A stretch of DNA of 64,000 bases from Calditrichia bacterium (lineage in GTDB: Bacteria; Calditrichota; Calditrichia; RBG-13-44-9; J075). The notes under the pieces are model-generated. The model was not told where the DNA came from. It ran no database searches and was given only the letters and a program-made list of their open reading frames with translations. The stretch is taken from NCBI GenBank assembly GCA_050633245.1, contig JBOEGD010000004.1, positions 141,866 through 205,865 of the forward strand, in the 5' to 3' direction. The translations under genes and the position numbers were made by a program. Below are positions 1 through 64,000 of the stretch, piece by piece (position 1 is the first letter of the stretch; every line of letters begins with the position of its first letter).

Positions 1-228
1 TACTTTTGGCATAATTTATGTATACATGTCAATAGTAAGCAATCCCTTGCCACGCTGTCAAGCGAAAAACTTCACATTTTAAACAAATTATCGGTCGTTT
101 CGGGGTCGAAATGACGTCGAATAAAAACTGTTAAATCTGAATAAAAAAATGGTTAAATGTCACAAGTTTTTCAGATATTACCCTATCTCAATCACATCGT
201 TTTGATTGGTACGATGTATCCGTATGTA

Positions 229-264
229 GCGCAAAGTGTGCGCACCGCGGCGCAGCTGATGCGC
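229..264. promoter_or_regulatory. Tandem palindromic enhancer-like sites (putative bEBP UAS), GCGCA-N5-TGCGC x2
   Basis: gcgcaaagtgtgcgc (229-243) and gcgcagctgatgcgc (250-264) lie 21 bp apart (two helical turns), about 100-120 bp upstream of a -24/-12 element. Confidence 0.6.
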
Positions 265-351
265 CATTGCCAAACCGCTCAAAATACAGCCACTTTAATA
301 TTGCTGCTGCAAATAACTGTTTTAATTAGATATATGAATCCCTGAAAATAA

Positions 352-367
352 TGGCACAGTGGTTGTA
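352..367 (+). promoter_or_regulatory. Putative sigma54 (-24/-12) promoter of the VIT-VWA gene
   Basis: TGGCAC-AGTGG-TTGTA: correct GG-N10 spacing, but GT instead of GC at -12; the same motif recurs at 11144-11159. Confidence 0.65.
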
Positions 368-438
368 TTAGCTGAAGTAATGACAACAACATAACATAGC
401 ATTTAATTTATTATCAGAAATTCCCAGCGGAGGGCTTT

Positions 439-2517
439 ATGAATCGTCTCGTTACATTAACCTTTTTACTTCTTTCGGGCATTGTACTCGGAAACGGTGT
501 CGGCATTGTTGACGCAACTACCGGCAGTTATCTTCATCTTGCAAAAAGTGATGTAGAAGTTACGGTTGAAAGTCAGATTGCCATAACCAAAACTACACAT
601 ACTCTGGTAAACACTCAGTTGAATGACGTGCAGATAAAATATGGCTTTCCTCTGAGTGAAAATGCAAGCGCGATCGATTTGCGCTGGAGGGTGAGCGGAC
701 AGTGGTATCAGGCTAACATTAATGAACAGCCTGCAGATACAACGCTTCCCGGTTCGGGTGGGACAGTCCAGCAGGCACTACTCGATCATCTTGGAGCAAC
801 ACCTCTATATTTTGATATTCCTAACTCTGTTGCCGCAAACGATACAATTCTGATTGAATTGAGCTATGTTGAATTATTGCCCTACAGTTTTGGTAAGGTG
901 AACTATGAATATCCTAACGATTATACACTTTTACAAAACAGCAGTGTCGATCGTCAGGAGTTCTTCTTTACGCTTAATTCGCCGCGAACAATTAACGTGA
1001 TTCAGCTTAAGACCAGTCATACGCTTTCACATCTTACCAATAATGGAAATGTCGCAGAAATCGGCACGACTGACCTGGAGCAGCAGGCGGATGAGGATTA
1101 CGCAATTGAGTATGAGCTCGACCTAAATCAGCTGGGCCTCTTTGGTTTTAGTACGCGTATTCCAGATAGCACATTGCCTGACACGCACGGCGGATTTTTT
1201 ACCTTCATTGCCGAGCCGGACCCCACTTCGACGAGCACTATAGATAAAGTCTTTACGTTAATCATTGATCGTTCCGGTAGCATGACTGGTGATAAAATTG
1301 TGCAGGCACGCGATGCAGCTTCTTTTATCGTCAATAATCTCAACGCTGGTGATCGTTTTAACATTGTTGACTTCGCAAGCAATGTAACGGCCTTCAATAG
1401 TGAGCACGTAGATTTCAATGCAACCACGCAGCAGCAGGCCTTGACATATGTAAATCAGATAAACGCGAACGGCGGCACGAATATCTCCGGAGCATTTGAT
1501 GTTGCAATGCCTCAGTTTGGTGCGGCAAATAATTCAACTGCAAACATCATCGTATTCTTCACAGATGGCAGAGCAAATGGTGGAATCAGCAATACTACTG
1601 CGCTGCTGGCACATATTCAACAGCTTCAAAATCAGACCAACGCAAACGTAAGCATCTTTACCTTTGGTATTGGTCCGAATGTAGCTACCCAGTTGTTAAC
1701 GCTTATGGCGTCGCAAAATAACGGACTAGCAGAATTTCTTGGCAATGATGAGTTGTTCGGTCGCATTACCAATTTCTATTTACGCATTCGCAATCCAGTC
1801 CTGTTGGAAACACAAATCAGTTTTACTCCACCGGTCATTAGCGAAGTATATCCAGACCCGCTTCCCAATTTGTATAAGGGACAGCAAATGATTGTTTCGG
1901 GACGCTATCAGTCCGCTCAGCCGGTAACTGTTAGTCTCAGTGGAACGGCCTTTGGGCAGCCGGTGCTTTATGAATATAATCTAAACCTGGCTATTGCCGA
2001 AGAGCCCAACTACCGCTTTCTGACAAAGGTTTGGGCAAAATCCAAAATTGAACATCTGTTGGTCGCATACTTTGGTTTGGATCCAAACGATCCGCAGGCT
2101 CAGATTATCAAAGATGAAATTATCACACTTAGTTTGGCCTATCGGGTTATTAGTCCTTTCACCGGATTTAGCGGCGGTGATCCGGTTGGAATCGAAGACG
2201 AAGAGTTCCTTGGTGAGCAGCCAACACTGAGTGGCGACTTCGAACTCCTGGGTAATTATCCGAATCCGTTTAACCCGACCACCCAGATTCGCGTGAAGAT
2301 AAATGCGGCTTATGCCGGACCGTTGAACATCGCCATCTATAATGCTCTTGGCCAATTGGTTCGCACGCTGACGTTAGACATTAACGGTCCTGGAATATAT
2401 GAAGTGGAATGGGATGGAAGGCTTGCCAGTGGAGAGATTGCCGCGAGTGGCACTTATATCTACGTAGTTGAAGCAAACAATACGGTGCTTGCAGGCAGAA
2501 TGATTCTGCTGAAGTAA
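439..2517 (+). CDS. Secreted VIT + von Willebrand factor A domain protein with T9SS/FlgD-Ig-type C-terminal domain
   Basis: Signal peptide; VIT-like N-terminus; MIDAS motif DRSGSM...GGTNI...FTDG; C-terminal GNYPNPFNPTT...IYNALGQLVRTL; RBS ggagg. Confidence 0.85.
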   Translation: MNRLVTLTFLLLSGIVLGNGVGIVDATTGSYLHLAKSDVEVTVESQIAITKTTHTLVNTQLNDVQIKYGFPLSENASAIDLRWRVSGQWYQANINEQPADTTLPGSGGTVQQALLDHLGATPLYFDIPNSVAANDTILIELSYVELLPYSFGKVNYEYPNDYTLLQNSSVDRQEFFFTLNSPRTINVIQLKTSHTLSHLTNNGNVAEIGTTDLEQQADEDYAIEYELDLNQLGLFGFSTRIPDSTLPDTHGGFFTFIAEPDPTSTSTIDKVFTLIIDRSGSMTGDKIVQARDAASFIVNNLNAGDRFNIVDFASNVTAFNSEHVDFNATTQQQALTYVNQINANGGTNISGAFDVAMPQFGAANNSTANIIVFFTDGRANGGISNTTALLAHIQQLQNQTNANVSIFTFGIGPNVATQLLTLMASQNNGLAEFLGNDELFGRITNFYLRIRNPVLLETQISFTPPVISEVYPDPLPNLYKGQQMIVSGRYQSAQPVTVSLSGTAFGQPVLYEYNLNLAIAEEPNYRFLTKVWAKSKIEHLLVAYFGLDPNDPQAQIIKDEIITLSLAYRVISPFTGFSGGDPVGIEDEEFLGEQPTLSGDFELLGNYPNPFNPTTQIRVKINAAYAGPLNIAIYNALGQLVRTLTLDINGPGIYEVEWDGRLASGEIAASGTYIYVVEANNTVLAGRMILLK

Positions 2518-2530
2518 GGTTGCCGGGGGA

Positions 2531-2663
2531 GGCTGCGGACAACTTTTGTTGCCGCAGCCAGCATAATATTCCCCGGATACGAGGTCGGTTTGCCGAACTT
2601 CGTATTCGGGCTGAATGAGGGGTGCGGCGGGATTCCAATAGGTCTCCCGCCGCCGTTTTTTTG
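2531..2663. terminator. Three consecutive hairpins, the last a U-tailed intrinsic terminator
   Basis: ggctgcggacaac/gttgccgcagcc; cccggatacgagg/cttcgtattcggg; cggcggga/tcccgccg followed by a T run. Confidence 0.6.
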
Positions 2664-2828
2664 CCATATTCATAGCAAAAAAAAACTTATGAAAATTTTA
2701 AAAAGATGTAGCATAAAGAGCGGTTCTACCCTACATTTGTCGTCTGTATTAAAATTGTATCAAAACTTATGCACGTGTCTAGACCTTTGTCGGCGTGCAA
2801 GCGAATCCACAGAAAGGAATTCATTAGA

Positions 2829-3434
2829 ATGAAGTTTAACGGTTCGAAAGTAAAACTGTCTCGTCAGCTTGGCATTCCGTTGACCCCGAAGGCTGCTCGC
2901 GTGATGGAAAAGAAACCTTACGTACCTGGTCAGCATGGTCCGACCAAGCGCACCGGTGGTAAGATGTCTGATTATAAGCGTCAGCTGCTTGAAAAGCAAA
3001 AGTTGCGCGCTCAATATAATGTTCACGAAAAGCAGTTACTGAATTATTACAAGAAGGCTTCTCGCAAAGCCGGAAACACTTCCGACAATTTGGTTGGTAT
3101 GCTTGAGCGTCGTTTGGATGCCGTTGTATTTCGTGGCGGCCTGGCTAAAACGATTTACGCTTCCCGTCAGTATGTTGGTCATGGTCATATCACGGTAAAC
3201 GGCAAAAGCGTTGATATTCCGTCTTATCAGGTTAAACCGGGTGATGTTGTTTCTGTGAAGCAGAAGAGCCGCAAGCTCGAATGTTTTCAGGATGCTGTAA
3301 AAAATGCAAACCCGCCGGAATATCTGGCTGTTTCCAAACCTGACATGTCGATTACCTTTAGCGAAGTTCCTGTTCGCAACGACGTGCCGGTTGTTTGTGA
3401 AATCTCACTTGTGATCGAATTCTATTCGCGCTAA
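2829..3434 (+). CDS. rpsD: 30S ribosomal protein S4 (stand-alone, lacks N-terminal Zn-binding cysteines)
   Basis: PGQHG, SDYKRQLLEKQKLR, LERRLDAVVFR, HGHITVNG..VDIPSY and IEFYSR motifs; ATG 2829 preceded by aaagga. Confidence 0.95.
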   Translation: MKFNGSKVKLSRQLGIPLTPKAARVMEKKPYVPGQHGPTKRTGGKMSDYKRQLLEKQKLRAQYNVHEKQLLNYYKKASRKAGNTSDNLVGMLERRLDAVVFRGGLAKTIYASRQYVGHGHITVNGKSVDIPSYQVKPGDVVSVKQKSRKLECFQDAVKNANPPEYLAVSKPDMSITFSEVPVRNDVPVVCEISLVIEFYSR

Positions 3435-3463
3435 GTAGAACCGCGAATTGTCTATCGCTTTAT

Positions 3464-3496
3464 AAAGCCGCCCCGAATTTCGGGGCGGCTTTTTTT
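3464..3496 (+). terminator. Intrinsic terminator after rpsD (possibly bidirectional)
   Basis: aaagccgccccgaa-t-ttcggggcggcttt followed by a T run. Confidence 0.9.
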
Positions 3497-3703
3497 ATGT
3501 TGATTTCAGAGGTTCAAGTTTACGATAGGTAGAAAAATAGTATTGATGGAAATGGCGAGTTCCCGAGCCCAAAGCGTTTTTCGTTCTTTTTGCACTGTCA
3601 AAAAGAATCTATGAAACCGCAGAGCCAGAACGAGGAAGAATCTGTAGTCAGCATTACGGTCTGTATTCTGACTGCGGCTGGAAGTAGCGATCTGTTTGAC
3701 AAA

Positions 3704-4597
3704 TTACTTGATCACCTTCACATACGTCGTATCGGTGATAACCGCTCCAAATACACCAATACCATCTCCAGCCAGATTTAGCACCGGCGCGTGAAAGTTG
3801 CCATCGTCTTCCTGCACATCGTCATAGGTCTTGATGTAGTTCTCGTAGTTCTCATCGCAGGCATAGCCAATCACCTGATACCGTCCGTAAAACGGCAGCT
3901 CGATCCAGAACAGTTCAATCTCACTGCGTCCCGGAGTGGTCGGCATATTCAAATACCATTCGTATTCAAAACGCAAACTGCCCAGATCCTCGCGAACGTC
4001 CTCCTCATCCAGGTCATCATAAGGATTACCGTAGACATAAGACTCTACGCTGCCGTCGATAGCCCAGGTAGAGAAAAGATAGAAGTCGATTCCGGGTGAG
4101 CGTTCGAATTCAATGCTGAAACGCGTCAGGTCGCCGTTGGAATTAGTCTGCCGATACTGCATGCTATCCGCGTTTGTACCCGTTATATCCATGCCGAGCT
4201 GAGGAACAGTGGTAACAGCAGATGTTTGCAAATCCTTACCAGCTACGGTTGCTGAAACATTCAGCTCATAACTGCTGCCGGGAAGAATTATTAGGTCACT
4301 TCCGGGATAAAAATAAGTCCCCTCGTTTGGAGCGTAAGCGAGCGCATAATCCTGCTGGGTTGCAACATCTGTTAATGTGACAACCGCATCCTGAATCAGC
4401 AGTTCTTCGAGACTGATGCGCTCGTTCACCCGGAAGTTACGCGAGATAAAAACGTCGCCAACTCCCTCACCGGGAGTAAGTATGGCAAAGACCGAAATCT
4501 TGGGCTCATAGAGTGAATCATCTACCTTCAAAGTGCCTTCACCACATCCGGAATTAGAAAGAACAATAGCAAGCAAAAGCAATAGTATATAACGCAT
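3704..4597 (-). CDS. DUF4249-family lipoprotein (TBDR-associated)
   Basis: Lipobox-like SNSGC; EPKISVFAIL..., IQDAVVTLTD, C-terminal N..GDGIGVFGA; directly downstream of a TBDR; start could be up to 4621. Confidence 0.7.
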   Translation of the reverse strand: MRYILLLLLAIVLSNSGCGEGTLKVDDSLYEPKISVFAILTPGEGVGDVFISRNFRVNERISLEELLIQDAVVTLTDVATQQDYALAYAPNEGTYFYPGSDLIILPGSSYELNVSATVAGKDLQTSAVTTVPQLGMDITGTNADSMQYRQTNSNGDLTRFSIEFERSPGIDFYLFSTWAIDGSVESYVYGNPYDDLDEEDVREDLGSLRFEYEWYLNMPTTPGRSEIELFWIELPFYGRYQVIGYACDENYENYIKTYDDVQEDDGNFHAPVLNLAGDGIGVFGAVITDTTYVKVIK

Positions 4598-4624
4598 TGG
4601 TGTTTCTCCATTCATCATCATTTA

Positions 4625-6964
4625 TTAGAACTGTAGTCGGAATCCGATTGTTGGCAAAATAGGGAACATGTTCACCGTTTCGATCTCGGGAATACCCTGC
4701 GAGTAATCGTATTCAACAAACCAGATGTTTTTGCGATTGCCGACATTAAATACCTGTATATACGAATCGAGTGCCCAGTTGGTGAACTTTTTTTTGTAGG
4801 TTAGACTAACGTCGAGCCGGGCATAGTGGGGGAGACGCACACTATTGATTGCCGCAGGAAAATAAGCCAGGTCAATACTACCTGTTCCCGGCAACTCGCC
4901 GGTTAAATAGGCTGAACCAGGCTGAGTAATTGGTTGTCCCGAGCTATAGACGCCATTCAACCCGAATACCCAGCGTCCCGGCTTGCCATTGCTCGATTTT
5001 CCACGCAGTTTACGTATGGCATTCGGTATATCAATATTGCTTACGATATTCACTGTGGAATGACGGTCGTGTCGCGGGGCAAATTCTTCACCGGCGTTGA
5101 GCGTTCCAAACTCATAGCGTGTGCGCGTATAGCTGTAACCAATCCATCCGTTTATGGCGCCGCTATTTTTGCGAAAGAGTAGTTCTGCACCACTGCTTTG
5201 CCCATCTCCGCCGTTAAAAATACCCTGCGTGTCGCTGAAAATAGGATCGCCGTTTTCATTAAAACCGGAATTCTGCAGCTCTGTAAGAAAGGTTTGATTG
5301 AATTGATAAATGTTGCGATACCGTTTGAAGTAACCCTCAATTTCAAATTCATAGTTACGCGCCACTTCCTGTTGATAGCCGAGAATAAAATGGTCGGCTT
5401 CAGACTTATCCTGATACTGATTGGCTGTGCTCCAGATGTCGGAGGCGACAGTTTGTGGAATGCGATTAAGGAACTGATGATAGCGCCCAACGGCGGCTTT
5501 TAAATTCACGGTATTGGTAAGTCGGTATTTGAGTGAAGCTCTTGGCTCCCAGCTCTGAAAATCCTTATCAGACGTAAAGTAATTATAGCGTATTCCGGCT
5601 TCAATATCCCAGCGAGTTGATGGTCGCCAGCTGTTTTGTAAATACCCGGTATAGTGCTTTGGACGTTGATCGATATCGACTTCACCACCGGGGAATTCTT
5701 CCTTATATATCACGTGTAGATTTTTCTGCTCGAAACCAAATCTCACCAGCCAGGCCGCGCTATGATGATATTCCAAATTCCCTTTCAGTGACACGTCTGA
5801 AATAAAGTTCTTCGCTTTTGCCGGGAGAATACTGGTGACGTCGAAGGTGGAGGAAAAACGACTACCAGTTAGCCAGAAGTTGCCGAATAGACGTGGCGTG
5901 AAAACACTGGTAAGGCGAGCACTTCCGGTTTGATTTCCCCAATTTAAGTCAAAACCTGAGCGCACTGTTGCGTTCGGATTTAACGTCACCTTCAGAACAT
6001 CGCTGCCACCGTACCCACTTAGCGTTAGCTTGTGAGAAGGGGAGAGCTCATAAAATGCCTTGAGGTTTCCGTCATAAAAGTAATACTCCGGAAGATCGTC
6101 ATTTAATTTTGCGACTGTCTTGTCAAAATACGTTCTGCGAATAGAACCTGAAATCGCTCCTTTTTCTCCAAGCGGCATTTGCAAGGTAGTCTTTGCCGAT
6201 AGCAGGCTAACCGAAGCGCTTCCCTGAAATTCATTACGATTACCATCGAGATTGATAACGTCAAGTATAGAAGACAGCCTTCCACCGTAGGATGCGTTAA
6301 ATCCACCTTTTGAAATTTCCACGTGCTTAATGGCATCTGTATTAAATGTCGAAAAGATTCCGAAAGCGTGTTCCGGATTATATACATCTGTGCCGTCGAT
6401 CAGATACAGGTTTTGATCCGGAGTGCCGCCACGAACGTAAAGGGCGGAAGAGAAATCTGACACCGCCTGCACGCCGGGAAGGGTTTGCAGAGAGCGAAGC
6501 AAATCGCCCTCTGCAACCTGGGGGATGGCATTAATCTGCCTGGGGGATAACTCGATATTGGAAATCGGTTTTTCATACAGCCTGATACTGGTTCGCACCG
6601 AGTCGGCAACAACATCTACAGACTGTCCCTCTACCACGTCTAATGGTAAGCGAACGTCAATTACTACGTTTTCACCCGACTTAAGGTTTACTGTCTGCTT
6701 GAACAGTCGGTAACCAATCATCTCGCAAACGACCTCGTAGCTGCCAGCTGAAACCTGTGACACAAAATAGTAGCCACTGAGATTTGTTGAACCGCCTACG
6801 GCGAGTTCCGGGATATACACATTCGCCCCGATAATTGCCTCGCCATTGCTGGCGTCGTATACAAACCCGCTTATGGAAGCAGAGTTATCTTCGTTTGCCG
6901 AAGCATATCCACATATTAATGCAGCTGCAAATATCAAAACAATTAATAGTAGTCGCACATTCAT
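4625..6964 (-). CDS. TonB-dependent receptor with N-terminal carboxypeptidase-regulatory-like domain
   Basis: ISGFVYDASNGEAIIGANV; plug motif LQTLPGV...VRGGTPDQNLYLIDG; YGGRLSSILD; barrel ending in F. Confidence 0.9.
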   Translation of the reverse strand: MNVRLLLIVLIFAAALICGYASANEDNSASISGFVYDASNGEAIIGANVYIPELAVGGSTNLSGYYFVSQVSAGSYEVVCEMIGYRLFKQTVNLKSGENVVIDVRLPLDVVEGQSVDVVADSVRTSIRLYEKPISNIELSPRQINAIPQVAEGDLLRSLQTLPGVQAVSDFSSALYVRGGTPDQNLYLIDGTDVYNPEHAFGIFSTFNTDAIKHVEISKGGFNASYGGRLSSILDVINLDGNRNEFQGSASVSLLSAKTTLQMPLGEKGAISGSIRRTYFDKTVAKLNDDLPEYYFYDGNLKAFYELSPSHKLTLSGYGGSDVLKVTLNPNATVRSGFDLNWGNQTGSARLTSVFTPRLFGNFWLTGSRFSSTFDVTSILPAKAKNFISDVSLKGNLEYHHSAAWLVRFGFEQKNLHVIYKEEFPGGEVDIDQRPKHYTGYLQNSWRPSTRWDIEAGIRYNYFTSDKDFQSWEPRASLKYRLTNTVNLKAAVGRYHQFLNRIPQTVASDIWSTANQYQDKSEADHFILGYQQEVARNYEFEIEGYFKRYRNIYQFNQTFLTELQNSGFNENGDPIFSDTQGIFNGGDGQSSGAELLFRKNSGAINGWIGYSYTRTRYEFGTLNAGEEFAPRHDRHSTVNIVSNIDIPNAIRKLRGKSSNGKPGRWVFGLNGVYSSGQPITQPGSAYLTGELPGTGSIDLAYFPAAINSVRLPHYARLDVSLTYKKKFTNWALDSYIQVFNVGNRKNIWFVEYDYSQGIPEIETVNMFPILPTIGFRLQF

Positions 6965-6983
6965 CAGAATTCATCCTCTGTTC

Positions 6984-7850
6984 TTATTCACCTTCGATAG
7001 AAATATTGCCGTTTACTGCTTCTAAATTAATCGTTCCGTTTCCCGATCCCAGGCGGCCGCGTAGTGAGGTCGGCGTGCTCTGAGAATCCTGCAGTGGCAG
7101 CCCGATGGAAGAAATACCGCCATTGGTAACCTTTGCATTTAGTTGTGCGGACGTTCCTGTGGGAATCGTTAGAAAAACCTGACCGTTAACTGCCTCAAGG
7201 TCACATATGCCTCCCGGTAATAACGAGAGTTCTGCTACAATGTTACCGTTTACCAGATCGGAGTTGACATTCCCTCGAACGTCGTTTAAATAGATATTTC
7301 CATTGGTCAAATCGGCTGATACGTTTCCATTAATTGCAGCGGCATCAATTTGTCCATTCTCAACATCCACGATGACGGCTTCATTTATTTGAGAAATCGC
7401 AACATTACCGTTAATGTTATCGATGTTAACAAACCAGTCACGCGGCAGGCGCACAAAATAATCAACAATTACGTTTCTGCCATCCGTATCATGTGGTTGA
7501 TCGGTTAGCACGGTCAGGCGCTGATTTTCAATGATAATCTGAACCTGAACCTGATCGAGGAACCATCGCGCATCCCGCAGGCTGTTCGATTCAACGCGCC
7601 TTTCGCCATAGACAATAATTTCCTGTGAGCCGGAAACACCTATTACTTCGACATTTCCATTAATACCATCCACTACAAAGTCGCCCGGTCCGGTTACGTC
7701 AAAAGCATAATCAAAATCTGCGGATGCTACATAGTCATTTCCTCGGTAGTCTGAACCGAAATCTTCTACACAGGAAGAGAATAAAAGTAAAACCAGGCTA
7801 AGATAAAGACCTACTTTCAAAACGCTTTTAGTTGTTCGTTTATTTTTCAT
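6984..7850 (-). CDS. DUF4097 (adhesin-like beta-strand repeat) lipoprotein
   Basis: Lipobox FSSC; repeated NGNV/NGNI units; ends INLEAVNGNISI; ATG 7850 after a Shine-Dalgarno-like agggga. Confidence 0.75.
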   Translation of the reverse strand: MKNKRTTKSVLKVGLYLSLVLLLFSSCVEDFGSDYRGNDYVASADFDYAFDVTGPGDFVVDGINGNVEVIGVSGSQEIIVYGERRVESNSLRDARWFLDQVQVQIIIENQRLTVLTDQPHDTDGRNVIVDYFVRLPRDWFVNIDNINGNVAISQINEAVIVDVENGQIDAAAINGNVSADLTNGNIYLNDVRGNVNSDLVNGNIVAELSLLPGGICDLEAVNGQVFLTIPTGTSAQLNAKVTNGGISSIGLPLQDSQSTPTSLRGRLGSGNGTINLEAVNGNISIEGE

Positions 7851-7958
7851 GATAATCCCCTTTATAAATCGTTGTTTTCTGTTCTTTTTTACTGATTTTT
7901 GGCAAAGCACACCCGTTCGGCGGTTCACCGTTTTTTTTTAACTATATGTGTGTACAGA

Positions 7959-8645
7959 TTAGTCTTTTAGTTTTTTCAGAGCTGCTTTTGCTTCTTCAAT
8001 GGCGTTTTCATCACCACAGGTTTTTGCGTTTTCAAGTGCCCTGCGAAAGTTGGTTTCTGCCTGTTCTTTTTTTTCCAGTGCATCAAATGAACTGGCCAGT
8101 TTAAAATATAGATCGGTGCAGCCATGTTGGTCCGGATATCGTCGCAGGATGCTAATGCTTTTCATTACGACATTGGAATACAATTCGTGAATAAAGAGAG
8201 CATTTACTCCGTTGCTTTCCTTTGTCCATAAATCTTCCGAGGTAGACAGACTGACTTTGTCCTCGCTTTTTGCTCCGTGAACAACGCTTACCTTGCCGAG
8301 TTTAAGCTGTGCCGGAGCACTTCGCTTTTCAAGCTTCTCAATTTTCTGCCGCATCAAAAACAAAAACAGCTCTTTCTGCGTAATATCCCGTAGGTCGGCG
8401 ATGTCGAGAATGCTATTGCTCTCCAGAGTAAACTGCCGCTCGTCATCAAGCGAAAGCACCACGCTGCCATTTTCACCGGTAAGAATCGTATCAATATCCC
8501 TTAATATCATCTGTCTTGCTGCGCCAATCCATTCTTCGTCCATGCCGCGTCGGATTTTGACGCTACCGCTAAGCTCAATGATAGTTGCCTCAAGAGCGAT
8601 GAGTGGAAGGCTGAAAAGAATGATTGCTATAAACAGATGCTTCAT
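7959..8645 (-). CDS. Exported FecR-like domain protein with C-terminal TPR-like helices
   Basis: Signal peptide; IIELSGSVKIRR...L...DTILTGENGSVVL...FTLESNS FecR pattern; LYFKLASSF...AETNFRRAL TPR-like repeat. Confidence 0.65.
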   Translation of the reverse strand: MKHLFIAIILFSLPLIALEATIIELSGSVKIRRGMDEEWIGAARQMILRDIDTILTGENGSVVLSLDDERQFTLESNSILDIADLRDITQKELFLFLMRQKIEKLEKRSAPAQLKLGKVSVVHGAKSEDKVSLSTSEDLWTKESNGVNALFIHELYSNVVMKSISILRRYPDQHGCTDLYFKLASSFDALEKKEQAETNFRRALENAKTCGDENAIEEAKAALKKLKD

Positions 8646-8667
8646 AATGTCTCCAATAAAAAATCAG

Positions 8668-10260
8668 TTAGTTCACATCAAAAATTGAAACCCAGCCGTT
8701 ATCCACACCTTGCTTGATGATGCCATCCTGCAGATATTGTATGGCGCCGGTTTCCCATGCGCTGTTGAAGCCTTCTCGCAGCAAGGTTGTTTCAATGGGC
8801 AGCCATATCGAGCTGCTTCCGTTCGGGTTTTCGCGGACGATATATCGCTTTTCGTTACTGCTGATTTGCGATGCATTTTGAGGCGTTACTCCGGTATCGA
8901 GAAGCAGGTATATGTGTGCCAATGTTTCATCCGGATCCTGAACTTGTACAAAGGCTATATCTATTCCCAGACTTTGTAATACAGAGCCATAACAAATTAC
9001 CAAATCATCACAATCGCCACTTCGTAACCCAAGCGTCTCGCCCGCATACTGCACGCGATCATCGCTGTAGAACGGCACCTGTGGATCACTCTGATAGCTT
9101 ATTTTCATGGTGCCGAGAGAGTCGAAAGCCGCTTCGGCAAGCTGTAAGTTTGATGGTTGGGATCCAAGCGCCGAATTTAGATTCCTTCCCAACGTGCGAG
9201 CAAAATTAAAAACCGTCTCGTCTTCGGGCGTTAAGAAAAAGACAAGATTACTTACCGTGCCATCCCAACTGTTTCGGGTATGAACGAACAACTGTTCACT
9301 GATATGTTTGGTTGTCGTTCTGCCAGAGCGCCCTTCAATTTGAATATTCAGCATTGCGGGCTCGCGGGAACTCGACTTGCGATTTGCATCGTCAAAAAAC
9401 ACCTTAACCGGTATGTCCTGCGTCTCGCCCTTTTCCAACTTAACAAAACCACTTTCTCGCTGGCGATATGCGTAGGGAGGAAGTGTTGCGGCCACGTTTA
9501 TTTCGATATCATGTCCGGCTGTATTCTGAATTGTAATCAGAGCGAGCGGATAGTTGTTATAGAATCTCTGATAGGCCGGGTATATGTCTTCTACGATCAG
9601 GCGAGTCTGCTTTACCCGAAACATTTCGCGTTTCTTACCCCACATAAAAACCAGTCCCAGTCCAAACTCCGCTCCGCTTATGTCGGTTTTGGTAGTGAAG
9701 TCTACAAAGTGATAACGTGCGTCCAGGTTGAATCCGATCCAGCTGGTGAACGGAATATTTATTCCTGCTCCCAGATAACCCCCGAAATCGAATTGACTTC
9801 CGGCAGTTACAGATTCTATCTCTTCGCCCAGCTGTTCCTGTACCTCCACCTTTTGTCTCCAGTACCCTCCTGTTCCGGCAGAAATATAAGGCTGAATGCG
9901 GGTGCTGAGTGCCGGTGAGAAGAGATCATAACGAACACCTGCGAGAAGTGGAAACACGACGTCCACATCAACTGACGTACTGAGTGAATCTTCTTCAATA
10001 ATCGTCAGTCTGCTAACGGCTCCGGTGTTAAACTCCATAAACAGTTGATCCTGGATGCGGGAGTGGTAATACAACCATGCACCGACACCTTCAATATTCA
10101 CCCGATCGGGATTAATATCGTCTACGACGACTGAAAATGGATCTCCACCCATATTCCAGTAGCTTGCGCGAAAGCCGAGCCCGGAGTCTCGTTGAATGCC
10201 CTGTGCATGTAGTGACGTCGATAGCATGATTAATAGTCCGATTAGAAGCGATTGTTTCAT
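8668..10260 (-). CDS. Outer-membrane beta-barrel fused to a transglutaminase-like domain
   Basis: Signal peptide; OmpA/OmpW-like barrel strands to GLVFMWG; C-terminal GDCDD...AHIYLLLD...WLPIETT core. Confidence 0.65.
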   Translation of the reverse strand: MKQSLLIGLLIMLSTSLHAQGIQRDSGLGFRASYWNMGGDPFSVVVDDINPDRVNIEGVGAWLYYHSRIQDQLFMEFNTGAVSRLTIIEEDSLSTSVDVDVVFPLLAGVRYDLFSPALSTRIQPYISAGTGGYWRQKVEVQEQLGEEIESVTAGSQFDFGGYLGAGINIPFTSWIGFNLDARYHFVDFTTKTDISGAEFGLGLVFMWGKKREMFRVKQTRLIVEDIYPAYQRFYNNYPLALITIQNTAGHDIEINVAATLPPYAYRQRESGFVKLEKGETQDIPVKVFFDDANRKSSSREPAMLNIQIEGRSGRTTTKHISEQLFVHTRNSWDGTVSNLVFFLTPEDETVFNFARTLGRNLNSALGSQPSNLQLAEAAFDSLGTMKISYQSDPQVPFYSDDRVQYAGETLGLRSGDCDDLVICYGSVLQSLGIDIAFVQVQDPDETLAHIYLLLDTGVTPQNASQISSNEKRYIVRENPNGSSSIWLPIETTLLREGFNSAWETGAIQYLQDGIIKQGVDNGWVSIFDVN

Positions 10261-10324
10261 TTGTTTTTTCCCGTAAGAAAGATTCTGTGTGTTGCAATGA
10301 TCCTTACGGATAAGTTAGCATATG

Positions 10325-10363
10325 GATACAGGAAAACTCAACACTGTTCGTTTTTCCTGTATC
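10325..10363. terminator. Intercistronic 12-bp hairpin
   Basis: gatacaggaaaa / ttttcctgtatc between the two barrel genes. Confidence 0.5.
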
Positions 10364-10377
10364 TCTTCCCGTCAATT

Positions 10378-11073
10378 TTAATACCGACCCCACATGAATG
10401 TCAGACCAAGACTGAAATCCAGCCCGTTTTGATAGATGCTGTTATTGCTTGGAAGATCAATCATATGATAGCGCAGGTCTCCGGTCAGTGCTACATGTCT
10501 ACCCAGCTTAAAATCTGCACCTCCGCCAAAATAGAATCCGGAATACGTTTCAGAAACGCTGCTTACTTCTTCTTCATAATAGAAGTAGTCTTCTATCTCA
10601 ACATCGCTGGTTATGTAGAAGCCACCACCAAACGAAATGAATGGTCGGATACCGGCACGTTGGTTAATTGGAACCATATCGTAGCGGAGACCGAATAATA
10701 ATGGTGCAACCGCATTAACCTTAACCAAATCGAAGTCTGCATATTCTTCGCTTATTTGCACTTTGCCAACTGCGCCAATGGAAACGTCAGCAATTAGCTG
10801 TTCGCCAATACGATTAAAAAAGACCAGGGAACCACCATAACCTTCAATGTTCAGATCGTTTCCATAACGACTGTTGCGAATACGGACACTCGGCTCTCCT
10901 ACAAAGGCATCCCAATAGTTGCCGCGGAAGGTGATTCCAGTGCTCGGAGCAGAATACCCACGCTTATAGCGTTTATCGTGGTGACGTTTATGGTGAAAAT
11001 CCTGAGCAAGCAGATGACTAAACCCGGATAAAAGAACTAAGATTGCCAAGGTGAACTTTAATTGCGTTTTCAT
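10378..11073 (-). CDS. Outer-membrane beta-barrel protein (OmpW/OmpA-like), His-rich N-terminus
   Basis: Signal peptide; IRPFISFGGG, GFYFGGGADF, DLRYH, FSLGLTFMW amphipathic strands; RBS gagg. Confidence 0.75.
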   Translation of the reverse strand: MKTQLKFTLAILVLLSGFSHLLAQDFHHKRHHDKRYKRGYSAPSTGITFRGNYWDAFVGEPSVRIRNSRYGNDLNIEGYGGSLVFFNRIGEQLIADVSIGAVGKVQISEEYADFDLVKVNAVAPLLFGLRYDMVPINQRAGIRPFISFGGGFYITSDVEIEDYFYYEEEVSSVSETYSGFYFGGGADFKLGRHVALTGDLRYHMIDLPSNNSIYQNGLDFSLGLTFMWGRY

Positions 11074-11143
11074 TGTTTATCCCTCATAGTGTGACTTGTA
11101 GATTTTTTTGTGACTTTCAGATTTGAATTCTGTCTGAGGGTAA

Positions 11144-11159
11144 TACAAGCGCGATGCCA
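11144..11159 (-). promoter_or_regulatory. Putative sigma54 (-24/-12) promoter of the barrel/FecR/TBDR operon
   Basis: Minus strand TGGCAT-CGCGC-TTGTA(TTA); -12 region identical to the site at 352-370. Confidence 0.65.
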
Positions 11160-11258
11160 AAAAAGAGAGCTTGTTTGTAAGTTCTTGTTAATATATGGCT
11201 TGTGCGGTGTTTTGTCGAAAGGGAGAGGTGTAAACGAAGTTAACGCCGAGATGCAAGT

Positions 11259-11273
11259 GCGGAAAAATTCCGC
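11259..11273. promoter_or_regulatory. Palindromic enhancer-like site GCGGA-N5-TCCGC (putative UAS)
   Basis: gcggaaaaattccgc, centred about 108 bp upstream of the -24 GG at 11158. Confidence 0.5.
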
Positions 11274-11286
11274 GGAAAAGTGCTTA

Positions 11287-13812
11287 CTAAATTGACGTTT
11301 GTCTTAGATGATCGATCAATTGTTGCAGAAAGGGATGATATGCTTTGGGAAGGCCGCGAAAAGCGGATTGCGCATCCTTGGCAGGATTTTTTAAGAGGTT
11401 GTTTAGATTGCCTAAATAGGCTCGCACTTTATTACCGGCTGCAGTAATTGTTTGTTTATCATTTTCTCCCGCCAGTTTTATGGCTGCCTCATCTATATCG
11501 AAATGGCATTCGGTTAGCGTGCGGAACACGATTCCGCGCAAGTATTCGGTAATGGTTCCCCGGTCGCGGTCTCCCAGTCTGCGGGCTGTTTGCGATATTG
11601 CCGATCGCGAGAACTTTAACTCACGCAGAGACTCAAGGATTTGCTGTTCCAGAGTAAGATATTCGCTTGCAGCAGCTTCTCCTTTGCTAAAGCGGATTTC
11701 TTCAGGTAAATCTTCCTGGCGAATGAGTTTTCTTCCGGCAGAAGCGGCTAACACCAACCCGCGCTGTATAACATTCTCCAGCTCACGAATATTGCCTGGC
11801 CAACTGTAGCGCGTTAATTGATTGAGTGCTTCCTGCGAGATGTTAGAAACTTCCGGGGCTGAAACTCCGGAATGTTTCGCAATAAAATGTGTAACCAACA
11901 GCGGAATATCATCCATACGTTCACGCAGTGGGGGCAATTTGATAGAAACACCGTTGAGGCGATAAAAGAGATCTTTCCGAAAACGCCCAGACTCCACCTC
12001 ATTCTGCGGATTGCGATTTGTAGCAGCAATTACACGCACATCTACCGCCAGAGTTTTTTCACCACCAACCTTCTCGAACGTACCTTCCTGCAATACGCGT
12101 AGTAAACGCGATTGGAATGGTGAATCGGTCTCGGTGATTTCATCGAGAAAAAGGGTTCCCTTATTAGCCAGTTCAAAACGTCCCTTACGCGCAGCGTGTG
12201 CCCCGGTAAAGCTGCCTTTCTCATGACCAAAAAGTTCACTATTCAATAGGTCGGTCGAGAGGGCGCCACAGTTTACCGCAATAAACGCATTGTTCTGCCG
12301 AATGCCTTTGCGATGTAGTTCTTGCGCGATGAGCTCTTTTCCGGTGCCGGTCTCACCAATTATTAATATAGATAAGTCGCTGTCACGAAAGGTATGGATC
12401 ATTTGAAGAACGTCGGCCATTTTTCCGTCAGGGGAGTGGATTATCGATGACGTGTTCTGTGAGGTTTCCGGCATAGAGGCGTTTACTGGCCTACTGGCTG
12501 TTTGTAAATCTCTCAATTCTTTTTCAAGACGTATAATGGTCGCTTTATGCTCCGAAGCTTTTATCTGAAGCTCTTCAGAACGCTCATTGTTTCCTGCCAA
12601 GCTCTCCCGAGCTGTTTGTAATTCAGTTTGCGCAACCTGGAGTTCATATGAACGTTTTACGATAGTTTCTTCTAAAAGACCTGCTTGTTGCAGCGTACTG
12701 CTCAATTTCTGTTTTCGAACCAGAATAAACGCGCCTCCAAAAAGAACAACTGACTGAATAACAGGTATGATAAAAGGAATGATGAGATTGAATTTTACGA
12801 AGGCTGCCACAGATGCAAAAATTACGCAGCATAATGTCGTCAGAAAAAGCAGCAAGGTGCGAAACGGACTGAGATTGAACCTTTGCCAGAAAAATAGACT
12901 GCTGAGTAAAACCAGAAGTATCGCTGATTGCCATAGTGTGTTCATAGAACGAAGTTCATTGTTGTTAATCAAATTCTCGGCGGTAGTAAGGTGAATGAGC
13001 GATGGCGGCAGCTCATTGGCGAGCGGCGTAGCAACGGGACTGATAACGCCGGAGTATACAACGCTTACCAAAACCATCTTATCGGTAAAATTCAGTGAAT
13101 CAGGTTTTTCTTGAAATTGTTTTAACACATCAACAAAGCTGTACTTTTGAACTTGCTCCCACGTACCAAAATGGTTTAGTCTGATTGTCTCGGCGTTAAA
13201 AACGGTCTCGCTGGCTCTTGCCGAGACATCATGACCGGCTTGTTTGAAATAAACTTCTGCGATTGCCTTGCCAAAGGAGGAAAATGTGTTGTTCTGCCAT
13301 GATGTATTGAGTGGTGTTTTAAGTAGTTGAGGTTCGGAGCCAATATTGCTAAAGCCAATTTGTGCAGCACTATTACGAATTTCATCTATTGGGAAAAGAG
13401 GATCGGTAGACTCCTTTGAAGATAAGTCTGCAAAGGCAAATGGTAGCACAGTGGGACCGCCGCTGAAGAAGCGAGATACATCCGAATCAAAAGCATCATT
13501 GGGTGAAGGCCTCTTTAGAAAAAGAATGTCGAATGCGATAACGCGAGCATTGAGTTCGGTTAAGATATGAGCCATGTATCCATAATAGTCTCTCGATACC
13601 GGCCACCCGCCCATATTCTCGATGTCGTCTTTATCAATATAGATGACCACAAAGTTGCTATCGAGCTGCCTCTCTCCGCGCATGTTTAGAAGTAAGCGAG
13701 TTTCGGTATCAAGAGCAGCTTGTTGCAGGTATGTGTTGTTGTTGCTAAATAATATGACTATTAGCATAAACGGAAAAAAGATTACCGGGCCGGAAAATAG
13801 TCGTGCTTTCAA
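11287..13812 (-). CDS. Membrane-anchored sigma54-dependent activator with periplasmic CHASE2 domain
   Basis: VVIYIDKDDIENMGGWPVSR...ARVIAFDILF (CHASE2); three TM helices; coiled coil; AAA+ motifs GETGTGKE, ELFGHEKGSFTGA, LFLDEI, LFYRLN, WPGNIREL; TTG start. Confidence 0.85.
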   Translation of the reverse strand: MKARLFSGPVIFFPFMLIVILFSNNNTYLQQAALDTETRLLLNMRGERQLDSNFVVIYIDKDDIENMGGWPVSRDYYGYMAHILTELNARVIAFDILFLKRPSPNDAFDSDVSRFFSGGPTVLPFAFADLSSKESTDPLFPIDEIRNSAAQIGFSNIGSEPQLLKTPLNTSWQNNTFSSFGKAIAEVYFKQAGHDVSARASETVFNAETIRLNHFGTWEQVQKYSFVDVLKQFQEKPDSLNFTDKMVLVSVVYSGVISPVATPLANELPPSLIHLTTAENLINNNELRSMNTLWQSAILLVLLSSLFFWQRFNLSPFRTLLLFLTTLCCVIFASVAAFVKFNLIIPFIIPVIQSVVLFGGAFILVRKQKLSSTLQQAGLLEETIVKRSYELQVAQTELQTARESLAGNNERSEELQIKASEHKATIIRLEKELRDLQTASRPVNASMPETSQNTSSIIHSPDGKMADVLQMIHTFRDSDLSILIIGETGTGKELIAQELHRKGIRQNNAFIAVNCGALSTDLLNSELFGHEKGSFTGAHAARKGRFELANKGTLFLDEITETDSPFQSRLLRVLQEGTFEKVGGEKTLAVDVRVIAATNRNPQNEVESGRFRKDLFYRLNGVSIKLPPLRERMDDIPLLVTHFIAKHSGVSAPEVSNISQEALNQLTRYSWPGNIRELENVIQRGLVLAASAGRKLIRQEDLPEEIRFSKGEAAASEYLTLEQQILESLRELKFSRSAISQTARRLGDRDRGTITEYLRGIVFRTLTECHFDIDEAAIKLAGENDKQTITAAGNKVRAYLGNLNNLLKNPAKDAQSAFRGLPKAYHPFLQQLIDHLRQTSI

Positions 13813-13897
13813 ACTACAACGCCCCCATAAACGCAGAACGAATACGTTTTGCCTGTGCTTCCGGAGTGATTCTGATTTTCATACATTTCTTGTGCTG

Positions 13898-14314
13898 TCA
13901 TGCAGAAGCCGAAGAGATTTCCCGTGAGTTGTTAATCACCGAAATTTGATCGTTCAGGTTCCAATAGTCGTATAAATACCCAACCAAAAACAAACCGCCG
14001 GTCAGTAGGTATAGTATACCGGTAAACCATTTCTCCATATACATGCGATGCACACCAAATAAGCCCAGAAAGGTTAACAAGACCCAGGCTACGGTGTAGT
14101 CAATTTCTCCATCTTGAAAGCGGGCTGTTGCCTGCTCCTTCAAGGTTGGCATCAGAAACAAATCAACTATCCAACCGATCAGAAAGAGACCAAATGTAAA
14201 GAAATAAATTGTGCCAGAGATGGGGTTCCCATAGTAGAAACGATGCGAACCGGTAAATCCGAATATCCATAAAATGTATCCAATACCCAGACTGTGACTT
14301 TGATTGCCAATCAT
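13898..14314 (-). CDS. TM2/NINE domain membrane protein
   Basis: Two TM2 repeats: GYILWIFGFTGSHRFY and LLTFLGLFGVHRMY. Confidence 0.85.
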   Translation of the reverse strand: MIGNQSHSLGIGYILWIFGFTGSHRFYYGNPISGTIYFFTFGLFLIGWIVDLFLMPTLKEQATARFQDGEIDYTVAWVLLTFLGLFGVHRMYMEKWFTGILYLLTGGLFLVGYLYDYWNLNDQISVINNSREISSASA

Positions 14315-14366
14315 TATACTGATCTCCTTTTTGCCAGACTACGGTGGGAATCGATTGAAGTTTACT

Positions 14367-15197
14367 TTAACGTAGATTGAACCGAAGTCTAAGGCTGGTT
14401 TGAATATCACCCTGCGTATCGACATTGATGGTTGGCTGTACGTAGGGGCTACGAAATGCATCCAAAACGGTTAACCCCCAGGCTATGCCAGTTGACAGAA
14501 GCAGGGTCTTGCGTTTTTTTTGGCGATCATTATACGTCTTGTAAAGCTGGTCTATTTCAGGAAAGAAAGTTGCAGCTGTATAGACTTTCTTCGCATCACT
14601 TTCTTTTAACCAAACATAAGCGGTTGCGGCAATCAAACCGGAAACTGTGCCAGCAAAGAAAATCGAGCGGGTCTTGTGTCCTTTTTGCCACTGGCCAAGG
14701 CCGGGGAGTAACAGGCTGCGCACTCCGGCAGAAGGTCTGATATCTGGAACAGCCAGCTTTTCTTTAATGGTAATTGGAGACTCTGGCTCTTCTGTCGGTT
14801 GCTGCAGGCGTTTAATGTGAACAAAATCTTTACGGACATCTTCAAAAAAGCGCAGAATCTTAGGCGATGTTCTTATTGGGTCGAGATTGGCATTCTCATT
14901 TAGATTCAGAAGATTGATAAAGTGCTGCTTCGATGAATCCAGCTGAGCTGTATGAAAGAATGATATAGCCAGGGTCTCATGAGCCAGTTCTGCTGTCTGT
15001 TTGAGAAGGTCTGGAAATTGAAGCAATTTGTGTCCATGATGAAGTGCTTCTTCAAAATCTGCGGCCTTCAGTGCCGAATCCATTGCCTCTTTGTATTGCT
15101 CAATTGTCTGCGACTTTGCCGTCGATAGAAATAACAGAAGCAATATTAGAGGCATTATCGTTTTTGTAATCGCACTTGCACGATGCTGAATAGTCAT
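14367..15197 (-). CDS. Exported TPR-like protein with DUF5683-like C-terminal region
   Basis: Signal peptide; TPR-like helices ending LDP..TSPKI..FF; RSLLLPGLGQW motif. Confidence 0.6.
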   Translation of the reverse strand: MTIQHRASAITKTIMPLILLLLFLSTAKSQTIEQYKEAMDSALKAADFEEALHHGHKLLQFPDLLKQTAELAHETLAISFFHTAQLDSSKQHFINLLNLNENANLDPIRTSPKILRFFEDVRKDFVHIKRLQQPTEEPESPITIKEKLAVPDIRPSAGVRSLLLPGLGQWQKGHKTRSIFFAGTVSGLIAATAYVWLKESDAKKVYTAATFFPEIDQLYKTYNDRQKKRKTLLLSTGIAWGLTVLDAFRSPYVQPTINVDTQGDIQTSLRLRFNLR

Positions 15198-15204
15198 AGC
15201 CGCT

Positions 15205-16827
15205 TCAAGGAGTTAACGTTATTTTTTTTCGAGTTACCTGATCTGCTATAATACTGATGCTGTCCGACCACGTCTGGAAGTTCGGATTGCTCAACATTAG
15301 CAAATGTCTGCCCTGCGGAAGCTCGAGTGGTTGAGAAAGAGGCGTTGTCTCGATAAACCGCCCGTTGCAGTGTACGTTTGCCCAGGGAATAACAGTCAGA
15401 TCAAGATAACCGAGAAGAGGCGATAAATCAATAGCAAGTGAGTCCGTTCTGGCTGATTGAATACTTAGGCTGTCGCTATAAGTGCTGAAGTTTGGGTTGC
15501 GAATTTCTATTGAATGTCGTCCTGCCGGCAACTCGATAGGCTCCATCATAGGCGTAGTATCGTATTCAATACCGTTGAGATAGATTACTCCCCATGGATT
15601 ACATAAAACATGCAGAAAACCGTTTTCTGCCTGAGCTAAAATGGGCTCCTTCTTTGCCACCGCCAGCGTATCACGTACTGTTGTCATCGGTTCCCCTCTT
15701 TTTAAAGATGGCTCTTTAGGATTTATTTCAGTCTGAGACGTTTCAATGAGTGTCTCAACGTCAGGTTCCTCAAGTGGGTTCTGATTGGATAGTGTGTCCG
15801 GCATTATCATTTCAGTCTGTTTATCTGCTCTGCTATGCACAGGTGTGCGCCATTGATGTGCCGCAATTGCAATAAACAAGGACGACAGCAGAATTCCGAC
15901 CATCAGAAGTAGCTTTCCGCCACTAAAAGTGTTTTCGAATGAGGAAATATCCCTTCCCTGCCGAGGCATTGAATTGTTGACATGCGGAGCTGCCACAAGC
16001 TTGGCAATGCGCGGGCTGTCGGGGTTCGTCTCGGATGTATCGAATCTCACCAAAAGCTCACTGGCTGTGCCAGGTCGTAGAGTCACATCTTTTTGCAGCA
16101 TGTCCATGACCAAATTGCTAAACCAGTCTGGCAGTTCTGGTCGCAGTTGATTCGGGGCAGGGGGTACGTTATTTAAAATTTGCTGCATGCACTCTCCGGC
16201 GCTTTTTGCAGCGAAGGGAGATTCACCAACGGCCATTTCGTAAAAGGTAATTCCGCAGCTAAACAGATCGCTGGAAGATGATATTGCGCTACCGCTGATT
16301 TGCTCCGGCGACATATATGCAGGTGTTCCCACGGTGCCATACTGAGCTGTTACCTTTGGTAAATCTGCTACTGTTGCAAGACCAAAATCAACTATTTGAG
16401 CTCGTCCCTCCGAGCTAATTAAAATATTGGCTGGCTTTATATCCCGATGAATAACCTTATGATCGTGCGCATAGTGCAATCCGGAAAGAATTCCACGCGA
16501 AATGCTGCAAATAATATCGAAGGGCAGGGGAGAGTGCAGCTGAATAAACTCATCTAACGGATTACCTTCAACAAATTCGATAATCATATAGAGGGCATCT
16601 TTTTCGGTGCCGACATCGAAAATACTGATTATATTGGGATGTTTAAGACGAGCACAAATCAGTGCCTCGCGGCGAAAGCGTTCAACGAGCTCATCATCTT
16701 TTTGCCATTGGGTGTTGAGAACCTTTATAAGAACGGGTCTGTCTAATGCCGACTGTTTTCCGCGATATACCGTGGTTATTGGACCGCGACTGAGTTCATC
16801 AAGTAGTTCGAAACCCTCAATCTTCAT
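15205..16827 (-). CDS. Hanks-type Ser/Thr protein kinase with TM helix and two PEGA-like domains
   Basis: VLIK, HPNII, HRDIKPANIL, DFGLA, GTPAYMSPEQ; TM near aa 305-325; two PW...TTP...LP.GRH repeats. Confidence 0.9.
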   Translation of the reverse strand: MKIEGFELLDELSRGPITTVYRGKQSALDRPVLIKVLNTQWQKDDELVERFRREALICARLKHPNIISIFDVGTEKDALYMIIEFVEGNPLDEFIQLHSPLPFDIICSISRGILSGLHYAHDHKVIHRDIKPANILISSEGRAQIVDFGLATVADLPKVTAQYGTVGTPAYMSPEQISGSAISSSSDLFSCGITFYEMAVGESPFAAKSAGECMQQILNNVPPAPNQLRPELPDWFSNLVMDMLQKDVTLRPGTASELLVRFDTSETNPDSPRIAKLVAAPHVNNSMPRQGRDISSFENTFSGGKLLLMVGILLSSLFIAIAAHQWRTPVHSRADKQTEMIMPDTLSNQNPLEEPDVETLIETSQTEINPKEPSLKRGEPMTTVRDTLAVAKKEPILAQAENGFLHVLCNPWGVIYLNGIEYDTTPMMEPIELPAGRHSIEIRNPNFSTYSDSLSIQSARTDSLAIDLSPLLGYLDLTVIPWANVHCNGRFIETTPLSQPLELPQGRHLLMLSNPNFQTWSDSISIIADQVTRKKITLTP

Positions 16828-18286
16828 CTACCAGGCCCCATTCTTTCAGCCTGTATTGCAACCATCTTCTGGAAACACCCAACAAATCCGCAGCTTTGGT
16901 CCGATTGTCGTCGGTGATCTCGAGAGTTTTAAGAATAACATGCTTTTCAATTTCTTTCAGCGGTTTACCGATAAGCGTATTCATTTTTTGCGGGCGGTTT
17001 AATTGAAAAGATTCTCCACCTACTTTTTGATTCTTTGTTAAAATAACGGCGCGTTCCATCGCATTCTCCAGCTCACGAATATTGCCCGGCCAGTGATAGC
17101 CCTTCAGGCTTTGTATGGCATCGGCAGTTAATTTTAGCGATTTGTTCGCACGTGCTTGAAACTTCTTCAGGAAATGCTCAGCCAGTAAAGGAATGTCGCT
17201 TGGGCGTTCGCGCAGTGGAGGGATTTTTAAAGAAATAACGTTCAATCGATAGAATAAATCTTCGCGAAACCGACCCGCTTGGGATTCTTCCCAAAGATCC
17301 TTATTCGTCGCAGAAAGAATTCGCACATCAACCTTACGCATTGAGTTTTCGCCAACGCGTTTGATTTCACCTTCTTGCAAAACACGCAAAAGTTTGGTTT
17401 GAACGGTTGGACTGATGTCGGCAATTTCATCAAGAAATAGCGTGCCGCCATCAGCTTCCTCAAATAGACCGGGCTTGTCTTCACTTGCCCCGGTAAAGGA
17501 GCCCTTTTTATGTCCAAAGAGTTCACTTTCTAGCAAGTTTTCGCTCAGGTTTCCGCAAAAGAGCGGTATGAATAGCTTCTCATTTCGCAGCGAGTTGTTG
17601 TGTATCGCTCTGGCAACCAGTTCCTTCCCGGTGCCACTTTCTCCTTCAATTAAGACTGACACATTTGATTCGGCAACATCCTGAATGGTAGACAAAACAG
17701 TCTTAATTCCAGCACTCTTGCCAACGATATCCGGTGCGATAGTGGTGCTGGCAATATCGCGACGTAGTTGCTTGTTTTCTGTCGATAACCGCTCGAACTC
17801 CGCAGCATTGCTTAATGCAATGGCTGCTTGTCTGGCAAAGGCCTGCAGAAACAGAAGATTTTCCTGATTGAACTTTCCGGCTCCGGAGCGCGAGTCCATA
17901 TAAATGGCACCAATAAGCGAAGTATTGCTGACAATGGGAGTGCACATTACGGAGCGAATATTGTGAAGCATGATGCTCGCCGCTCCAGAGAAGCGTTGAT
18001 CTTCCTGCGCATCAACGGCCAGCAGTGGCTCTCCCTCTGCGAGCACTTTATTGACAACACTGCTAGACAGATCGCGAATAGAGGCAATAATGTCGCTGCT
18101 TATATTGCGTGCCGTTACAGCCTTAAACTCGCTTTCGCCTGTCGACTTTAACAGCAGGAATCCACGTTCAGCCTCCACTGCACCCATTGCCATATCCATT
18201 ATCCGATCTAAAAGTAGATCAGAGGCCAGCACAGAATTCAATTCCTCGCCGATTGAAAGTAATGCGTCGTATGTATTTGTTGGCAT
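16817..18286 (-). CDS. GAF-domain sigma54-dependent transcriptional activator (Fis-type HTH)
   Basis: N-terminal GAF; GESGTGKE, ELFGHKKGSFTGA, LFLDEI, WPGNIRELEN; NRTKAADLLGVSRRWLQYRLK. Confidence 0.92.
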   Translation of the reverse strand: MPTNTYDALLSIGEELNSVLASDLLLDRIMDMAMGAVEAERGFLLLKSTGESEFKAVTARNISSDIIASIRDLSSSVVNKVLAEGEPLLAVDAQEDQRFSGAASIMLHNIRSVMCTPIVSNTSLIGAIYMDSRSGAGKFNQENLLFLQAFARQAAIALSNAAEFERLSTENKQLRRDIASTTIAPDIVGKSAGIKTVLSTIQDVAESNVSVLIEGESGTGKELVARAIHNNSLRNEKLFIPLFCGNLSENLLESELFGHKKGSFTGASEDKPGLFEEADGGTLFLDEIADISPTVQTKLLRVLQEGEIKRVGENSMRKVDVRILSATNKDLWEESQAGRFREDLFYRLNVISLKIPPLRERPSDIPLLAEHFLKKFQARANKSLKLTADAIQSLKGYHWPGNIRELENAMERAVILTKNQKVGGESFQLNRPQKMNTLIGKPLKEIEKHVILKTLEITDDNRTKAADLLGVSRRWLQYRLKEWGLVDED

Positions 18287-18296
18287 GTAGTATCCG

Positions 18297-19556
18297 CTAT
18301 TTTACGTATATCAGTCTGGTTATTGCCGAGCTGAAATCGCCTTTAAAGACTGCAAAATAGAGCCCGGACGGGTTTTCTGAATTATCTGAACTGGTATTCC
18401 AAAGAACTGTAGACTTACCTGCAGGAAAGACCTCATTTGCAAGGGTGGTCACCAGTCGACCGGCAACATCAAAGATTTTCAGAGTGGCTTTCTGTCGTCG
18501 CTGCAAATTAATTTCGAGTGTGGCCTGACCATTGAATGGATTTGGATAAGCTCGCAGCAGAGAAAAACCTTCGATAATTTCCGTTCTGTCTTCTATACCG
18601 GTTTTAATAGACTGAAATACTTCAACCCGGTTCAACGGTTGGAGCGGGTCGGCGCTATAGCCGCCGATTATATAAGGCCGCCCCATAATGGTCGCTCCAC
18701 TTGCACCAATTCTGCCGGAAGTTAAGGCGGTGCCTTCTTCGATCTCTCCCGAGGTCTTGTTATAAATCTCGACTCTGTCGCTGGGGCCGCTTGTGGTAAC
18801 TCCACCCATCATAAAAATACTATCGCCAACTACCGCCGTCGCCCCATTTCCGCGACTACCGAGCAGCTGCGGTAGCGGAGAGAATAGCAGGCTGTCTGCA
18901 GAAGTGATTGCGCTGAATCCACTTCTTATTGGAAGGACAAAGATGCCTCCCATAACAAAAGTTGTGTTGCCTATCGTTGCACTGAACGGGGCTGCTCTAG
19001 GGGATGCAACAACACCGCTGGATACTTGCCAAAAACCACCACCGGTTTGTAAGTATTCGATGCTATTGAGATAATCTTCATTTGAGCCAATTCCGGCGAA
19101 GATAAAAAGCGACCCGGAAATTACGCTGGCCACATGCCCCTCTCTAATACTTGCCAGCATGTTACTGGTTCGCCAGTTGTCAGAAACAGGATTATATATT
19201 TCAATACTGTTGAGCACATTACCGGTTGAGTCACGTCCACCAATTAAATAGAATTCGTCTTCGAAAAGTGTTGCGCTTGCGTTAACCCGAGGCGTTTTAA
19301 ATGTCGGGATGGCCGTTGTGTCCCAGCTGTTCTCAATAGGGCTATAAACTTCAACAGACTTTAAGGTTTCTCCGCTTTCGGAATTTCCACCGAAAATGTA
19401 GATTTTGTCCTGATATGAAATCGCCGATGCGCCATGTCGCGCCAGGTTCAACGTAGCTACTTCAAACCAGTCGCCCTGCTTATTCGTCTCTTGCGCATGT
19501 GCATGTAGAATGCCCATCAGCACAGCGAACAACAATATGTAGCGGAAACAGGTCAT
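18297..19556 (-). CDS. Secreted Kelch-repeat protein with T9SS-type C-terminal domain
   Basis: Six Kelch repeats (IYIFGG, FYLIGG, IFMMGG etc.); AYPNPFN tail; signal peptide from ATG 19556. Confidence 0.85.
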   Translation of the reverse strand: MTCFRYILLFAVLMGILHAHAQETNKQGDWFEVATLNLARHGASAISYQDKIYIFGGNSESGETLKSVEVYSPIENSWDTTAIPTFKTPRVNASATLFEDEFYLIGGRDSTGNVLNSIEIYNPVSDNWRTSNMLASIREGHVASVISGSLFIFAGIGSNEDYLNSIEYLQTGGGFWQVSSGVVASPRAAPFSATIGNTTFVMGGIFVLPIRSGFSAITSADSLLFSPLPQLLGSRGNGATAVVGDSIFMMGGVTTSGPSDRVEIYNKTSGEIEEGTALTSGRIGASGATIMGRPYIIGGYSADPLQPLNRVEVFQSIKTGIEDRTEIIEGFSLLRAYPNPFNGQATLEINLQRRQKATLKIFDVAGRLVTTLANEVFPAGKSTVLWNTSSDNSENPSGLYFAVFKGDFSSAITRLIYVK

Positions 19557-19569
19557 AGTTTCAGGAACC

Positions 19570-20550
19570 TTAGTTTTGTAAAATCGAAAAAGCTGCCGGC
19601 TTTGAGCGACTGCTATTGCCAAATTCATCCACAATATATAGCACCCAAAATAGAGGTTTTTCCTCGGGCAACTGTGGATCGATAGGTGTCGAATATGTAT
19701 AACGGGTTGTGCCGGGACGAAATCCATCGATTTCTACGAGAAGTAGAGTCGTGTCGATCTGGATTTCATAGATTTCAATTTTATAAGTAAAATCTACAAG
19801 TTGCGTTACAAGTTCCCACTCCATGACAAATGGAATAGTCACCACATCGTCTGCTATAGGGCGGCTTGTAACGGGTGTTGTGTCAATTATCCGGCTAATA
19901 AATTTGTCTTCTGATGCGGTTATACTGCCTTCTGAATCTTCTATAAAAAAGGTGAACGGTTTGCCGATCAAGCGCCTGATCGAGCTAATACCAATGTCAG
20001 TCGCCTCGAGCCGACCGAGGTAGAGATTCGACTGCAGAGAATCTTCCGTCAATGTATCAGCAAAAGCGAACGATGGCAGCTCATACCAACCGGTTAGCTG
20101 ACCTCCGGTTTGATCGGGGTCAATGCCCTGAAGTTCTACATCAATATAGAACTCATCTTCGGCAGGAAAAAAGCGTGAAACATGTCTTGTTAAAAGAGAG
20201 GCGCTCGCAAGTTGGGGAAGCGCATTTAGCTCGAACTCTATCGAGATCCCCTTGGTGAGATCGACAGACTGCTCAGTTGGAGCAAAACCTTCTGCCTCAC
20301 AAGAAATCGTATACGAACCGGATTGAATATTTTGTATCGCGAAGAAACCATTGTTATCGGTAATGGTTCCGACATTGGAGGGAGTTAAACTGATAAGCGC
20401 ACCTGACACGGGATTTTTACCGATTGAGGTTAATACTTGACCTGTAATGGAAAATCCATCTTTTGAATCGAAGGGATTCTCACGCGGTGCATCAGAGAAA
20501 CAGCCAGCCATAAGCAGGCAAAATGCAATATTTGCAACGCGTTTAAGCAA
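19570..20550 (-). CDS. Lipoprotein with carboxypeptidase-regulatory-like (transthyretin-fold) domain
   Basis: Lipobox MAGC then DAPRENPFD; ITGQV...PVSGALI...TDNNGFF...GSYTI; TTG start at 20550 after ggggga (start uncertain). Confidence 0.65.
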   Translation of the reverse strand: MLKRVANIAFCLLMAGCFSDAPRENPFDSKDGFSITGQVLTSIGKNPVSGALISLTPSNVGTITDNNGFFAIQNIQSGSYTISCEAEGFAPTEQSVDLTKGISIEFELNALPQLASASLLTRHVSRFFPAEDEFYIDVELQGIDPDQTGGQLTGWYELPSFAFADTLTEDSLQSNLYLGRLEATDIGISSIRRLIGKPFTFFIEDSEGSITASEDKFISRIIDTTPVTSRPIADDVVTIPFVMEWELVTQLVDFTYKIEIYEIQIDTTLLLVEIDGFRPGTTRYTYSTPIDPQLPEEKPLFWVLYIVDEFGNSSRSKPAAFSILQN

Positions 20551-20661
20551 GCGACATCCCCCAACTCGGCCGACGATAAGAAAAGACAAAGACTACTATG
20601 TTGATACGCGGTAGATAAGTAAAAAAGAATCGATATTTAAAATTCTCATTGTTCCTGAAAT

Positions 20662-20690
20662 AATATAAAGCTGTCTTGGCAATGTTACAA
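20662..20690 (-). promoter_or_regulatory. Putative sigma70-type promoter of the lipoprotein-Kelch-bEBP-kinase operon
   Basis: TTGTAA-17 bp-TATATT on the minus strand. Confidence 0.45.
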
Positions 20691-20731
20691 TAGAAAATGA
20701 GTGCGTGGTTTAACAGAAGAAAGCGCTAAGT

Positions 20732-20773
20732 AAAAGAAAAACAACCCCGCCTCGGAGAATCGGGGAGGGGTTG
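20732..20773 (-). terminator. Intrinsic terminator after acs
   Basis: caacccc...ggggttg hairpin followed on the minus strand by tttttctttt. Confidence 0.7.
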
Positions 20774-20795
20774 CAAGACCAGATAGAAGCGGATG

Positions 20796-22724
20796 TTATT
20801 TTTTACGTTCATCCATAAGTTTTTCTACCACGGTTGGATCGGCAAGAGTGGAAATGTCTCCGACATTATCGAGGTCACCCTCCGCAATTTTTCGCAGAAT
20901 ACGACGCATAATTTTGCCCGAGCGCGTTTTTGGCAGACCCGGTGTAAAATGAATTTTATCGGGCGTCGCGTGTGGTCCAATTACTGCACGGACGGATTTC
21001 TTAATATCTGCTTCAATTTGATCGCTTGAGTCTATACCGGTCATTAATGTAACGTATGCATAGATGCCTTGCCCCTTAATGTCGTGCGGGTAGCCTACCA
21101 CAGCGGCCTCAGCAACGCCGTCTGCCTTTCCAATCGCCCCCTCAACTTCAGCACTGCCAATACGGTGTCCGGAAACATTCATGACATCATCAACGCGACC
21201 GGTAATCCAATAATAGCCGTCTTCATCACGCCGAGCGCCGTCTCCTGCAAAGTAATAGCCGGGAAATCGATCGAAGTAGGTTTGGCGAAACCGCTCATGA
21301 TCGCCGTAGATTGTACGCATTAGTGAGGGCCACGGGGTTTTAATGCAAAGATAACCCGATGTTGCCCCTTCCTTTTCATTTCCATTCTCATCCAGTAATA
21401 CCGGTTCAATTCCGAAGAAGGGAAGCGTGGCGGAACCGGGTTTTGTGGGCGTCGCGCCGGGGAGTGGTGTAAGTAAAACGCCACCGGTCTCAGTTTGCCA
21501 CCAGGTATCTATGATTGGGCAACGATCTTTGCCAACAACGTCTTTATACCACATCCATTCTGGCTCTTTGATTGGCTCGCCAACTGTGCCAAGTAACTTT
21601 AAAGAGGAAAGGTCGTGCTGGTTTGGCCATTTATCGCCCTCCTTCATTAGTGCTCGAATTGCGGTTGGGGCAGTGTAAAACTGGTTCACTTTATGCTTTT
21701 CACAGATTGCCCAAAATCGCCCAAAGTCGGGGTAATTTGGTACGCCTTCGAACATCATCGTTGTGGCGCGGTTTATCATTGGGCCGTAAATAATATAGGA
21801 ATGACCTGTGATCCAGCCGATGTCAGCTGTGCACCAATAGATATCATCTTCCTTATAATCAAAAATCATTTTGTGGGTGAACGAGGTGTAGAGAGCATAG
21901 CCGCCCTGAGTGTGAACCACGCCTTTGGGTTTACCGGTCGAGCCGGATGTATAAAGTACAAAAAGTGGGTCTTCTGCGTCGAGTTCTACTGCCGGACATT
22001 CCGAATTTGCTGAAGCCATTTCCTCATGCCACCAACAGTCGCGTCCACTGTCCATATTTACTTCATTGCCGGTTCGTTGCACAACAACGATCGTTTCAAT
22101 CGAAGGGCAGTCCTTAACTGCGACATCGGCGTTGGCCTTCATCGGAATGTCTTGTTTTGCGCCGCGCACCGCGGTGTCTTGAGTAACGAGCAATTTGCAG
22201 GATGAATCGTTAATGCGGTCGATTAGCGAATCTGCACTAAATGCTCCAAACACAATTGAATGGACTGCCCCAATTCGTGCACAGGCCATCATGGCGAAGG
22301 ACAATTGCGGAATCATCTGCATATAAATGCAAACGCGATCGCCCTTTTGTATGCCTTTGGCCTTCAAAACATTAGCGAATTTTGAAACCTCTTCCAAAAC
22401 TTCAGCATAGGTAAAAGACTTGGAGTCGTTTGGGTCATTGCCTTCCCAGATAATCGCGGTCTTTCCGCCGTGCCCGGATTTTATATGTCGATCTAAACAG
22501 TTGTAGGTAAGATTGATCTTGCCACCCTTAAACCAGGAGATGTTCGCTTTTACGAAGTCATATTCGCGAACCGTATCCCATTTTTTGAACCAGTGAAGCT
22601 CATCGGCTTTTTCGGCCCAGAAAGCTTCCGGATCGGCGATCGATTTTTCGTATATTTTGCGATACTGCGCCAGCGATTTAACATACGCTTTATTGGCAAA
22701 GTCTGGATTGGGCTGATACTTCAT
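20796..22724 (-). CDS. acs: Acetate--CoA ligase (acetyl-CoA synthetase)
   Basis: LYTSGSTGKPKG, DTWWQTETGG, GRVDDVMNVSGHR, PKTRSGKIMRR. Confidence 0.96.
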   Translation of the reverse strand: MKYQPNPDFANKAYVKSLAQYRKIYEKSIADPEAFWAEKADELHWFKKWDTVREYDFVKANISWFKGGKINLTYNCLDRHIKSGHGGKTAIIWEGNDPNDSKSFTYAEVLEEVSKFANVLKAKGIQKGDRVCIYMQMIPQLSFAMMACARIGAVHSIVFGAFSADSLIDRINDSSCKLLVTQDTAVRGAKQDIPMKANADVAVKDCPSIETIVVVQRTGNEVNMDSGRDCWWHEEMASANSECPAVELDAEDPLFVLYTSGSTGKPKGVVHTQGGYALYTSFTHKMIFDYKEDDIYWCTADIGWITGHSYIIYGPMINRATTMMFEGVPNYPDFGRFWAICEKHKVNQFYTAPTAIRALMKEGDKWPNQHDLSSLKLLGTVGEPIKEPEWMWYKDVVGKDRCPIIDTWWQTETGGVLLTPLPGATPTKPGSATLPFFGIEPVLLDENGNEKEGATSGYLCIKTPWPSLMRTIYGDHERFRQTYFDRFPGYYFAGDGARRDEDGYYWITGRVDDVMNVSGHRIGSAEVEGAIGKADGVAEAAVVGYPHDIKGQGIYAYVTLMTGIDSSDQIEADIKKSVRAVIGPHATPDKIHFTPGLPKTRSGKIMRRILRKIAEGDLDNVGDISTLADPTVVEKLMDERKK

Positions 22725-22996
22725 GCAAGTCCTCCTTAATTGGCAAGTGACACTAACGATAGAATTTCAGTAGAAATATTTGTAGAGCTCTCAAGCAGTA
22801 TATGGAGATGAATCGACATCACGAGCATATAAGTGATGGCATAGTTTAAGAGCTATATGGTTTGTGTGAGTATTTTGCTCCACATATTGGGAAATCGTTT
22901 TTTTTATATCCCCGGAGATCAGTTGCAAAGTAGACAACCGTACAGTGTAACAAATACTGTCGCTTAGTGTAAATGAGGAATGAAATAAAGTCAAGA

Positions 22997-23027
22997 GAAA
23001 TTCGGGCAGGATAAGGGCCCGAATTTC
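22997..23027 (-). terminator. Hairpin/terminator after the symporter gene
   Basis: gaaattcgggc...gcccgaatttc. Confidence 0.6.
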
Positions 23028-23042
23028 GATGGCTGTTAAATA

Positions 23043-24827
23043 TTAGTGCAGATCAGCTGCCGAGCCAGCACCCCTCGGAATGCGGATGTTCTCGATCAAC
23101 TCCTGAATTTCTTTTGGTGGTGCCGGAGTAAGACGGGAAACCGTTAGCGTTACAGCCACGTTCAGGAGCATGCCAATTGTACCGATACCCTCGGGTGAAA
23201 TTCGAAACAGCCAGTTATCCGGAGTATTGGCTTCCGGACTAATAAACTTAAAGTAGATGATGTATGCGGCCGTGAAGATGATACCTGTTAGCATGCCGCT
23301 CAATGCGCCTTCTTTATTGACGCGCTTGCTGAATATGCCCAGAATTATAGCTGGAAAAAAAGAGGCTGCTGCCAAACCGAAGGCAAAGGCCACGACTTGC
23401 GCTACAAACCCGAGAGGGTAAATGCCAAACAAACCGGCAATGATTACCGCGCCACCTGCAGCAATTCGTGCATACCGCAACTCCTGTTTGTCTGTAATAT
23501 CTTTTGCGATGGTTTTGCGAATGAGGTCGTGTGCCACGGATGTTGATATTACAAGTAATAGTCCTGCTGCAGTAGATAAGGCTGCCGCCAAACCTCCTGC
23601 CGCCACCAATGCGACCACCCAGTTTGGTAAGCCGGCGATTTCCGGGTTCGCCAAAACCATAATATCCCTATCTATATAGAGCTCATTCGAGTTCGTGGTT
23701 AGTTTATTCTCGACTAATAATTGCCCCATAGTGCCTTTTTTACCGGAATAAACGGGTTTGCCACGCTCAAGTGCATTGCCGGGAGCATAGTCGATTCGTC
23801 CGTCTTCATTCTTGTCTACCCAGGCAATTAATTCGGTGTTTTCCCAATTTTTAAACCAGGTTGGGGCAGATGAATATTCTTCTTCATGGAGTGTTTGTAT
23901 CATATTGGTGCGTGCGAAAGCCGCTACTGCCGGTGCAGTTGTATAGAGCAATGCGATAAAGAGAAGCGCCCAACCTGCTGAGCTACGTGCGTCGCGAACC
24001 CGTGGCACAGTGAAGAAACGAATGATTACGTGCGGTAATCCTGCTGTGCCAACCATCAATGCAATGGTGATCATAAGAATATCGATCATTTCCTTGGCAC
24101 CCCGGCCGGTATAAGCGGTAAAGCCGAGATCTTTATTTAAACCATCCAGCTTATCCAGCAAGTATCCGCCTCCGAATACCTCCTTCAGCTCGCTGCCAAA
24201 ACCGAGTTGAGGAACCGGATTTCCGGTAAGCAGAATCGATATGAATATTGCCGGTATCAGATAGGCTACAATTAGTACGCAATACTGAGCCACCTGCGTG
24301 TAGGTAATTCCCTTCATGCCGCCAAGAGTCGCATAAAAAAAGACGATAACCATCCCAATGGCGACGCCCATATCTACCGGCACTTCCAGGAAACGTGAAA
24401 ATACGATGCCTACACCGCGCATCTGACCTGCCACATAGGTGAAGGAAACGAAAATGGCGCAAACAACGGCAATGATGCGCGCAGTATCAGAATAGTAGCG
24501 TTCAGCGACAAAGTCCGGAACTGTAAATTTACCAAATTTTCTGAGATAGGGCGCCAGAAGCATAGCAAGAAGTACATAACCTCCGGTCCAGCCCATTAGA
24601 TACATTGCGCCATCCCGGCCCATAAATGAAATAATGCCTGCCATAGAAATAAATGATGCTGCTGACATCCAGTCTGCAGCTGTGGCCATGCCGTTGGCAA
24701 TCGGATGTACTGATTTCGCAGCAACGTAGAAGTCGCCTGTGGTCCGGGCGCGCGACCAAATTGCAATTCCAATGTAAAGTGCAAAGGTCAGCCCAACTAA
24801 CAGCCATGTCCATTCCTGAATACTCAT
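23043..24827 (-). CDS. Sodium:solute symporter, ActP-like cation/acetate symporter
   Basis: NGMATAADWMSAASF, GGMKGITYTQVAQY, GTAGLPHVIIRFFT; adjacent to acs. Confidence 0.9.
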   Translation of the reverse strand: MSIQEWTWLLVGLTFALYIGIAIWSRARTTGDFYVAAKSVHPIANGMATAADWMSAASFISMAGIISFMGRDGAMYLMGWTGGYVLLAMLLAPYLRKFGKFTVPDFVAERYYSDTARIIAVVCAIFVSFTYVAGQMRGVGIVFSRFLEVPVDMGVAIGMVIVFFYATLGGMKGITYTQVAQYCVLIVAYLIPAIFISILLTGNPVPQLGFGSELKEVFGGGYLLDKLDGLNKDLGFTAYTGRGAKEMIDILMITIALMVGTAGLPHVIIRFFTVPRVRDARSSAGWALLFIALLYTTAPAVAAFARTNMIQTLHEEEYSSAPTWFKNWENTELIAWVDKNEDGRIDYAPGNALERGKPVYSGKKGTMGQLLVENKLTTNSNELYIDRDIMVLANPEIAGLPNWVVALVAAGGLAAALSTAAGLLLVISTSVAHDLIRKTIAKDITDKQELRYARIAAGGAVIIAGLFGIYPLGFVAQVVAFAFGLAAASFFPAIILGIFSKRVNKEGALSGMLTGIIFTAAYIIYFKFISPEANTPDNWLFRISPEGIGTIGMLLNVAVTLTVSRLTPAPPKEIQELIENIRIPRGAGSAADLH

Positions 24828-24875
24828 GTATTATCCTCCGAAAGAATAGTCGTATATCCCGATTCAATTGTCACA

Positions 24876-25133
24876 TTAGTCTTCTGCTACACCGTATTTT
24901 GCGTCAAGATTATTCATAAGGCGGACATAGACGAATATTAAAATAACGAAGACAATTACCGATCCTTGTTGAGCAATCCAGAAACCAAGCTTAAAGCCGA
25001 AGAACTGGAACTTGTCCAGCTCATCAACCAGTAGAATGCCACATACTGCGGACACTAAAAACCAAATTGATAAAAGTATACCCACATAGCCCAGATTTTT
25101 CTTCCAATAGTCATTTAAATTTTTAGATGACAT
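24876..25133 (-). CDS. DUF4212-family small membrane partner of the symporter
   Basis: YWKKN...LGFWIAQQGS...MNNLDAKYG; ggagg RBS before ATG 25133. Confidence 0.85.
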   Translation of the reverse strand: MSSKNLNDYWKKNLGYVGILLSIWFLVSAVCGILLVDELDKFQFFGFKLGFWIAQQGSVIVFVILIFVYVRLMNNLDAKYGVAED

Positions 25134-25504
25134 GATGCACCTCCAACTCACGCTATGGCGTGATTTATGATATACCGAGAGATGTAAATGATCTTAGTTT
25201 AATACAAATGCAGAAGATATTGCCTGCGAATGATGCTTTATTAAAGCGTTTAGGCAGAATGCAGCAAACGTACGAAAACTCAATGAAACAGGCAATAGCG
25301 CGATCTCGCATGCGCCTTATTGCCGCAATTCAGATGTTTGCAGGACCCGTATTTTTTACTTTTCACTTGATAAATGCGGGTCATATTCCTCATTATACAA
25401 TGCTATATTGAAATCTACCTTTTACACCAGTTGAAACCTGTTTGTTACGATAGTAAAGAGAGAATGGTTTTGTTGGCTGTCAAGAGGCTAATCAGGAGTA
25501 TGAA

Positions 25505-27928
25505 ATGATTGAAGTAATTGAAAACACAAAAAAGAGCGTAGCTCTCCAGTTGGATAAGGAAGAGATCCTGCGCGATTATCGCATTGCTTATCAAAGCAGA
25601 CAAGCGAGTTTAATTGGCCGTAAAGAGGTTATGGGCGGTAAAGCCAAGTTTGGCATTTTTGGAGATGGAAAAGAAATACCACAGTTGGCACTTGCGCGTG
25701 CCTTTAAAGAGGGTGATTTTCGGTCGGGCTATTATCGTGACCAGACGCTGATGATGGCGCTGGGTGATTATCCGCTTGATGAGTTTTTTGCACAACTTTA
25801 TGCCAACCCGGATGTTGAAAAAGAGCCTGCTTCAGCGGGCCGCGCTATGAATGCGCACTTTGGAACACGCTTAATTAACGATGACGGTAGCTGGAAAGAT
25901 CAAACCAGCACGAAAAACACCTCGTCAGATGTTTCGCCAACCGCTTCACAAATGCCGCGTCTTGTTGGTCTTGCCTATGCTTCCAGACTGTATCGCGAGT
26001 TGGAGGAGCTTCAATCGTTTAGCCAATTCTCTAAAGGTGGAAGCGAAGTTGCTTTTGGAACAATTGGAAACGCTTCCAGTGCTGAAGGCATGTTCTGGGA
26101 GGCAATCAATGCTATTGGCGTGTTGCAGGCACCGGTTGTTATGTCTATTTGGGATGATGAGTATGGTATTTCAGTTCCGAATGAATTTCAGCACACACGC
26201 GAGAGCCTTGCAGAAATGCTGAGTGGATTTTCACGTAAGGAAGGTGAGTCTCGTGGCTATGATATTTATGTCGTAAAAGCGTGGGATTATCCGGCGCTTC
26301 TGGAAACCTACGCCAAGGCAACCGAGGTTGCACGCCGTGATCATGTTCCGGCAATTATTCACGTTGTCGAAGTAACCCAGCCACAAGGACACTCCACATC
26401 TGGAAGTCATGAGCGCTATAAATCCAAAGAGCGGCTTGACTGGGAAAAAGAATTTGATGGCTTGCGCAAAATGCGCGAGTGGATGTTGGATAGCGATATT
26501 ATAAAAGAAGCAGAGTTGGTTGCCCTGGAAAAAGAGGATCGCCTTTCCGTCGAGAAAATACGTGATGAATCCTGGGAAGACCTATTGCGTCCGATACGCG
26601 CAAAGATCGCAGAGATGAGTCTGATTCTTACGCCTCTTCTGGGAAAGCTTTCTGATGCTGATGCCGTTTCAAGTCTTATGCAGAAATTACAGAAAAAAGC
26701 TATCCCGGCGCGCAAAGATATTATGACAACGCTTCATAATATTCTTCTTGAAACCCGCGACAACACATCTGATGAACGTACGAAGCTGGTGGAGTGGAAG
26801 CGTAACTTTGACAAAGAAACCGGTGACAATTATTCTTCGCACCTTTATTGTGAAGGCGATGCCTCAGCGCTGAACATTCCGCAAGTGGCACCAGTATTTT
26901 CCGAAAACTCACGCTCCATTAACGGATTTGATATTCTGAATGGCTGTTTTGACGCGGCAATGAAGCGCGATCCGCGGATAATTGCATTTGGTGAAGATGT
27001 CGGTTATCTGGGTGACGTGAATCAGGGCTTCAAAGGTTTACAAGAGAAATTTGGCGAATTGAGGGTCTCGGATACCGGTATTCGCGAGTGCACAATTATG
27101 GGGCAAGCCATTGGAATGGCCCTGCGCGGGTTAAGACCTATAGCAGAGATCCAGTATCTGGATTATGTGCTATACGGTTTGCAGATTCTATCTGATGACC
27201 TGGCTTGTCTACACTGGCGCACCAAAGGCGGCCAGAAAGCACCGGTAATTGTAAGGACGCGCGGGCATCGCCTTGAAGGCATCTGGCATGCCGGTTCTCC
27301 AATGGCGTCGATGATTCATCTGCTTAGAGGCATGCACGTACTTGTGCCTCGTAACATGACTCAGGCTGCCGGCTTTTACAATACCCTACTTCAGGCGGAT
27401 GATCCTGCCATTGTTGTAGAGGTGTTGAACGGGTATCGTCTGAAGGAAACACTACCGGATAATGTCGGTGAATTTACCATTCCGCTCGGCGTGCCTGAAA
27501 CATTGAGATCTGGAAACGACGTTACCGTTGTTACGTACGGTGCCTGCTGCGCAATTGCTATGGAAGCGGCCGATCAACTCGCGAAAGTGAACATTGATCT
27601 GGAGGTGATTGATGTGCAGTCCTTGTTGCCCTTCGACCTACACGGCAAGATTAGTGAGTCGTTAAAAAAGACCAATCGCATTGTCTTTTTAGATGAGGAC
27701 ATTCCGGGTGGAACAACCGCTTATATGCTCCAGGAAGTAATGGAAAAGCAGAGGGGTTACTATCATCTGGACTCCCAGCCGCGCACGCTGACTGCGAAAG
27801 CGCATCGCCCGGCATTTGGTTCGGACGGAGACTATTGGTCGAAGCCAAACAGTGAGCATGTATTCGAAGTCGTTTATGAGATTATGCATGAATCGGACCC
27901 TCAAATGTATCCTTTGTTCCTTCGCTAG
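25505..27928 (+). CDS. Fused 2-oxoacid dehydrogenase E1 alpha/beta (branched-chain type)
   Basis: GKAKFGIFGDGKE, SGYYRDQT, GHSTSGSHERY, FGEDVG, DTGIRE; Bacteroidota-type fusion architecture. Confidence 0.88.
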   Translation: MIEVIENTKKSVALQLDKEEILRDYRIAYQSRQASLIGRKEVMGGKAKFGIFGDGKEIPQLALARAFKEGDFRSGYYRDQTLMMALGDYPLDEFFAQLYANPDVEKEPASAGRAMNAHFGTRLINDDGSWKDQTSTKNTSSDVSPTASQMPRLVGLAYASRLYRELEELQSFSQFSKGGSEVAFGTIGNASSAEGMFWEAINAIGVLQAPVVMSIWDDEYGISVPNEFQHTRESLAEMLSGFSRKEGESRGYDIYVVKAWDYPALLETYAKATEVARRDHVPAIIHVVEVTQPQGHSTSGSHERYKSKERLDWEKEFDGLRKMREWMLDSDIIKEAELVALEKEDRLSVEKIRDESWEDLLRPIRAKIAEMSLILTPLLGKLSDADAVSSLMQKLQKKAIPARKDIMTTLHNILLETRDNTSDERTKLVEWKRNFDKETGDNYSSHLYCEGDASALNIPQVAPVFSENSRSINGFDILNGCFDAAMKRDPRIIAFGEDVGYLGDVNQGFKGLQEKFGELRVSDTGIRECTIMGQAIGMALRGLRPIAEIQYLDYVLYGLQILSDDLACLHWRTKGGQKAPVIVRTRGHRLEGIWHAGSPMASMIHLLRGMHVLVPRNMTQAAGFYNTLLQADDPAIVVEVLNGYRLKETLPDNVGEFTIPLGVPETLRSGNDVTVVTYGACCAIAMEAADQLAKVNIDLEVIDVQSLLPFDLHGKISESLKKTNRIVFLDEDIPGGTTAYMLQEVMEKQRGYYHLDSQPRTLTAKAHRPAFGSDGDYWSKPNSEHVFEVVYEIMHESDPQMYPLFLR

Positions 27929-27955
27929 TTCATAGAGGGAAACCTCCCTTGTCGG

Positions 27956-27984
27956 TTGCGGCACCACAAAAAATTTGGTATATT
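27956..27984 (+). promoter_or_regulatory. Putative sigma70-type promoter of mtaB
   Basis: TTGCGG-17 bp-TATATT. Confidence 0.4.
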
Positions 27985-27996
27985 TTGCTTCATTTC

Positions 27997-28021
27997 AAAA
28001 GGCGCAGTTGCTGCGCCTTTT
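27997..28021. terminator. Bidirectional terminator-like hairpin
   Basis: aaaaggcgcag-ttg-ctgcgcctttt. Confidence 0.7.
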
Positions 28022-28046
28022 GTTTAATCACAATTAAGAGATATTT

Positions 28047-29333
28047 ATGCGCGTCGCGTTCTACACATTTGGCTGTCGGCTGAACCAATCTGAAACAGCA
28101 GCTATTGAACAGGGCTTTATTAAAGACGGGCATGATATTGTAGACTATCGCGAATCTCCTGATGTTGTGGTGGTGAATACCTGCACCGTTACCGAAAACG
28201 GTGATGCCGATACCCGTCGATTAACCAATAAAATTTCAAAGAAACATCCCAATGCCCGCATTGCGTTGGTAGGTTGCCAAGCGCAGGTGCAAAAGGAGCA
28301 ATTGCTAAAGCTGCCAAATGTCCAATGGGTTGTCGGTAATGCGCGCAAGATGGATATGCACCAAATTGTTAGCGATTCGAAAAATGCTGAACCACAGCTT
28401 ATTACGCCGACAATACGTAAGCAATCATTTACTATTCCCTTCGTTGGCTACGACAGTCGTCACACCCGTGCCAATTTAAAGGTGCAGGATGGCTGTGACT
28501 TCTTCTGCTCCTTTTGCGAAATTCCCTATGCTCGAGGGCGAGCGCGCAGTCGCGAATTTGATGATATTCTGATAGAAGCAAATGCCCTAACGGCTGCCGG
28601 ACATCATGAACTGATACTCACCGGAATAAACATTGGTACGTATGACTACGAAGGCAAAACTTTGGTTGATGTGTTGGATGCCCTCGAGGTGATTGATGAC
28701 CTTTGGCGAATTCGGATTTCTTCAATCGAGCCGACAACTATTCCAGATGCGATTATTGAACGAATGGTCGGAGACAGCAAGTTATGTCGCTATCTACACG
28801 TTCCGCTTCAAGCCGGAACCGATGAAATCCTTTCTGCTATGCGTCGAATTTACACGGTTGAAGCGTTTTGCCAGTTTATTGATACTGTTTACAGGGCTGT
28901 GCCCGATGTCTGTCTTGGAACGGACGTCATTGTTGGATTTCCCGGTGAAACCGATGAGCTCTTTGAACAGACCTATCAGCTTTTACTGGATCTTCCACTT
29001 GCTTATTTTCATGTCTTCTCTTATTCCGAACGAGATCATGCTCGCAGTAGTAAGATGAATCCGGCGCTGCGAATCGATCGAAAGAAAATTGCCGAGCGTA
29101 GTAAGCGGCTGCGTGAACTCAGTGATCGTAAAAGGCGTGTATATAACCAGCAGTTTATCGGGAAAGAAGCACATGTTCTATTCGAATCTAAAAAGAATGG
29201 CTGGTGGAACGGCGTAACCGATACGTACGTTCGCGTAAAAGTTGAATCTCAAATTGATCTCAAAAATCAATTATTACCTGTATCGTTGGAAATTGAAGAT
29301 AGGCAGAGTCTTACTGGCAGCCTCATCCTTTAA
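28047..29333 (+). CDS. mtaB: tRNA t6A37 methylthiotransferase MtaB (radical SAM)
   Basis: TFGCRLNQSET, VNTCTVT, VGCQAQ, TRANLKVQDGCDFFCSFCEIP. Confidence 0.9.
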   Translation: MRVAFYTFGCRLNQSETAAIEQGFIKDGHDIVDYRESPDVVVVNTCTVTENGDADTRRLTNKISKKHPNARIALVGCQAQVQKEQLLKLPNVQWVVGNARKMDMHQIVSDSKNAEPQLITPTIRKQSFTIPFVGYDSRHTRANLKVQDGCDFFCSFCEIPYARGRARSREFDDILIEANALTAAGHHELILTGINIGTYDYEGKTLVDVLDALEVIDDLWRIRISSIEPTTIPDAIIERMVGDSKLCRYLHVPLQAGTDEILSAMRRIYTVEAFCQFIDTVYRAVPDVCLGTDVIVGFPGETDELFEQTYQLLLDLPLAYFHVFSYSERDHARSSKMNPALRIDRKKIAERSKRLRELSDRKRRVYNQQFIGKEAHVLFESKKNGWWNGVTDTYVRVKVESQIDLKNQLLPVSLEIEDRQSLTGSLIL

Positions 29334-29432
29334 TTCTTGTTTGCATCTTTTATTGCTAGGCCCCTCTGGTGTCCTGACAGATACCAAATCAGAGTGTTGA
29401 GTTGGAGAAATTGACTACCGAAAGGCATACGA

Positions 29433-32400
29433 ATGGCAGTAAGCAAACGTGCTTCCAAAAGTAAAGCTGCATCCTCGAAGACTACCAAGCGCAAGACAAA
29501 ACCCAGCATAGCAGCTACGGAAATAGCAGACGTTCCTTATTTGTCTCAGCCTGCCCTCAGTAGCGATGGTCGTTTGCTTTGCTTCACTTACTCCTCAGAT
29601 ATTTGGCTGGTTGAAACCAACGGTGGCCAGGCTCGGCAGATAACCAGCAATATCCAGCGTGATGCCATGGCATCTTTTTCGCCAGACGATAAACAAATTG
29701 CCTTTATTTCTCAGCGAAGCGGCTCCCAAAATATATACATTGCGGAGATAGGCTCCAGCCAATTGCCGAGACGATTGACTTATCATACTGCATCCGGAGG
29801 ACCACTTTCCTGGAGCCGTAATGGAAAGTGGATTTACTTTGGATCAAATCTTGACCGTCAGTCGCGCGGCATCTATAAAATATCCTCTGCCGGCTCCACA
29901 CCTATTCGGCTTATTGCCGATCCACAAGAAGGCTACAGCGATCAGGCTATTTCTCCGGATGGAAAGAAACTAATTTTTCACAGCGACGGTGATGCCTGGT
30001 GGCGCTGTGGACCTAACCCGGCGATGGCATCACATCTTTGGCTACTGGATGAACCATCCGGGAAGATTGAGAAAAAACTCACCTCTTATGAGGGCGTGAA
30101 TATCCGACCGATGTGGGAGCGAAATGGAAAAGGTCTATATTTTCTCTCAGATCGCAGTGGACGTGAAAATATCTGGTATATGACGGTTAATGGAGATGCC
30201 CGGGCTCGCCAGATTACCCATTTCATTGATGGACGCGTAATACGCCCGTCTATTTCCCGCGACGGCAAGTGGATTGTCTTTGAGCGTGACTTTCAAATTT
30301 GGTTGCTGAATGTCGCTGAAGGCAGTAGCAGACCTATAGACATTATCTTGCAGGCAGATGAAAAAATAAACTCGCGACGCACTCATTTTATTCCCGGCTC
30401 TATCGGTGGCTTGCGACTTTCCGGGGATAATAAAAAAGTAGCTTTTACGGCATTTGGACAAATATTCGCTGATTTAGCGGAAAAAGGTGCGAGTGTAGAT
30501 AAAAAGGGGGAAGCGTTTCGGGTTTCAAAGACAGAAGCACGGCACCGCCAAATATTTTGGCATCCTAATAACAAGCAAATCGTTTATATCTCTGACCACG
30601 ATGGCCATGACGAAGTTTATCGATACGACTTTGAAAAGCGCGAAGAGACGCGCCTGACCAATAGTGTTGAAGATAAGTATACGCCGAAGTATTCACCCGA
30701 TGGTAAATGGCTTGCTTACGGCAGCGGTAAAAAAGACATTTATCTGATGAACACCTCAAGTGGTAAGCACAACCGCTTTGTTAAAAATCAGCGTTTCCTA
30801 AGAGTTGTTATACCGACGGAATTCCACTGGTCTCCCGATAGCAAGTGGCTTGCATTTACAGCCTCAAACGCTGATGCCTTTGAAAATATTTATCTGCAAA
30901 AAATCCGCACTCGGAAATCGCGACAGTTAACCTTTCTGAATAATCTCCACTCACGCTGTGTTCAGTGGGCGCCAAACGGTAAATTCCTGATCTTCGTAAC
31001 CGGGCATTATCGAAGTGAAGGTCAGATCGTGCGTGTCAACCTGAAACCCATCCCTCCGCGTTTTTATGAGGAAGATTTCGATAAGCTGTTTGCCAGTGAA
31101 GAGGCTAAGACTGAAAAGAAGCAAGATGCCGCCAAGAATGAAAAGAAACCCGTTGCAAAAGAAGCTGAGCAGGTTGACATACAGTTCAGCGGAATCAAGC
31201 GTCGCGTGCAGTATCTTTCTAAGCCGTCACATTACGCCATTCCGCTTGCCATTCGGCCGGATAGCAAGATGTTGATCTTTCATGCTCGTCTTTCCTATGA
31301 ACCATATCTGTGGTCGATGTCTTTGGAAGAAGATAAGCGTGGCGATGCACCAAGAGCGATTCTGAAAGCACGTGACTATAGTGGTGGACTGGTTTGGTCT
31401 GCTGATGGCAAAAAGGTCTTCTTCTTGCGAAGAGGCATTATCAATACGTTTGGTCTAAATGATGATGGTTCTCCAAAAGGAACACCTAAAGAGGTCCCCG
31501 TAAAAGGAGAAGTTGAACTTGATTATCAGCGTTTAAAACTTCAGGCGTTTGATGAGGGCTGGCGGATGCTCCGCGATTATTTTTATGATCCCGATTTTCA
31601 TGGATGTGATTGGAATGCCATGTACTCGCGTTTTCTGCCTGCTGTTAAGGGGGCACGAACCCGCAGAGACTTTCACGATATTCTCAATATGATGGTCGGT
31701 GAATTAAATGCGTCCCACCTCGGTGCCAGTGGAAGAGGCTTCGGTCAACGCAATATTGACAGTTTTATTGGTCTCGATTTCGAACGAACGCCTCTTGAGA
31801 AGAAGGGACAGTTTAAGATTAAACATGTTGTCGCAGACTCGCCGGTGACGCATGCAGAAAAACCACCGCAAAAAGGTGAATTCCTGCTGGCCATCGATGG
31901 GCGAAAGGTTGATGGCCGAACCGAAAACCTGATCGAAAACCTTCAGAAACGCGACGGGAAACGAGTCACCCTTTTAGTCAATTCCTCCCCACGTAAGAAA
32001 GGGGCACGCGAAATAAAAGTGCAGCCGGTTCGTTCTTATCGTCTCGCGAATCTGCGCTATCGCGAGTGGGTAATGACGAACGCTGACTATGTCTCGAAGA
32101 AAAGCAAAAACCGGCTGGGTTACGTGCATATTCCAGTTATGTCGCACAATGCTTTTATGAACTTAATTGCAGACCTGGATGCCGAAGCATATGAGCGTGA
32201 AGGTGTTATTCTCGACGTGCGCTTTAATGGCGGTGGGCATATTGCATCGTTCATACTCGATTTCCTTTCGAGGAAGCAGTACGCCTATTCAGGTTATCGC
32301 AATGTTGTTCGCACCAGTGATGCCAATTTTGCAGGTGATCGAATCTTGAACAAACCGATAATCCTTGTTACTAATGAGCACTCCTACAGCAATGCAGAAA

Positions 32401-32681
32401 TGTTTAGCGAAGGATTTCGACGCCTCGGCCTTGGCAAAATAGTTGGTCGTCCGACCGCCGGGGCAGTTATATGGACATTTGGCGTGCGGTTAAGTGATGG
32501 CACTTCATTCCGCATCCCTCGCGGCTATGTTCACACGATGGATGGCGAAAACATTGAACTTGTTGGTAGGCCAGTAGACGTTTTTGCCGATCGACCACCG
32601 GGCGAGTCCGATCGTGGTATCGATAGCCAGTTGGATGTCGCAGTTGCCGAGCTATTAAGGGATATCGACGCTAAAACGTAG
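29433..32681 (+). CDS. Tricorn-like S41 protease (PD40 propellers, PDZ-like and catalytic domains)
   Basis: SPDGK-type repeats; MVGELNASH; LGYVHIP; DVRFNGGG; SYSNAEMF; G.PT.GAVI. Confidence 0.88.
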   Translation: MAVSKRASKSKAASSKTTKRKTKPSIAATEIADVPYLSQPALSSDGRLLCFTYSSDIWLVETNGGQARQITSNIQRDAMASFSPDDKQIAFISQRSGSQNIYIAEIGSSQLPRRLTYHTASGGPLSWSRNGKWIYFGSNLDRQSRGIYKISSAGSTPIRLIADPQEGYSDQAISPDGKKLIFHSDGDAWWRCGPNPAMASHLWLLDEPSGKIEKKLTSYEGVNIRPMWERNGKGLYFLSDRSGRENIWYMTVNGDARARQITHFIDGRVIRPSISRDGKWIVFERDFQIWLLNVAEGSSRPIDIILQADEKINSRRTHFIPGSIGGLRLSGDNKKVAFTAFGQIFADLAEKGASVDKKGEAFRVSKTEARHRQIFWHPNNKQIVYISDHDGHDEVYRYDFEKREETRLTNSVEDKYTPKYSPDGKWLAYGSGKKDIYLMNTSSGKHNRFVKNQRFLRVVIPTEFHWSPDSKWLAFTASNADAFENIYLQKIRTRKSRQLTFLNNLHSRCVQWAPNGKFLIFVTGHYRSEGQIVRVNLKPIPPRFYEEDFDKLFASEEAKTEKKQDAAKNEKKPVAKEAEQVDIQFSGIKRRVQYLSKPSHYAIPLAIRPDSKMLIFHARLSYEPYLWSMSLEEDKRGDAPRAILKARDYSGGLVWSADGKKVFFLRRGIINTFGLNDDGSPKGTPKEVPVKGEVELDYQRLKLQAFDEGWRMLRDYFYDPDFHGCDWNAMYSRFLPAVKGARTRRDFHDILNMMVGELNASHLGASGRGFGQRNIDSFIGLDFERTPLEKKGQFKIKHVVADSPVTHAEKPPQKGEFLLAIDGRKVDGRTENLIENLQKRDGKRVTLLVNSSPRKKGAREIKVQPVRSYRLANLRYREWVMTNADYVSKKSKNRLGYVHIPVMSHNAFMNLIADLDAEAYEREGVILDVRFNGGGHIASFILDFLSRKQYAYSGYRNVVRTSDANFAGDRILNKPIILVTNEHSYSNAEMFSEGFRRLGLGKIVGRPTAGAVIWTFGVRLSDGTSFRIPRGYVHTMDGENIELVGRPVDVFADRPPGESDRGIDSQLDVAVAELLRDIDAKT

Positions 32682-32806
32682 CTTGCAGCATAATGGCGCC
32701 AGAGTGTCTAAGCGTGTCGTTTCGCTGTTAGCCCGGCAGTCTCCTCAAATTTTATCTTGTTATACTCTCCTTAAGGAGAGATATGCATGTTGAATTTGGA
32801 GGAGTA

Positions 32807-35767
32807 ATGAACAATCAAAACATATATCGACGTCTACTGTGCATGTGTCTGATAATAAGCAGCAGTATCTGCGCACAGGAAATAACGTTCAACGTCGATT
32901 CCCTTCTTTTCGGAGAAGTCCGTCTTAGCGACTCGCTAAACCGCACATTCCGTATTACCAACACCGGCTCAGCCATCTTAAACGTAGACACCGTGCTGGT
33001 TTCCGGGTCGGACGCTGCTGAGTTTACCGCCTTATCGGCAACCGGTCCATTCGTGCTGCCCTCAAATGGACGTCGAAACTTTAATTTTCAACTTAACGGC
33101 CAGTCTATTGGTATTAAAGATGCGCAGATTGAGATTTTTGGCAATCAGCTCGGCGCGAATCCCGCCGTTCTTCATATTCAGGCAGAGGTTATTCCGATCC
33201 CGCCACCGGATATCTCCTCCAATGTGTTAGCAATCAATTATGGCACGCTTCAACTCGGTGACACACTGACTCGATTTGTTCGTTTGCAGAATGTAGGTCA
33301 GAGTAATCTTGATATTGATACTCTGATATTAGCCGGCGCCGATACTTCTGAGTTCAGGTTGCTTACCGACCCTTCTCCCTTTACGCTTATTCCATCTGCA
33401 AGCCGCCGATTTGGTGTTGAATTCGACCCGCAAAGCCCGGGCGATAAATTTGCCAGTCTTCCAATTTATAGTAATGATCCCGATGAAAACCCTCTGGTAA
33501 TAAGCTTCCAGGGATCAGCATTCGATTCATCACGTATAGTAGTAGAGCCGGACAGATATGATTTCGGTGGCGTTCTGATAGGCGATAGCCTTGTGCATTC
33601 CTTCACTGTGAGAAATGATGGTGGTAAGGATTTAGTCGTATCTGACTTTGAGATGCTCTGGTTGCATCGCGATGATTTTCCAATACTAACCACTCCTACA
33701 CCAGTTACTTTGCCTCCTGACAGCAGCATGATGATAGATATTATGTTCAGGCCACTTGAACTGGGAACCCGCGAAGGACAAATGAAGATATATAGCAATG
33801 ATCCAAGGACGCCTGAATTACAAATCCCGGTATTCGGGGTTGGGCTGGATAGTATGCCGGAACCGGCAATCGCGATTGATCCGGTAAGCTATGATTTTGG
33901 AACTCGGGTTGTTGGAGATACAATGCCTACTAATTTTTTGGTTAGGAACATCGGAACGGGAGATTTGACAGTTTCAACGACGGAGTTGGCAGGTATTAAT
34001 CCAGGTGATTTCAAGGTGTTTAATGGTGTGGGGCCATATGTGTTAGAACCTAATGACGTACGACTACTGCAAGTTTGGTTTATTCCAAAAGCAGGTGGTC
34101 CGCGTAGCGCCGATATGCATATCCTGAGTGATGCCGTTAATACTGATACCCTGGTTGTCCCGCTATCCGGAACAGGTTTACCGCTGCCAGACATTCGTGT
34201 CGAAGACGATACGCTGGATATTGGGCTGGTCGTAGTTGGAGCCTCCGATAGCGCTGAGCTACAGATTCGCAATGTCGGTACAGCTAACCTGGAAATCAAC
34301 GGGCTTCTGTTCGATCAGGCCGGCGTGAATTACTTCTCAGCTCCCGGGGTTAGTTTGCCGCTCGTTGTGCTTCCAAATGACACCGCATTTGTTCCAGTCG
34401 CTCTGGCACCAGACTCTGTTGGCCTCTATGAAACTGTGCTAACGGTAGTAAACAACGATTCAGATGATGATTCCGTTCTGGTGCGCGTTCTGGGCGAGGG
34501 AGTGACGATACCGGTTCCGGATATTGAATTCGATAGAGATACTCTGAAATTCACTGAAACGGTACTTACAACTATTCGGGTAGACAGCGTATATGTGATC
34601 AACACTGGTATTGCAGAGCTTTCCGTCAGTAGCGTTATCTTTTCTGGCATCGATTCGCTGGATTTTGCCCTAACCCAACAGACGCTTCCGTTAACTGTGC
34701 CGGCTGGAGACTCCACACTTCTTTACGTTGATTTTCAGCCGCAGGCGATAGGGGAGAGGTTTGCAGTGCTTCAGCTGTTCTCTAATGACCCTGACGAAAA
34801 CCCAATCGAGTTGATACTAGCCGGAAGTGCTGTTGCGATTCCGGTCTCAGATATTGCTGTCGATCCGGACTCCTTGGATTTTGGCATCATCGACTTGGGA
34901 GAGTTCACATTCCGAGAACTGTTTGTTCACAACAATGGCAGCGCAGATCTTGAAGTAAATTCTTCGAATGTTCAAGGAATAGACTCATCTGATTTCAAGT
35001 TAACCTTTGGTGAAGCACCGTTCACGGTAGAGCCGGGAGACTCTCAACGAATTGACGTGCGTTTCTTACCATTCGATTTTGGAGCAAGAACCGCAAGCTT
35101 GAAGTTGATATCAAATGATCCTGATGGAAGGGAATTGCAAATTCCACTATTTGGTATTTCGCTCGATACCACTCTGATAGACACAATTGCCCCGGTATGT
35201 TCCGTCTTTACTACAATTATTGAAGAAGAACGGATTCATATTATGGTGCAGGACACCGGCTCCGGGATGAGGACGATCGAGGTATTGAACGCTGTGAACC
35301 TTGATGTATCCGTGCCCGCTTTTTTCCCGGGATCAACCGATACGCTGCTGCTTACGGCAGCAAAGATTTCCGTAGAGGGTTTTGCAAAAATTCGCGTCGC
35401 TTTTACCGATAGACGCACTAACACGTCGATCTGTGAGGCAACGCTCGATTCAACTACAGACATCGATCCTGAACCAGATGTGCCCGATGAATTTGCACTG
35501 GGACAGAATTATCCAAATCCATTTAACCCCACAACCGAGATTGAGTTTAGCATATTAGACGATGGGCAGCGTGTAACGCTGGTGGTTTATGATATTCTCG
35601 GACGACCAATAAAGAAGCTGATCGATGCCCCGCTGAGTCGTGGTTTTTATACTGCGGAATGGGATGGCCTGGATGGTTTTGGAAATCGCGCTGCAAGTGG
35701 AGTGTATGTTTATCGCTTGGCGAACCCTTCGCAGGAATTGGTGCGCAAGATGCTGCTGGTACGCTAA
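32807..35767 (+). CDS. Large secreted protein with about seven Ig-like ASH/choice-of-anchor-D repeats and T9SS-type tail
   Basis: Repeats of about 110 aa (PDI...DFG...N.G...L...F.P...SNDPDE...L.G.G); QNYPNPFNPTT tail; alternative ATG at 32783. Confidence 0.8.
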   Translation: MNNQNIYRRLLCMCLIISSSICAQEITFNVDSLLFGEVRLSDSLNRTFRITNTGSAILNVDTVLVSGSDAAEFTALSATGPFVLPSNGRRNFNFQLNGQSIGIKDAQIEIFGNQLGANPAVLHIQAEVIPIPPPDISSNVLAINYGTLQLGDTLTRFVRLQNVGQSNLDIDTLILAGADTSEFRLLTDPSPFTLIPSASRRFGVEFDPQSPGDKFASLPIYSNDPDENPLVISFQGSAFDSSRIVVEPDRYDFGGVLIGDSLVHSFTVRNDGGKDLVVSDFEMLWLHRDDFPILTTPTPVTLPPDSSMMIDIMFRPLELGTREGQMKIYSNDPRTPELQIPVFGVGLDSMPEPAIAIDPVSYDFGTRVVGDTMPTNFLVRNIGTGDLTVSTTELAGINPGDFKVFNGVGPYVLEPNDVRLLQVWFIPKAGGPRSADMHILSDAVNTDTLVVPLSGTGLPLPDIRVEDDTLDIGLVVVGASDSAELQIRNVGTANLEINGLLFDQAGVNYFSAPGVSLPLVVLPNDTAFVPVALAPDSVGLYETVLTVVNNDSDDDSVLVRVLGEGVTIPVPDIEFDRDTLKFTETVLTTIRVDSVYVINTGIAELSVSSVIFSGIDSLDFALTQQTLPLTVPAGDSTLLYVDFQPQAIGERFAVLQLFSNDPDENPIELILAGSAVAIPVSDIAVDPDSLDFGIIDLGEFTFRELFVHNNGSADLEVNSSNVQGIDSSDFKLTFGEAPFTVEPGDSQRIDVRFLPFDFGARTASLKLISNDPDGRELQIPLFGISLDTTLIDTIAPVCSVFTTIIEEERIHIMVQDTGSGMRTIEVLNAVNLDVSVPAFFPGSTDTLLLTAAKISVEGFAKIRVAFTDRRTNTSICEATLDSTTDIDPEPDVPDEFALGQNYPNPFNPTTEIEFSILDDGQRVTLVVYDILGRPIKKLIDAPLSRGFYTAEWDGLDGFGNRAASGVYVYRLANPSQELVRKMLLVR

Positions 35768-35772
35768 AAAAA

Positions 35773-35798
35773 TGCCCGGCGGATAAACCTGCCGGGCA
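35773..35798. terminator. Bidirectional terminator between convergent genes
   Basis: tgcccggc...gccgggca flanked by A runs. Confidence 0.7.
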
Positions 35799-35852
35799 AG
35801 AAAAGTATGGATGTGCTCAGTGGATTTATCCGCTGAGAATCAAATGCGTGTG

Positions 35853-37307
35853 CTAGCGTACGCCACCTTGCATTTTACTGATGGCTTTTGTGAACAGTAA
35901 GAAAATTGTTCCGGCAATTATTCCGGTTAATGCAACGTTCGTAAAAAGCTGATCTAAAGGCAGGTTATCGAATTGTCCACCGATAAGACCGGCAAACAGA
36001 TTTCCGAGTGCCGCGCCAAGAAACCAGATACCCATTGCCTGTCCGGCCAGTGGTTTTGGTGATAACTTGGTCACCGAGCTTAGCCCAACCGGACTAAGAC
36101 AGAGTTCTCCGACCGTATGAAAGAAGTATGTAGCTATTAGCCAGCCCATTCCAACCTTTGCACCATCGACAGTATACTGTGAAGCCCATGCCATTACCAG
36201 AAACCCGACGGCAAGCAGAAGCAAACCAAGACCGAACTTGGTGGCAATATTAGGCTCTTGGCTTCTGTTGCTGAGCCAGACCCATAGTGAACCGAATATC
36301 GGAGCAAATATAATTATAAAAAGGGCGTTTACAGACTGTAGCCACCCAGCGGGAACAAGGAAGCTTCCCATCATTCGTTCTGTCATGTCATTTGCGAATA
36401 AATTTAAAGAAGAACCAGCCTGCTCAAAGCCGGACCAAAAAACGGCTGCGCCAATGAACAATAAGAAAACTACACCCAAACGTTTTTTCTCTGCTGCATC
36501 CCATTGAGTAGAAGCCCATTGTGCAAGAAACCAAAGAATACCCAGTGCAAGACCAAAGTAACCGATGTATTCGGCGATCTTGGTTAGATCCCATCCGGCA
36601 GTCTGATGCAGAACTGCAAAGATGCCACCGATGGCTACAAGTGCAATTACACCAAATGCGAGCTGACGCATAAGTGCCGAACGAAGTTCACCGGTCGGTG
36701 GTTCAATTTCGCCTGCGCCTTCAAGATGTTTCATACCTCTTCTGTATTGGACAAGACCAGCTACCATTCCCACACCGGCTGCACCAAAGCCCCAGTGCCA
36801 GCCAAAGCTCGGATTCTCGCCCAGATAACTTACGATGATTGGCCCAAGAAAGGCACCAAGGTTAATTCCCATATAGAAAATCGAGAAGCCGGCGTCGCGT
36901 CGCGCGCCACCTTCTGGATAGATGTCACCAACAATTGCCGATACGTTTGGCTTTAGCAGGCCGGTTCCGACAACGATTAGCATAAGTCCCAAATAAAATG
37001 TTGCCTGCATTGGGACGGCCATGCTGAAGTGGCCCAGGGCGATGATGATACCGCCATAATAAACCGCCATTTTTTGGCCAATGAGCTTATCGGCAATCCA
37101 ACCACCCGGTAATGCAAGAAGGTAAACAAGCGCTGTATACATCCCGTAAATTGCACCAGACAGTTCAGTTGTTAAACCGAACCCACCAGTGCTTACTTCA
37201 GCGGTAAGAAATAAAATCAATATGGCGCGCATTCCATAGTAGCTGAAGCGTTCCCACATTTCGGTAAAGAAAAGAACGGGTAAGCCCCGAGGCTGATCCT
37301 TGAACAT
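35853..37307 (-). CDS. Proton-dependent oligopeptide transporter (POT/PTR family)
   Basis: EMWERFSYYGMR, GGWIADK, GTGLLKPN, FYMGINLG, ELCLSPVG. Confidence 0.93.
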   Translation of the reverse strand: MFKDQPRGLPVLFFTEMWERFSYYGMRAILILFLTAEVSTGGFGLTTELSGAIYGMYTALVYLLALPGGWIADKLIGQKMAVYYGGIIIALGHFSMAVPMQATFYLGLMLIVVGTGLLKPNVSAIVGDIYPEGGARRDAGFSIFYMGINLGAFLGPIIVSYLGENPSFGWHWGFGAAGVGMVAGLVQYRRGMKHLEGAGEIEPPTGELRSALMRQLAFGVIALVAIGGIFAVLHQTAGWDLTKIAEYIGYFGLALGILWFLAQWASTQWDAAEKKRLGVVFLLFIGAAVFWSGFEQAGSSLNLFANDMTERMMGSFLVPAGWLQSVNALFIIIFAPIFGSLWVWLSNRSQEPNIATKFGLGLLLLAVGFLVMAWASQYTVDGAKVGMGWLIATYFFHTVGELCLSPVGLSSVTKLSPKPLAGQAMGIWFLGAALGNLFAGLIGGQFDNLPLDQLFTNVALTGIIAGTIFLLFTKAISKMQGGVR

Positions 37308-37610
37308 ACGTGTGATCTCCCAGAAAAAGTTGAATGGAAATATTCCGATTAGATTTGCCAAATGTTATTGCAGGATAGTGCTATTCGAGGTTATGTTGAT
37401 TAGCAATAATCCCTTTGGCGTTCAGCCCCCTCATGCAATAATTAACACCGAAGCAGAACGCATGTTCCATTCTATCTGTTGATAGTAGTCGTAAAAGAAC
37501 AACCGAATGTAAGGAAAACCAGCAACTAAACCAAAAATAAATAGGTGGGTAGGGCAGTTGTAAATGTTGGCCTATCTACCAGTTAAGCAAGCGAGATATG
37601 GAGGGCATGT

Positions 37611-38045
37611 ATGTTCTATGAAAGAATACGAGACGGGTATAAAGTTGTTACTGATCTTCAGAGCCATAATCTTGATGTAATCCACGGCTATTTAAGCCGC
37701 TCTTATTGGGCAAGTGGTGTACCGCGCGATCTTGTGGAAAAAGCGATAAAGCACTCATTGTGTTTTAGTTTGTACAAAAACGAAGAACAAATAGGCTTTG
37801 GCAGAGTGATTACAGATTATACGTCCATTGGTTATCTGGCGGATGTGTTTATTTTAGAAGGTTATCAGGGCAGGGGATTGGGTAAGTTCTTGGTGCAGTC
37901 TATTCTGGATCATCCGGAATTACAGACGCTACGCAGATTTATTCTGGTCACAGCTGATGCGCATGAACTCTATCGTAAGTTTGGCTTTGACAGCCCGGAA
38001 AAACCTGAAATGTATATGGATATGTGTCCGGCGAGGACATGGTAA
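37611..38045 (+). CDS. GNAT family N-acetyltransferase
   Basis: SYWA, QIGFGRVITD, YLADVFI...YQGRGLGK, DAHELYRKFGF. Confidence 0.88.
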   Translation: MFYERIRDGYKVVTDLQSHNLDVIHGYLSRSYWASGVPRDLVEKAIKHSLCFSLYKNEEQIGFGRVITDYTSIGYLADVFILEGYQGRGLGKFLVQSILDHPELQTLRRFILVTADAHELYRKFGFDSPEKPEMYMDMCPARTW

Positions 38046-38050
38046 TGCCA

Positions 38051-38107
38051 GGTCGCTCATTTCATTCGCTGGTAGGTGGTTGGTCGCTCATTTCATTCGC
38101 TGGTAGG
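38051..38107 (+). repeat. Tandem direct repeat, 26 bp identical, 31-bp period
   Basis: ggtcgctcatttcattcgctggtagg at 38051-38076 and 38082-38107. Confidence 0.9.
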
Positions 38108-38142
38108 GAATAACGAACGGATACTGCCTACTGCCTGTCCAC

Positions 38143-40857
38143 CTATTTCCATCGGCTAATGCGTTTGGAAGCTCCCAACTTATTTTGCTTAAGTGATTGG
38201 GCACGTGCTCGTAGCAGGATTTGCATTCCGGCAATCGTTTTGGTGTAGTGGACACTGGCTTCGCCAACATATTCTTTCCAGCGTTTTTCAAATTTGCTTG
38301 CTTGCTGTTTGTTGCGAGCCAGCAAGGTCGGGACAGTATGATAAAATTCCCGGGTAATACCACCTGAAACCAACCTCCTTACCAGCAGATAACGCGGATC
38401 GCGAATTGGATCGAACAGTTCACTAAATGCCTCAAGAAAAATAGTCTCTTCGTAATTCGTCCCGCCCTTTAGCGAAATGTAAATCAGCCCGTTGCTCTGG
38501 TAAATGGGGAGCGTTTCGTAATTGTAATCCCTGGATAATATGTTACAATCTTTCAATGTCTTAATCAGAGCATCTGCTATTTGTTCCAGGTCTTTACGTG
38601 TCGTATCCCAGGATATCTTCTCACGTTGAAAATTCATTTTATACTTCATACCGGGATTAAACATGTGCCAGACACTGGTTGTTATGCCAAGTCCTGCAAT
38701 CCATGGAAATGCTGCGGGAAACAGACTCCACGCAAAAGGCAACGCGACTAAAGTGGTTAAAGCCGTTCGACTAAATTGGGAAACCGCTTTTACAACCAGC
38801 TTCTGAGTAGCAAATGTGGGAATTCTCTTTCCGGGGATTGCTACTTCGTCGCGCTTTCTTGGTGGTGTGGTGGTGTGTCTTGTAATCGTCTTTCCTACTT
38901 GCAGTGCCTCTTCCCAACGTTTAGCGTGGAGTGAGCGTTCCGTCGCCGCTTTAGTCATAATCTGGTTATGGCTGCGTATTTCTTCTTTAGAAAGAGCTGT
39001 TTTGGCGAGATTCATTCTCTCCAGTCCGTTCTCGATGGTAGTGTCGTTAAAACTTAAGCCCATAAATGTTTTGAATCGCGAATCGATCCGTCTGATATCC
39101 GGGCCCGGATCACCACTGGTGCTGATGGATGCGAGATGCCAAATATTTGATGACTTGTCTCCATCGTTTGCAACGGTGCGCAGTGCACGTCCACGCATCT
39201 GATTTGATGAAACATGAGAACCCACATTGTTTGCCAGAATCAGCGTGCTTACTACGGGAGCATCCCAACCCTCGCCGAGCAGCGCTCGCGTGCCTACCAA
39301 GACGGTCACGGCCCCCATTGTGAAAAGCTCGGTGACGATGGCAACGATGTGTTGACGGTTTTGATCATTGCACTCCAATGTAAAAAAGCCGCGATCGTGC
39401 GGCAGTTGTTTCATGCGCATGTCTGCTAAGGTAATGCCATAGCGAGACCCGGCAACGACTTCAAGCTCAGATAATGCGTTTGCCGGCAGGACAACCAAAG
39501 AGCCACAGAGTATGCCTAAGCGAATTTCTGCTCGGCAATCTGTGCGAAGGGATTCAAAAATTGGCACGACGCCGAGCTTCTGAAAGTTCGACGTTTCTCC
39601 CGGTTGAGGAAATAGATCGAGCCGAATTAAGTCACACAAAATTACCAGGCGAAGATCCTGCGGACGCGTTGCCGCAGCCTCTTTTTCAACAATTTGCAAA
39701 ACGCTCTGTAGTTTATTCGGATCTCGAAGCAGCACTTTGTCTAGGTTCTCGGTTGAACTAAGCTTGATCTGCTTATTCTCAATGGCTCCGATCTTGCGCA
39801 GCAGCCGGCGAATGGCAACAAGAATCTCCTGTTCTTCTTCCGTATATTCATCAAACCGTTCGTAAATGCATTCATTGAGTAGCCTTTCGAGCCAGAACTT
39901 GTCGAGAGGAGGAATGTCCGTTGCTTCTACGTCCAGAAGGCGACATAAATAAAGTTGGGGTTCGACAAGGACTTCATTAAGAAATACCAGGAGAGCGAAG
40001 AAAAACTCAGAGTGTTTAGTAATCTCGCGAAACGCTTCGTTGCGAAGTTTCTCAGCATCTTCAGAGGTGTCGGTGAGCTTCTTAAGAAATGGCGTTTCCT
40101 GCATTAAAAGTGTGAAGGCGCCATGGTTTTTTATGTCTTCAACAAAGCTATCGACACTGCTGCGAAAGCTATCGATTGCTTGTTGGCCGCTGGCGGTTGG
40201 GGGAGAGAGGAAAATAAAGTCCTGATGCGGACATAAGCTGTATTCAAGCATCATCTCGGGAATAGATATCTCGGCATCGATTGGCCCGCATAGTTCAATA
40301 TAGCGTTCCCACTCACTTCCGGAAACGTCGTAGGGCGGTGTGGCGGTGAGTGCCACGACGGTATGCTCACCAATGTGCTTGCGCAGGCGGTCCATGCTTT
40401 TCCACCATTCCTTCTGCAAATGGTGGGCTTCATCGACGATTAATGTATGGATGTTCTGCCCGCTTAACGCTTGAAGGACTGCTTCTGCACGTTCGGCCTT
40501 TTTGACGCTGTTTTTTCGATGACCAAGAATTGCATGCAGGCTTTGATAGGTCGAAACCGTAAAAAATGCCGGTGCATCCAGTGAGGTGGAAATCCAGTTT
40601 GGGGGCGTTTGCAGCTGCAAAAACAGCTCGGTGAAGCGCTCTACCCATTGATTGCGTATCGTCAATGTGGGGGCTAGTGCCAGCGTCGGTTTACCGAGAT
40701 GACGCATGATTTCAAGGCCCAGCACTGTCTTGCCGGAACCAGGTGGAGCAACAACATGCAGGCGATCGTCACTTAGATGCAGCTCAAGCTCTTCCAAAAC
40801 CCGCTTCTGATACGGCCGCCAGGAGAACTTGAATGTTGCGTCTTGGAAGTAGTTCAA
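38143..40857 (-). CDS. SF2 DEAD/DEAH-box (ResIII-like) helicase with C-terminal hydrophobic segments
   Basis: WRPYQ, APPGSGKT, APTLTIRNQW, DEAHH, LTATPP, EGWDAP, QMRGRALR; start uncertain (TTG 40857 or GTG 40908). Confidence 0.85.
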   Translation of the reverse strand: MNYFQDATFKFSWRPYQKRVLEELELHLSDDRLHVVAPPGSGKTVLGLEIMRHLGKPTLALAPTLTIRNQWVERFTELFLQLQTPPNWISTSLDAPAFFTVSTYQSLHAILGHRKNSVKKAERAEAVLQALSGQNIHTLIVDEAHHLQKEWWKSMDRLRKHIGEHTVVALTATPPYDVSGSEWERYIELCGPIDAEISIPEMMLEYSLCPHQDFIFLSPPTASGQQAIDSFRSSVDSFVEDIKNHGAFTLLMQETPFLKKLTDTSEDAEKLRNEAFREITKHSEFFFALLVFLNEVLVEPQLYLCRLLDVEATDIPPLDKFWLERLLNECIYERFDEYTEEEQEILVAIRRLLRKIGAIENKQIKLSSTENLDKVLLRDPNKLQSVLQIVEKEAAATRPQDLRLVILCDLIRLDLFPQPGETSNFQKLGVVPIFESLRTDCRAEIRLGILCGSLVVLPANALSELEVVAGSRYGITLADMRMKQLPHDRGFFTLECNDQNRQHIVAIVTELFTMGAVTVLVGTRALLGEGWDAPVVSTLILANNVGSHVSSNQMRGRALRTVANDGDKSSNIWHLASISTSGDPGPDIRRIDSRFKTFMGLSFNDTTIENGLERMNLAKTALSKEEIRSHNQIMTKAATERSLHAKRWEEALQVGKTITRHTTTPPRKRDEVAIPGKRIPTFATQKLVVKAVSQFSRTALTTLVALPFAWSLFPAAFPWIAGLGITTSVWHMFNPGMKYKMNFQREKISWDTTRKDLEQIADALIKTLKDCNILSRDYNYETLPIYQSNGLIYISLKGGTNYEETIFLEAFSELFDPIRDPRYLLVRRLVSGGITREFYHTVPTLLARNKQQASKFEKRWKEYVGEASVHYTKTIAGMQILLRARAQSLKQNKLGASKRISRWK

Positions 40858-40862
40858 TAGTC

Positions 40863-40925
40863 GGTTGCTCGCTGTATTTGCTGGTAGTAGATAGTTCGTT
40901 CGTTTCACTTACTGGTAGTAGATAG
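40863..40925 (+). repeat. Degenerate tandem copies of the same 31-bp-period repeat
   Basis: ggttgctcgctgtatttgctggtagtagata and gttcgttcgtttcacttactggtagtagata; each 19/25 identical to the 38051 unit. Confidence 0.7.
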
Positions 40926-40930
40926 ATGAA

Positions 40931-40958
40931 TCATCAATCATAATTCATAACTCATCAA
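40931..40958 (+). repeat. Heptamer tandem repeat (TCATMAH x4)
   Basis: tcatcaa tcataat tcataac tcatcaa. Confidence 0.7.
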
Positions 40959-40963
40959 TTTCA

Positions 40964-43900
40964 TCAGTATCCCAGTATCGGCGTCAACCAGCGTTCTGTC
41001 TGTTCAACAGTGAGTCCAAGACGCTTTGCATAACTTTCGACCTGATCTTTACCAATTTTTCCAATACCGAAATAATGTGCCTCCGGATGAGCAAAGTAAA
41101 AACCGGATACTGCTGCAGTTGGAACCATCGCGTTACTTTCAGTAAGTGTTATTCCGGTATTCTCCGTAGCGCTTAGCAGCTTGAATAAATCGGTCTTTAG
41201 ACTATGGTCAGGGCATGCCGGATAGCCTGGTGCTGGTCGAATGCCTTCATACGATTCAGCAATTAGTTCCTCGTTAGACAAATCTTCACCCTCTGCATAG
41301 CCCCAGTAGTGGCGACGCGTTCGCTCGTGCATGTATTCCGCCAGTGCCTCGGCAAGACGATCTGCCAGTGCTTTGGCTAATATTGCCTTATAATCATCAT
41401 TATCTTTTTCAAACTTCTCCACGATAGCATCCAAGCCTATGCCGGTTGTTAGCGCAAATGCACCAATGTAATCCTTCGGGCCATCCTTTGCGGGAGCAAC
41501 GAAATCTGCTAAACTCATGTTGGGACGACCCTCTTGTTTTTTCATTTGCTGGCGCAGCATTGGAAAACGTTTAATAACTTCGTTTCGCTCATCATCGGCG
41601 TAGATAACAATATCATCATTTTCCGCAGCGGCAGGAAAAATTCCGATTACCGCGTTTGCCGTCAGCAGTTTTTCTTCAATGATCTCTTCCAAAAGCTCAT
41701 TGGCATCTTCGTATAGACGCGTCGCCTCTTCACCTGCTACCGGATGTTCAAGAATGCCCGGAAAGCTACCCTTCATCTCCCAGGCCTGGAAAAATGGTGT
41801 CCAGTCTATTCTATCGCGCAAGCGCTCCAATGGGATATCGTTAATCACTTTGACGCCATCTAACTTTGGCGTTGGCCGAGGAGAGTTCCAGTCAATCTTG
41901 AAATGATTCTTTTTAGCATCAACATAAGCGGAAAGCTCTCGCGAGGCAATCTTGCGTTGATGAGCCTCCCGAACCTTATTATAGTCTTCCACCAATTCTG
42001 CTGAAAAGTTCTTTTTCTGATCGGAGCTCAATAGCTTTGAAACAACACCCACACTTCGTGAAGCGTCAAGAACGTGGACAATGGGTTCGTTGTACTCCGG
42101 AACAATTTTTACAGCAGTATGTGTTCGCGAAGTTGTTGCACCACCAATAAGTAGCGGTAGCTCAATATTTCGTCGCTTCATCTCTTTGGCTACGTGTACC
42201 ATCTCGTCTAGTGAGGGAGTAATTAGTCCACTCAGACCAATGATGTCAACTTCTTCCTCCAGTGCCTTATCCAAAATGGTTTTTGCCGGCACCATAACGC
42301 CAAGATCAACAATTTGGTAGTTGTTACAGGCCAGCACCACGCCCACGATGTTTTTTCCAATGTCGTGAACGTCACCCTTAACCGTTGCCAGCAAAATTTT
42401 TCCAGCCTTTTCGCCAATCTTGCTTTCTTCTTCCATAAACGGATTCAGGTAAGCCACAGCCTTCTTCATAACGCGAGCGCTTTTAACGACCTGCGGAAGG
42501 AACATTTTTCCCGAGCCAAACAAATCACCAACTACGTTCATGCCATCCATTAGCGGTCCTTCGATAACAAGAAGTGGTCGTCCGTATTTTTGACGTGCCT
42601 CTTCAGCATCTGCTTCAATGTGCTCGGTAATGCCCTTCACGAGTGAATAGCGCAGACGTTCTTCAATCGATTTGCTGCGCCACTCCGCCTCGGCAACCTT
42701 CTTTTTGGGATCACTCCTTAAGTTCTCGGCGTAGGTTACCAAATCCTCAGTCGCTTCATTGCGGCGGTTAAGTAATACGTCTTCCACCTTAGTTAGCAAT
42801 ATGTCATTGATATCTTCATAAACTGTAATCTGACCGGCATTGACAATGCCCATATCCATTCCGGCATGAATCGCATGATAGAGAAATGCAGAATGCATAG
42901 CTTCGCGGACGGTGTCGTTGCCGCGAAATGCGAAGGAAATATTGCTGACGCCACCACTAACGAGAGCTCCAGGGAGTTCCTGCTTAATAAAGCGCGTTCC
43001 CTCGATGAAGTCTATTGCATAGTTGTTGTGCTCTTCAATGCCGGTTGCGACGGCAAATATATTGGGATCAAAAATGATGTCGTGTGGCGGAAAGCCAATC
43101 TCTTCGGTGAGCATTCGATAGGCGCGACTACAAATTGTTTTACGACGTTCCAGACTGTCGGCCTGACCCTCTTCGTCAAATGCCATAACAATAACTGCTG
43201 CTCCATAGCGTCGCGCCAACTCAGCCTGTTCCCTGAAGCTGTCTTCGCCTTCCTTTAAACTCACTGAGTTAACAATACACTTTCCCTGTGCATTACGTAA
43301 GCCTACTTCGATTACCGACCATTTCGACGAGTCAATCATCAAGGGTAACTTTGCGATATCTGGCTCACTTGCAATCAGGCGTACAAACTCTTCCATCGCC
43401 GCCTCAGAATCAAGAAGCCCTTCATCCATGTTGATATCTAATACCTGAGCCCCGTTTTCTACCTGATTTAGTGCTACCTGTAGAGCTTCCTCCATTTTTC
43501 CCTGTTGAATGAGCCGGGAAAAACGACGGGAACCGGTTACATTGCAACGCTCGCCAACGTTTATAAAATTGCTTTCAGGACGTACTGTCAAAGGCTCCAT
43601 GCCACTGTATTGTGGGAGTTGAGAGATTTCAGGTAGCTGGCGTGGTTTCTTGTCAGCCATTACCGTATTGATGGCATTAGTAAATTCTGGTGTGCTGCCG
43701 CAGCAGCTTCCAACAATATTTAGAAAGCCACTTTCAGCAAATTCTCCAATCAATTCTGCCATCTCCTCAGCGGTTTGGTCGTATTCACCAAAGGCATTCG
43801 GCAAGCCGGCATTTGGATAACAGCTGATGTAAACCGAAGAGAGTTGGGAGAGTTCTTCGATATAAGGACGCATTTCAGTTGCACCCAGAGCGCAATTAAT

Positions 43901-44641
43901 TCCGATACTGAGCAAATCAGCATGTGCAACAGACACGCAGAAGGCTTCCAATGTTTGCCCGGACAATGTGCGACCGCTGGCATCAACAATCGTTACGGAC
44001 AGCATAATCGGAATAGATTTACCGGTGTCCTTCATAAACTCATCGATTGCAAAAAGTGCTGCCTTGCAGTTGAGCGTATCGAAAACTGTTTCAACTAGAA
44101 GTATGTCGACACCACCGTCGACCAGCCCACGAACTTGCTCATAATATGCGTCGCGCAATTCTTCGAATGTAATGTTGCGAAAGGCAGGTTGATTTACATC
44201 GGGTGAAAGGGATGCGGTGCGATTGGTTGGCCCGAGTGCACCGGCAACATAGCGCGGCTTCTCGGGTGTTTTTAACGTGTACTCATCGGCGGCTTTGCGC
44301 GCCAGGCGTGCTGCAGATAGATTGATTTTATAAACCTGATCGACAAGGTCGTAGTCAAGCATGGATATAGCATTTGCACTGAAGGTATTCGTTTCAGCTA
44401 TGTCTGCTCCCGCCTCAAGATATTTTCGATGAATGTCTAAAATAACATCAGGCCGTGTTAAGCAAAGCAAATCGTTGTTGCCTTTAAGATCTAAGGGATG
44501 ATCACTAAACAGATCGCCTCGAAAATCATCCTCTCCTAATTCATAACCCTGAATCATGGTGCCCATAGCACCGTCAAGAATTAGAATTCGCTCGCGAAGA
44601 GCCTGGTGTAGCGGGTGATCGGGGTAAAATTTATTCTTCAT
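40964..44641 (-). CDS. metH: Cobalamin-dependent methionine synthase
   Basis: [51 protein letters not shown]. Confidence 0.97.
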
Positions 44642-44802
44642 ATACTTGTTCTCCGTAAGAAAAATCTAGACGCTTTAAGCTTATCGATTGAAACTGTCGG
44701 ACAGCTCAAAATATAATACGATGAACCTTTCAAAAAAATAGTATTTAATCATCTCAATTTTTCGTCGATAACTCATGCAACGCTTAACAGGGAGAGTTGA
44801 TC

Positions 44803-46164
44803 ATGGCAAGGATGTCGATCGAGCGGATTCTTCATTTTTTGAATCCTTTATATGTACAGTTTCGCGGCCTGACAGTACGGTTGCTAATGCTGATCTTAGT
44901 AGTACCCAGCCTTATGTTTGCTGATTCGGAAACCATGTGGATTAAGAATGATCTAAATTCACGTTTACCCTCAATTTATGTTGATAGCTGGACTGGCACA
45001 TCAGATGATGGCAAAAGTTATGTCTGTCTTTTTGTCGAATTATCCCCGCTGGATATGCAGTTTCTTCGTGCCAATAATAAGTTTGTAGCGAATTATGAAA
45101 TTGACATCTCTATTTGGGATGAGCAAAAACAGCGCGTCAAGAATAAGATTTTGAAAGATAGCGTGCTCGTTGACAGTTATGAAGAGGCGGCTGATTATAA
45201 TTGGAATCGATTATATCGCGCTGCCTTTGAACTTCCGGATGGACGTTTTCAGGCAATGATTGAGATTGTCGATAAAAATATCGGAAAGTCCGCACTTATG
45301 CAGCAGGATATTCTGATGAATAGTGAAGCTGTTGCGGGGATTGATGCCAGCGATATCCTGATTGCTCGCAGAGATGCCTATGGATCTACTGACACGGGTA
45401 AAGAAGATTTTGGGATTTTGCCATATCCCGGGAAAATTTATGGAGTAGAGCAGGCAGAAGTTTTCTACTATTTCGAGATATATGCGCCACAGGCATCGGT
45501 TTCTGACTCAGTAACCTACAACACGTTTGCAGTAGGGCCGGATAATAAGCAAACTCTTGTAAATAGCGGCCGCGTCAGCGTAGCTGCCGGTAAGGTGCCG
45601 GTTTTGCATAATATCCGTGTTGCAGAACATTCTCCCGGAACCTATAGGTTAACCGTTGAGGTTGATACGCCGGATGGAATTTATCAAATTGAACGTCACG
45701 AGAAGTTTACAGTCCACCAAAACCCACTTGATCTGCGTTTCAAGCCTTATGCCAGAGTGTTAAGTGAGCTTGAATATATGGCTAGCGAAGAGGAGTTGGA
45801 GAAACTGCGCTGCGTGCCGGAGGGAAGCAGACAGGCTGCCGTTTATCGTTTTTGGGCAGACCGTGATCCCACGCCGGGAACGGAGAAGAATGAACTGTAT
45901 CTGGAGTATTACGAGCGGCTCTATATTGCCCAAAGACTGTATTCGGTAAACGACTCTGACAAGAATGAAATAACTGATCAGGGGAAGATATTTATCATGC
46001 TTGGGGCACCGGATGAGGTGTTGAAATATGCGGGTAAGGTTGACACTTTTTCAGATACTCAGGTTTGGAAATACGATTCGCAGCATCTAAAGGTTGTTTT
46101 CAGAGATGAAATTGGTGGCGGAAATTATCGTCTCATTTCGCCGTACAGTTTGCTGGACAACTAG
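44803..46164 (+). CDS. GWxTD-domain protein (divergent motif)
   Basis: FWADRDPTPGTEKNE..LEYYER...TDQGKIFIMLGAPD; start uncertain (44797/44803/44812). Confidence 0.75.
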   Translation: MARMSIERILHFLNPLYVQFRGLTVRLLMLILVVPSLMFADSETMWIKNDLNSRLPSIYVDSWTGTSDDGKSYVCLFVELSPLDMQFLRANNKFVANYEIDISIWDEQKQRVKNKILKDSVLVDSYEEAADYNWNRLYRAAFELPDGRFQAMIEIVDKNIGKSALMQQDILMNSEAVAGIDASDILIARRDAYGSTDTGKEDFGILPYPGKIYGVEQAEVFYYFEIYAPQASVSDSVTYNTFAVGPDNKQTLVNSGRVSVAAGKVPVLHNIRVAEHSPGTYRLTVEVDTPDGIYQIERHEKFTVHQNPLDLRFKPYARVLSELEYMASEEELEKLRCVPEGSRQAAVYRFWADRDPTPGTEKNELYLEYYERLYIAQRLYSVNDSDKNEITDQGKIFIMLGAPDEVLKYAGKVDTFSDTQVWKYDSQHLKVVFRDEIGGGNYRLISPYSLLDN

Positions 46165-46169
46165 CTTAG

Positions 46170-47003
46170 TTATGGGATTCGGTCGAGAAGTGCTGTTGCA
46201 AAACGCGCAGCACTTTCCGGCACCCGTGTTACAAAGAGCTCAGGTTCTATGAGCTCCAATTCCATGAGATAAAACTTATCGTCTTTCATCAGGCCGTCGA
46301 CGCGAGCATATAGAGGCAGGGGAGAAAGTGTGGCGAGTAGTGCGGTCGCTGCCTGCATGGCCTCGTTTGGTGGAGCATGTACCTCGGCTATTCCGCCAAA
46401 GTCGTTCTGCACCCTGAAGTCTCCGGCTTTTGGTCGCTTAAGAACAGCATGGCTGTAGATACCGTTGAAAAACATGAGTGACCACTCACCACCAGTGATT
46501 TCTGTAAAGAATGGCTGAACCAGTACCTCAACGGTGCCCGCCGCCTCTGCAAAAGCCGTCTCCGATATTGAATTGAGTAAAACCGTCTTATGAGCACTTG
46601 CAGAAACCAGCGGCTTGACAACTGCTTTTTCTGAATTGTGGCTTTGTAGAAATGCCTTTACTTTACGATATTCATGACGCATTGCTATTATTGAAGGAAC
46701 AATTCTCGTGTTTAATTCAAGCAAATAAGATTTGTTCATATTCCAAAGAATGGTTTCAGCAGAGTTGAATACCGGGATGGCAGACTCTTGAAGATTGCTC
46801 AGCCACGATTGAAATTGCGCTTCTTTTAAATGATAATTCCAGGTTGAGCGAATAACAATGGCATCAAAGTCCCGAAAATTGGCGGCGGCATCCCAGGGAA
46901 CGGCGGAACACTGAACATTAACGGGGAACGCCTTAGCAACCAACGCATCGCTTGGAGTGAGTTCCGGACCGCCTGAGAAAGTAGCGAAAGCAATTTTTTT
47001 CAT
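46170..47003 (-). CDS. ATP-grasp fold protein (RimK/glutathione-synthetase-like)
   Basis: RSTWNY, WNMNKSYL, VVKPLVSA, GDFRVQ..FGG, YARVDG, MELELIEP. Confidence 0.8.
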   Translation of the reverse strand: MKKIAFATFSGGPELTPSDALVAKAFPVNVQCSAVPWDAAANFRDFDAIVIRSTWNYHLKEAQFQSWLSNLQESAIPVFNSAETILWNMNKSYLLELNTRIVPSIIAMRHEYRKVKAFLQSHNSEKAVVKPLVSASAHKTVLLNSISETAFAEAAGTVEVLVQPFFTEITGGEWSLMFFNGIYSHAVLKRPKAGDFRVQNDFGGIAEVHAPPNEAMQAATALLATLSPLPLYARVDGLMKDDKFYLMELELIEPELFVTRVPESAARFATALLDRIP

Positions 47004-47136
47004 ACAATTCGATAAAATTCATCGTTAATAATTGTTGATACATAATACAATGGTTCATCATGGAATGGAAGATATTCAATCCTGTGAAATATAGTTGAGT
47101 TATTGGTAAATAGCGAAGATTTTGAGGAACAGAATT

Positions 47137-48234
47137 ATGATCACCGCACTGTTTATGCGTTCGATTGCCTTTGGAGGGGCGATTGTTCTACTTTCCGGGT
47201 GTTTTTCATCCGGGCAAAATGCTGTTATGCATCGGGGGAATTCCGGAAATACCGGGGTGATGAAAACTTCCGCTTTGCATACTGAGGCTCAGCCGGCATG
47301 GAAGTTTCATACGGAATCCTGGGTTCGTTCTTCTCCCGCAATGAAGGCAAATACACTGGTCTTTAGCAGCCTGAACGGCATCTTGTATGCCGTTAGCGTT
47401 GACAGTGGCGATCTGAAATGGCGATACAAGGCACCAAGTCGTATCGGCTCTTCCCCGGTTATTAATGGAAATCGCGTTTATACCGGAAGCTTTGATGGCC
47501 GGCTGTATGCGCTCAATCTATTAACTGGAAAACTGGAGTGGCAGTTTAAAACCGGCGGTCGTATCTCCTCGGCACCGGCCGTGCACAATGGTTTATTATA
47601 CGTTGGCAGTTTTGATGGTTTTCTCTATTGCATCGATGAAAAGGGCGAAGAGAAATGGCGTTATAAAACAGAAAATGGCATCAGTTCCTCGCCGGCTATA
47701 GACAAGGGCACCATTTATTTTGGTGGCTGGGACGGTTATCTATACGCATTGAACATGAAGGGCAAACTAAAGTGGCGTTTTGAAACAGGCAATATGATTA
47801 CCTCTGCTCCGGCGATTCACAAAAAGATTGTTACCTTTGGTAATCTGGACGGAAATTTCTTTGCAGTTAATTCCAAAAACGGTGAGAAGTTGTGGGAAAT
47901 GTCTACCAAGGATCAGGTTGTGTCGTCGCCCGCAGTCCACAATGAAACGGTCTTTTTTGGCAGTAAGGACGGCTTTTTTTACGCTTTAGATTTATATACC
48001 GGGTCGCTTCGTTGGCTTTACGAAGCGGGCGTAGCGATAGAGGCCTCTCCTACAATTGCCGAGAGCCTGGTGTATTTTGGCGGTGCTAACGGCAGCTTAT
48101 ACGCGCTCGATACAGAATTCGGTTCGGAAGTTTGGCAATATAAAACCGCAGGCCGGATTCTTTCTGCACCGCTGATTTCTAACAGCATGGTCTATTTTGC
48201 CAGCAAAGACGGTTATGTCTACGCTCTAAAATAG
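47137..48234 (+). CDS. PQQ-like beta-propeller lipoprotein (BamB-like repeats)
   Basis: Lipobox LSGC; about eight W.F.T...I.SSP....VY.GS.DG.LYAL repeats. Confidence 0.85.
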   Translation: MITALFMRSIAFGGAIVLLSGCFSSGQNAVMHRGNSGNTGVMKTSALHTEAQPAWKFHTESWVRSSPAMKANTLVFSSLNGILYAVSVDSGDLKWRYKAPSRIGSSPVINGNRVYTGSFDGRLYALNLLTGKLEWQFKTGGRISSAPAVHNGLLYVGSFDGFLYCIDEKGEEKWRYKTENGISSSPAIDKGTIYFGGWDGYLYALNMKGKLKWRFETGNMITSAPAIHKKIVTFGNLDGNFFAVNSKNGEKLWEMSTKDQVVSSPAVHNETVFFGSKDGFFYALDLYTGSLRWLYEAGVAIEASPTIAESLVYFGGANGSLYALDTEFGSEVWQYKTAGRILSAPLISNSMVYFASKDGYVYALK

Positions 48235-48785
48235 AGATGTAGAATCTGTAAAATGCTACGGTAGACCTGTGGGCTACCGTACTGCAAGAATGACTCTCCC
48301 CATCCTATGTTTTACACTATGGACGCTTTAGTTGAGAAGAGCTTGGTGCTTGAGAGCTCTTCCTGATTGATTAAACAGGTATTTCTGAGCTCTATTTTCC
48401 ATCCGGAACAATTCGTCACGAGTATGGTAAATTAGTTGCAATCAGTTTATTCAATTTATATTGAATTGCAATCCAATCTTCCGTATGTTTCGTAGCTCAA
48501 TAGGAAGCAGTGATGTGTCTCTCTTAAGTCTTTCTGACAGAAGACAGATTCAATAAATAAAAGATGTAAAGTCGTTAATAATCACATCTTTTCCGTATAA
48601 TTCTGCGATTTTATAGCGTCCTGTAAAATTAAGATTAACTTTTTTCAGGATTTTTATCCGGAGTTGCAATCCTTTTAAGTTCTTAATGCTTTCAGACGAC
48701 ACTATAAGGACGTCACACTGCCTAAATGGCAATAACTATTGACTAGAGAATGAAGACTATAGACCTTTTTGATGGAATTATCCGA

Positions 48786-50657
48786 ATGAAAATGCCTCGT
48801 ATCAAACTTATTTTTGCCTTAGTTGCTCTGCTATCGGTGACGTCGCTTTGGGCAAACACCCGTCGTATTGTGGGTGTTGTGCCTTTCGAGAACACCGGAA
48901 CGGTCTCACAGAAATGGATGCAGCGCGGCATAGATGAGGTATTTAACAATAAACTTGGCGAGCTAAGTGCTGTTTCCGTTTTTGAGAAAGAAACGCTTAG
49001 CAGAGTCCTCAAAAATCTTGAAATCGCCGATGCCGGAGTTGTAGATGCACGTCGTGCCTTTTCAATCGGTAAAGATACCGGAATTGAAGTACTCGTTTTA
49101 GGATCTTATCAGATGAATGGTGACAGGCTTTCTATTAGTATGCGGCTCGTGAGCACGTACACCGGGTCTCCCATTTATGATGAAAGCAGAGATATACGTC
49201 TGGAACAGGTGTTTGAAACCTGCGGCAATTTTGTGCGCAAGGGGCTGTCCATTATGCAGATCCCGATTGAAGAGGATGAAGATGAGGTTTTGACTGTGCC
49301 TCTTACGTCTTCGATGCAGGCATTTGAGGCCTATTGCAAAGCATATGATGAAATTGAAAAAGAATCACCGATGGAGAGCATCGCCGGTTATTTCCAGCGG
49401 GCACTTCAGCTGGATCCGAACTTTTGGGAAGCTCAATACAATCTGGGTGTAATCTATTACAATTTTGGTCTATACGACCGGGCACAGCGTCAGTTTAACG
49501 AGGTTATTGAAAAACAGGGACGCTTCTATAAGCCCTACTTTGGTAAAGGCGTTATCAATTATCTGAATAAGAACTATCGCGAAGCGCAGCGTCAGCTTAA
49601 AAAGAGCGTTCAGCTAAAGAACGATCACGACCGTAGTTACTATTATCTGGGTGTTGTTTACTCCGAAATGGACTCCATTAAGAAAGCCATCGAGTATCTT
49701 GAACGCTCCATCGAATTCAATCCCAACTTTGCAAATGCACATTACCAACTGGGCCTTGCTCAGATGAAACGCGGCTGGTATAAAAAGGCAACGACCATAT
49801 TTAATCAAGCTATAAAGTTGAACTCAGACTTCCATCTGGCACACAACGCACTTGGTGAAGCATACTATGCGCTAAACCTCTATGAAGAGTCAACGATCGA
49901 GTTTAACAAGGCAATCAAGATTAAGCCTAATTATGCAACCGCATATTTTAACCTCGGTAATGCTACGTATAAGCGTGGAGCGTTGGAAGAGATTGTGGAT
50001 GCCTTCTGGTCGCTTCTCGAAGGTCAATACATCGAAGAAGATGGCACGAACGGAACCAACGGCACCAATGGTAGCGATTCACCTCTGTTAGGTCTTGAGC
50101 ATCTTCGTGAGAAGTCCCGTATTGAAGACTCTGATAATATTCTTCGCAGAATGGTAAATGCTTATCGCACCGCCCTGCAGTATGACAAACGTTTTTACGA
50201 GGCGAGTTATAATCTCGGTCTGACATATGAGAACCTCAGCCGACCAGACAGCTCCGAATTCTTCTATCAAATGGCAATTGCGCAGAAATCCGATCTCTCT
50301 CAGGCCCATATGCGTCTTGGTAAAATCTATGAGCAGCAGAAGAAATACACCCTTGCTCTGGAGTCTTTTAAAAAGGTCGTCAGCATCGATCCGGACTATT
50401 TCGTTGCGAACCCCAAGCTTGGTGAGCCGTATCGCTATGTAAATATTATTGAACTGGTGTTGAAAGAAAATCAAACGCGTTTGGACAACGATCCGCAGAA
50501 TAGGGAAGCTCTCACTGTTATCGGTAAGATATATCTCAGCCTGGGACGTTTTGGCCAAGCAGAGCAGTATTATGAGCAGCTGGTTGCAACAAACCCGGAT
50601 GACTCAGGTGCGCAACGTACGCTTCGACGTATTCGCAGACAACTGCGCAAGCTGTAA
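48786..50657 (+). CDS. Exported multi-TPR protein with N-terminal TolB-N/CsgG-like domain
   Basis: Signal peptide; VVPFEN...GSYQ..GDRLSISMRLV; more than ten TPRs (AQYNLG, AHYQLG, AYFNLG); alternative start 48750. Confidence 0.8.
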   Translation: MKMPRIKLIFALVALLSVTSLWANTRRIVGVVPFENTGTVSQKWMQRGIDEVFNNKLGELSAVSVFEKETLSRVLKNLEIADAGVVDARRAFSIGKDTGIEVLVLGSYQMNGDRLSISMRLVSTYTGSPIYDESRDIRLEQVFETCGNFVRKGLSIMQIPIEEDEDEVLTVPLTSSMQAFEAYCKAYDEIEKESPMESIAGYFQRALQLDPNFWEAQYNLGVIYYNFGLYDRAQRQFNEVIEKQGRFYKPYFGKGVINYLNKNYREAQRQLKKSVQLKNDHDRSYYYLGVVYSEMDSIKKAIEYLERSIEFNPNFANAHYQLGLAQMKRGWYKKATTIFNQAIKLNSDFHLAHNALGEAYYALNLYEESTIEFNKAIKIKPNYATAYFNLGNATYKRGALEEIVDAFWSLLEGQYIEEDGTNGTNGTNGSDSPLLGLEHLREKSRIEDSDNILRRMVNAYRTALQYDKRFYEASYNLGLTYENLSRPDSSEFFYQMAIAQKSDLSQAHMRLGKIYEQQKKYTLALESFKKVVSIDPDYFVANPKLGEPYRYVNIIELVLKENQTRLDNDPQNREALTVIGKIYLSLGRFGQAEQYYEQLVATNPDDSGAQRTLRRIRRQLRKL

Positions 50658-50912
50658 ACGTTATTGACCCCACTCGTGCCGGTGGCCCGGCACGCCTCCC
50701 AACCCATCCTTCATAAAAAGCACCTCAACTTGCCCATATTTAGCAAACCTAAGCAGATTTTGTCGTCAAACGCTGCCAAAATTGCCCAAATAAATAGACC
50801 ACCGTCACATCTGGATGGTCATGTGATGACCCTCACGGTTTAACCCTGCTCTCAAAAGCTACATTGATTTCGACGCTAAGGAGGCTCAGTTTAGATAGAA
50901 GGGAAACCACAG

Positions 50913-51281
50913 ATGTACGAGATTGAAGCAGTACGACAGGATGATGTTTGCTTGAAATTTCGTTGGTTCACCACGATGGATTGTGATTTATATTTGTGGG
51001 AGAATCCGCAAACAAGCGAGATAGAACGATTTCAATTCTGTTTCGATAAAGACTTTGACGAGAAGATTATAGAGTGGGATTCAAGTTCCGAGCGGCTTGT
51101 CCATGCTGAAGTCGATTCCAGTGGTGGCGGACGGTTTCGCGGGGCGGCAATTTTTCGACGCGGCGGAGATCTCGACCTTTCTTATGTCGTTCATCTCTTT
51201 CAGGAAAAAGCAGAAGGATTGGACAAGAAGATCTGGCGCTTTGTTACCAAGCGTCTGCGAGAACGTCTTCCACGGCGCTAA
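50913..51281 (+). CDS. Conserved-looking hypothetical protein
   Basis: RBS aaggga; VRQ...RWFT...DLYLW...FQFCFDK pattern; overlaps the stop of the convergent gene. Confidence 0.6.
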   Translation: MYEIEAVRQDDVCLKFRWFTTMDCDLYLWENPQTSEIERFQFCFDKDFDEKIIEWDSSSERLVHAEVDSSGGGRFRGAAIFRRGGDLDLSYVVHLFQEKAEGLDKKIWRFVTKRLRERLPRR

Positions 51282-52303
51282 CGTGGCGCTTCAATAGACT
51301 TCAGGCTCTCTAATAATGCGGTTGCCTCTGAAAACTCCGGGTAGCGCCGCATGCACTCCAAAGACATTTCTACAGCACTCGATATATAGCCCACATATTT
51401 TTTACTACCAAATCGACGATAGTTATAGGCAAATGCTCCTGCATCGTGAAGCTTGCGCTGAATGATGGAATAATCAACATATTTTTGGTATTCCTGTTTG
51501 TCCCAGTTCACGCCAAAATTTGATAGATGTTGCCTGTAGGCTTCAACTAATTCTGCTCTAAAATCAGGAGTCAAATCGATATAGGAATCCCATGCAATCG
51601 ATACCAGATCGTAAACAGGTGATCCAAAGCGGGCGTCCTGAAAGTCAATTATGGTAAAGCTGTCTTTTTTCTCATCATAAAAAAGATTACTGCTCTGAAA
51701 GTCTCGATGGACGAACAGTGGATATGAAATATCGAGAAATGTTGAAATAAGATCACCAAATCGCAGTATTAGCTCTTTGTGTTCCGGCTGTTTGTAGTAG
51801 AAAGACAGAAGTTGTTTTTGCAAATGGAAGTTAAATTCGAACATGTACTTCTCATGATCGAATCGTCTGGTAAAGGCAGGGCAGTGAGTTTCCATCTTAC
51901 ATTTATGCTGCATCTCTGCCATAAACTCGATGAGCTTTAAGTAGACGTCTTTTTTGTTTGCCGGATTGCCGTGCATGTATTGTTCAAGAGTCGGGAGATG
52001 CTTAAACTCGACAAATACCCATCCCTGAGCGCGGTTCATCTCATAAACGCGCGGTGTCGCAACACCCATGCGTTTTAGATAATAATCGACATTCACATAA
52101 TTGTCCATCATTGTAAGGTCGGGTTGTGGAATGGACATGAGCAGGACAGTGTTGTCTGGAAAGTAGGTTGGTGAAGAAAAATCGATGCGATAATAATTGC
52201 GCGAAGAGGCGCCACCGGGCAGTTTGCTTATCTCTGCAATTTCGGCATTAAGAAACGACGCGAGATTCTCGCGCAGTTCCTGGTAGGTCTCGGAAGAGGT
52301 CAT
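51278..52303 (-). CDS. Phosphotransferase (APH family), AmgK-like anomeric MurNAc/GlcNAc kinase
   Basis: GGASSRNYYR, HRDFQSSNL, IIDFQDARFGSPVYDLVS, IQRKLH..GAF. Confidence 0.7.
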   Translation of the reverse strand: MTSSETYQELRENLASFLNAEIAEISKLPGGASSRNYYRIDFSSPTYFPDNTVLLMSIPQPDLTMMDNYVNVDYYLKRMGVATPRVYEMNRAQGWVFVEFKHLPTLEQYMHGNPANKKDVYLKLIEFMAEMQHKCKMETHCPAFTRRFDHEKYMFEFNFHLQKQLLSFYYKQPEHKELILRFGDLISTFLDISYPLFVHRDFQSSNLFYDEKKDSFTIIDFQDARFGSPVYDLVSIAWDSYIDLTPDFRAELVEAYRQHLSNFGVNWDKQEYQKYVDYSIIQRKLHDAGAFAYNYRRFGSKKYVGYISSAVEMSLECMRRYPEFSEATALLESLKSIEAPR

Positions 52304-52311
52304 GTTTTTTA

Positions 52312-52806
52312 TTATCCTTTGTTGCTCAATGCAAGCTGTTGTAAAGCATCTCCGTCAAGGCGATAGGTCTCCCAGCCATCCAGCGAGCTCGCACCAAGTG
52401 CCTGGTAAAAGTTGATGGCAGGTTCATTCCAGTCCAGAACATTCCACTCCATTCGCGCACAGTCTTTTTTAACGGCAATAGCAGCAAGCGCAGCTAAGAG
52501 TGAGACGCCAATTTTGTTGCCACGCATGGCAGGGTCGACAAATAAATCTTCAAGGTGTAGTGTAGGGCGTCCGGTAAATGTGGAAAACTTATAAAAATAG
52601 AGCGCAAAGCCAACCGCTTTATTTTCCGATATGGCCAAAAGGGCATCGTAAATGCTATTCTCACCAAAGCCGTATTTGCTAAACTGCTCTTCTGTACCAA
52701 CGAATTCATGTTCAAGCTTCTCATAGATCGCAAGGTCGCGTACCAGGCGAATTAAATCCGGAACGTCATTTTGGGTTGCATTGCGTATTTGAAACGTGTT
52801 TTTCAT
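52312..52806 (-). CDS. GNAT acetyltransferase (spermidine/diamine N1-acetyltransferase-like)
   Basis: LAIYEKL, FSTFTGRPTLHLEDLFV, RMEWNVLDWNEPAINFY. Confidence 0.88.
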   Translation of the reverse strand: MKNTFQIRNATQNDVPDLIRLVRDLAIYEKLEHEFVGTEEQFSKYGFGENSIYDALLAISENKAVGFALYFYKFSTFTGRPTLHLEDLFVDPAMRGNKIGVSLLAALAAIAVKKDCARMEWNVLDWNEPAINFYQALGASSLDGWETYRLDGDALQQLALSNKG

Positions 52807-52807
52807 C

Positions 52808-55177
52808 TTATTTTACCAGTAATATTTTACGAACCGCGTTTTGAAGCCCTGAATTAGTTTTTGCCTGCAATCGCACATAGTAAATCCCGCTGCCGATATC
52901 TTCTCCGTCATCGCTGCGAGCGTCCCAAGAATAGCGATGTTCGCCGGCAGCAAGTTGAGCACTAATAATCGTGCGCACTTCTTGTCCCAGCTGATTGTAT
53001 ATGTTCATCTCAACAAAACCTGATTCTTCCAGATAGAATGGAATCAGAGTTGTTCCATTAAAGGGGTTGGGATAATTTTGCGCCAGTTGAAAACTCTTTA
53101 TGGAGTGTGTATTTGGATCTAGTCCTGTTGGTGAGCCGTTGCTGGTACCGGGAGACGGGGACGTTATCGAAATAAATCCGACAGCACCATCCTGTGGTCT
53201 GCCGAACGAAATATCTGTTTCCTGAAGTCCAAAAGATATGGTGTCTACCACCGAAGAGTCTGCAGCAAAAATTCCGATTTGTTCACCGTCTTTGTCCAAC
53301 TTAAATGGCGCGTGGACGGCGCCCTGAGTTGGATCGTCGTCGGCCCAGATTAGCAGAAACTCACCGGGTGCTATGGTTCGATTAGGCAGTTGCCATTTTC
53401 GAGGGAGATTGAAATTGTCGCTGAGGTAAAAGTCCTCGAGCGAAATGGCTATGCTGTCTCCATTGAATATTTCAACCCAGTCGTCAAATTCTCCGAAAGG
53501 ATCAGCAATTGTTGTACTATTGCTGGCCATAAATTCGTTGATAAATAATTTTGGCTGCTCTGATCGAAGCGGAATTGAATAGACGGTTTGTGGTGCATTA
53601 AACGGATCCCGTGCCAGTCTACTCTCTGAGTCTCGTCCGGAAACATAAAATGCCAGATCACTCGGCTGAGTCAATGCAGGAATTGTCGCACCATATATAC
53701 CATCATTTGCTTCTCTATCGCCACTCAATCCATCGTCGCGCATTTCTATGGCTGTTTGCCACAGGTTATTGATGCTATAATAGAGCTGCATTGTTACCAC
53801 AGCATCTTCATCTTCAACGAAAGTCGTTACTAAAATGGGGTCGTTCAGGTCTGGCGCAGAAGGTGAATAGGTCGTTTGAGAAATAATTGGCGGAATGTTA
53901 TTCAAAACCAGTTGGCTGTTTATTGAATTGCTTCTTGTTCCGATATAGGTCGTAATTCCATAGGTGACGTGTCCACCAAGGCTTTGTCCGTAGGAGTCCA
54001 GAAAGTCTTGATAAGTAAAGCCGTAATCGAGCGTGCGATAGATATCATCCAATGCCGCCGGAGCCAGTAGATCACGTGTCGCGTAGGCCTTTGGAAACAA
54101 AATACCTGCATTAAAGTGGTCGTCTGTCAGTTGCTTTAGATAGAATGAAAAGCGATCACGGAATATGTCGACGTCTAAAATACGTTCTGCCAAAGCCCGT
54201 TGAGTGCTTTTACCCCAATTGTAGATGTCGCGATTTCCCCAATCAACACCGGGCTGTATGCCATCCCACCAAATACCAAATGTATTGTCCAGATCGAATA
54301 TTATATACTCGAACTTACCCGTTGCCGGATTGTTGTAAAGGTAATAGTTGTTTTTATTGAACCAGTAATTATCCCAGTGTCCAATTGCAATCTCCAGCGC
54401 TAGTGCTTTAAGATAGCCGTTTACGTTGAATACGTTTTGAATCGCACTTGCAAAACTACCGTCGGGAGTAAGGTTCAATACGTCTATAAAGTGTGCCAGA
54501 TCGCTATAGTCATCTGCAACACGATTGGTCTTTAGATCATATGTTCGTCTACCTCCAGATTGAAACTTGTAGACATCCGGGTCATTGCCTCGCCAGGTAA
54601 GATCTGCTGGCCAAAGGCACTTGTAGAGGTTGCCGGAGTCATTTTCAAATCGTGCTTTGATAAAATTTTCGTCGATTTGCTCAACGTGAATATAGACACC
54701 ATAATAACTTCCATTGATATAAAGCTGTGAATAATGAGTACGTGCAGCATTTAGTCCATAGCTTTTTGCCAACTCCCAGCTCAGGCGGCTTCGCGCGATG
54801 CTGGGGTCGTTGTGTTCTCCATTCAAATTAATCTTTTCAAGACCGAGATATTTTCTACCGGCTTCAAAGGAATTAATAGAGATCTTGAACGACTTCTTCT
54901 CGGCCGCACGTGAGGTATTGCCGCGCAGGCGAAAACCAATGTTGGGCAGCGTATCGTCAAGCGTGGTGCTGCGAACAATAACCGAAGCAGGGTATTCGTG
55001 GTCGCTCCATGGATCATTAAAAATAGCTGCAAGTGAGTCCGGATCGATGGTTACCTCAAACGACACAATTGACTCGTCTTGAAATAACGGATGCTCCGGA
55101 AGCAACTGTGCGCTAAGGGAGAAGGGGAGTAGCAGTACTGTAAGAGCGATGATGCACAGCAAAATATATGACTTCAT
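52808..55177 (-). CDS. Secreted CotH-family kinase with lamin-tail domain and T9SS-type tail
   Basis: GFRLRGNTSR..KKSFK, EHNDPS, WDNY..NKNNYYLY, DLDNTFG; INEFMASN...DWVEIFN (LTD); QNYPNPFN. Confidence 0.85.
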   Translation of the reverse strand: MKSYILLCIIALTVLLLPFSLSAQLLPEHPLFQDESIVSFEVTIDPDSLAAIFNDPWSDHEYPASVIVRSTTLDDTLPNIGFRLRGNTSRAAEKKSFKISINSFEAGRKYLGLEKINLNGEHNDPSIARSRLSWELAKSYGLNAARTHYSQLYINGSYYGVYIHVEQIDENFIKARFENDSGNLYKCLWPADLTWRGNDPDVYKFQSGGRRTYDLKTNRVADDYSDLAHFIDVLNLTPDGSFASAIQNVFNVNGYLKALALEIAIGHWDNYWFNKNNYYLYNNPATGKFEYIIFDLDNTFGIWWDGIQPGVDWGNRDIYNWGKSTQRALAERILDVDIFRDRFSFYLKQLTDDHFNAGILFPKAYATRDLLAPAALDDIYRTLDYGFTYQDFLDSYGQSLGGHVTYGITTYIGTRSNSINSQLVLNNIPPIISQTTYSPSAPDLNDPILVTTFVEDEDAVVTMQLYYSINNLWQTAIEMRDDGLSGDREANDGIYGATIPALTQPSDLAFYVSGRDSESRLARDPFNAPQTVYSIPLRSEQPKLFINEFMASNSTTIADPFGEFDDWVEIFNGDSIAISLEDFYLSDNFNLPRKWQLPNRTIAPGEFLLIWADDDPTQGAVHAPFKLDKDGEQIGIFAADSSVVDTISFGLQETDISFGRPQDGAVGFISITSPSPGTSNGSPTGLDPNTHSIKSFQLAQNYPNPFNGTTLIPFYLEESGFVEMNIYNQLGQEVRTIISAQLAAGEHRYSWDARSDDGEDIGSGIYYVRLQAKTNSGLQNAVRKILLVK

Positions 55178-55298
55178 AAGACACCTCACTAAAAATCATT
55201 GTAGAATAGCTGGAAGCGTGAAAAGCGCCGGAGGTTCAGATTCGTAGAGTCCGGCAAGGCGTTTAATCATCTCCAAAAACTGTGCAAAATTACTTACT

Positions 55299-55346
55299 CA
55301 ATTGAAGGCAGTCAAGCGGATTGTCGCTTAATACTGCCTTCAATTG
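55299..55346. terminator. Long hairpin after the TRAP operon
   Basis: caattgaaggcagt...actgccttcaattg. Confidence 0.65.
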
Positions 55347-55363
55347 TTCTAAACCGCGTTGTT

Positions 55364-56644
55364 TTATTCCGGAATAAAAATGTCTACCAGGAACAAGCTA
55401 AGTTCAGGCACATAAGTAATAATCATCAGTGCAATAAGAAGGATTATGAGAAAGGGAAAAGAGGCTGAATACAGCTGCGTGATTGGCTTACCAAAGCGGA
55501 AACTCGATATAAACAGATTGATTCCAACAGGAGGCGTAATATAGCCGATCTCAAGATTTGTCAGGAAAATGATACCAAGATGCACCGGGTCGACGCCATA
55601 GTTAATCGCTATTGGAATGATAAGCGGGACGATGACCAAAATGGCTGAAAAGATGTCCATTAAAGCGCCGACAATAAGCAGGAAGATATTCAGCATTAAC
55701 AAGAACACGATCTTACTGTCAACGTATTGCTTCATAAAGTCTAGAATGGCCGTGGGAATTTCGGCGTCAATCATGTAGTTGGCCATACCAAGTGCAGCGC
55801 CGAGGATAACCAGAATACCACCTACCAGAACCATGCTTTCTTTCATGATGTTCGGTAGATCTTTAGTCAGACTGATATCACGGTAAATAAATACTTCTAC
55901 AATCAGCACATAAAATGCAGTTACAGCTGCAGCCTCGGTTGCGGTAAAAAAGCCGCCGTAAATGCCGACTAAGATCAACAATGGAAGAGGCAACTCCCAA
56001 ATTGCTCCCTTGGTCGCTTTCCAGGCCCTGCTAAACTCGAATGGCACTGTTGCTACTTTTTGATCCTTTATATACCAGATGCTGTAGGCTGAAAGAAGCA
56101 CAATTAACAGAGTTCCGGGAATAAGGCCGGCAAGAAAGAGTTTGTCAATGCTCACTTCAGCGATGAGCCCGTAAACGATAATTGGTAAACTTGGAGGGAA
56201 TAGCATTCCCAGATTGCCGGATGTTGTGATCATTCCCAGCGTGAATTTTTCCGGATAGCTCTCCTTTATCAGCATAGGATAGAGAAGGCCGCCCAAAGCG
56301 ATAATAGTAACTCCTGAAGCGCCGGTAAATGCAGTGAACAGGGCGCAGGAGGTTAATGCTACAATTGAAAGCCCACCTGGTATCCAGCCAAATATGGCTT
56401 GTGCAAAGTCGATTAGCCGCTTGGGTGCATTACTCTCGGCAAGCATATAGCCTGCGAGGGTAAATAAAGGAATAGCCAATAGCACCGGTTGGCTTGCCAG
56501 TCGGTACAGGTCGACAATTACCGTGGCAAGGCTGGTGCCGTCGAAATGCCATGCCAGTAGCGCAATGGCACTGATAATTGCAAATAGCGGTGTGCCGTAA
56601 ATGGCCAGGAGAATTAACACGATTGTAATAAGAAAAGTTGTCAT
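55364..56644 (-). CDS. dctM: TRAP transporter large permease
   Basis: LLAIPLFTLAG, LFPPSLP, TATEAAA, DPVHLGIIF, TPPVGINLF. Confidence 0.92.
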   Translation of the reverse strand: MTTFLITIVLILLAIYGTPLFAIISAIALLAWHFDGTSLATVIVDLYRLASQPVLLAIPLFTLAGYMLAESNAPKRLIDFAQAIFGWIPGGLSIVALTSCALFTAFTGASGVTIIALGGLLYPMLIKESYPEKFTLGMITTSGNLGMLFPPSLPIIVYGLIAEVSIDKLFLAGLIPGTLLIVLLSAYSIWYIKDQKVATVPFEFSRAWKATKGAIWELPLPLLILVGIYGGFFTATEAAAVTAFYVLIVEVFIYRDISLTKDLPNIMKESMVLVGGILVILGAALGMANYMIDAEIPTAILDFMKQYVDSKIVFLLMLNIFLLIVGALMDIFSAILVIVPLIIPIAINYGVDPVHLGIIFLTNLEIGYITPPVGINLFISSFRFGKPITQLYSASFPFLIILLIALMIITYVPELSLFLVDIFIPE

Positions 56645-56695
56645 AACGTGGTCTGTCCGGTTTCAGGGATTTAGTTTAAGGCATTTGACGGCTTT

Positions 56696-57217
56696 TTAGC
56701 GAACGCTCTCTGGCGTAAATTCTTCCGGCTCTTCCTGCTCAATACCGAGAAAGCGCTCTACTATCTTTAGAAAAAAGCGGAAACCGATAAGTGCGAAGCC
56801 TATCGGTATTATCATTTGAAACGGCCATGCCGGAACCTCATTAAACAGAATGGTCTCGTATTCAATTTCTGCTTGTAAAAATACCCACCCTGCTTTAGCC
56901 AGGACGCCGCAAATAAACAACGTCGCTAAATCAATAATTGAAGCGACGTATTTCATCAATTTCGGGGGGGTATATCGCTTCATTAGATCTATGCGAATGT
57001 GCTTGTTCTTTCGCGTCGCGATTGAGGCACCGAGAAAGCCAACCCATAGCACAAGGTGTCTTAAGAAAATTTCTCCCCAAAGAAAACCTTCCTGAAAAAC
57101 GTTGCGAAGAACTACTTGGTAGAATGCCAGAAGAACCATTGCTGTGACAATGGCGATAACAAGGCCGTTTTCGATCCAGCCCAAGAGGCGATCGACGCTT
57201 TTTACGAGTGTTTCCAT
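56696..57217 (-). CDS. dctQ: TRAP transporter small permease
   Basis: QVVLRN, LWVGFLGASIATR..KHIRID; four TM helices. Confidence 0.88.
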   Translation of the reverse strand: METLVKSVDRLLGWIENGLVIAIVTAMVLLAFYQVVLRNVFQEGFLWGEIFLRHLVLWVGFLGASIATRKNKHIRIDLMKRYTPPKLMKYVASIIDLATLFICGVLAKAGWVFLQAEIEYETILFNEVPAWPFQMIIPIGFALIGFRFFLKIVERFLGIEQEEPEEFTPESVR

Positions 57218-57252
57218 GCTTTTGGTTCCGATAGGAATAAGGTGTGACAAAT

Positions 57253-57282
57253 AAAAAGGCGACGCGAGTTAACGCGCCGCCT
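57253..57282 (-). terminator. Intercistronic terminator-like hairpin after dctP
   Basis: Minus strand aggcggcgcg-ttaact-cgcgtcgcct-ttttA. Confidence 0.65.
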
Positions 57283-57297
57283 GAATTTTTTATACCG

Positions 57298-58296
57298 TTA
57301 TTTTTCTGCTTTTTCGCTTCGGAAAGTAGTTAGAGCTTCATTGACTCTGTCCAGCATTTCCTGTGGGTAAAGGCGTCCTACCAGATCCGTGTGAGCGCTG
57401 GTGGCTGCAGCCTGGAAAGCCGCAATCTCTGCTGCAGGAACGTCAATGAGCTTTGTTCCGCTGTCGATCATCAAATCCAGTGACTTTTGATTGTCCACGC
57501 GACCGCTTTGAACGAGCTTGCTCATATACTCGCGACCTTTTTCCAGAAGAATCGTCTGATGTTCTGGTGCAAGCTTATCAAATTGCTTCTTTGAGATTAA
57601 CACGGCACCCATAACATTTGCCAGCGGCAAGTTGGTAATCGTCTTAATTCGGGTATGCCACTGTAGTGATACACAAGGCAATGGCGGAACGTAAACACCT
57701 TCAATAAGGTTTGTTTGCAAGGACGTAAGCACGTCAGTTAGCGATAGCGGAATCGCATTTACATCGAGAGATTTAAACGTTGCCTCGGCGAGTGGGTCAC
57801 CTTCCCACATCCACATCTTTGTGCCCCGCAAATCTTTTAGCGAAGCAATCGGCTTCTGAGCATAAACGTAAGCAAAACCAACGTCGGCCCATCCGAGGAT
57901 AATGAAGCCTTTTTCCTCAAATTTCCGCGCGAACTCGTCATTGAGGAGGGACGCGATGTGGTCAACTTCCTCATAGTTGCGATACAGCATCGGTAGTTCC
58001 ATAATGCGAACTTCCGGCAGAATCTCGCCTAGACCCACACCGGTAAAGCCGGCGCTGTGGAGCTGACCGAGACGAATCTTGCGAAGCACGTCTTTCTCAT
58101 CACCCTGAATCTGGCTGGGATAAATCTTGAACTTTACTTTGCCGTCAGTTAGGCTGGTTACTTCGTCTGCATACTCACGAAGCACTTTTAAATATGTTGA
58201 GCCTTCCGGAGCAACAGTTGCGAATTTAATCCGCTGTGAATAACCGCTGCTGGCAAATAATAGGCTTAGCAATATGAGTGTTATAATTTTACGCAC
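57298..58296 (-). CDS. dctP: TRAP transporter substrate-binding protein (TatP-type)
   Basis: Signal peptide; IKFATVAPEGS, GDEKDVLRKIRLGQL, KMWMWEGDP; GTG start. Confidence 0.9.
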   Translation of the reverse strand: MRKIITLILLSLLFASSGYSQRIKFATVAPEGSTYLKVLREYADEVTSLTDGKVKFKIYPSQIQGDEKDVLRKIRLGQLHSAGFTGVGLGEILPEVRIMELPMLYRNYEEVDHIASLLNDEFARKFEEKGFIILGWADVGFAYVYAQKPIASLKDLRGTKMWMWEGDPLAEATFKSLDVNAIPLSLTDVLTSLQTNLIEGVYVPPLPCVSLQWHTRIKTITNLPLANVMGAVLISKKQFDKLAPEHQTILLEKGREYMSKLVQSGRVDNQKSLDLMIDSGTKLIDVPAAEIAAFQAAATSAHTDLVGRLYPQEMLDRVNEALTTFRSEKAEK

Positions 58297-58371
58297 GATA
58301 ATTTTCTCCTTTAAATGTTCACTGCTGCTATCAAAATCTACAACCAGCAGAGCGATATTTGGTTCCTTCCG

Positions 58372-59235
58372 TTACAGAATATCCTCTTTTTGCGCCATAA
58401 GTGCTGCTCCTTTTTGTTTTGCCAATGCAGTCAATAATTCAAATCCTGGCAGAATGTCCATGGGCGCATCATCAACTTTTTTTAGCAGCTCATCGAACAG
58501 TTCTTCATTGAGCGTTGGCGCAGCATAATATTTTGCATAATACACATAAGTAATAAGCGACTTATTGTCAGTTAGTTCTAAAACCTTTTCAAAATGCTCT
58601 TTCGCCTTGTCCGGGTCGCCACCGAGCATGCGGGGAATAGATCCGTTAATGCTGCCCCAGAACAAGTGGGCTGCTCCAAAAAAGAAGCTCTCGTCCAGCT
58701 CAATAACCCGATTCATCATGGTCTTTACGCGGGATAGATCAAATACGGCTTCCGGTTTGTCGCGATTTAGATTTACCCAGCCGGCCCATGCAAAAGACGT
58801 CCAAAATAAACCCGGCAAATCGTCTTTGTCAAGTGTAGCCAATGCAACCTTCAATTTGTCATCGTTCTTTGGAATCCCGTTTTTAAATGCCTTTTTCTTC
58901 ATTAATATCTTTTCACCAAATGCTTTGGCGCGAAGATACATGGCGCTGGCGCGTTCCGGATGTTCATCTTCCAGAAATCCCAGGCTATAGCTGGAAAAGC
59001 CTTGTGCCAATATCTCAAGAAGCTCTGTCTTGCCCGGATCGGCCAGATGAAATCCTTCAATCAGTTTCAGATTGGCAGCCGTAGCAATTTTCGCCACTTC
59101 AAGATCCGGCTCAGCATAAAGCGCATCAATACCGTATGCAAAAAGACCGGTTGTTACATTCAACGCGATCTTTTGCGTCGCGCCACAGCTGCTGAGCAGC
59201 AGAAAAATTATGCTGAGAAAGAGATTGCGGGTCAT
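58372..59235 (-). CDS. TRAP transporter TatT component lipoprotein (TPAT system)
   Basis: Lipobox LSSC; EPDLE, YLRAKAFG, LFWTSFAW, GGDPDKAKEHFEK; upstream of dctPQM. Confidence 0.85.
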   Translation of the reverse strand: MTRNLFLSIIFLLLSSCGATQKIALNVTTGLFAYGIDALYAEPDLEVAKIATAANLKLIEGFHLADPGKTELLEILAQGFSSYSLGFLEDEHPERASAMYLRAKAFGEKILMKKKAFKNGIPKNDDKLKVALATLDKDDLPGLFWTSFAWAGWVNLNRDKPEAVFDLSRVKTMMNRVIELDESFFFGAAHLFWGSINGSIPRMLGGDPDKAKEHFEKVLELTDNKSLITYVYYAKYYAAPTLNEELFDELLKKVDDAPMDILPGFELLTALAKQKGAALMAQKEDIL

Positions 59236-59521
59236 ATTGCTGCCTTTTGAGTTTCTGAAAGTCGCGTCAAATATCTCAACATTCGGTATATAAATCAAGA
59301 AATATTCCAGTTAGTAAGCCTCCTCAGGATCTACTTCCTGTAATATTAGACCGAGTAGACCCTATACATGTCACTGTCAAACGGAATGCCAAATTCTCTG
59401 CGTGGCTTTAAGAGGAATAAAAACAGTGGTTTGGGTTTGGTTTGTTTGATTGCGGAAAGATAGGGGCAAGGTGTTGGATATTAGACGATTGTCTAAAATA
59501 GTATACGTTAGAGTACCGGTC

Positions 59522-60121
59522 TCAGATTTCGCTGCGTGTTTGCAGGGCTTTTCCTAGCGTTAATTCATCCACATACTCAAGCGAACTGCCCAATGGAATG
59601 CCGCGCGCCAGTCTTGTAACCTGGATAGATTGTGGTTTTAGCAAGCGTGCAAGATAGATGGAGGTGGCTTCGCCTTCAGTGCTGGGGTTAAGCGCAATAA
59701 TTATTTCTTCGATCTCTTCACTCTCCAGACGCCTCAGCAATTCTTTAACGCGCAGATCTTCCGGGCCAACACCTTCCAACGGGGAAATTACGCCACCAAG
59801 TACATGATAAAGACCGCGAAACTCGTTGGTCTTTTCGATCATCAATATATTCTGCGGATCTTCTACAACACATACCAGTCTGCCATCTCGATTGGTGTCT
59901 TTGCAAATTGAGCAAAGCTCTGATTCAGAGAAATTGAAGCAGCGACTACAGGTGCGAATTTCCTTGCGCACGCGCTGAATGGCATCGGAAAGGTTTTCAC
60001 TCTCGCCGGGTTCACTGTTCATAATGTGAAAAGCCAGCCGGGTTGCCGTTTTACGGCCAATTCCCGGCAGACGCGATAACGAATCAATTAGCTGTTGTAG
60101 AGCCTGTGGAAGTGATTTCAT
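59522..60121 (-). CDS. recR: Recombination mediator RecR
   Basis: LPGIGRKTATRLAF, C4 zinc finger, YHVLGGVISPLEG, EGEAT. Confidence 0.96.
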   Translation of the reverse strand: MKSLPQALQQLIDSLSRLPGIGRKTATRLAFHIMNSEPGESENLSDAIQRVRKEIRTCSRCFNFSESELCSICKDTNRDGRLVCVVEDPQNILMIEKTNEFRGLYHVLGGVISPLEGVGPEDLRVKELLRRLESEEIEEIIIALNPSTEGEATSIYLARLLKPQSIQVTRLARGIPLGSSLEYVDELTLGKALQTRSEI

Positions 60122-60123
60122 AA

Positions 60124-60456
60124 TTAGAATCCGGGCAGTTTAAAACCACCGGGCATATTGCCCATCGGCCCCATGCTTTTCTGCATTTCTTCCTGTGAGC
60201 GTTTTGAAGCATTTTCCATTGCTTGATTAACCGCTGCAACAATCAAGTCTTCCAGCATTTCCTTGTCTTCCGGATCGACAACTTCCTGCTCAATCTCGAT
60301 ACTAACTATTTGGTTCTGGCAATTGGCAGTAACTTTAACCATACCACCACCAGCAGTGCCTTCTACCGTAATTTCTGCAAGACGCTCCTGAGCTTTGGCC
60401 ATGTCTTCCTGCATTTTTTGCGCTTGCTTCATTAGTTGATTTAAATTCGGCTTCAT
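60124..60456 (-). CDS. ybaB: YbaB/EbfC nucleoid-associated protein
   Basis: MKQAQKMQ, GTAGGGMVKV, DKEMLEDLIVAAVN; between dnaX and recR. Confidence 0.93.
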   Translation of the reverse strand: MKPNLNQLMKQAQKMQEDMAKAQERLAEITVEGTAGGGMVKVTANCQNQIVSIEIEQEVVDPEDKEMLEDLIVAAVNQAMENASKRSQEEMQKSMGPMGNMPGGFKLPGF

Positions 60457-60479
60457 ACCTGTCTCCTTATCTAGGATGT

Positions 60480-62510
60480 TTATTCTATATCTTCACAATC
60501 AAATGTATCGATTATCTTCTTCAGTACTTCATCTTTATCTTTAATGCTCTGTAATATCTCCTGTGGAGATTTAATCTCTTTTACAAGACCAGCTTCCGCA
60601 AAGCTTTGTTTCACACAAAGTAATTTTAGGGATGAACCAAACAAAGTGTTTAGTGCTCTTTCGACAGCATCGGCATTCTTTTGCACATGCTCGAGGTGAA
60701 ATTCTGTTTTGGGATCGAATGCGACCTGCAGCTGATTATTTTCGATCTTAAACGGCACACCATCCTGCAAAAAGGAGCCAAGGGCTATCTTTTCTTTTCG
60801 GACTTCATCCACAATATCTATCCAGCGGGCTTTTATGGTATCAAAGGATGTATCATCGCTGTTTTTACTTACCGGTGGTTGTGGCAGTGGTGCTGACTTC
60901 GGCTGTGGCGGTATTACAGTCTGTGTTGCTGCCGATTCTGTGGCAGAGTCGCCGTTAGGCGCACTCGGCTTAAAGGCTAATGGTTCGACTTTCGGTTGCG
61001 TATTCTCTTCTTGCTGAATAACCGGTGCACTTATTTTTGGCACGGGTGGAAGAAAGACCTCTTCCGAAACCAGTGTTTGTCGCACCGCTTTATTCGCCGC
61101 AGGGGGAGATGGTTCTGCAGGCTGTGGAGGCGTTACTTTAGCTGTCAGTGACTGCGGATATGTCGTTTCTGTCGGTCCATCAGTCGCGGGAGAACCGTTA
61201 ATTTGAGGGGCAGTTGGCAAGGTCTTTTCTGAGGGAGCAGACTGGACATTAATGTCGGGAGCGAGCGGAAGTTTCCTGTTTTCCACTTGCTCTTCCGGAA
61301 CGACAGAGGAGGATGATTGAATTGGCTCAGGGACGTCGGTTTTTTGAACTATTGGTGCCGCAGCGGGGCTTATTTCAGTTTTTTTTTGTGCCGACGCCGT
61401 GTCCGGGGCGTTTTTAAGCAACTTCATTAGTTCTTCCAGATCCGGAACCTTAGGCTTATGCGCAATCTTCAATAACAGTAGTTCAATCACCAATCTTGGA
61501 TTCTCGCTAAACTTTAGCATCGATTCGCTGGTTGTCAGCAGATCCAGATACTGTAGCAAGTCGCCCTCGTCAAAACTCTTGGCATCTGCCAGATATTGAT
61601 CTTTGTAGTGATCAGATATTTCCAGAAGAGTCGCATTTCCCGTAGCAGTAACAACCAGCAGATTTCGAAAATGTTCTTCCAAACCCTGTAGAAAATTTAA
61701 CAGGTCGTGTCCGGTCTCGAACAGATCCTGTGCGAAATGGATTACGGCGCCACCGTCTTTTTGTTGTATCAGGCGCGTAAAGCGAAAGTAAAGCTCTTCG
61801 TTGATAACGCCCAGCGATTGCTGAACGTTTTGTATTGTCACCTTGCCATCGCTGAATGAGGCCAGCTGATCCATAATGCTGGTCGCATCGCGCATACCGC
61901 CATCAGACTTTCTGGCAATTAGCATCAGACTGTCCTGGTCAATCTCAATCTTTTCTTCTGAGGCTATTTTACTGAGCTGTTCAGCAATTAATCGAGTTGG
62001 AATGCGTTTAAAATCAAACCGTTGACAGCGAGAGAGAATGGTAAGCGGTACTTTGTGTATTTCGGTTGTGGCAAAGATGAAGATCGCATGCGATGGTGGC
62101 TCTTCAAGCGTCTTTAGGAGCGCATTAAAGGCCTCTTTACTAAGCATGTGAACTTCGTCGATGATGTAAATCTTATGGGAAGAAGAAACAGGTGCAAAGC
62201 GAATATTCTCTCGCAGGTTGCGGATCTCGTCGATTCCGCGATTACTGGCACCATCGATCTCGATAATATCCAGGGTAGATGATGTGTCTTCGGGAGTGAT
62301 ACCGTTTACTGCTTTGGCAAGTAACCTTGCTGTAGATGTTTTCCCAACACCGCGTGGGCCGGCAAAAATAAAGGCATGGCCAAGGCGATTTTGCTCAAGC
62401 GCATTTACTAAGGTACGCGTTACGTGCTCTTGTCCGATTACCTCTTCGAACGTCTTTGGGCGCCATTTTCGGGCCCAAACGATATAGTTCTTTGCTCCGG
62501 AGTCGCTCAT
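60480..62510 (-). CDS. dnaX: DNA polymerase III subunits gamma/tau
   Basis: ARKWRPKTF..VIGQEHV, GPRGVGKTS, IDEVHML, LKTLEEPP, SRCQRFDF; Pro-rich linker. Confidence 0.95.
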   Translation of the reverse strand: MSDSGAKNYIVWARKWRPKTFEEVIGQEHVTRTLVNALEQNRLGHAFIFAGPRGVGKTSTARLLAKAVNGITPEDTSSTLDIIEIDGASNRGIDEIRNLRENIRFAPVSSSHKIYIIDEVHMLSKEAFNALLKTLEEPPSHAIFIFATTEIHKVPLTILSRCQRFDFKRIPTRLIAEQLSKIASEEKIEIDQDSLMLIARKSDGGMRDATSIMDQLASFSDGKVTIQNVQQSLGVINEELYFRFTRLIQQKDGGAVIHFAQDLFETGHDLLNFLQGLEEHFRNLLVVTATGNATLLEISDHYKDQYLADAKSFDEGDLLQYLDLLTTSESMLKFSENPRLVIELLLLKIAHKPKVPDLEELMKLLKNAPDTASAQKKTEISPAAAPIVQKTDVPEPIQSSSSVVPEEQVENRKLPLAPDINVQSAPSEKTLPTAPQINGSPATDGPTETTYPQSLTAKVTPPQPAEPSPPAANKAVRQTLVSEEVFLPPVPKISAPVIQQEENTQPKVEPLAFKPSAPNGDSATESAATQTVIPPQPKSAPLPQPPVSKNSDDTSFDTIKARWIDIVDEVRKEKIALGSFLQDGVPFKIENNQLQVAFDPKTEFHLEHVQKNADAVERALNTLFGSSLKLLCVKQSFAEAGLVKEIKSPQEILQSIKDKDEVLKKIIDTFDCEDIE
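61370..61387 (-). other. A9 slippage/frameshift site in dnaX with stops in both shifted frames
   Basis: CAA AAA AAA ACT GAA ATA A; TGA at 61377-61375 and TAA at 61372-61370. Confidence 0.75.
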
Positions 62511-62536
62511 GTTTTCCTGCTTTTTATAACCAGAAC

Positions 62537-62565
62537 AGAATAGCACAAAATTTGGTGATTGTCAA
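62537..62565 (-). promoter_or_regulatory. Putative sigma70 promoter of dnaX
   Basis: TTGACA-17 bp-TATTCT. Confidence 0.55.
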
Positions 62566-62586
62566 TTGAGAATAGACAAAAAAAAT

Positions 62587-62685
62587 ATGCCAGGCGACCC
62601 CACGGCACATAGTTCATATACCTACCGTTGCTTCCTTCCGGACCTGGCGGAGTTCGGTACTGCTCTATTGCGTGGGACCTGGCAT
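62587..62685 (-). ncRNA. ffs: Signal recognition particle RNA (4.5S)
   Basis: Helix-8 motif cgccaggtccggaaggaagcaacgg; terminal stem atgccagg/cctggcat; canonical position upstream of dnaX. Confidence 0.95.
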
Positions 62686-62689
62686 TTTT

Positions 62690-62749
62690 TGGTAGAGTCG
62701 CAGGGAATCGAACCCCATTAGTGTTTTAACACCATCGCCCGATCGCTCT
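62690..62749 (-). ncRNA. tRNA-like element lacking a D arm (pseudo-tRNA or processing element)
   Basis: Minus strand agagcg...tggtg-ttaaaa-cacta-a-tgggg-TTCGATT-ccctg-cgactct-A-CCA. Confidence 0.55.
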
Positions 62750-62765
62750 TTACAAATGGACGCAT

Positions 62766-62794
62766 AATATAGAATGGCCTTGAGGAAAAAGCAA
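62766..62794 (-). promoter_or_regulatory. Putative sigma70 promoter for the tRNA-like element plus ffs
   Basis: TTGCTT-17 bp-TATATT. Confidence 0.6.
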
Positions 62795-63065
62795 CTGTAA
62801 AAAGATTGTCGTCTGTTAGACGTTGTTTGAGTGAAAAGAATCACAAGTATCTTGTCTTACGTGCGTTCAATCACACATACTTGAGTAGATGAGAAGTATC
62901 ATTACATACCTCGATTGAAGCAGTTCAAATACCTTCCTCACGGATGGGTGTCATACTCTGGGAATACCGGCTTATAGACGTACTGGAATAGGCACTGGAT
63001 AATTGAAACCTTATTACTGATAAACCCCAGCTTTTTTTGGAAATTGATTTCCGGAGTTATTGCGC

Positions 63066-64000
63066 ATGAAAATTTATTTGCTGATAGCGGCAGTTGTGTT
63101 GTCAATAGGCATGCCTCTTCACAGCCAGTCAATAACGGAAAAAAGAAGCAGTACTATTTCTGCCCAAGCGGGTTGGCAAGAGTTCGAACCGCTAAGCATT
63201 GATGGTTATTTTAATATTGTGAATCGTGGCATAACGCGTCTGTACTGCGAGCTAAACGACCGTCGTTTTACGCTCACCACATTTCCAGAGGAAGTGCGGC
63301 GTGGCGATTTTATTTACTTGATCCCGGTACGAGATACGGTGATGATCGATATTTTTGCCTATCTAAATCCCGGATTTTTTGAGATAACAAAATTGCGGAT
63401 TCTTCCGCAGGGGCCTTCTGGGGCGGCAGCAGATTTGATTATTGCAGATGCCTCCGGTCGTCTTAAGGAAAACGTCGATTTTGCTCTTCAGCTGGACTTA
63501 CAGAATGAAGGTGATGCAAATGGTGATGGCGCAACGCATGAAGGTGACGATCAATTTGTCGAATTGGTTAATACCGGTGACGTTCCTATCGATCTGAACG
63601 GCTGGAGAATAGATATCGACTCTGATGTCTGGCATGATTTTACTTCAGAGCGCATTGTTGAACCGGGAGAAGCTCTTGTTGTTTTTGGTGGTGGAAATCC
63701 ACAGGGAATTCAAAGTGAATTTGAACTGGCCAGTAAGCCGGGCGGATTTGGACTATACTATGGTATTGGAAGTAAAACAGATGTTGTTCGTTTGATCAAT
63801 GACCTGGATGTTGAGATAGACACCGCGTCTTATGACTTTACCGGGGACGTTGGTCAATCCTTAACACGGCTGCCGGAAGGCGAAGGGGCCTTTGTCTTCC
63901 ATATCGACGCTGTGGGGAGTGGTAGACAGCTTTTTTCGCCGGGAACGAACGTGGCGGGTAATACCCAGTTCTCAACCTCTTCAATGGGTGGAATACGCAT
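63066..64000 (+). CDS. Secreted lamin-tail-domain protein (runs off the window end)
   Basis: Read manually: MKIYLLIAAVVLSIG signal peptide...GDANGDG...DDQFVELVNTG..PIDLNGW..VVFGGG; no stop before 64000. Confidence 0.75.
   Translation, partial: MKIYLLIAAVVLSIGMPLHSQSITEKRSSTISAQAGWQEFEPLSIDGYFNIVNRGITRLYCELNDRRFTLTTFPEEVRRGDFIYLIPVRDTVMIDIFAYLNPGFFEITKLRILPQGPSGAAADLIIADASGRLKENVDFALQLDLQNEGDANGDGATHEGDDQFVELVNTGDVPIDLNGWRIDIDSDVWHDFTSERIVEPGEALVVFGGGNPQGIQSEFELASKPGGFGLYYGIGSKTDVVRLINDLDVEIDTASYDFTGDVGQSLTRLPEGEGAFVFHIDAVGSGRQLFSPGTNVAGNTQFSTSSMGGIR

Follow-up and report, generated by a model that had tools for sequence, protein, structure and literature searches.

Introduction

How could the state of a bacterial envelope reach sigma-54-dependent transcription through a single locus in which an inner-membrane CHASE2 sensor is fused to an AAA+ activator, next to genes for outer-membrane barrels and periplasmic proteins? 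The question is raised by a seven-gene block in the window, by which we mean the whole stretch of 64,000 nucleotides of Calditrichia DNA that was analysed. We think it probable that this locus (3704-13812) is a one-component envelope sensor-regulator, composed of a CHASE2-AAA+ activator and its own operon, with a protein that we call FecT as the partner. In the literature that we searched, we found no paper on such a CHASE2/sigma-54 envelope system, and to that extent the preliminary description was right to say that none is known.

Related arrangements have been reported. According to excerpts of two studies, the outer-membrane beta-barrel NsrA of Sinorhizobium meliloti is required for the inner-membrane CHASE2 cyclases CyaK, CyaD1 and CyaD2 to sense an outside signal (PMC7529298, PMC13001267). 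Excerpts of two others place FecR-domain or outer-membrane proteins beside CHASE2 kinases and cyclases (PMC5192318, PMC9239204). The Burkholderia "BiofilmReg" operon encodes a response regulator, a LysM-FecR protein, a CHASE2 histidine kinase and a DUF4136 protein, and the FecR protein is proposed to act in the pathway of the sensor; in a CHASE2-cyclase cluster of Campylobacterota, exported FecR-domain and TPR proteins are encoded beside the sensor and a shared pathway is proposed (PMC5192318, PMC9239204).

Results

Gene content and linkage of the block

All seven genes of the block are co-oriented on the minus strand, with coordinates as first noted, and ORF coordinates, Pfam and motif matches confirmed the elements that had been described there: a CHASE2-TM-AAA+ activator, a palindrome, a -24/-12 promoter, barrels, a DUF4097 protein, a receptor and a DUF4249 protein (Table 1). 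As also stated earlier, Pfam detects no ECF sigma factor and no histidine kinase within 3704-13812. Directly upstream of the block lie a Ser/Thr kinase gene (15205-16827) and then a second sigma-54 activator, of GAF type (16817-18286). Because the terminator scan returned in total no more sites than shuffled sequences did, only the one strong site is named in Table 1.

Table 1. Features of the block and its flank, in positions of the window
Feature	Position	Strand	Basis
Likely two-way terminator	3464..3492	.	13-bp G+C-rich hairpin with flanking A and T runs, between convergent rpsD and block end
DUF4249 lipoprotein, last gene of block	3704..4621	-	Pfam; lipobox LSNSGC
TonB-dependent receptor	4625..6964	-	CarbopepD_reg_2 + Plug + TonB_dep_Rec_b-barrel (Pfam)
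DUF4097 ("toastrack", LiaG-like) lipoprotein	6984..7928	-	Pfam DUF4097, E 1.6e-6
"FecT", 228 aa	7959..8645	-	ORF, alignment, AF2 model
Barrel-Ig-transglutaminase-like protein, 530 aa	8668..10260	-	OMP_b-brl at residues 9-204; AF2; Foldseek
Small outer-membrane beta-barrel, 231 aa, signal peptide	10378..11073	-	OMP_b-brl
Sigma-54 type -24/-12 promoter, TGGCAT-N5-TTGT	11144..11159	-	Motif (TGGCAT-N5-TTG at 11159-11146) and conservation
Candidate palindromic enhancer GCGGAATTTTTCCGC	11259..11273	-	Strict match; conservation before operon in relatives
CHASE2-EBP, 841 aa	11287..13812	-	Pfam, hydropathy, alignment of 23 family members

The activator and barrel-transglutaminase genes occur together in the same 20 of 86 genomes of the phylum and are both missing from the other 66, counts in which related genomes are not independent. 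Of 19 activator genes of the phylum, 13 are followed directly by the barrel-transglutaminase and FecT genes, two are cut by a contig end but consistent with this order, two lie on contigs too short to judge and two are unlinked, the operon being 15 kb further along the contig for one of them and on a different contig for the other. Starting from the 530-aa family (69 loci), FecT comes after in 64 of 65 loci, and the activator is upstream in 34 of the 47 loci that offer 6 kb of sequence or more; in the remaining 13 it does not lie within 10 kb. The neighbourhood search suggested by the preliminary description therefore finds that linkage of the activator, barrels and beta/TPR protein is conserved, and the objection that these genes might lack conserved linkage falls away.

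The envelope proteins and a predicted partner of CHASE2

The 530-aa protein comprises a signal peptide, an 8-stranded outer-membrane barrel (24-210), an Ig-like sandwich (214-326) and a transglutaminase-like alpha/beta domain (330-530). With its model (pLDDT 84.6), Foldseek retrieved OmpA, OmpW and OmpX at E 1e-6 to 1e-8 and, at about 4e-4, factor XIII and TG2. The protein had been described as a fusion of a barrel with a transglutaminase; Pfam upholds the barrel, while the copy in the window falls short of the threshold for the second half (PF01841, E 0.13). The transglutaminase-like assignment is nevertheless supported by precomputed PF01841 matches in 25 of the 120 homologues listed for the protein, by the invariant Cys417 and His449 of the family (Asp455 and Glu490 are conserved) and by the factor XIII and TG2 folds. 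The small barrel, encoded upstream of the 530-aa gene in 56 of 63 loci, scores slightly below the OMP_b-brl cut-off (E 2.5e-6; 28.2 against 28.7 bits) and is recognised at E 1.1e-47 by a profile of the barrels in the 530-aa family; by sequence, it is a paralogue of the barrel of the 530-aa protein.

FecT consists of a signal peptide without lipobox, a small beta-domain (20-81), a conserved helix (90-104, ELFLxLMxxK), a linker and TPR-like helices (136-227), in a model with pLDDT 90.9. Its sequence carries a signal peptide only, with neither a membrane anchor nor an anti-sigma part. Of the earlier label of an exported FecR-TPR protein, the export signal and the TPR stand (sequence match E 0.003, and a TPR fold), and FecR is the part that does not: the window protein is below the Pfam threshold (E 0.12; 13.2 bits, where 24 are required), two of 12 orthologues match at E<=1, and none of 60 more distant relatives does at E<=0.001. 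The N-terminal domain resembles 5ix9, its best structural match being an adhesin retention module.

Several observations bear on whether FecT belongs to the sensor or is simply produced under its control. The activator might control the operon as an output only (envelope remodelling, stress repair or uptake), with CHASE2 alone sensing a small molecule or membrane cue, and FecT and the barrels outside sensing. The variable receptor/DUF4249 cargo and the toastrack lipoprotein do look like an effector regulon, and CHASE2 is called a small-molecule receptor domain in an excerpt of PMC8195603. However, searching all ORFs of the genome with the FecT profile gave only two matches outside TPR regions, one adjoining a CHASE2 cyclase (E 3.9e-6) and one adjoining a CHASE2 kinase (E 7.9e-5), so that all three CHASE2 loci of the genome have a FecT-like neighbour despite their different outputs. 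In two other phyla, CHASE2 cyclases are directly followed by NHL-fn3-Ig-transglutaminase-like-TPR proteins, and the pairing of CHASE2 with FecR proteins has been published for kinases and cyclases, as excerpts of PMC5192318 and PMC9239204 report. Finally, the complex prediction that the preliminary description had called for favours a contact: CHASE2 (26-300) with FecT (19-228) reached a model confidence of 0.80, against 0.00 for the best of three controls. In a benchmark, 116 of 157 solved complexes attained this mark, as did 2 of 215 mismatched pairs; these counts hold only roughly here, because we used alignments of our own. Runs agreed in at least 71% of contacts, with a partner pLDDT of at least 79, and the predicted interface falls on conserved residues of both proteins (CHASE2 D63, L67, D75, Y76, Y79 and E107; FecT F94, L97, K101 and G194). 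The FecT-CHASE2 contact is a prediction; set against it and these neighbourhoods, an operon serving as output only is rather unlikely.

A membrane-held sigma-54 activator

The activator matches CHASE2 (103.3 bits, cut-off 26.3), Sigma54_activat (221.8 bits, cut-off 20.2) and AAA_lid_14. Its N-terminal half contains a transmembrane helix, a periplasmic CHASE2 domain (~17-304), a transmembrane cluster (~293-366) and a coiled-coil linker (~370-440); the C-terminal half holds the sigma-54 AAA+ domain (462-624, with a GSFTGA loop), a lid (630-714) and, at 715-841, a conserved tail that includes an HTH-like motif. Across 23 sequences, G533, F535, T536, G537 and A538 of the loop are invariant and S534 is nearly so; G486, E487, T488, G489, G491, K492 and E493 of the Walker A motif (GETGTGKE) are also invariant. 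The genome also encodes rpoN, about 1 kb before the window. The sigma-54 output proposed for the locus is thus borne out by rpoN, by the intact AAA+ domain with its loop, and by the conserved -24/-12 promoter and enhancer.

The combination of CHASE2 and Sigma54_activat occurs in about 73 full-length clusters, none with PF02954, and a second class has the same architecture and C-terminal tail in 6/6 loci checked. This tail has no Pfam match at E<=10, HTH_8 not being recognised; hhalign against an HTH_8 region gave a probability of 1.8% (E 0.027), a profile search of PDB sequences returned nothing relevant, and the Atlas yielded leads only (scores 0.81-0.87).

Could the 841-aa protein be a pro-form, from which a signal-triggered, putative proteolysis frees the coiled coil, AAA+ domain and tail as a cytoplasmic activator, by a logic like that of FecR or RsiV cleavage? 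This would do away with the difficulty that a membrane-bound protein has in forming a ring on DNA, and both the long conserved linker between membrane helices and AAA+ domain and the Cys-His papain-like domain encoded by the operon would suit it. We find it decidedly improbable, since the linker is cytoplasmic whereas the prediction puts the transglutaminase-like domain in the periplasm, and the conserved block contains no site-2 protease gene.

Palindrome and promoter

The palindrome overlaps a further half-site (TTCCGCGGAA at 11268-11277) and starts 15 bp past the activator stop codon; it is close behind the activator in most linked loci. The promoter begins 114 bp after the palindrome start, and its -12 element is TTG plus a variable base, as compared with the canonical TTGC. 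TGGCAY-N5-TTG lies upstream of the first operon gene in 16/16 activator-linked loci, and the palindrome is found by regular expression in 14 of these, with a degenerate form in the other two. The pair also precedes the operon in the three genomes in which operon and activator were found apart, separated by 15 kb of one contig in the first and lying on different contigs in the other two. Over 72 sequences, pairs were found on the operon strand in 55 and on the opposite strand in none; the strict pair is absent from 10 of the 72 that do have upstream sequence. The spacings between the two elements form four classes about 11 bp apart, 91-92 (2), 101-104 (22), 110-115 (12) and 122-125 (20); at period 11.0 the resultant length is 0.86, and the highest among 2000 random sets is 0.46. 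In a contig of ~93% identity, the spacing is kept despite four indels in between. The genome, of 6,345,459 bases, contains a single strict match to the palindrome, where 0.8 would be expected. With one strict palindrome in this genome and the pair kept across relatives, the two elements are more than chance.

It could be argued that the adjacency is historical, the palindrome being bound by another sigma-54 activator or factor while the CHASE2 protein has other targets. Strong Sigma54_activat matches number 33 in the genome, so that another activator could bind the site; the tail contains no recognised HTH, and in some genomes operon and activator are not linked. Against this stand the perfect co-occurrence in the phylum (20/20 and 66/66), the position of a genomically unique palindrome just behind the activator, and a tail conserved as much as its putative site, second class included, which together make such an adjacency very unlikely.

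Accessory genes

The DUF4097 gene, which 42 of the 53 loci that extend 2.5 kb or more downstream possess, encodes a protein that also matches NCBIfam LiaG at E 3.1e-14, under its cut-off; its true start is likely the ATG at 7850, which gives MKNKRTT...LLLFSSC with a lipobox. The TonB-dependent receptor is accessory cargo, occurring at a variable position in 18 of 69 loci, and Pfam finds no STN signalling domain in it; DUF4249, the usual companion of this receptor type, accompanies it in related loci. The analogy drawn earlier with FecIRA, in which the receptor would bind a substrate and signal through the FecR-like protein encoded in the same block, is barely credible and already contradicted, since the parts that define such a system are lacking: STN is missing from the receptor, itself absent from most loci, FecT has no transmembrane or anti-sigma part and the block has no ECF sigma factor.

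Discussion

Taken with the gene content, conservation, cis-elements and co-occurrence demonstrated in our analysis, the one-component sensor-regulator that we favour would work as follows. In the 841-aa protein, which sits in the inner membrane, three membrane helices and a coiled coil connect the periplasmic CHASE2 domain with the sigma-54 AAA+ domain; the conserved tail at the C-terminus most likely binds DNA. The site bound would most likely be the palindrome GCGGRA-N3-TYCCGC, from which the activator, on a fixed helix face, would act on the -24/-12 promoter of the downstream operon. The core of this operon encodes the small barrel, the barrel joined to a periplasmic Ig and a transglutaminase-like Cys-His domain, periplasmic FecT and usually the toastrack lipoprotein, with the TonB-dependent receptor and DUF4249 as optional cargo. 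The sensor would have FecT as its partner, with the conserved FecT helix predicted to dock on the conserved CHASE2 motif GGWPxxRDYYGY, so that AAA+ activity would follow the state of the outer-membrane and periplasmic module, and the circuit would control the parts with which it senses. FecT may act as an activator or as a CpxP-like inhibitor; this sign, like DNA binding by the tail, the part played by the Cys-His domain and the signal itself, belongs to what we infer. The barrels may be sensors, and the loop may be self-reinforcing rather than self-limiting. Signalling from an outer-membrane barrel to CHASE2, as first proposed, has a precedent in NsrA with CyaK/CyaD (excerpts of PMC7529298, PMC13001267); the route from barrel through FecT to CHASE2 is one that we infer.

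The likeness to that precedent lies in an outer-membrane barrel protein paired with an inner-membrane CHASE2 sensor. The output there is cAMP and Clr, whereas here it would be sigma-54, and NsrA is one large protein, whereas here the barrel and beta/TPR parts are encoded by different genes, with a transglutaminase-like domain in addition. NsrA presumably carries a FecR domain. The BiofilmReg and Campylobacterota clusters have two-component or cyclase outputs, unlike a sensor fused to the transcription activator itself; their partner is a FecR-domain protein, whereas FecT is below the Pfam threshold for FecR, and the excerpts of their reports describe no barrel-transglutaminase protein. FecIRA shares an envelope-spanning logic and the FecR-like fold on which the first analogy was built, and differs by its ECF sigma factor, its membrane-anchored anti-sigma factor and the STN of its receptor.

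With NtrC, NtrC1 and DctD, the activator shares an AAA+ sigma-54 domain with a GAFTGA-type loop, a coiled-coil linker before it and an enhancer ~90-125 bp upstream of a -24/-12 promoter. To our knowledge, enhancer-binding proteins of this type are soluble and controlled by receiver, GAF, PAS or similar cytoplasmic domains; the 841-aa protein has its sensor in the periplasm and, by prediction, four membrane helices, with no receiver and no recognised HTH_8. No paper on a membrane-integral enhancer-binding protein was found in the literature searched. ToxR and CadC are inner-membrane one-component activators with a periplasmic sensor that use sigma-70 and winged-helix domains. CpxP-CpxA and PspA-PspF have a regulon-encoded feedback partner, CpxP and PspA acting on a kinase or a soluble activator, and PspF places an envelope response under sigma-54. 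The locus resembles these systems in its membrane-held activator with a periplasmic sensor, in a partner that would act back on it and in sigma-54 control of the envelope; we know of none among them that joins a periplasmic sensor to a ring-forming AAA+ activator. The predicted docking of an operon-encoded protein on the sensor offers a testable idea of how a signal may enter the poorly understood CHASE2 domain.

Results

Composition of the cassette

The cassette consists of seven co-oriented genes, all on the minus strand between 3704 and 13812, and its features are collected in the table. On re-reading the block with Pfam, we found the gene calls and coordinates of the preliminary description to be correct, and its statement that neither an ECF sigma factor nor a histidine kinase is encoded there is confirmed within the block (Pfam). 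The TonB-dependent receptor has no STN domain in the same search. Read counts from three poly-A RNA runs were 0, 0 and 1 and are no measure of expression either way. A scan for terminators and sigma-70 promoters returned sites no more frequently than in shuffled sequences, the only one that we name being a hairpin at 3464-3492.

Features of the cassette and its flanks
Feature	Position	Strand	Basis or remark
Activator: CHASE2, Sigma54_activat and AAA lid, 841 aa	11287-13812	-	Pfam, 103.3 / 221.8 bits
Palindrome (candidate enhancer) GCGGAATTTTTCCGC	11273-11259	-	Sequence
Promoter TGGCAT-N5-TTGT	11159-11144	-	Starts 114 bp after palindrome start
Small barrel: OMP_b-brl protein, 231 aa	10378-11073	-	Pfam
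530-aa protein, OMP_b-brl over first 200 residues	8668-10260	-	Pfam
FecT, exported, 228 aa, weak TPR matches	7959-8645	-	Pfam
DUF4097	6984-7928	-	Pfam
TonB-dependent receptor: CarbopepD_reg_2, Plug, barrel	4625-6964	-	Pfam
DUF4249	3704-4621	-	Pfam
Type IX secretion cargo protein	439-2517	+
Type IX secretion cargo protein	18297-19727	-

The activator and sigma-54

The Sigma54_activat domain (residues 462-624) and the CHASE2 domain (PF05226) of the activator score well above their Pfam cut-offs of 20.2 and 26.3 bits, respectively. The protein opens with a hydrophobic helix and the CHASE2 domain; residues of about 293-366 form a hydrophobic cluster, beyond which come a coiled-coil-like linker, in which LEKELRDL is conserved, the AAA+ domain and a tail. 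Hydropathy marks residues 1-24 and 314-366, to which reading of the sequence adds 293-312, and this layout of 1+3 helices agrees with the description of CHASE2 in the accessible part of PMC5192318. In an alignment of 23 activator sequences, FLDEI (F555-I559) is invariant, as are G486, E487, T488, G489, G491, K492 and E493 of GETGTGKE and G533, F535, T536, G537 and A538 of the GSFTGA loop, where S534 is nearly so. We take GSFTGA to be the GAFTGA-type loop that contacts sigma-54, and GETGTGKE and FLDEI to be the Walker A and Walker B motifs. Judged by its AAA+ domain, the protein is a true sigma-54 activator, for which ATP-dependent open-complex formation would be expected.

The 127-residue tail is strongly conserved (…LKFSRSAISQTAxxLGNRDRGTITEYFRGI…FKGLPKKYHP…) and has the position and look of a Fis-type helix-turn-helix. 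Neither PF02954 nor any other helix-turn-helix family matched the last 137 residues at E<=10 in Pfam, the tail profile found nothing relevant among PDB sequences, and the ESM Atlas gave only sub-threshold leads to HTH_8, HTH_50 and HTH_40. An hhalign comparison of the tail with the HTH_8 part of the adjacent GAF activator was weak (E 0.027, probability 1.8%), with the register as expected. Because no tool recognizes the tail as a helix-turn-helix, we go no further than to infer that it binds DNA. A protein search returned about 73 full-length clusters that combine CHASE2 with Sigma54_activat, labelled KSB1 or Zhuqueibacterota where named, and HTH_8 (PF02954) occurs in none of them.

The only rpoN of the genome (G000:C4:140343-140816, locus L001; Sigma54_DBD E 2.7e-58) is found on the same strand as the cassette, some 13 kb from it and about 1 kb ahead of the first base of the window. 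The genome holds 33 strong Sigma54_activat matches in 6.3 Mb, and TGGCAY-N5-TTG is observed 152 times in it against 93 expected; the organism is therefore sigma-54-rich. On another contig (G000:C24:53142-54781), a sigma-54 activator with a 490-aa frame is followed, 40 nt on, by a 217-aa barrel that is a relative of the cassette's barrels (E 1.8e-11). This locus was rejected as a paralogous system, since no -24/-12 site lies between activator and small barrel.

Conservation of the gene order

The CHASE2 part of the activator was found in 20 of the 86 genomes of the phylum, and the 530-aa family in exactly the same 20; the other 66 have neither, and kin among these genomes are not independent. 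For 19 activator genes of the phylum we could look at the neighbourhood: 13 have the barrel-transglutaminase and beta/TPR genes directly downstream, two are cut by the contig end but consistent, two lie on contigs that are too short, and two have no operon within 13 kb. In this last pair of genomes the operon is elsewhere, either on a different contig or on the activator's contig at a distance of 15 kb. A scan for the 530-aa family, with one genome per species, gave 78 loci, of which we counted the 69 that hold its C-terminal part (most of them full length); the scan includes the species of the 19 activator genes, so that the two sets are not independent. A beta/TPR gene follows the 530-aa gene in 64 of the 65 loci with downstream sequence (59 strictly adjacent), the small barrel precedes it in 56 of 63, the activator is upstream in 34 of the 47 whose upstream flank reaches 6 kb or more, and 42 of 53 have DUF4097. 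The TonB-dependent receptor occurs in 18 of 69, in varying places. From these counts, the core of the system comprises the activator, the small barrel, the barrel-transglutaminase protein, the beta/TPR protein and usually DUF4097, and the receptor and DUF4249 are cargo. The linkage across genomes that had been proposed as a check is thus present, both at the activator loci and in the beta/TPR pairing, and the cassette is a real, conserved system. One short contig (L110) carries two full-length 530-aa genes in tandem, then a third, partial copy.

The genes next to the cassette are a different matter. Directly upstream of the activator, on the minus strand, are genes for a 138-aa protein with two TM2 domains (13898-14314, E 1.3e-28) and a 276-aa DUF5683-like protein (14367-15197), and just upstream of the cassette, at 15205-18286 on the same strand, come a Ser/Thr kinase with PEGA domains and then a GAF-type sigma-54 activator. 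We excluded all four from the system because they are not conserved beside it; the GAF activator is found there in 3 of the 78 loci and the kinase in 1. Both flanks carry type IX secretion cargo, namely VIT-VWA and Kelch-repeat proteins, each with a Por_Secre_tail.

Relatives of the cassette also occur outside the phylum. In L127, a locus from a Kryptoniota-labelled MAG, a CHASE2 activator is accompanied by two unknown genes, a 667-aa transglutaminase-like protein, a FecT gene and DUF2279. Its CHASE2 part is matched at E<=1e-15 by 43 of 201 genomes sampled from the class of this MAG, about two dozen of them with frames of 867-964 aa, and in all six loci checked there CHASE2 and the AAA+ domain are present with the same tail at the C-terminus (38-44% identity). 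In L128 and L133, from Nitrospirota- and Desulfobacteria-labelled MAGs, a CHASE2 cyclase is directly followed by an NHL-fn3-Ig/transglutaminase-like-TPR protein of 1231-1269 aa, so that the Cys-His/TPR module accompanies CHASE2 with another output too.

A palindrome and a -24/-12 promoter precede the operon

Both the palindrome and the -24/-12 promoter lie in the 213-bp gap downstream of the activator gene. Between activator and first operon gene, TGGCAY-N5-TTG is present in all 16 linked loci, and the palindrome GCGGRA-N3-TYCCGC was found by regular expression in 14 of them and in degenerate form in the other two; an extra half-site, TTCCGCA, often lies about 14 nt beyond it. The pair also precedes the operon in the three genomes in which we located the operon away from the activator locus, and it therefore belongs to the operon. 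With the pair defined as a palindrome of at most two mismatches 60-170 bp before the promoter, 55 of 72 sequences (the window and L057-L127) have it on the operon strand and none of the 72 on the other. Among the 17 sequences that lack it, seven are contigs that begin at the barrel gene and ten have upstream sequence with no strict match. Four classes, with nothing between them, account for the 56 spacings: 91-92 (2), 101-104 (22), 110-115 (12) and 122-125 bp (20). The resultant length of the spacings at a period of 11.0 is 0.86, a figure inflated by shared descent; 2000 random sets reached 0.46 at the highest. As the gaps between the classes are empty, these spacings argue for a face-of-the-helix constraint.

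The 6.35-Mb genome contains a single strict copy of the palindrome, where 0.8 would be expected. A contig of about 93% identity from a public run is collinear with the window over 3713-14400; its indels are intergenic, except for a compensating pair at 13410/13412, and those between palindrome and promoter sum to zero. At another locus of the family, L072, two pairs with the same palindrome (5177-5294 and 12508-12646) stand one before the receptor gene and one before the DUF4097 gene. The sigma-54 output put forward in the preliminary description agrees with the presence of rpoN in the genome and with a putative enhancer and -24/-12 promoter that are conserved and apparently helically phased, evidence at the level of sequence pattern.

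The 530-aa protein

In the AF2 model of the 530-aa protein (pLDDT 84.6), residues 24-210 form an 8-stranded barrel, 214-326 an Ig-like sandwich and 330-530 an alpha/beta domain. In Foldseek the barrel matches OmpA, OmpW and OmpX at E 1e-6 to 1e-8, its matches spanning E 2.9e-8 to 2e-5 with target TM-scores of 0.53-0.69, and OMP_b-brl, the 8-stranded fold and a signal peptide place it with the OmpA/OmpW/OmpX-like barrels. The rest of the protein matches factor XIII, TG2 and protein 4.2 (E about 4e-4). Cys417 and His449 do not vary over 41 sequences; Asp455 and Glu490 are conserved. PF01841 is sub-threshold on the window's copy (E 0.13), is precomputed in 25 of 120 homologues among the matches listed, and exceeds its cut-off of 23 bits in distant relatives found in L127, L130 and L134 (23.5-23.7 bits). 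Residues 330-530 are accordingly assigned to the transglutaminase-like superfamily, with a putative Cys-His-acid triad. Both termini of such outer-membrane barrels are usually periplasmic, and for this reason the Cys-His domain would face the periplasm. One genome that carries the cassette also has a second architecture of the domain: a 693-aa frame (G068:C6:158361-159338, L055) matches only the Ig/transglutaminase-like part (214-530, 32% identity), with no palindrome or promoter near it.

FecT and its predicted contact with CHASE2

In the AF2 model of FecT (pLDDT 90.9), a small beta-domain at residues 20-81 is followed by a conserved helix at 90-104 and, after a linker, by TPR-like helices at 136-227. 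The protein had been described as FecR-TPR, an identity that falls below the Pfam gathering score: PF04773 gives 13.2 bits against a cut-off of 24, a whole-genome scan with it did not recover FecT, and it matches 2 of 12 orthologues at E<=1 and none of 60 distant relatives at E<=0.001. Alignment with a FecR-domain protein by hhalign gave E 0.003 and a probability of 10%, a PDB profile search found TPR matches only, and no FecR structure was among the matches listed by Foldseek and VIA-align, which does not imply a different fold. Among solved structures, the beta-domain is matched best by 5ix9, a 'cell surface anchoring domain' (Foldseek E 2.4e-3, target TM-score 0.74; VIA-align Z 9.1, rmsd 3.2, 75 aligned residues), and NCBIfam retention_LapA reaches E 0.009.

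A FecT profile built from 77 family members and searched over all ORFs of the genome matched, outside TPR regions, only two other proteins: a Pfam-FecR protein beside a CHASE2 cyclase on C29 (E 3.9e-6, first 85 residues) and a 315-aa protein beside a CHASE2 Ser/Thr kinase on C5 (E 7.9e-5). Together with FecT itself, these give each of the genome's three CHASE2 genes a FecT-like neighbour. The C29 module (L005, 8743-15201) has a CHASE2-adenylate cyclase-TPR gene preceded by genes for a 799-aa protein without Pfam match, the true Pfam-FecR protein (222 aa) and a 404-aa unknown protein. On C5 (L006) the row is CHAT-TPR, the FecT-like protein, the CHASE2 Ser/Thr kinase and a GAF-type sigma-54 activator; this row and the genes at 15205-18286 suggest signalling from kinase to activator, a two-protein counterpart of the fused system.

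Complex prediction for CHASE2 (26-300) and FecT (19-228), with alignments of 23 and 77 rows, scored 0.80, the best of three controls reaching 0.00; the score is the model's confidence and not a measurement. Of 157 solved complexes 116 attained this mark, as did 2 of 215 mismatched pairs; these counts are rough here as custom alignments were used. Contacts agreed by at least 71% between runs, with partner pLDDT of at least 79. The predicted interface joins FecT 90-108 and 192-194 to CHASE2 62-82, 104-115 and 225-234 and includes conserved residues of both proteins. We know of no solved CHASE2 complex, and a high score drawn from the model's memory therefore seems unlikely. The contact of CHASE2 with this protein, which the preliminary description had named as a check, is thus predicted by the model.

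Discussion

The parallel with FecIRA-type cell-surface signalling drawn in the preliminary description did not stand: FecIRA has an ECF sigma factor, a membrane-anchored anti-sigma factor FecR and an STN-bearing receptor, whereas the block has none of these three defining parts. As far as the accessible parts of the sources describe them, the cassette works like the CHASE2/FecR/OM-protein modules of Burkholderia and Campylobacterota (PMC5192318, PMC9239204) and the CHASE2/OM-protein module of Sinorhizobium (PMC7529298, PMC13001267). From the comparison of genomes, we consider it very probable that the membrane CHASE2 activator drives the operon via the phased enhancer and sigma-54. The proposal that FecT docks on CHASE2 and thereby conveys the condition of the barrel/Cys-His module, drawn from gene neighbourhood and one prediction, has in our view slightly less than an even chance; FecT would then act on the sensor either as an activator or as an inhibiting feedback brake. 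The presence of the DUF4097 'toastrack' and the location of every product in the envelope suggest that the cassette is an envelope-state response.

A wider and more speculative reading, which we regard as rather unlikely, is that CHASE2 domains in general would be receptors for a protein partner, not for small molecules. The conserved helix of a small exported beta/TPR (FecR-like) protein would be clamped onto the GGWPxxRDYYGY surface of CHASE2, and an outer-membrane-anchored Cys-His (transglutaminase-like) domain would modify or sequester this partner upon a change in the envelope. In the window's lineage the sensor would be wired straight to a sigma-54 AAA+ ring, which would have to assemble on enhancer DNA at the inner membrane. 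If true, this would be a membrane-integral enhancer-binding protein, a class without description in the literature searched. In that literature (subscription journals lay largely outside it), we found no paper joining CHASE2 with sigma-54 or enhancer binding, none on a membrane-integral sigma-54 activator (titles and abstracts for some) and nothing related on CHASE2 with transglutaminase; within the same bounds, the earlier remark that no such system had been described holds.

Sigma-54 activators are treated as soluble cytoplasmic proteins, and the activator of the cassette differs from those described in being membrane-integral. A membrane-built family with a phased enhancer raises the question of how an AAA+ ring and looping of the DNA are compatible with a membrane setting. 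CHASE2 is common in kinases, cyclases and Ser/Thr kinases, and what it senses, and how, is largely unknown in the field. Here, sensor and likely partner are found in one compact conserved cassette together with a single unique target promoter and a direct transcriptional read-out, which makes the cassette convenient for tests of CHASE2 signalling and of the specific interface predicted. The sensing mechanism is testable, and the cassette represents a further case for sigma-54 governing the cell exterior.
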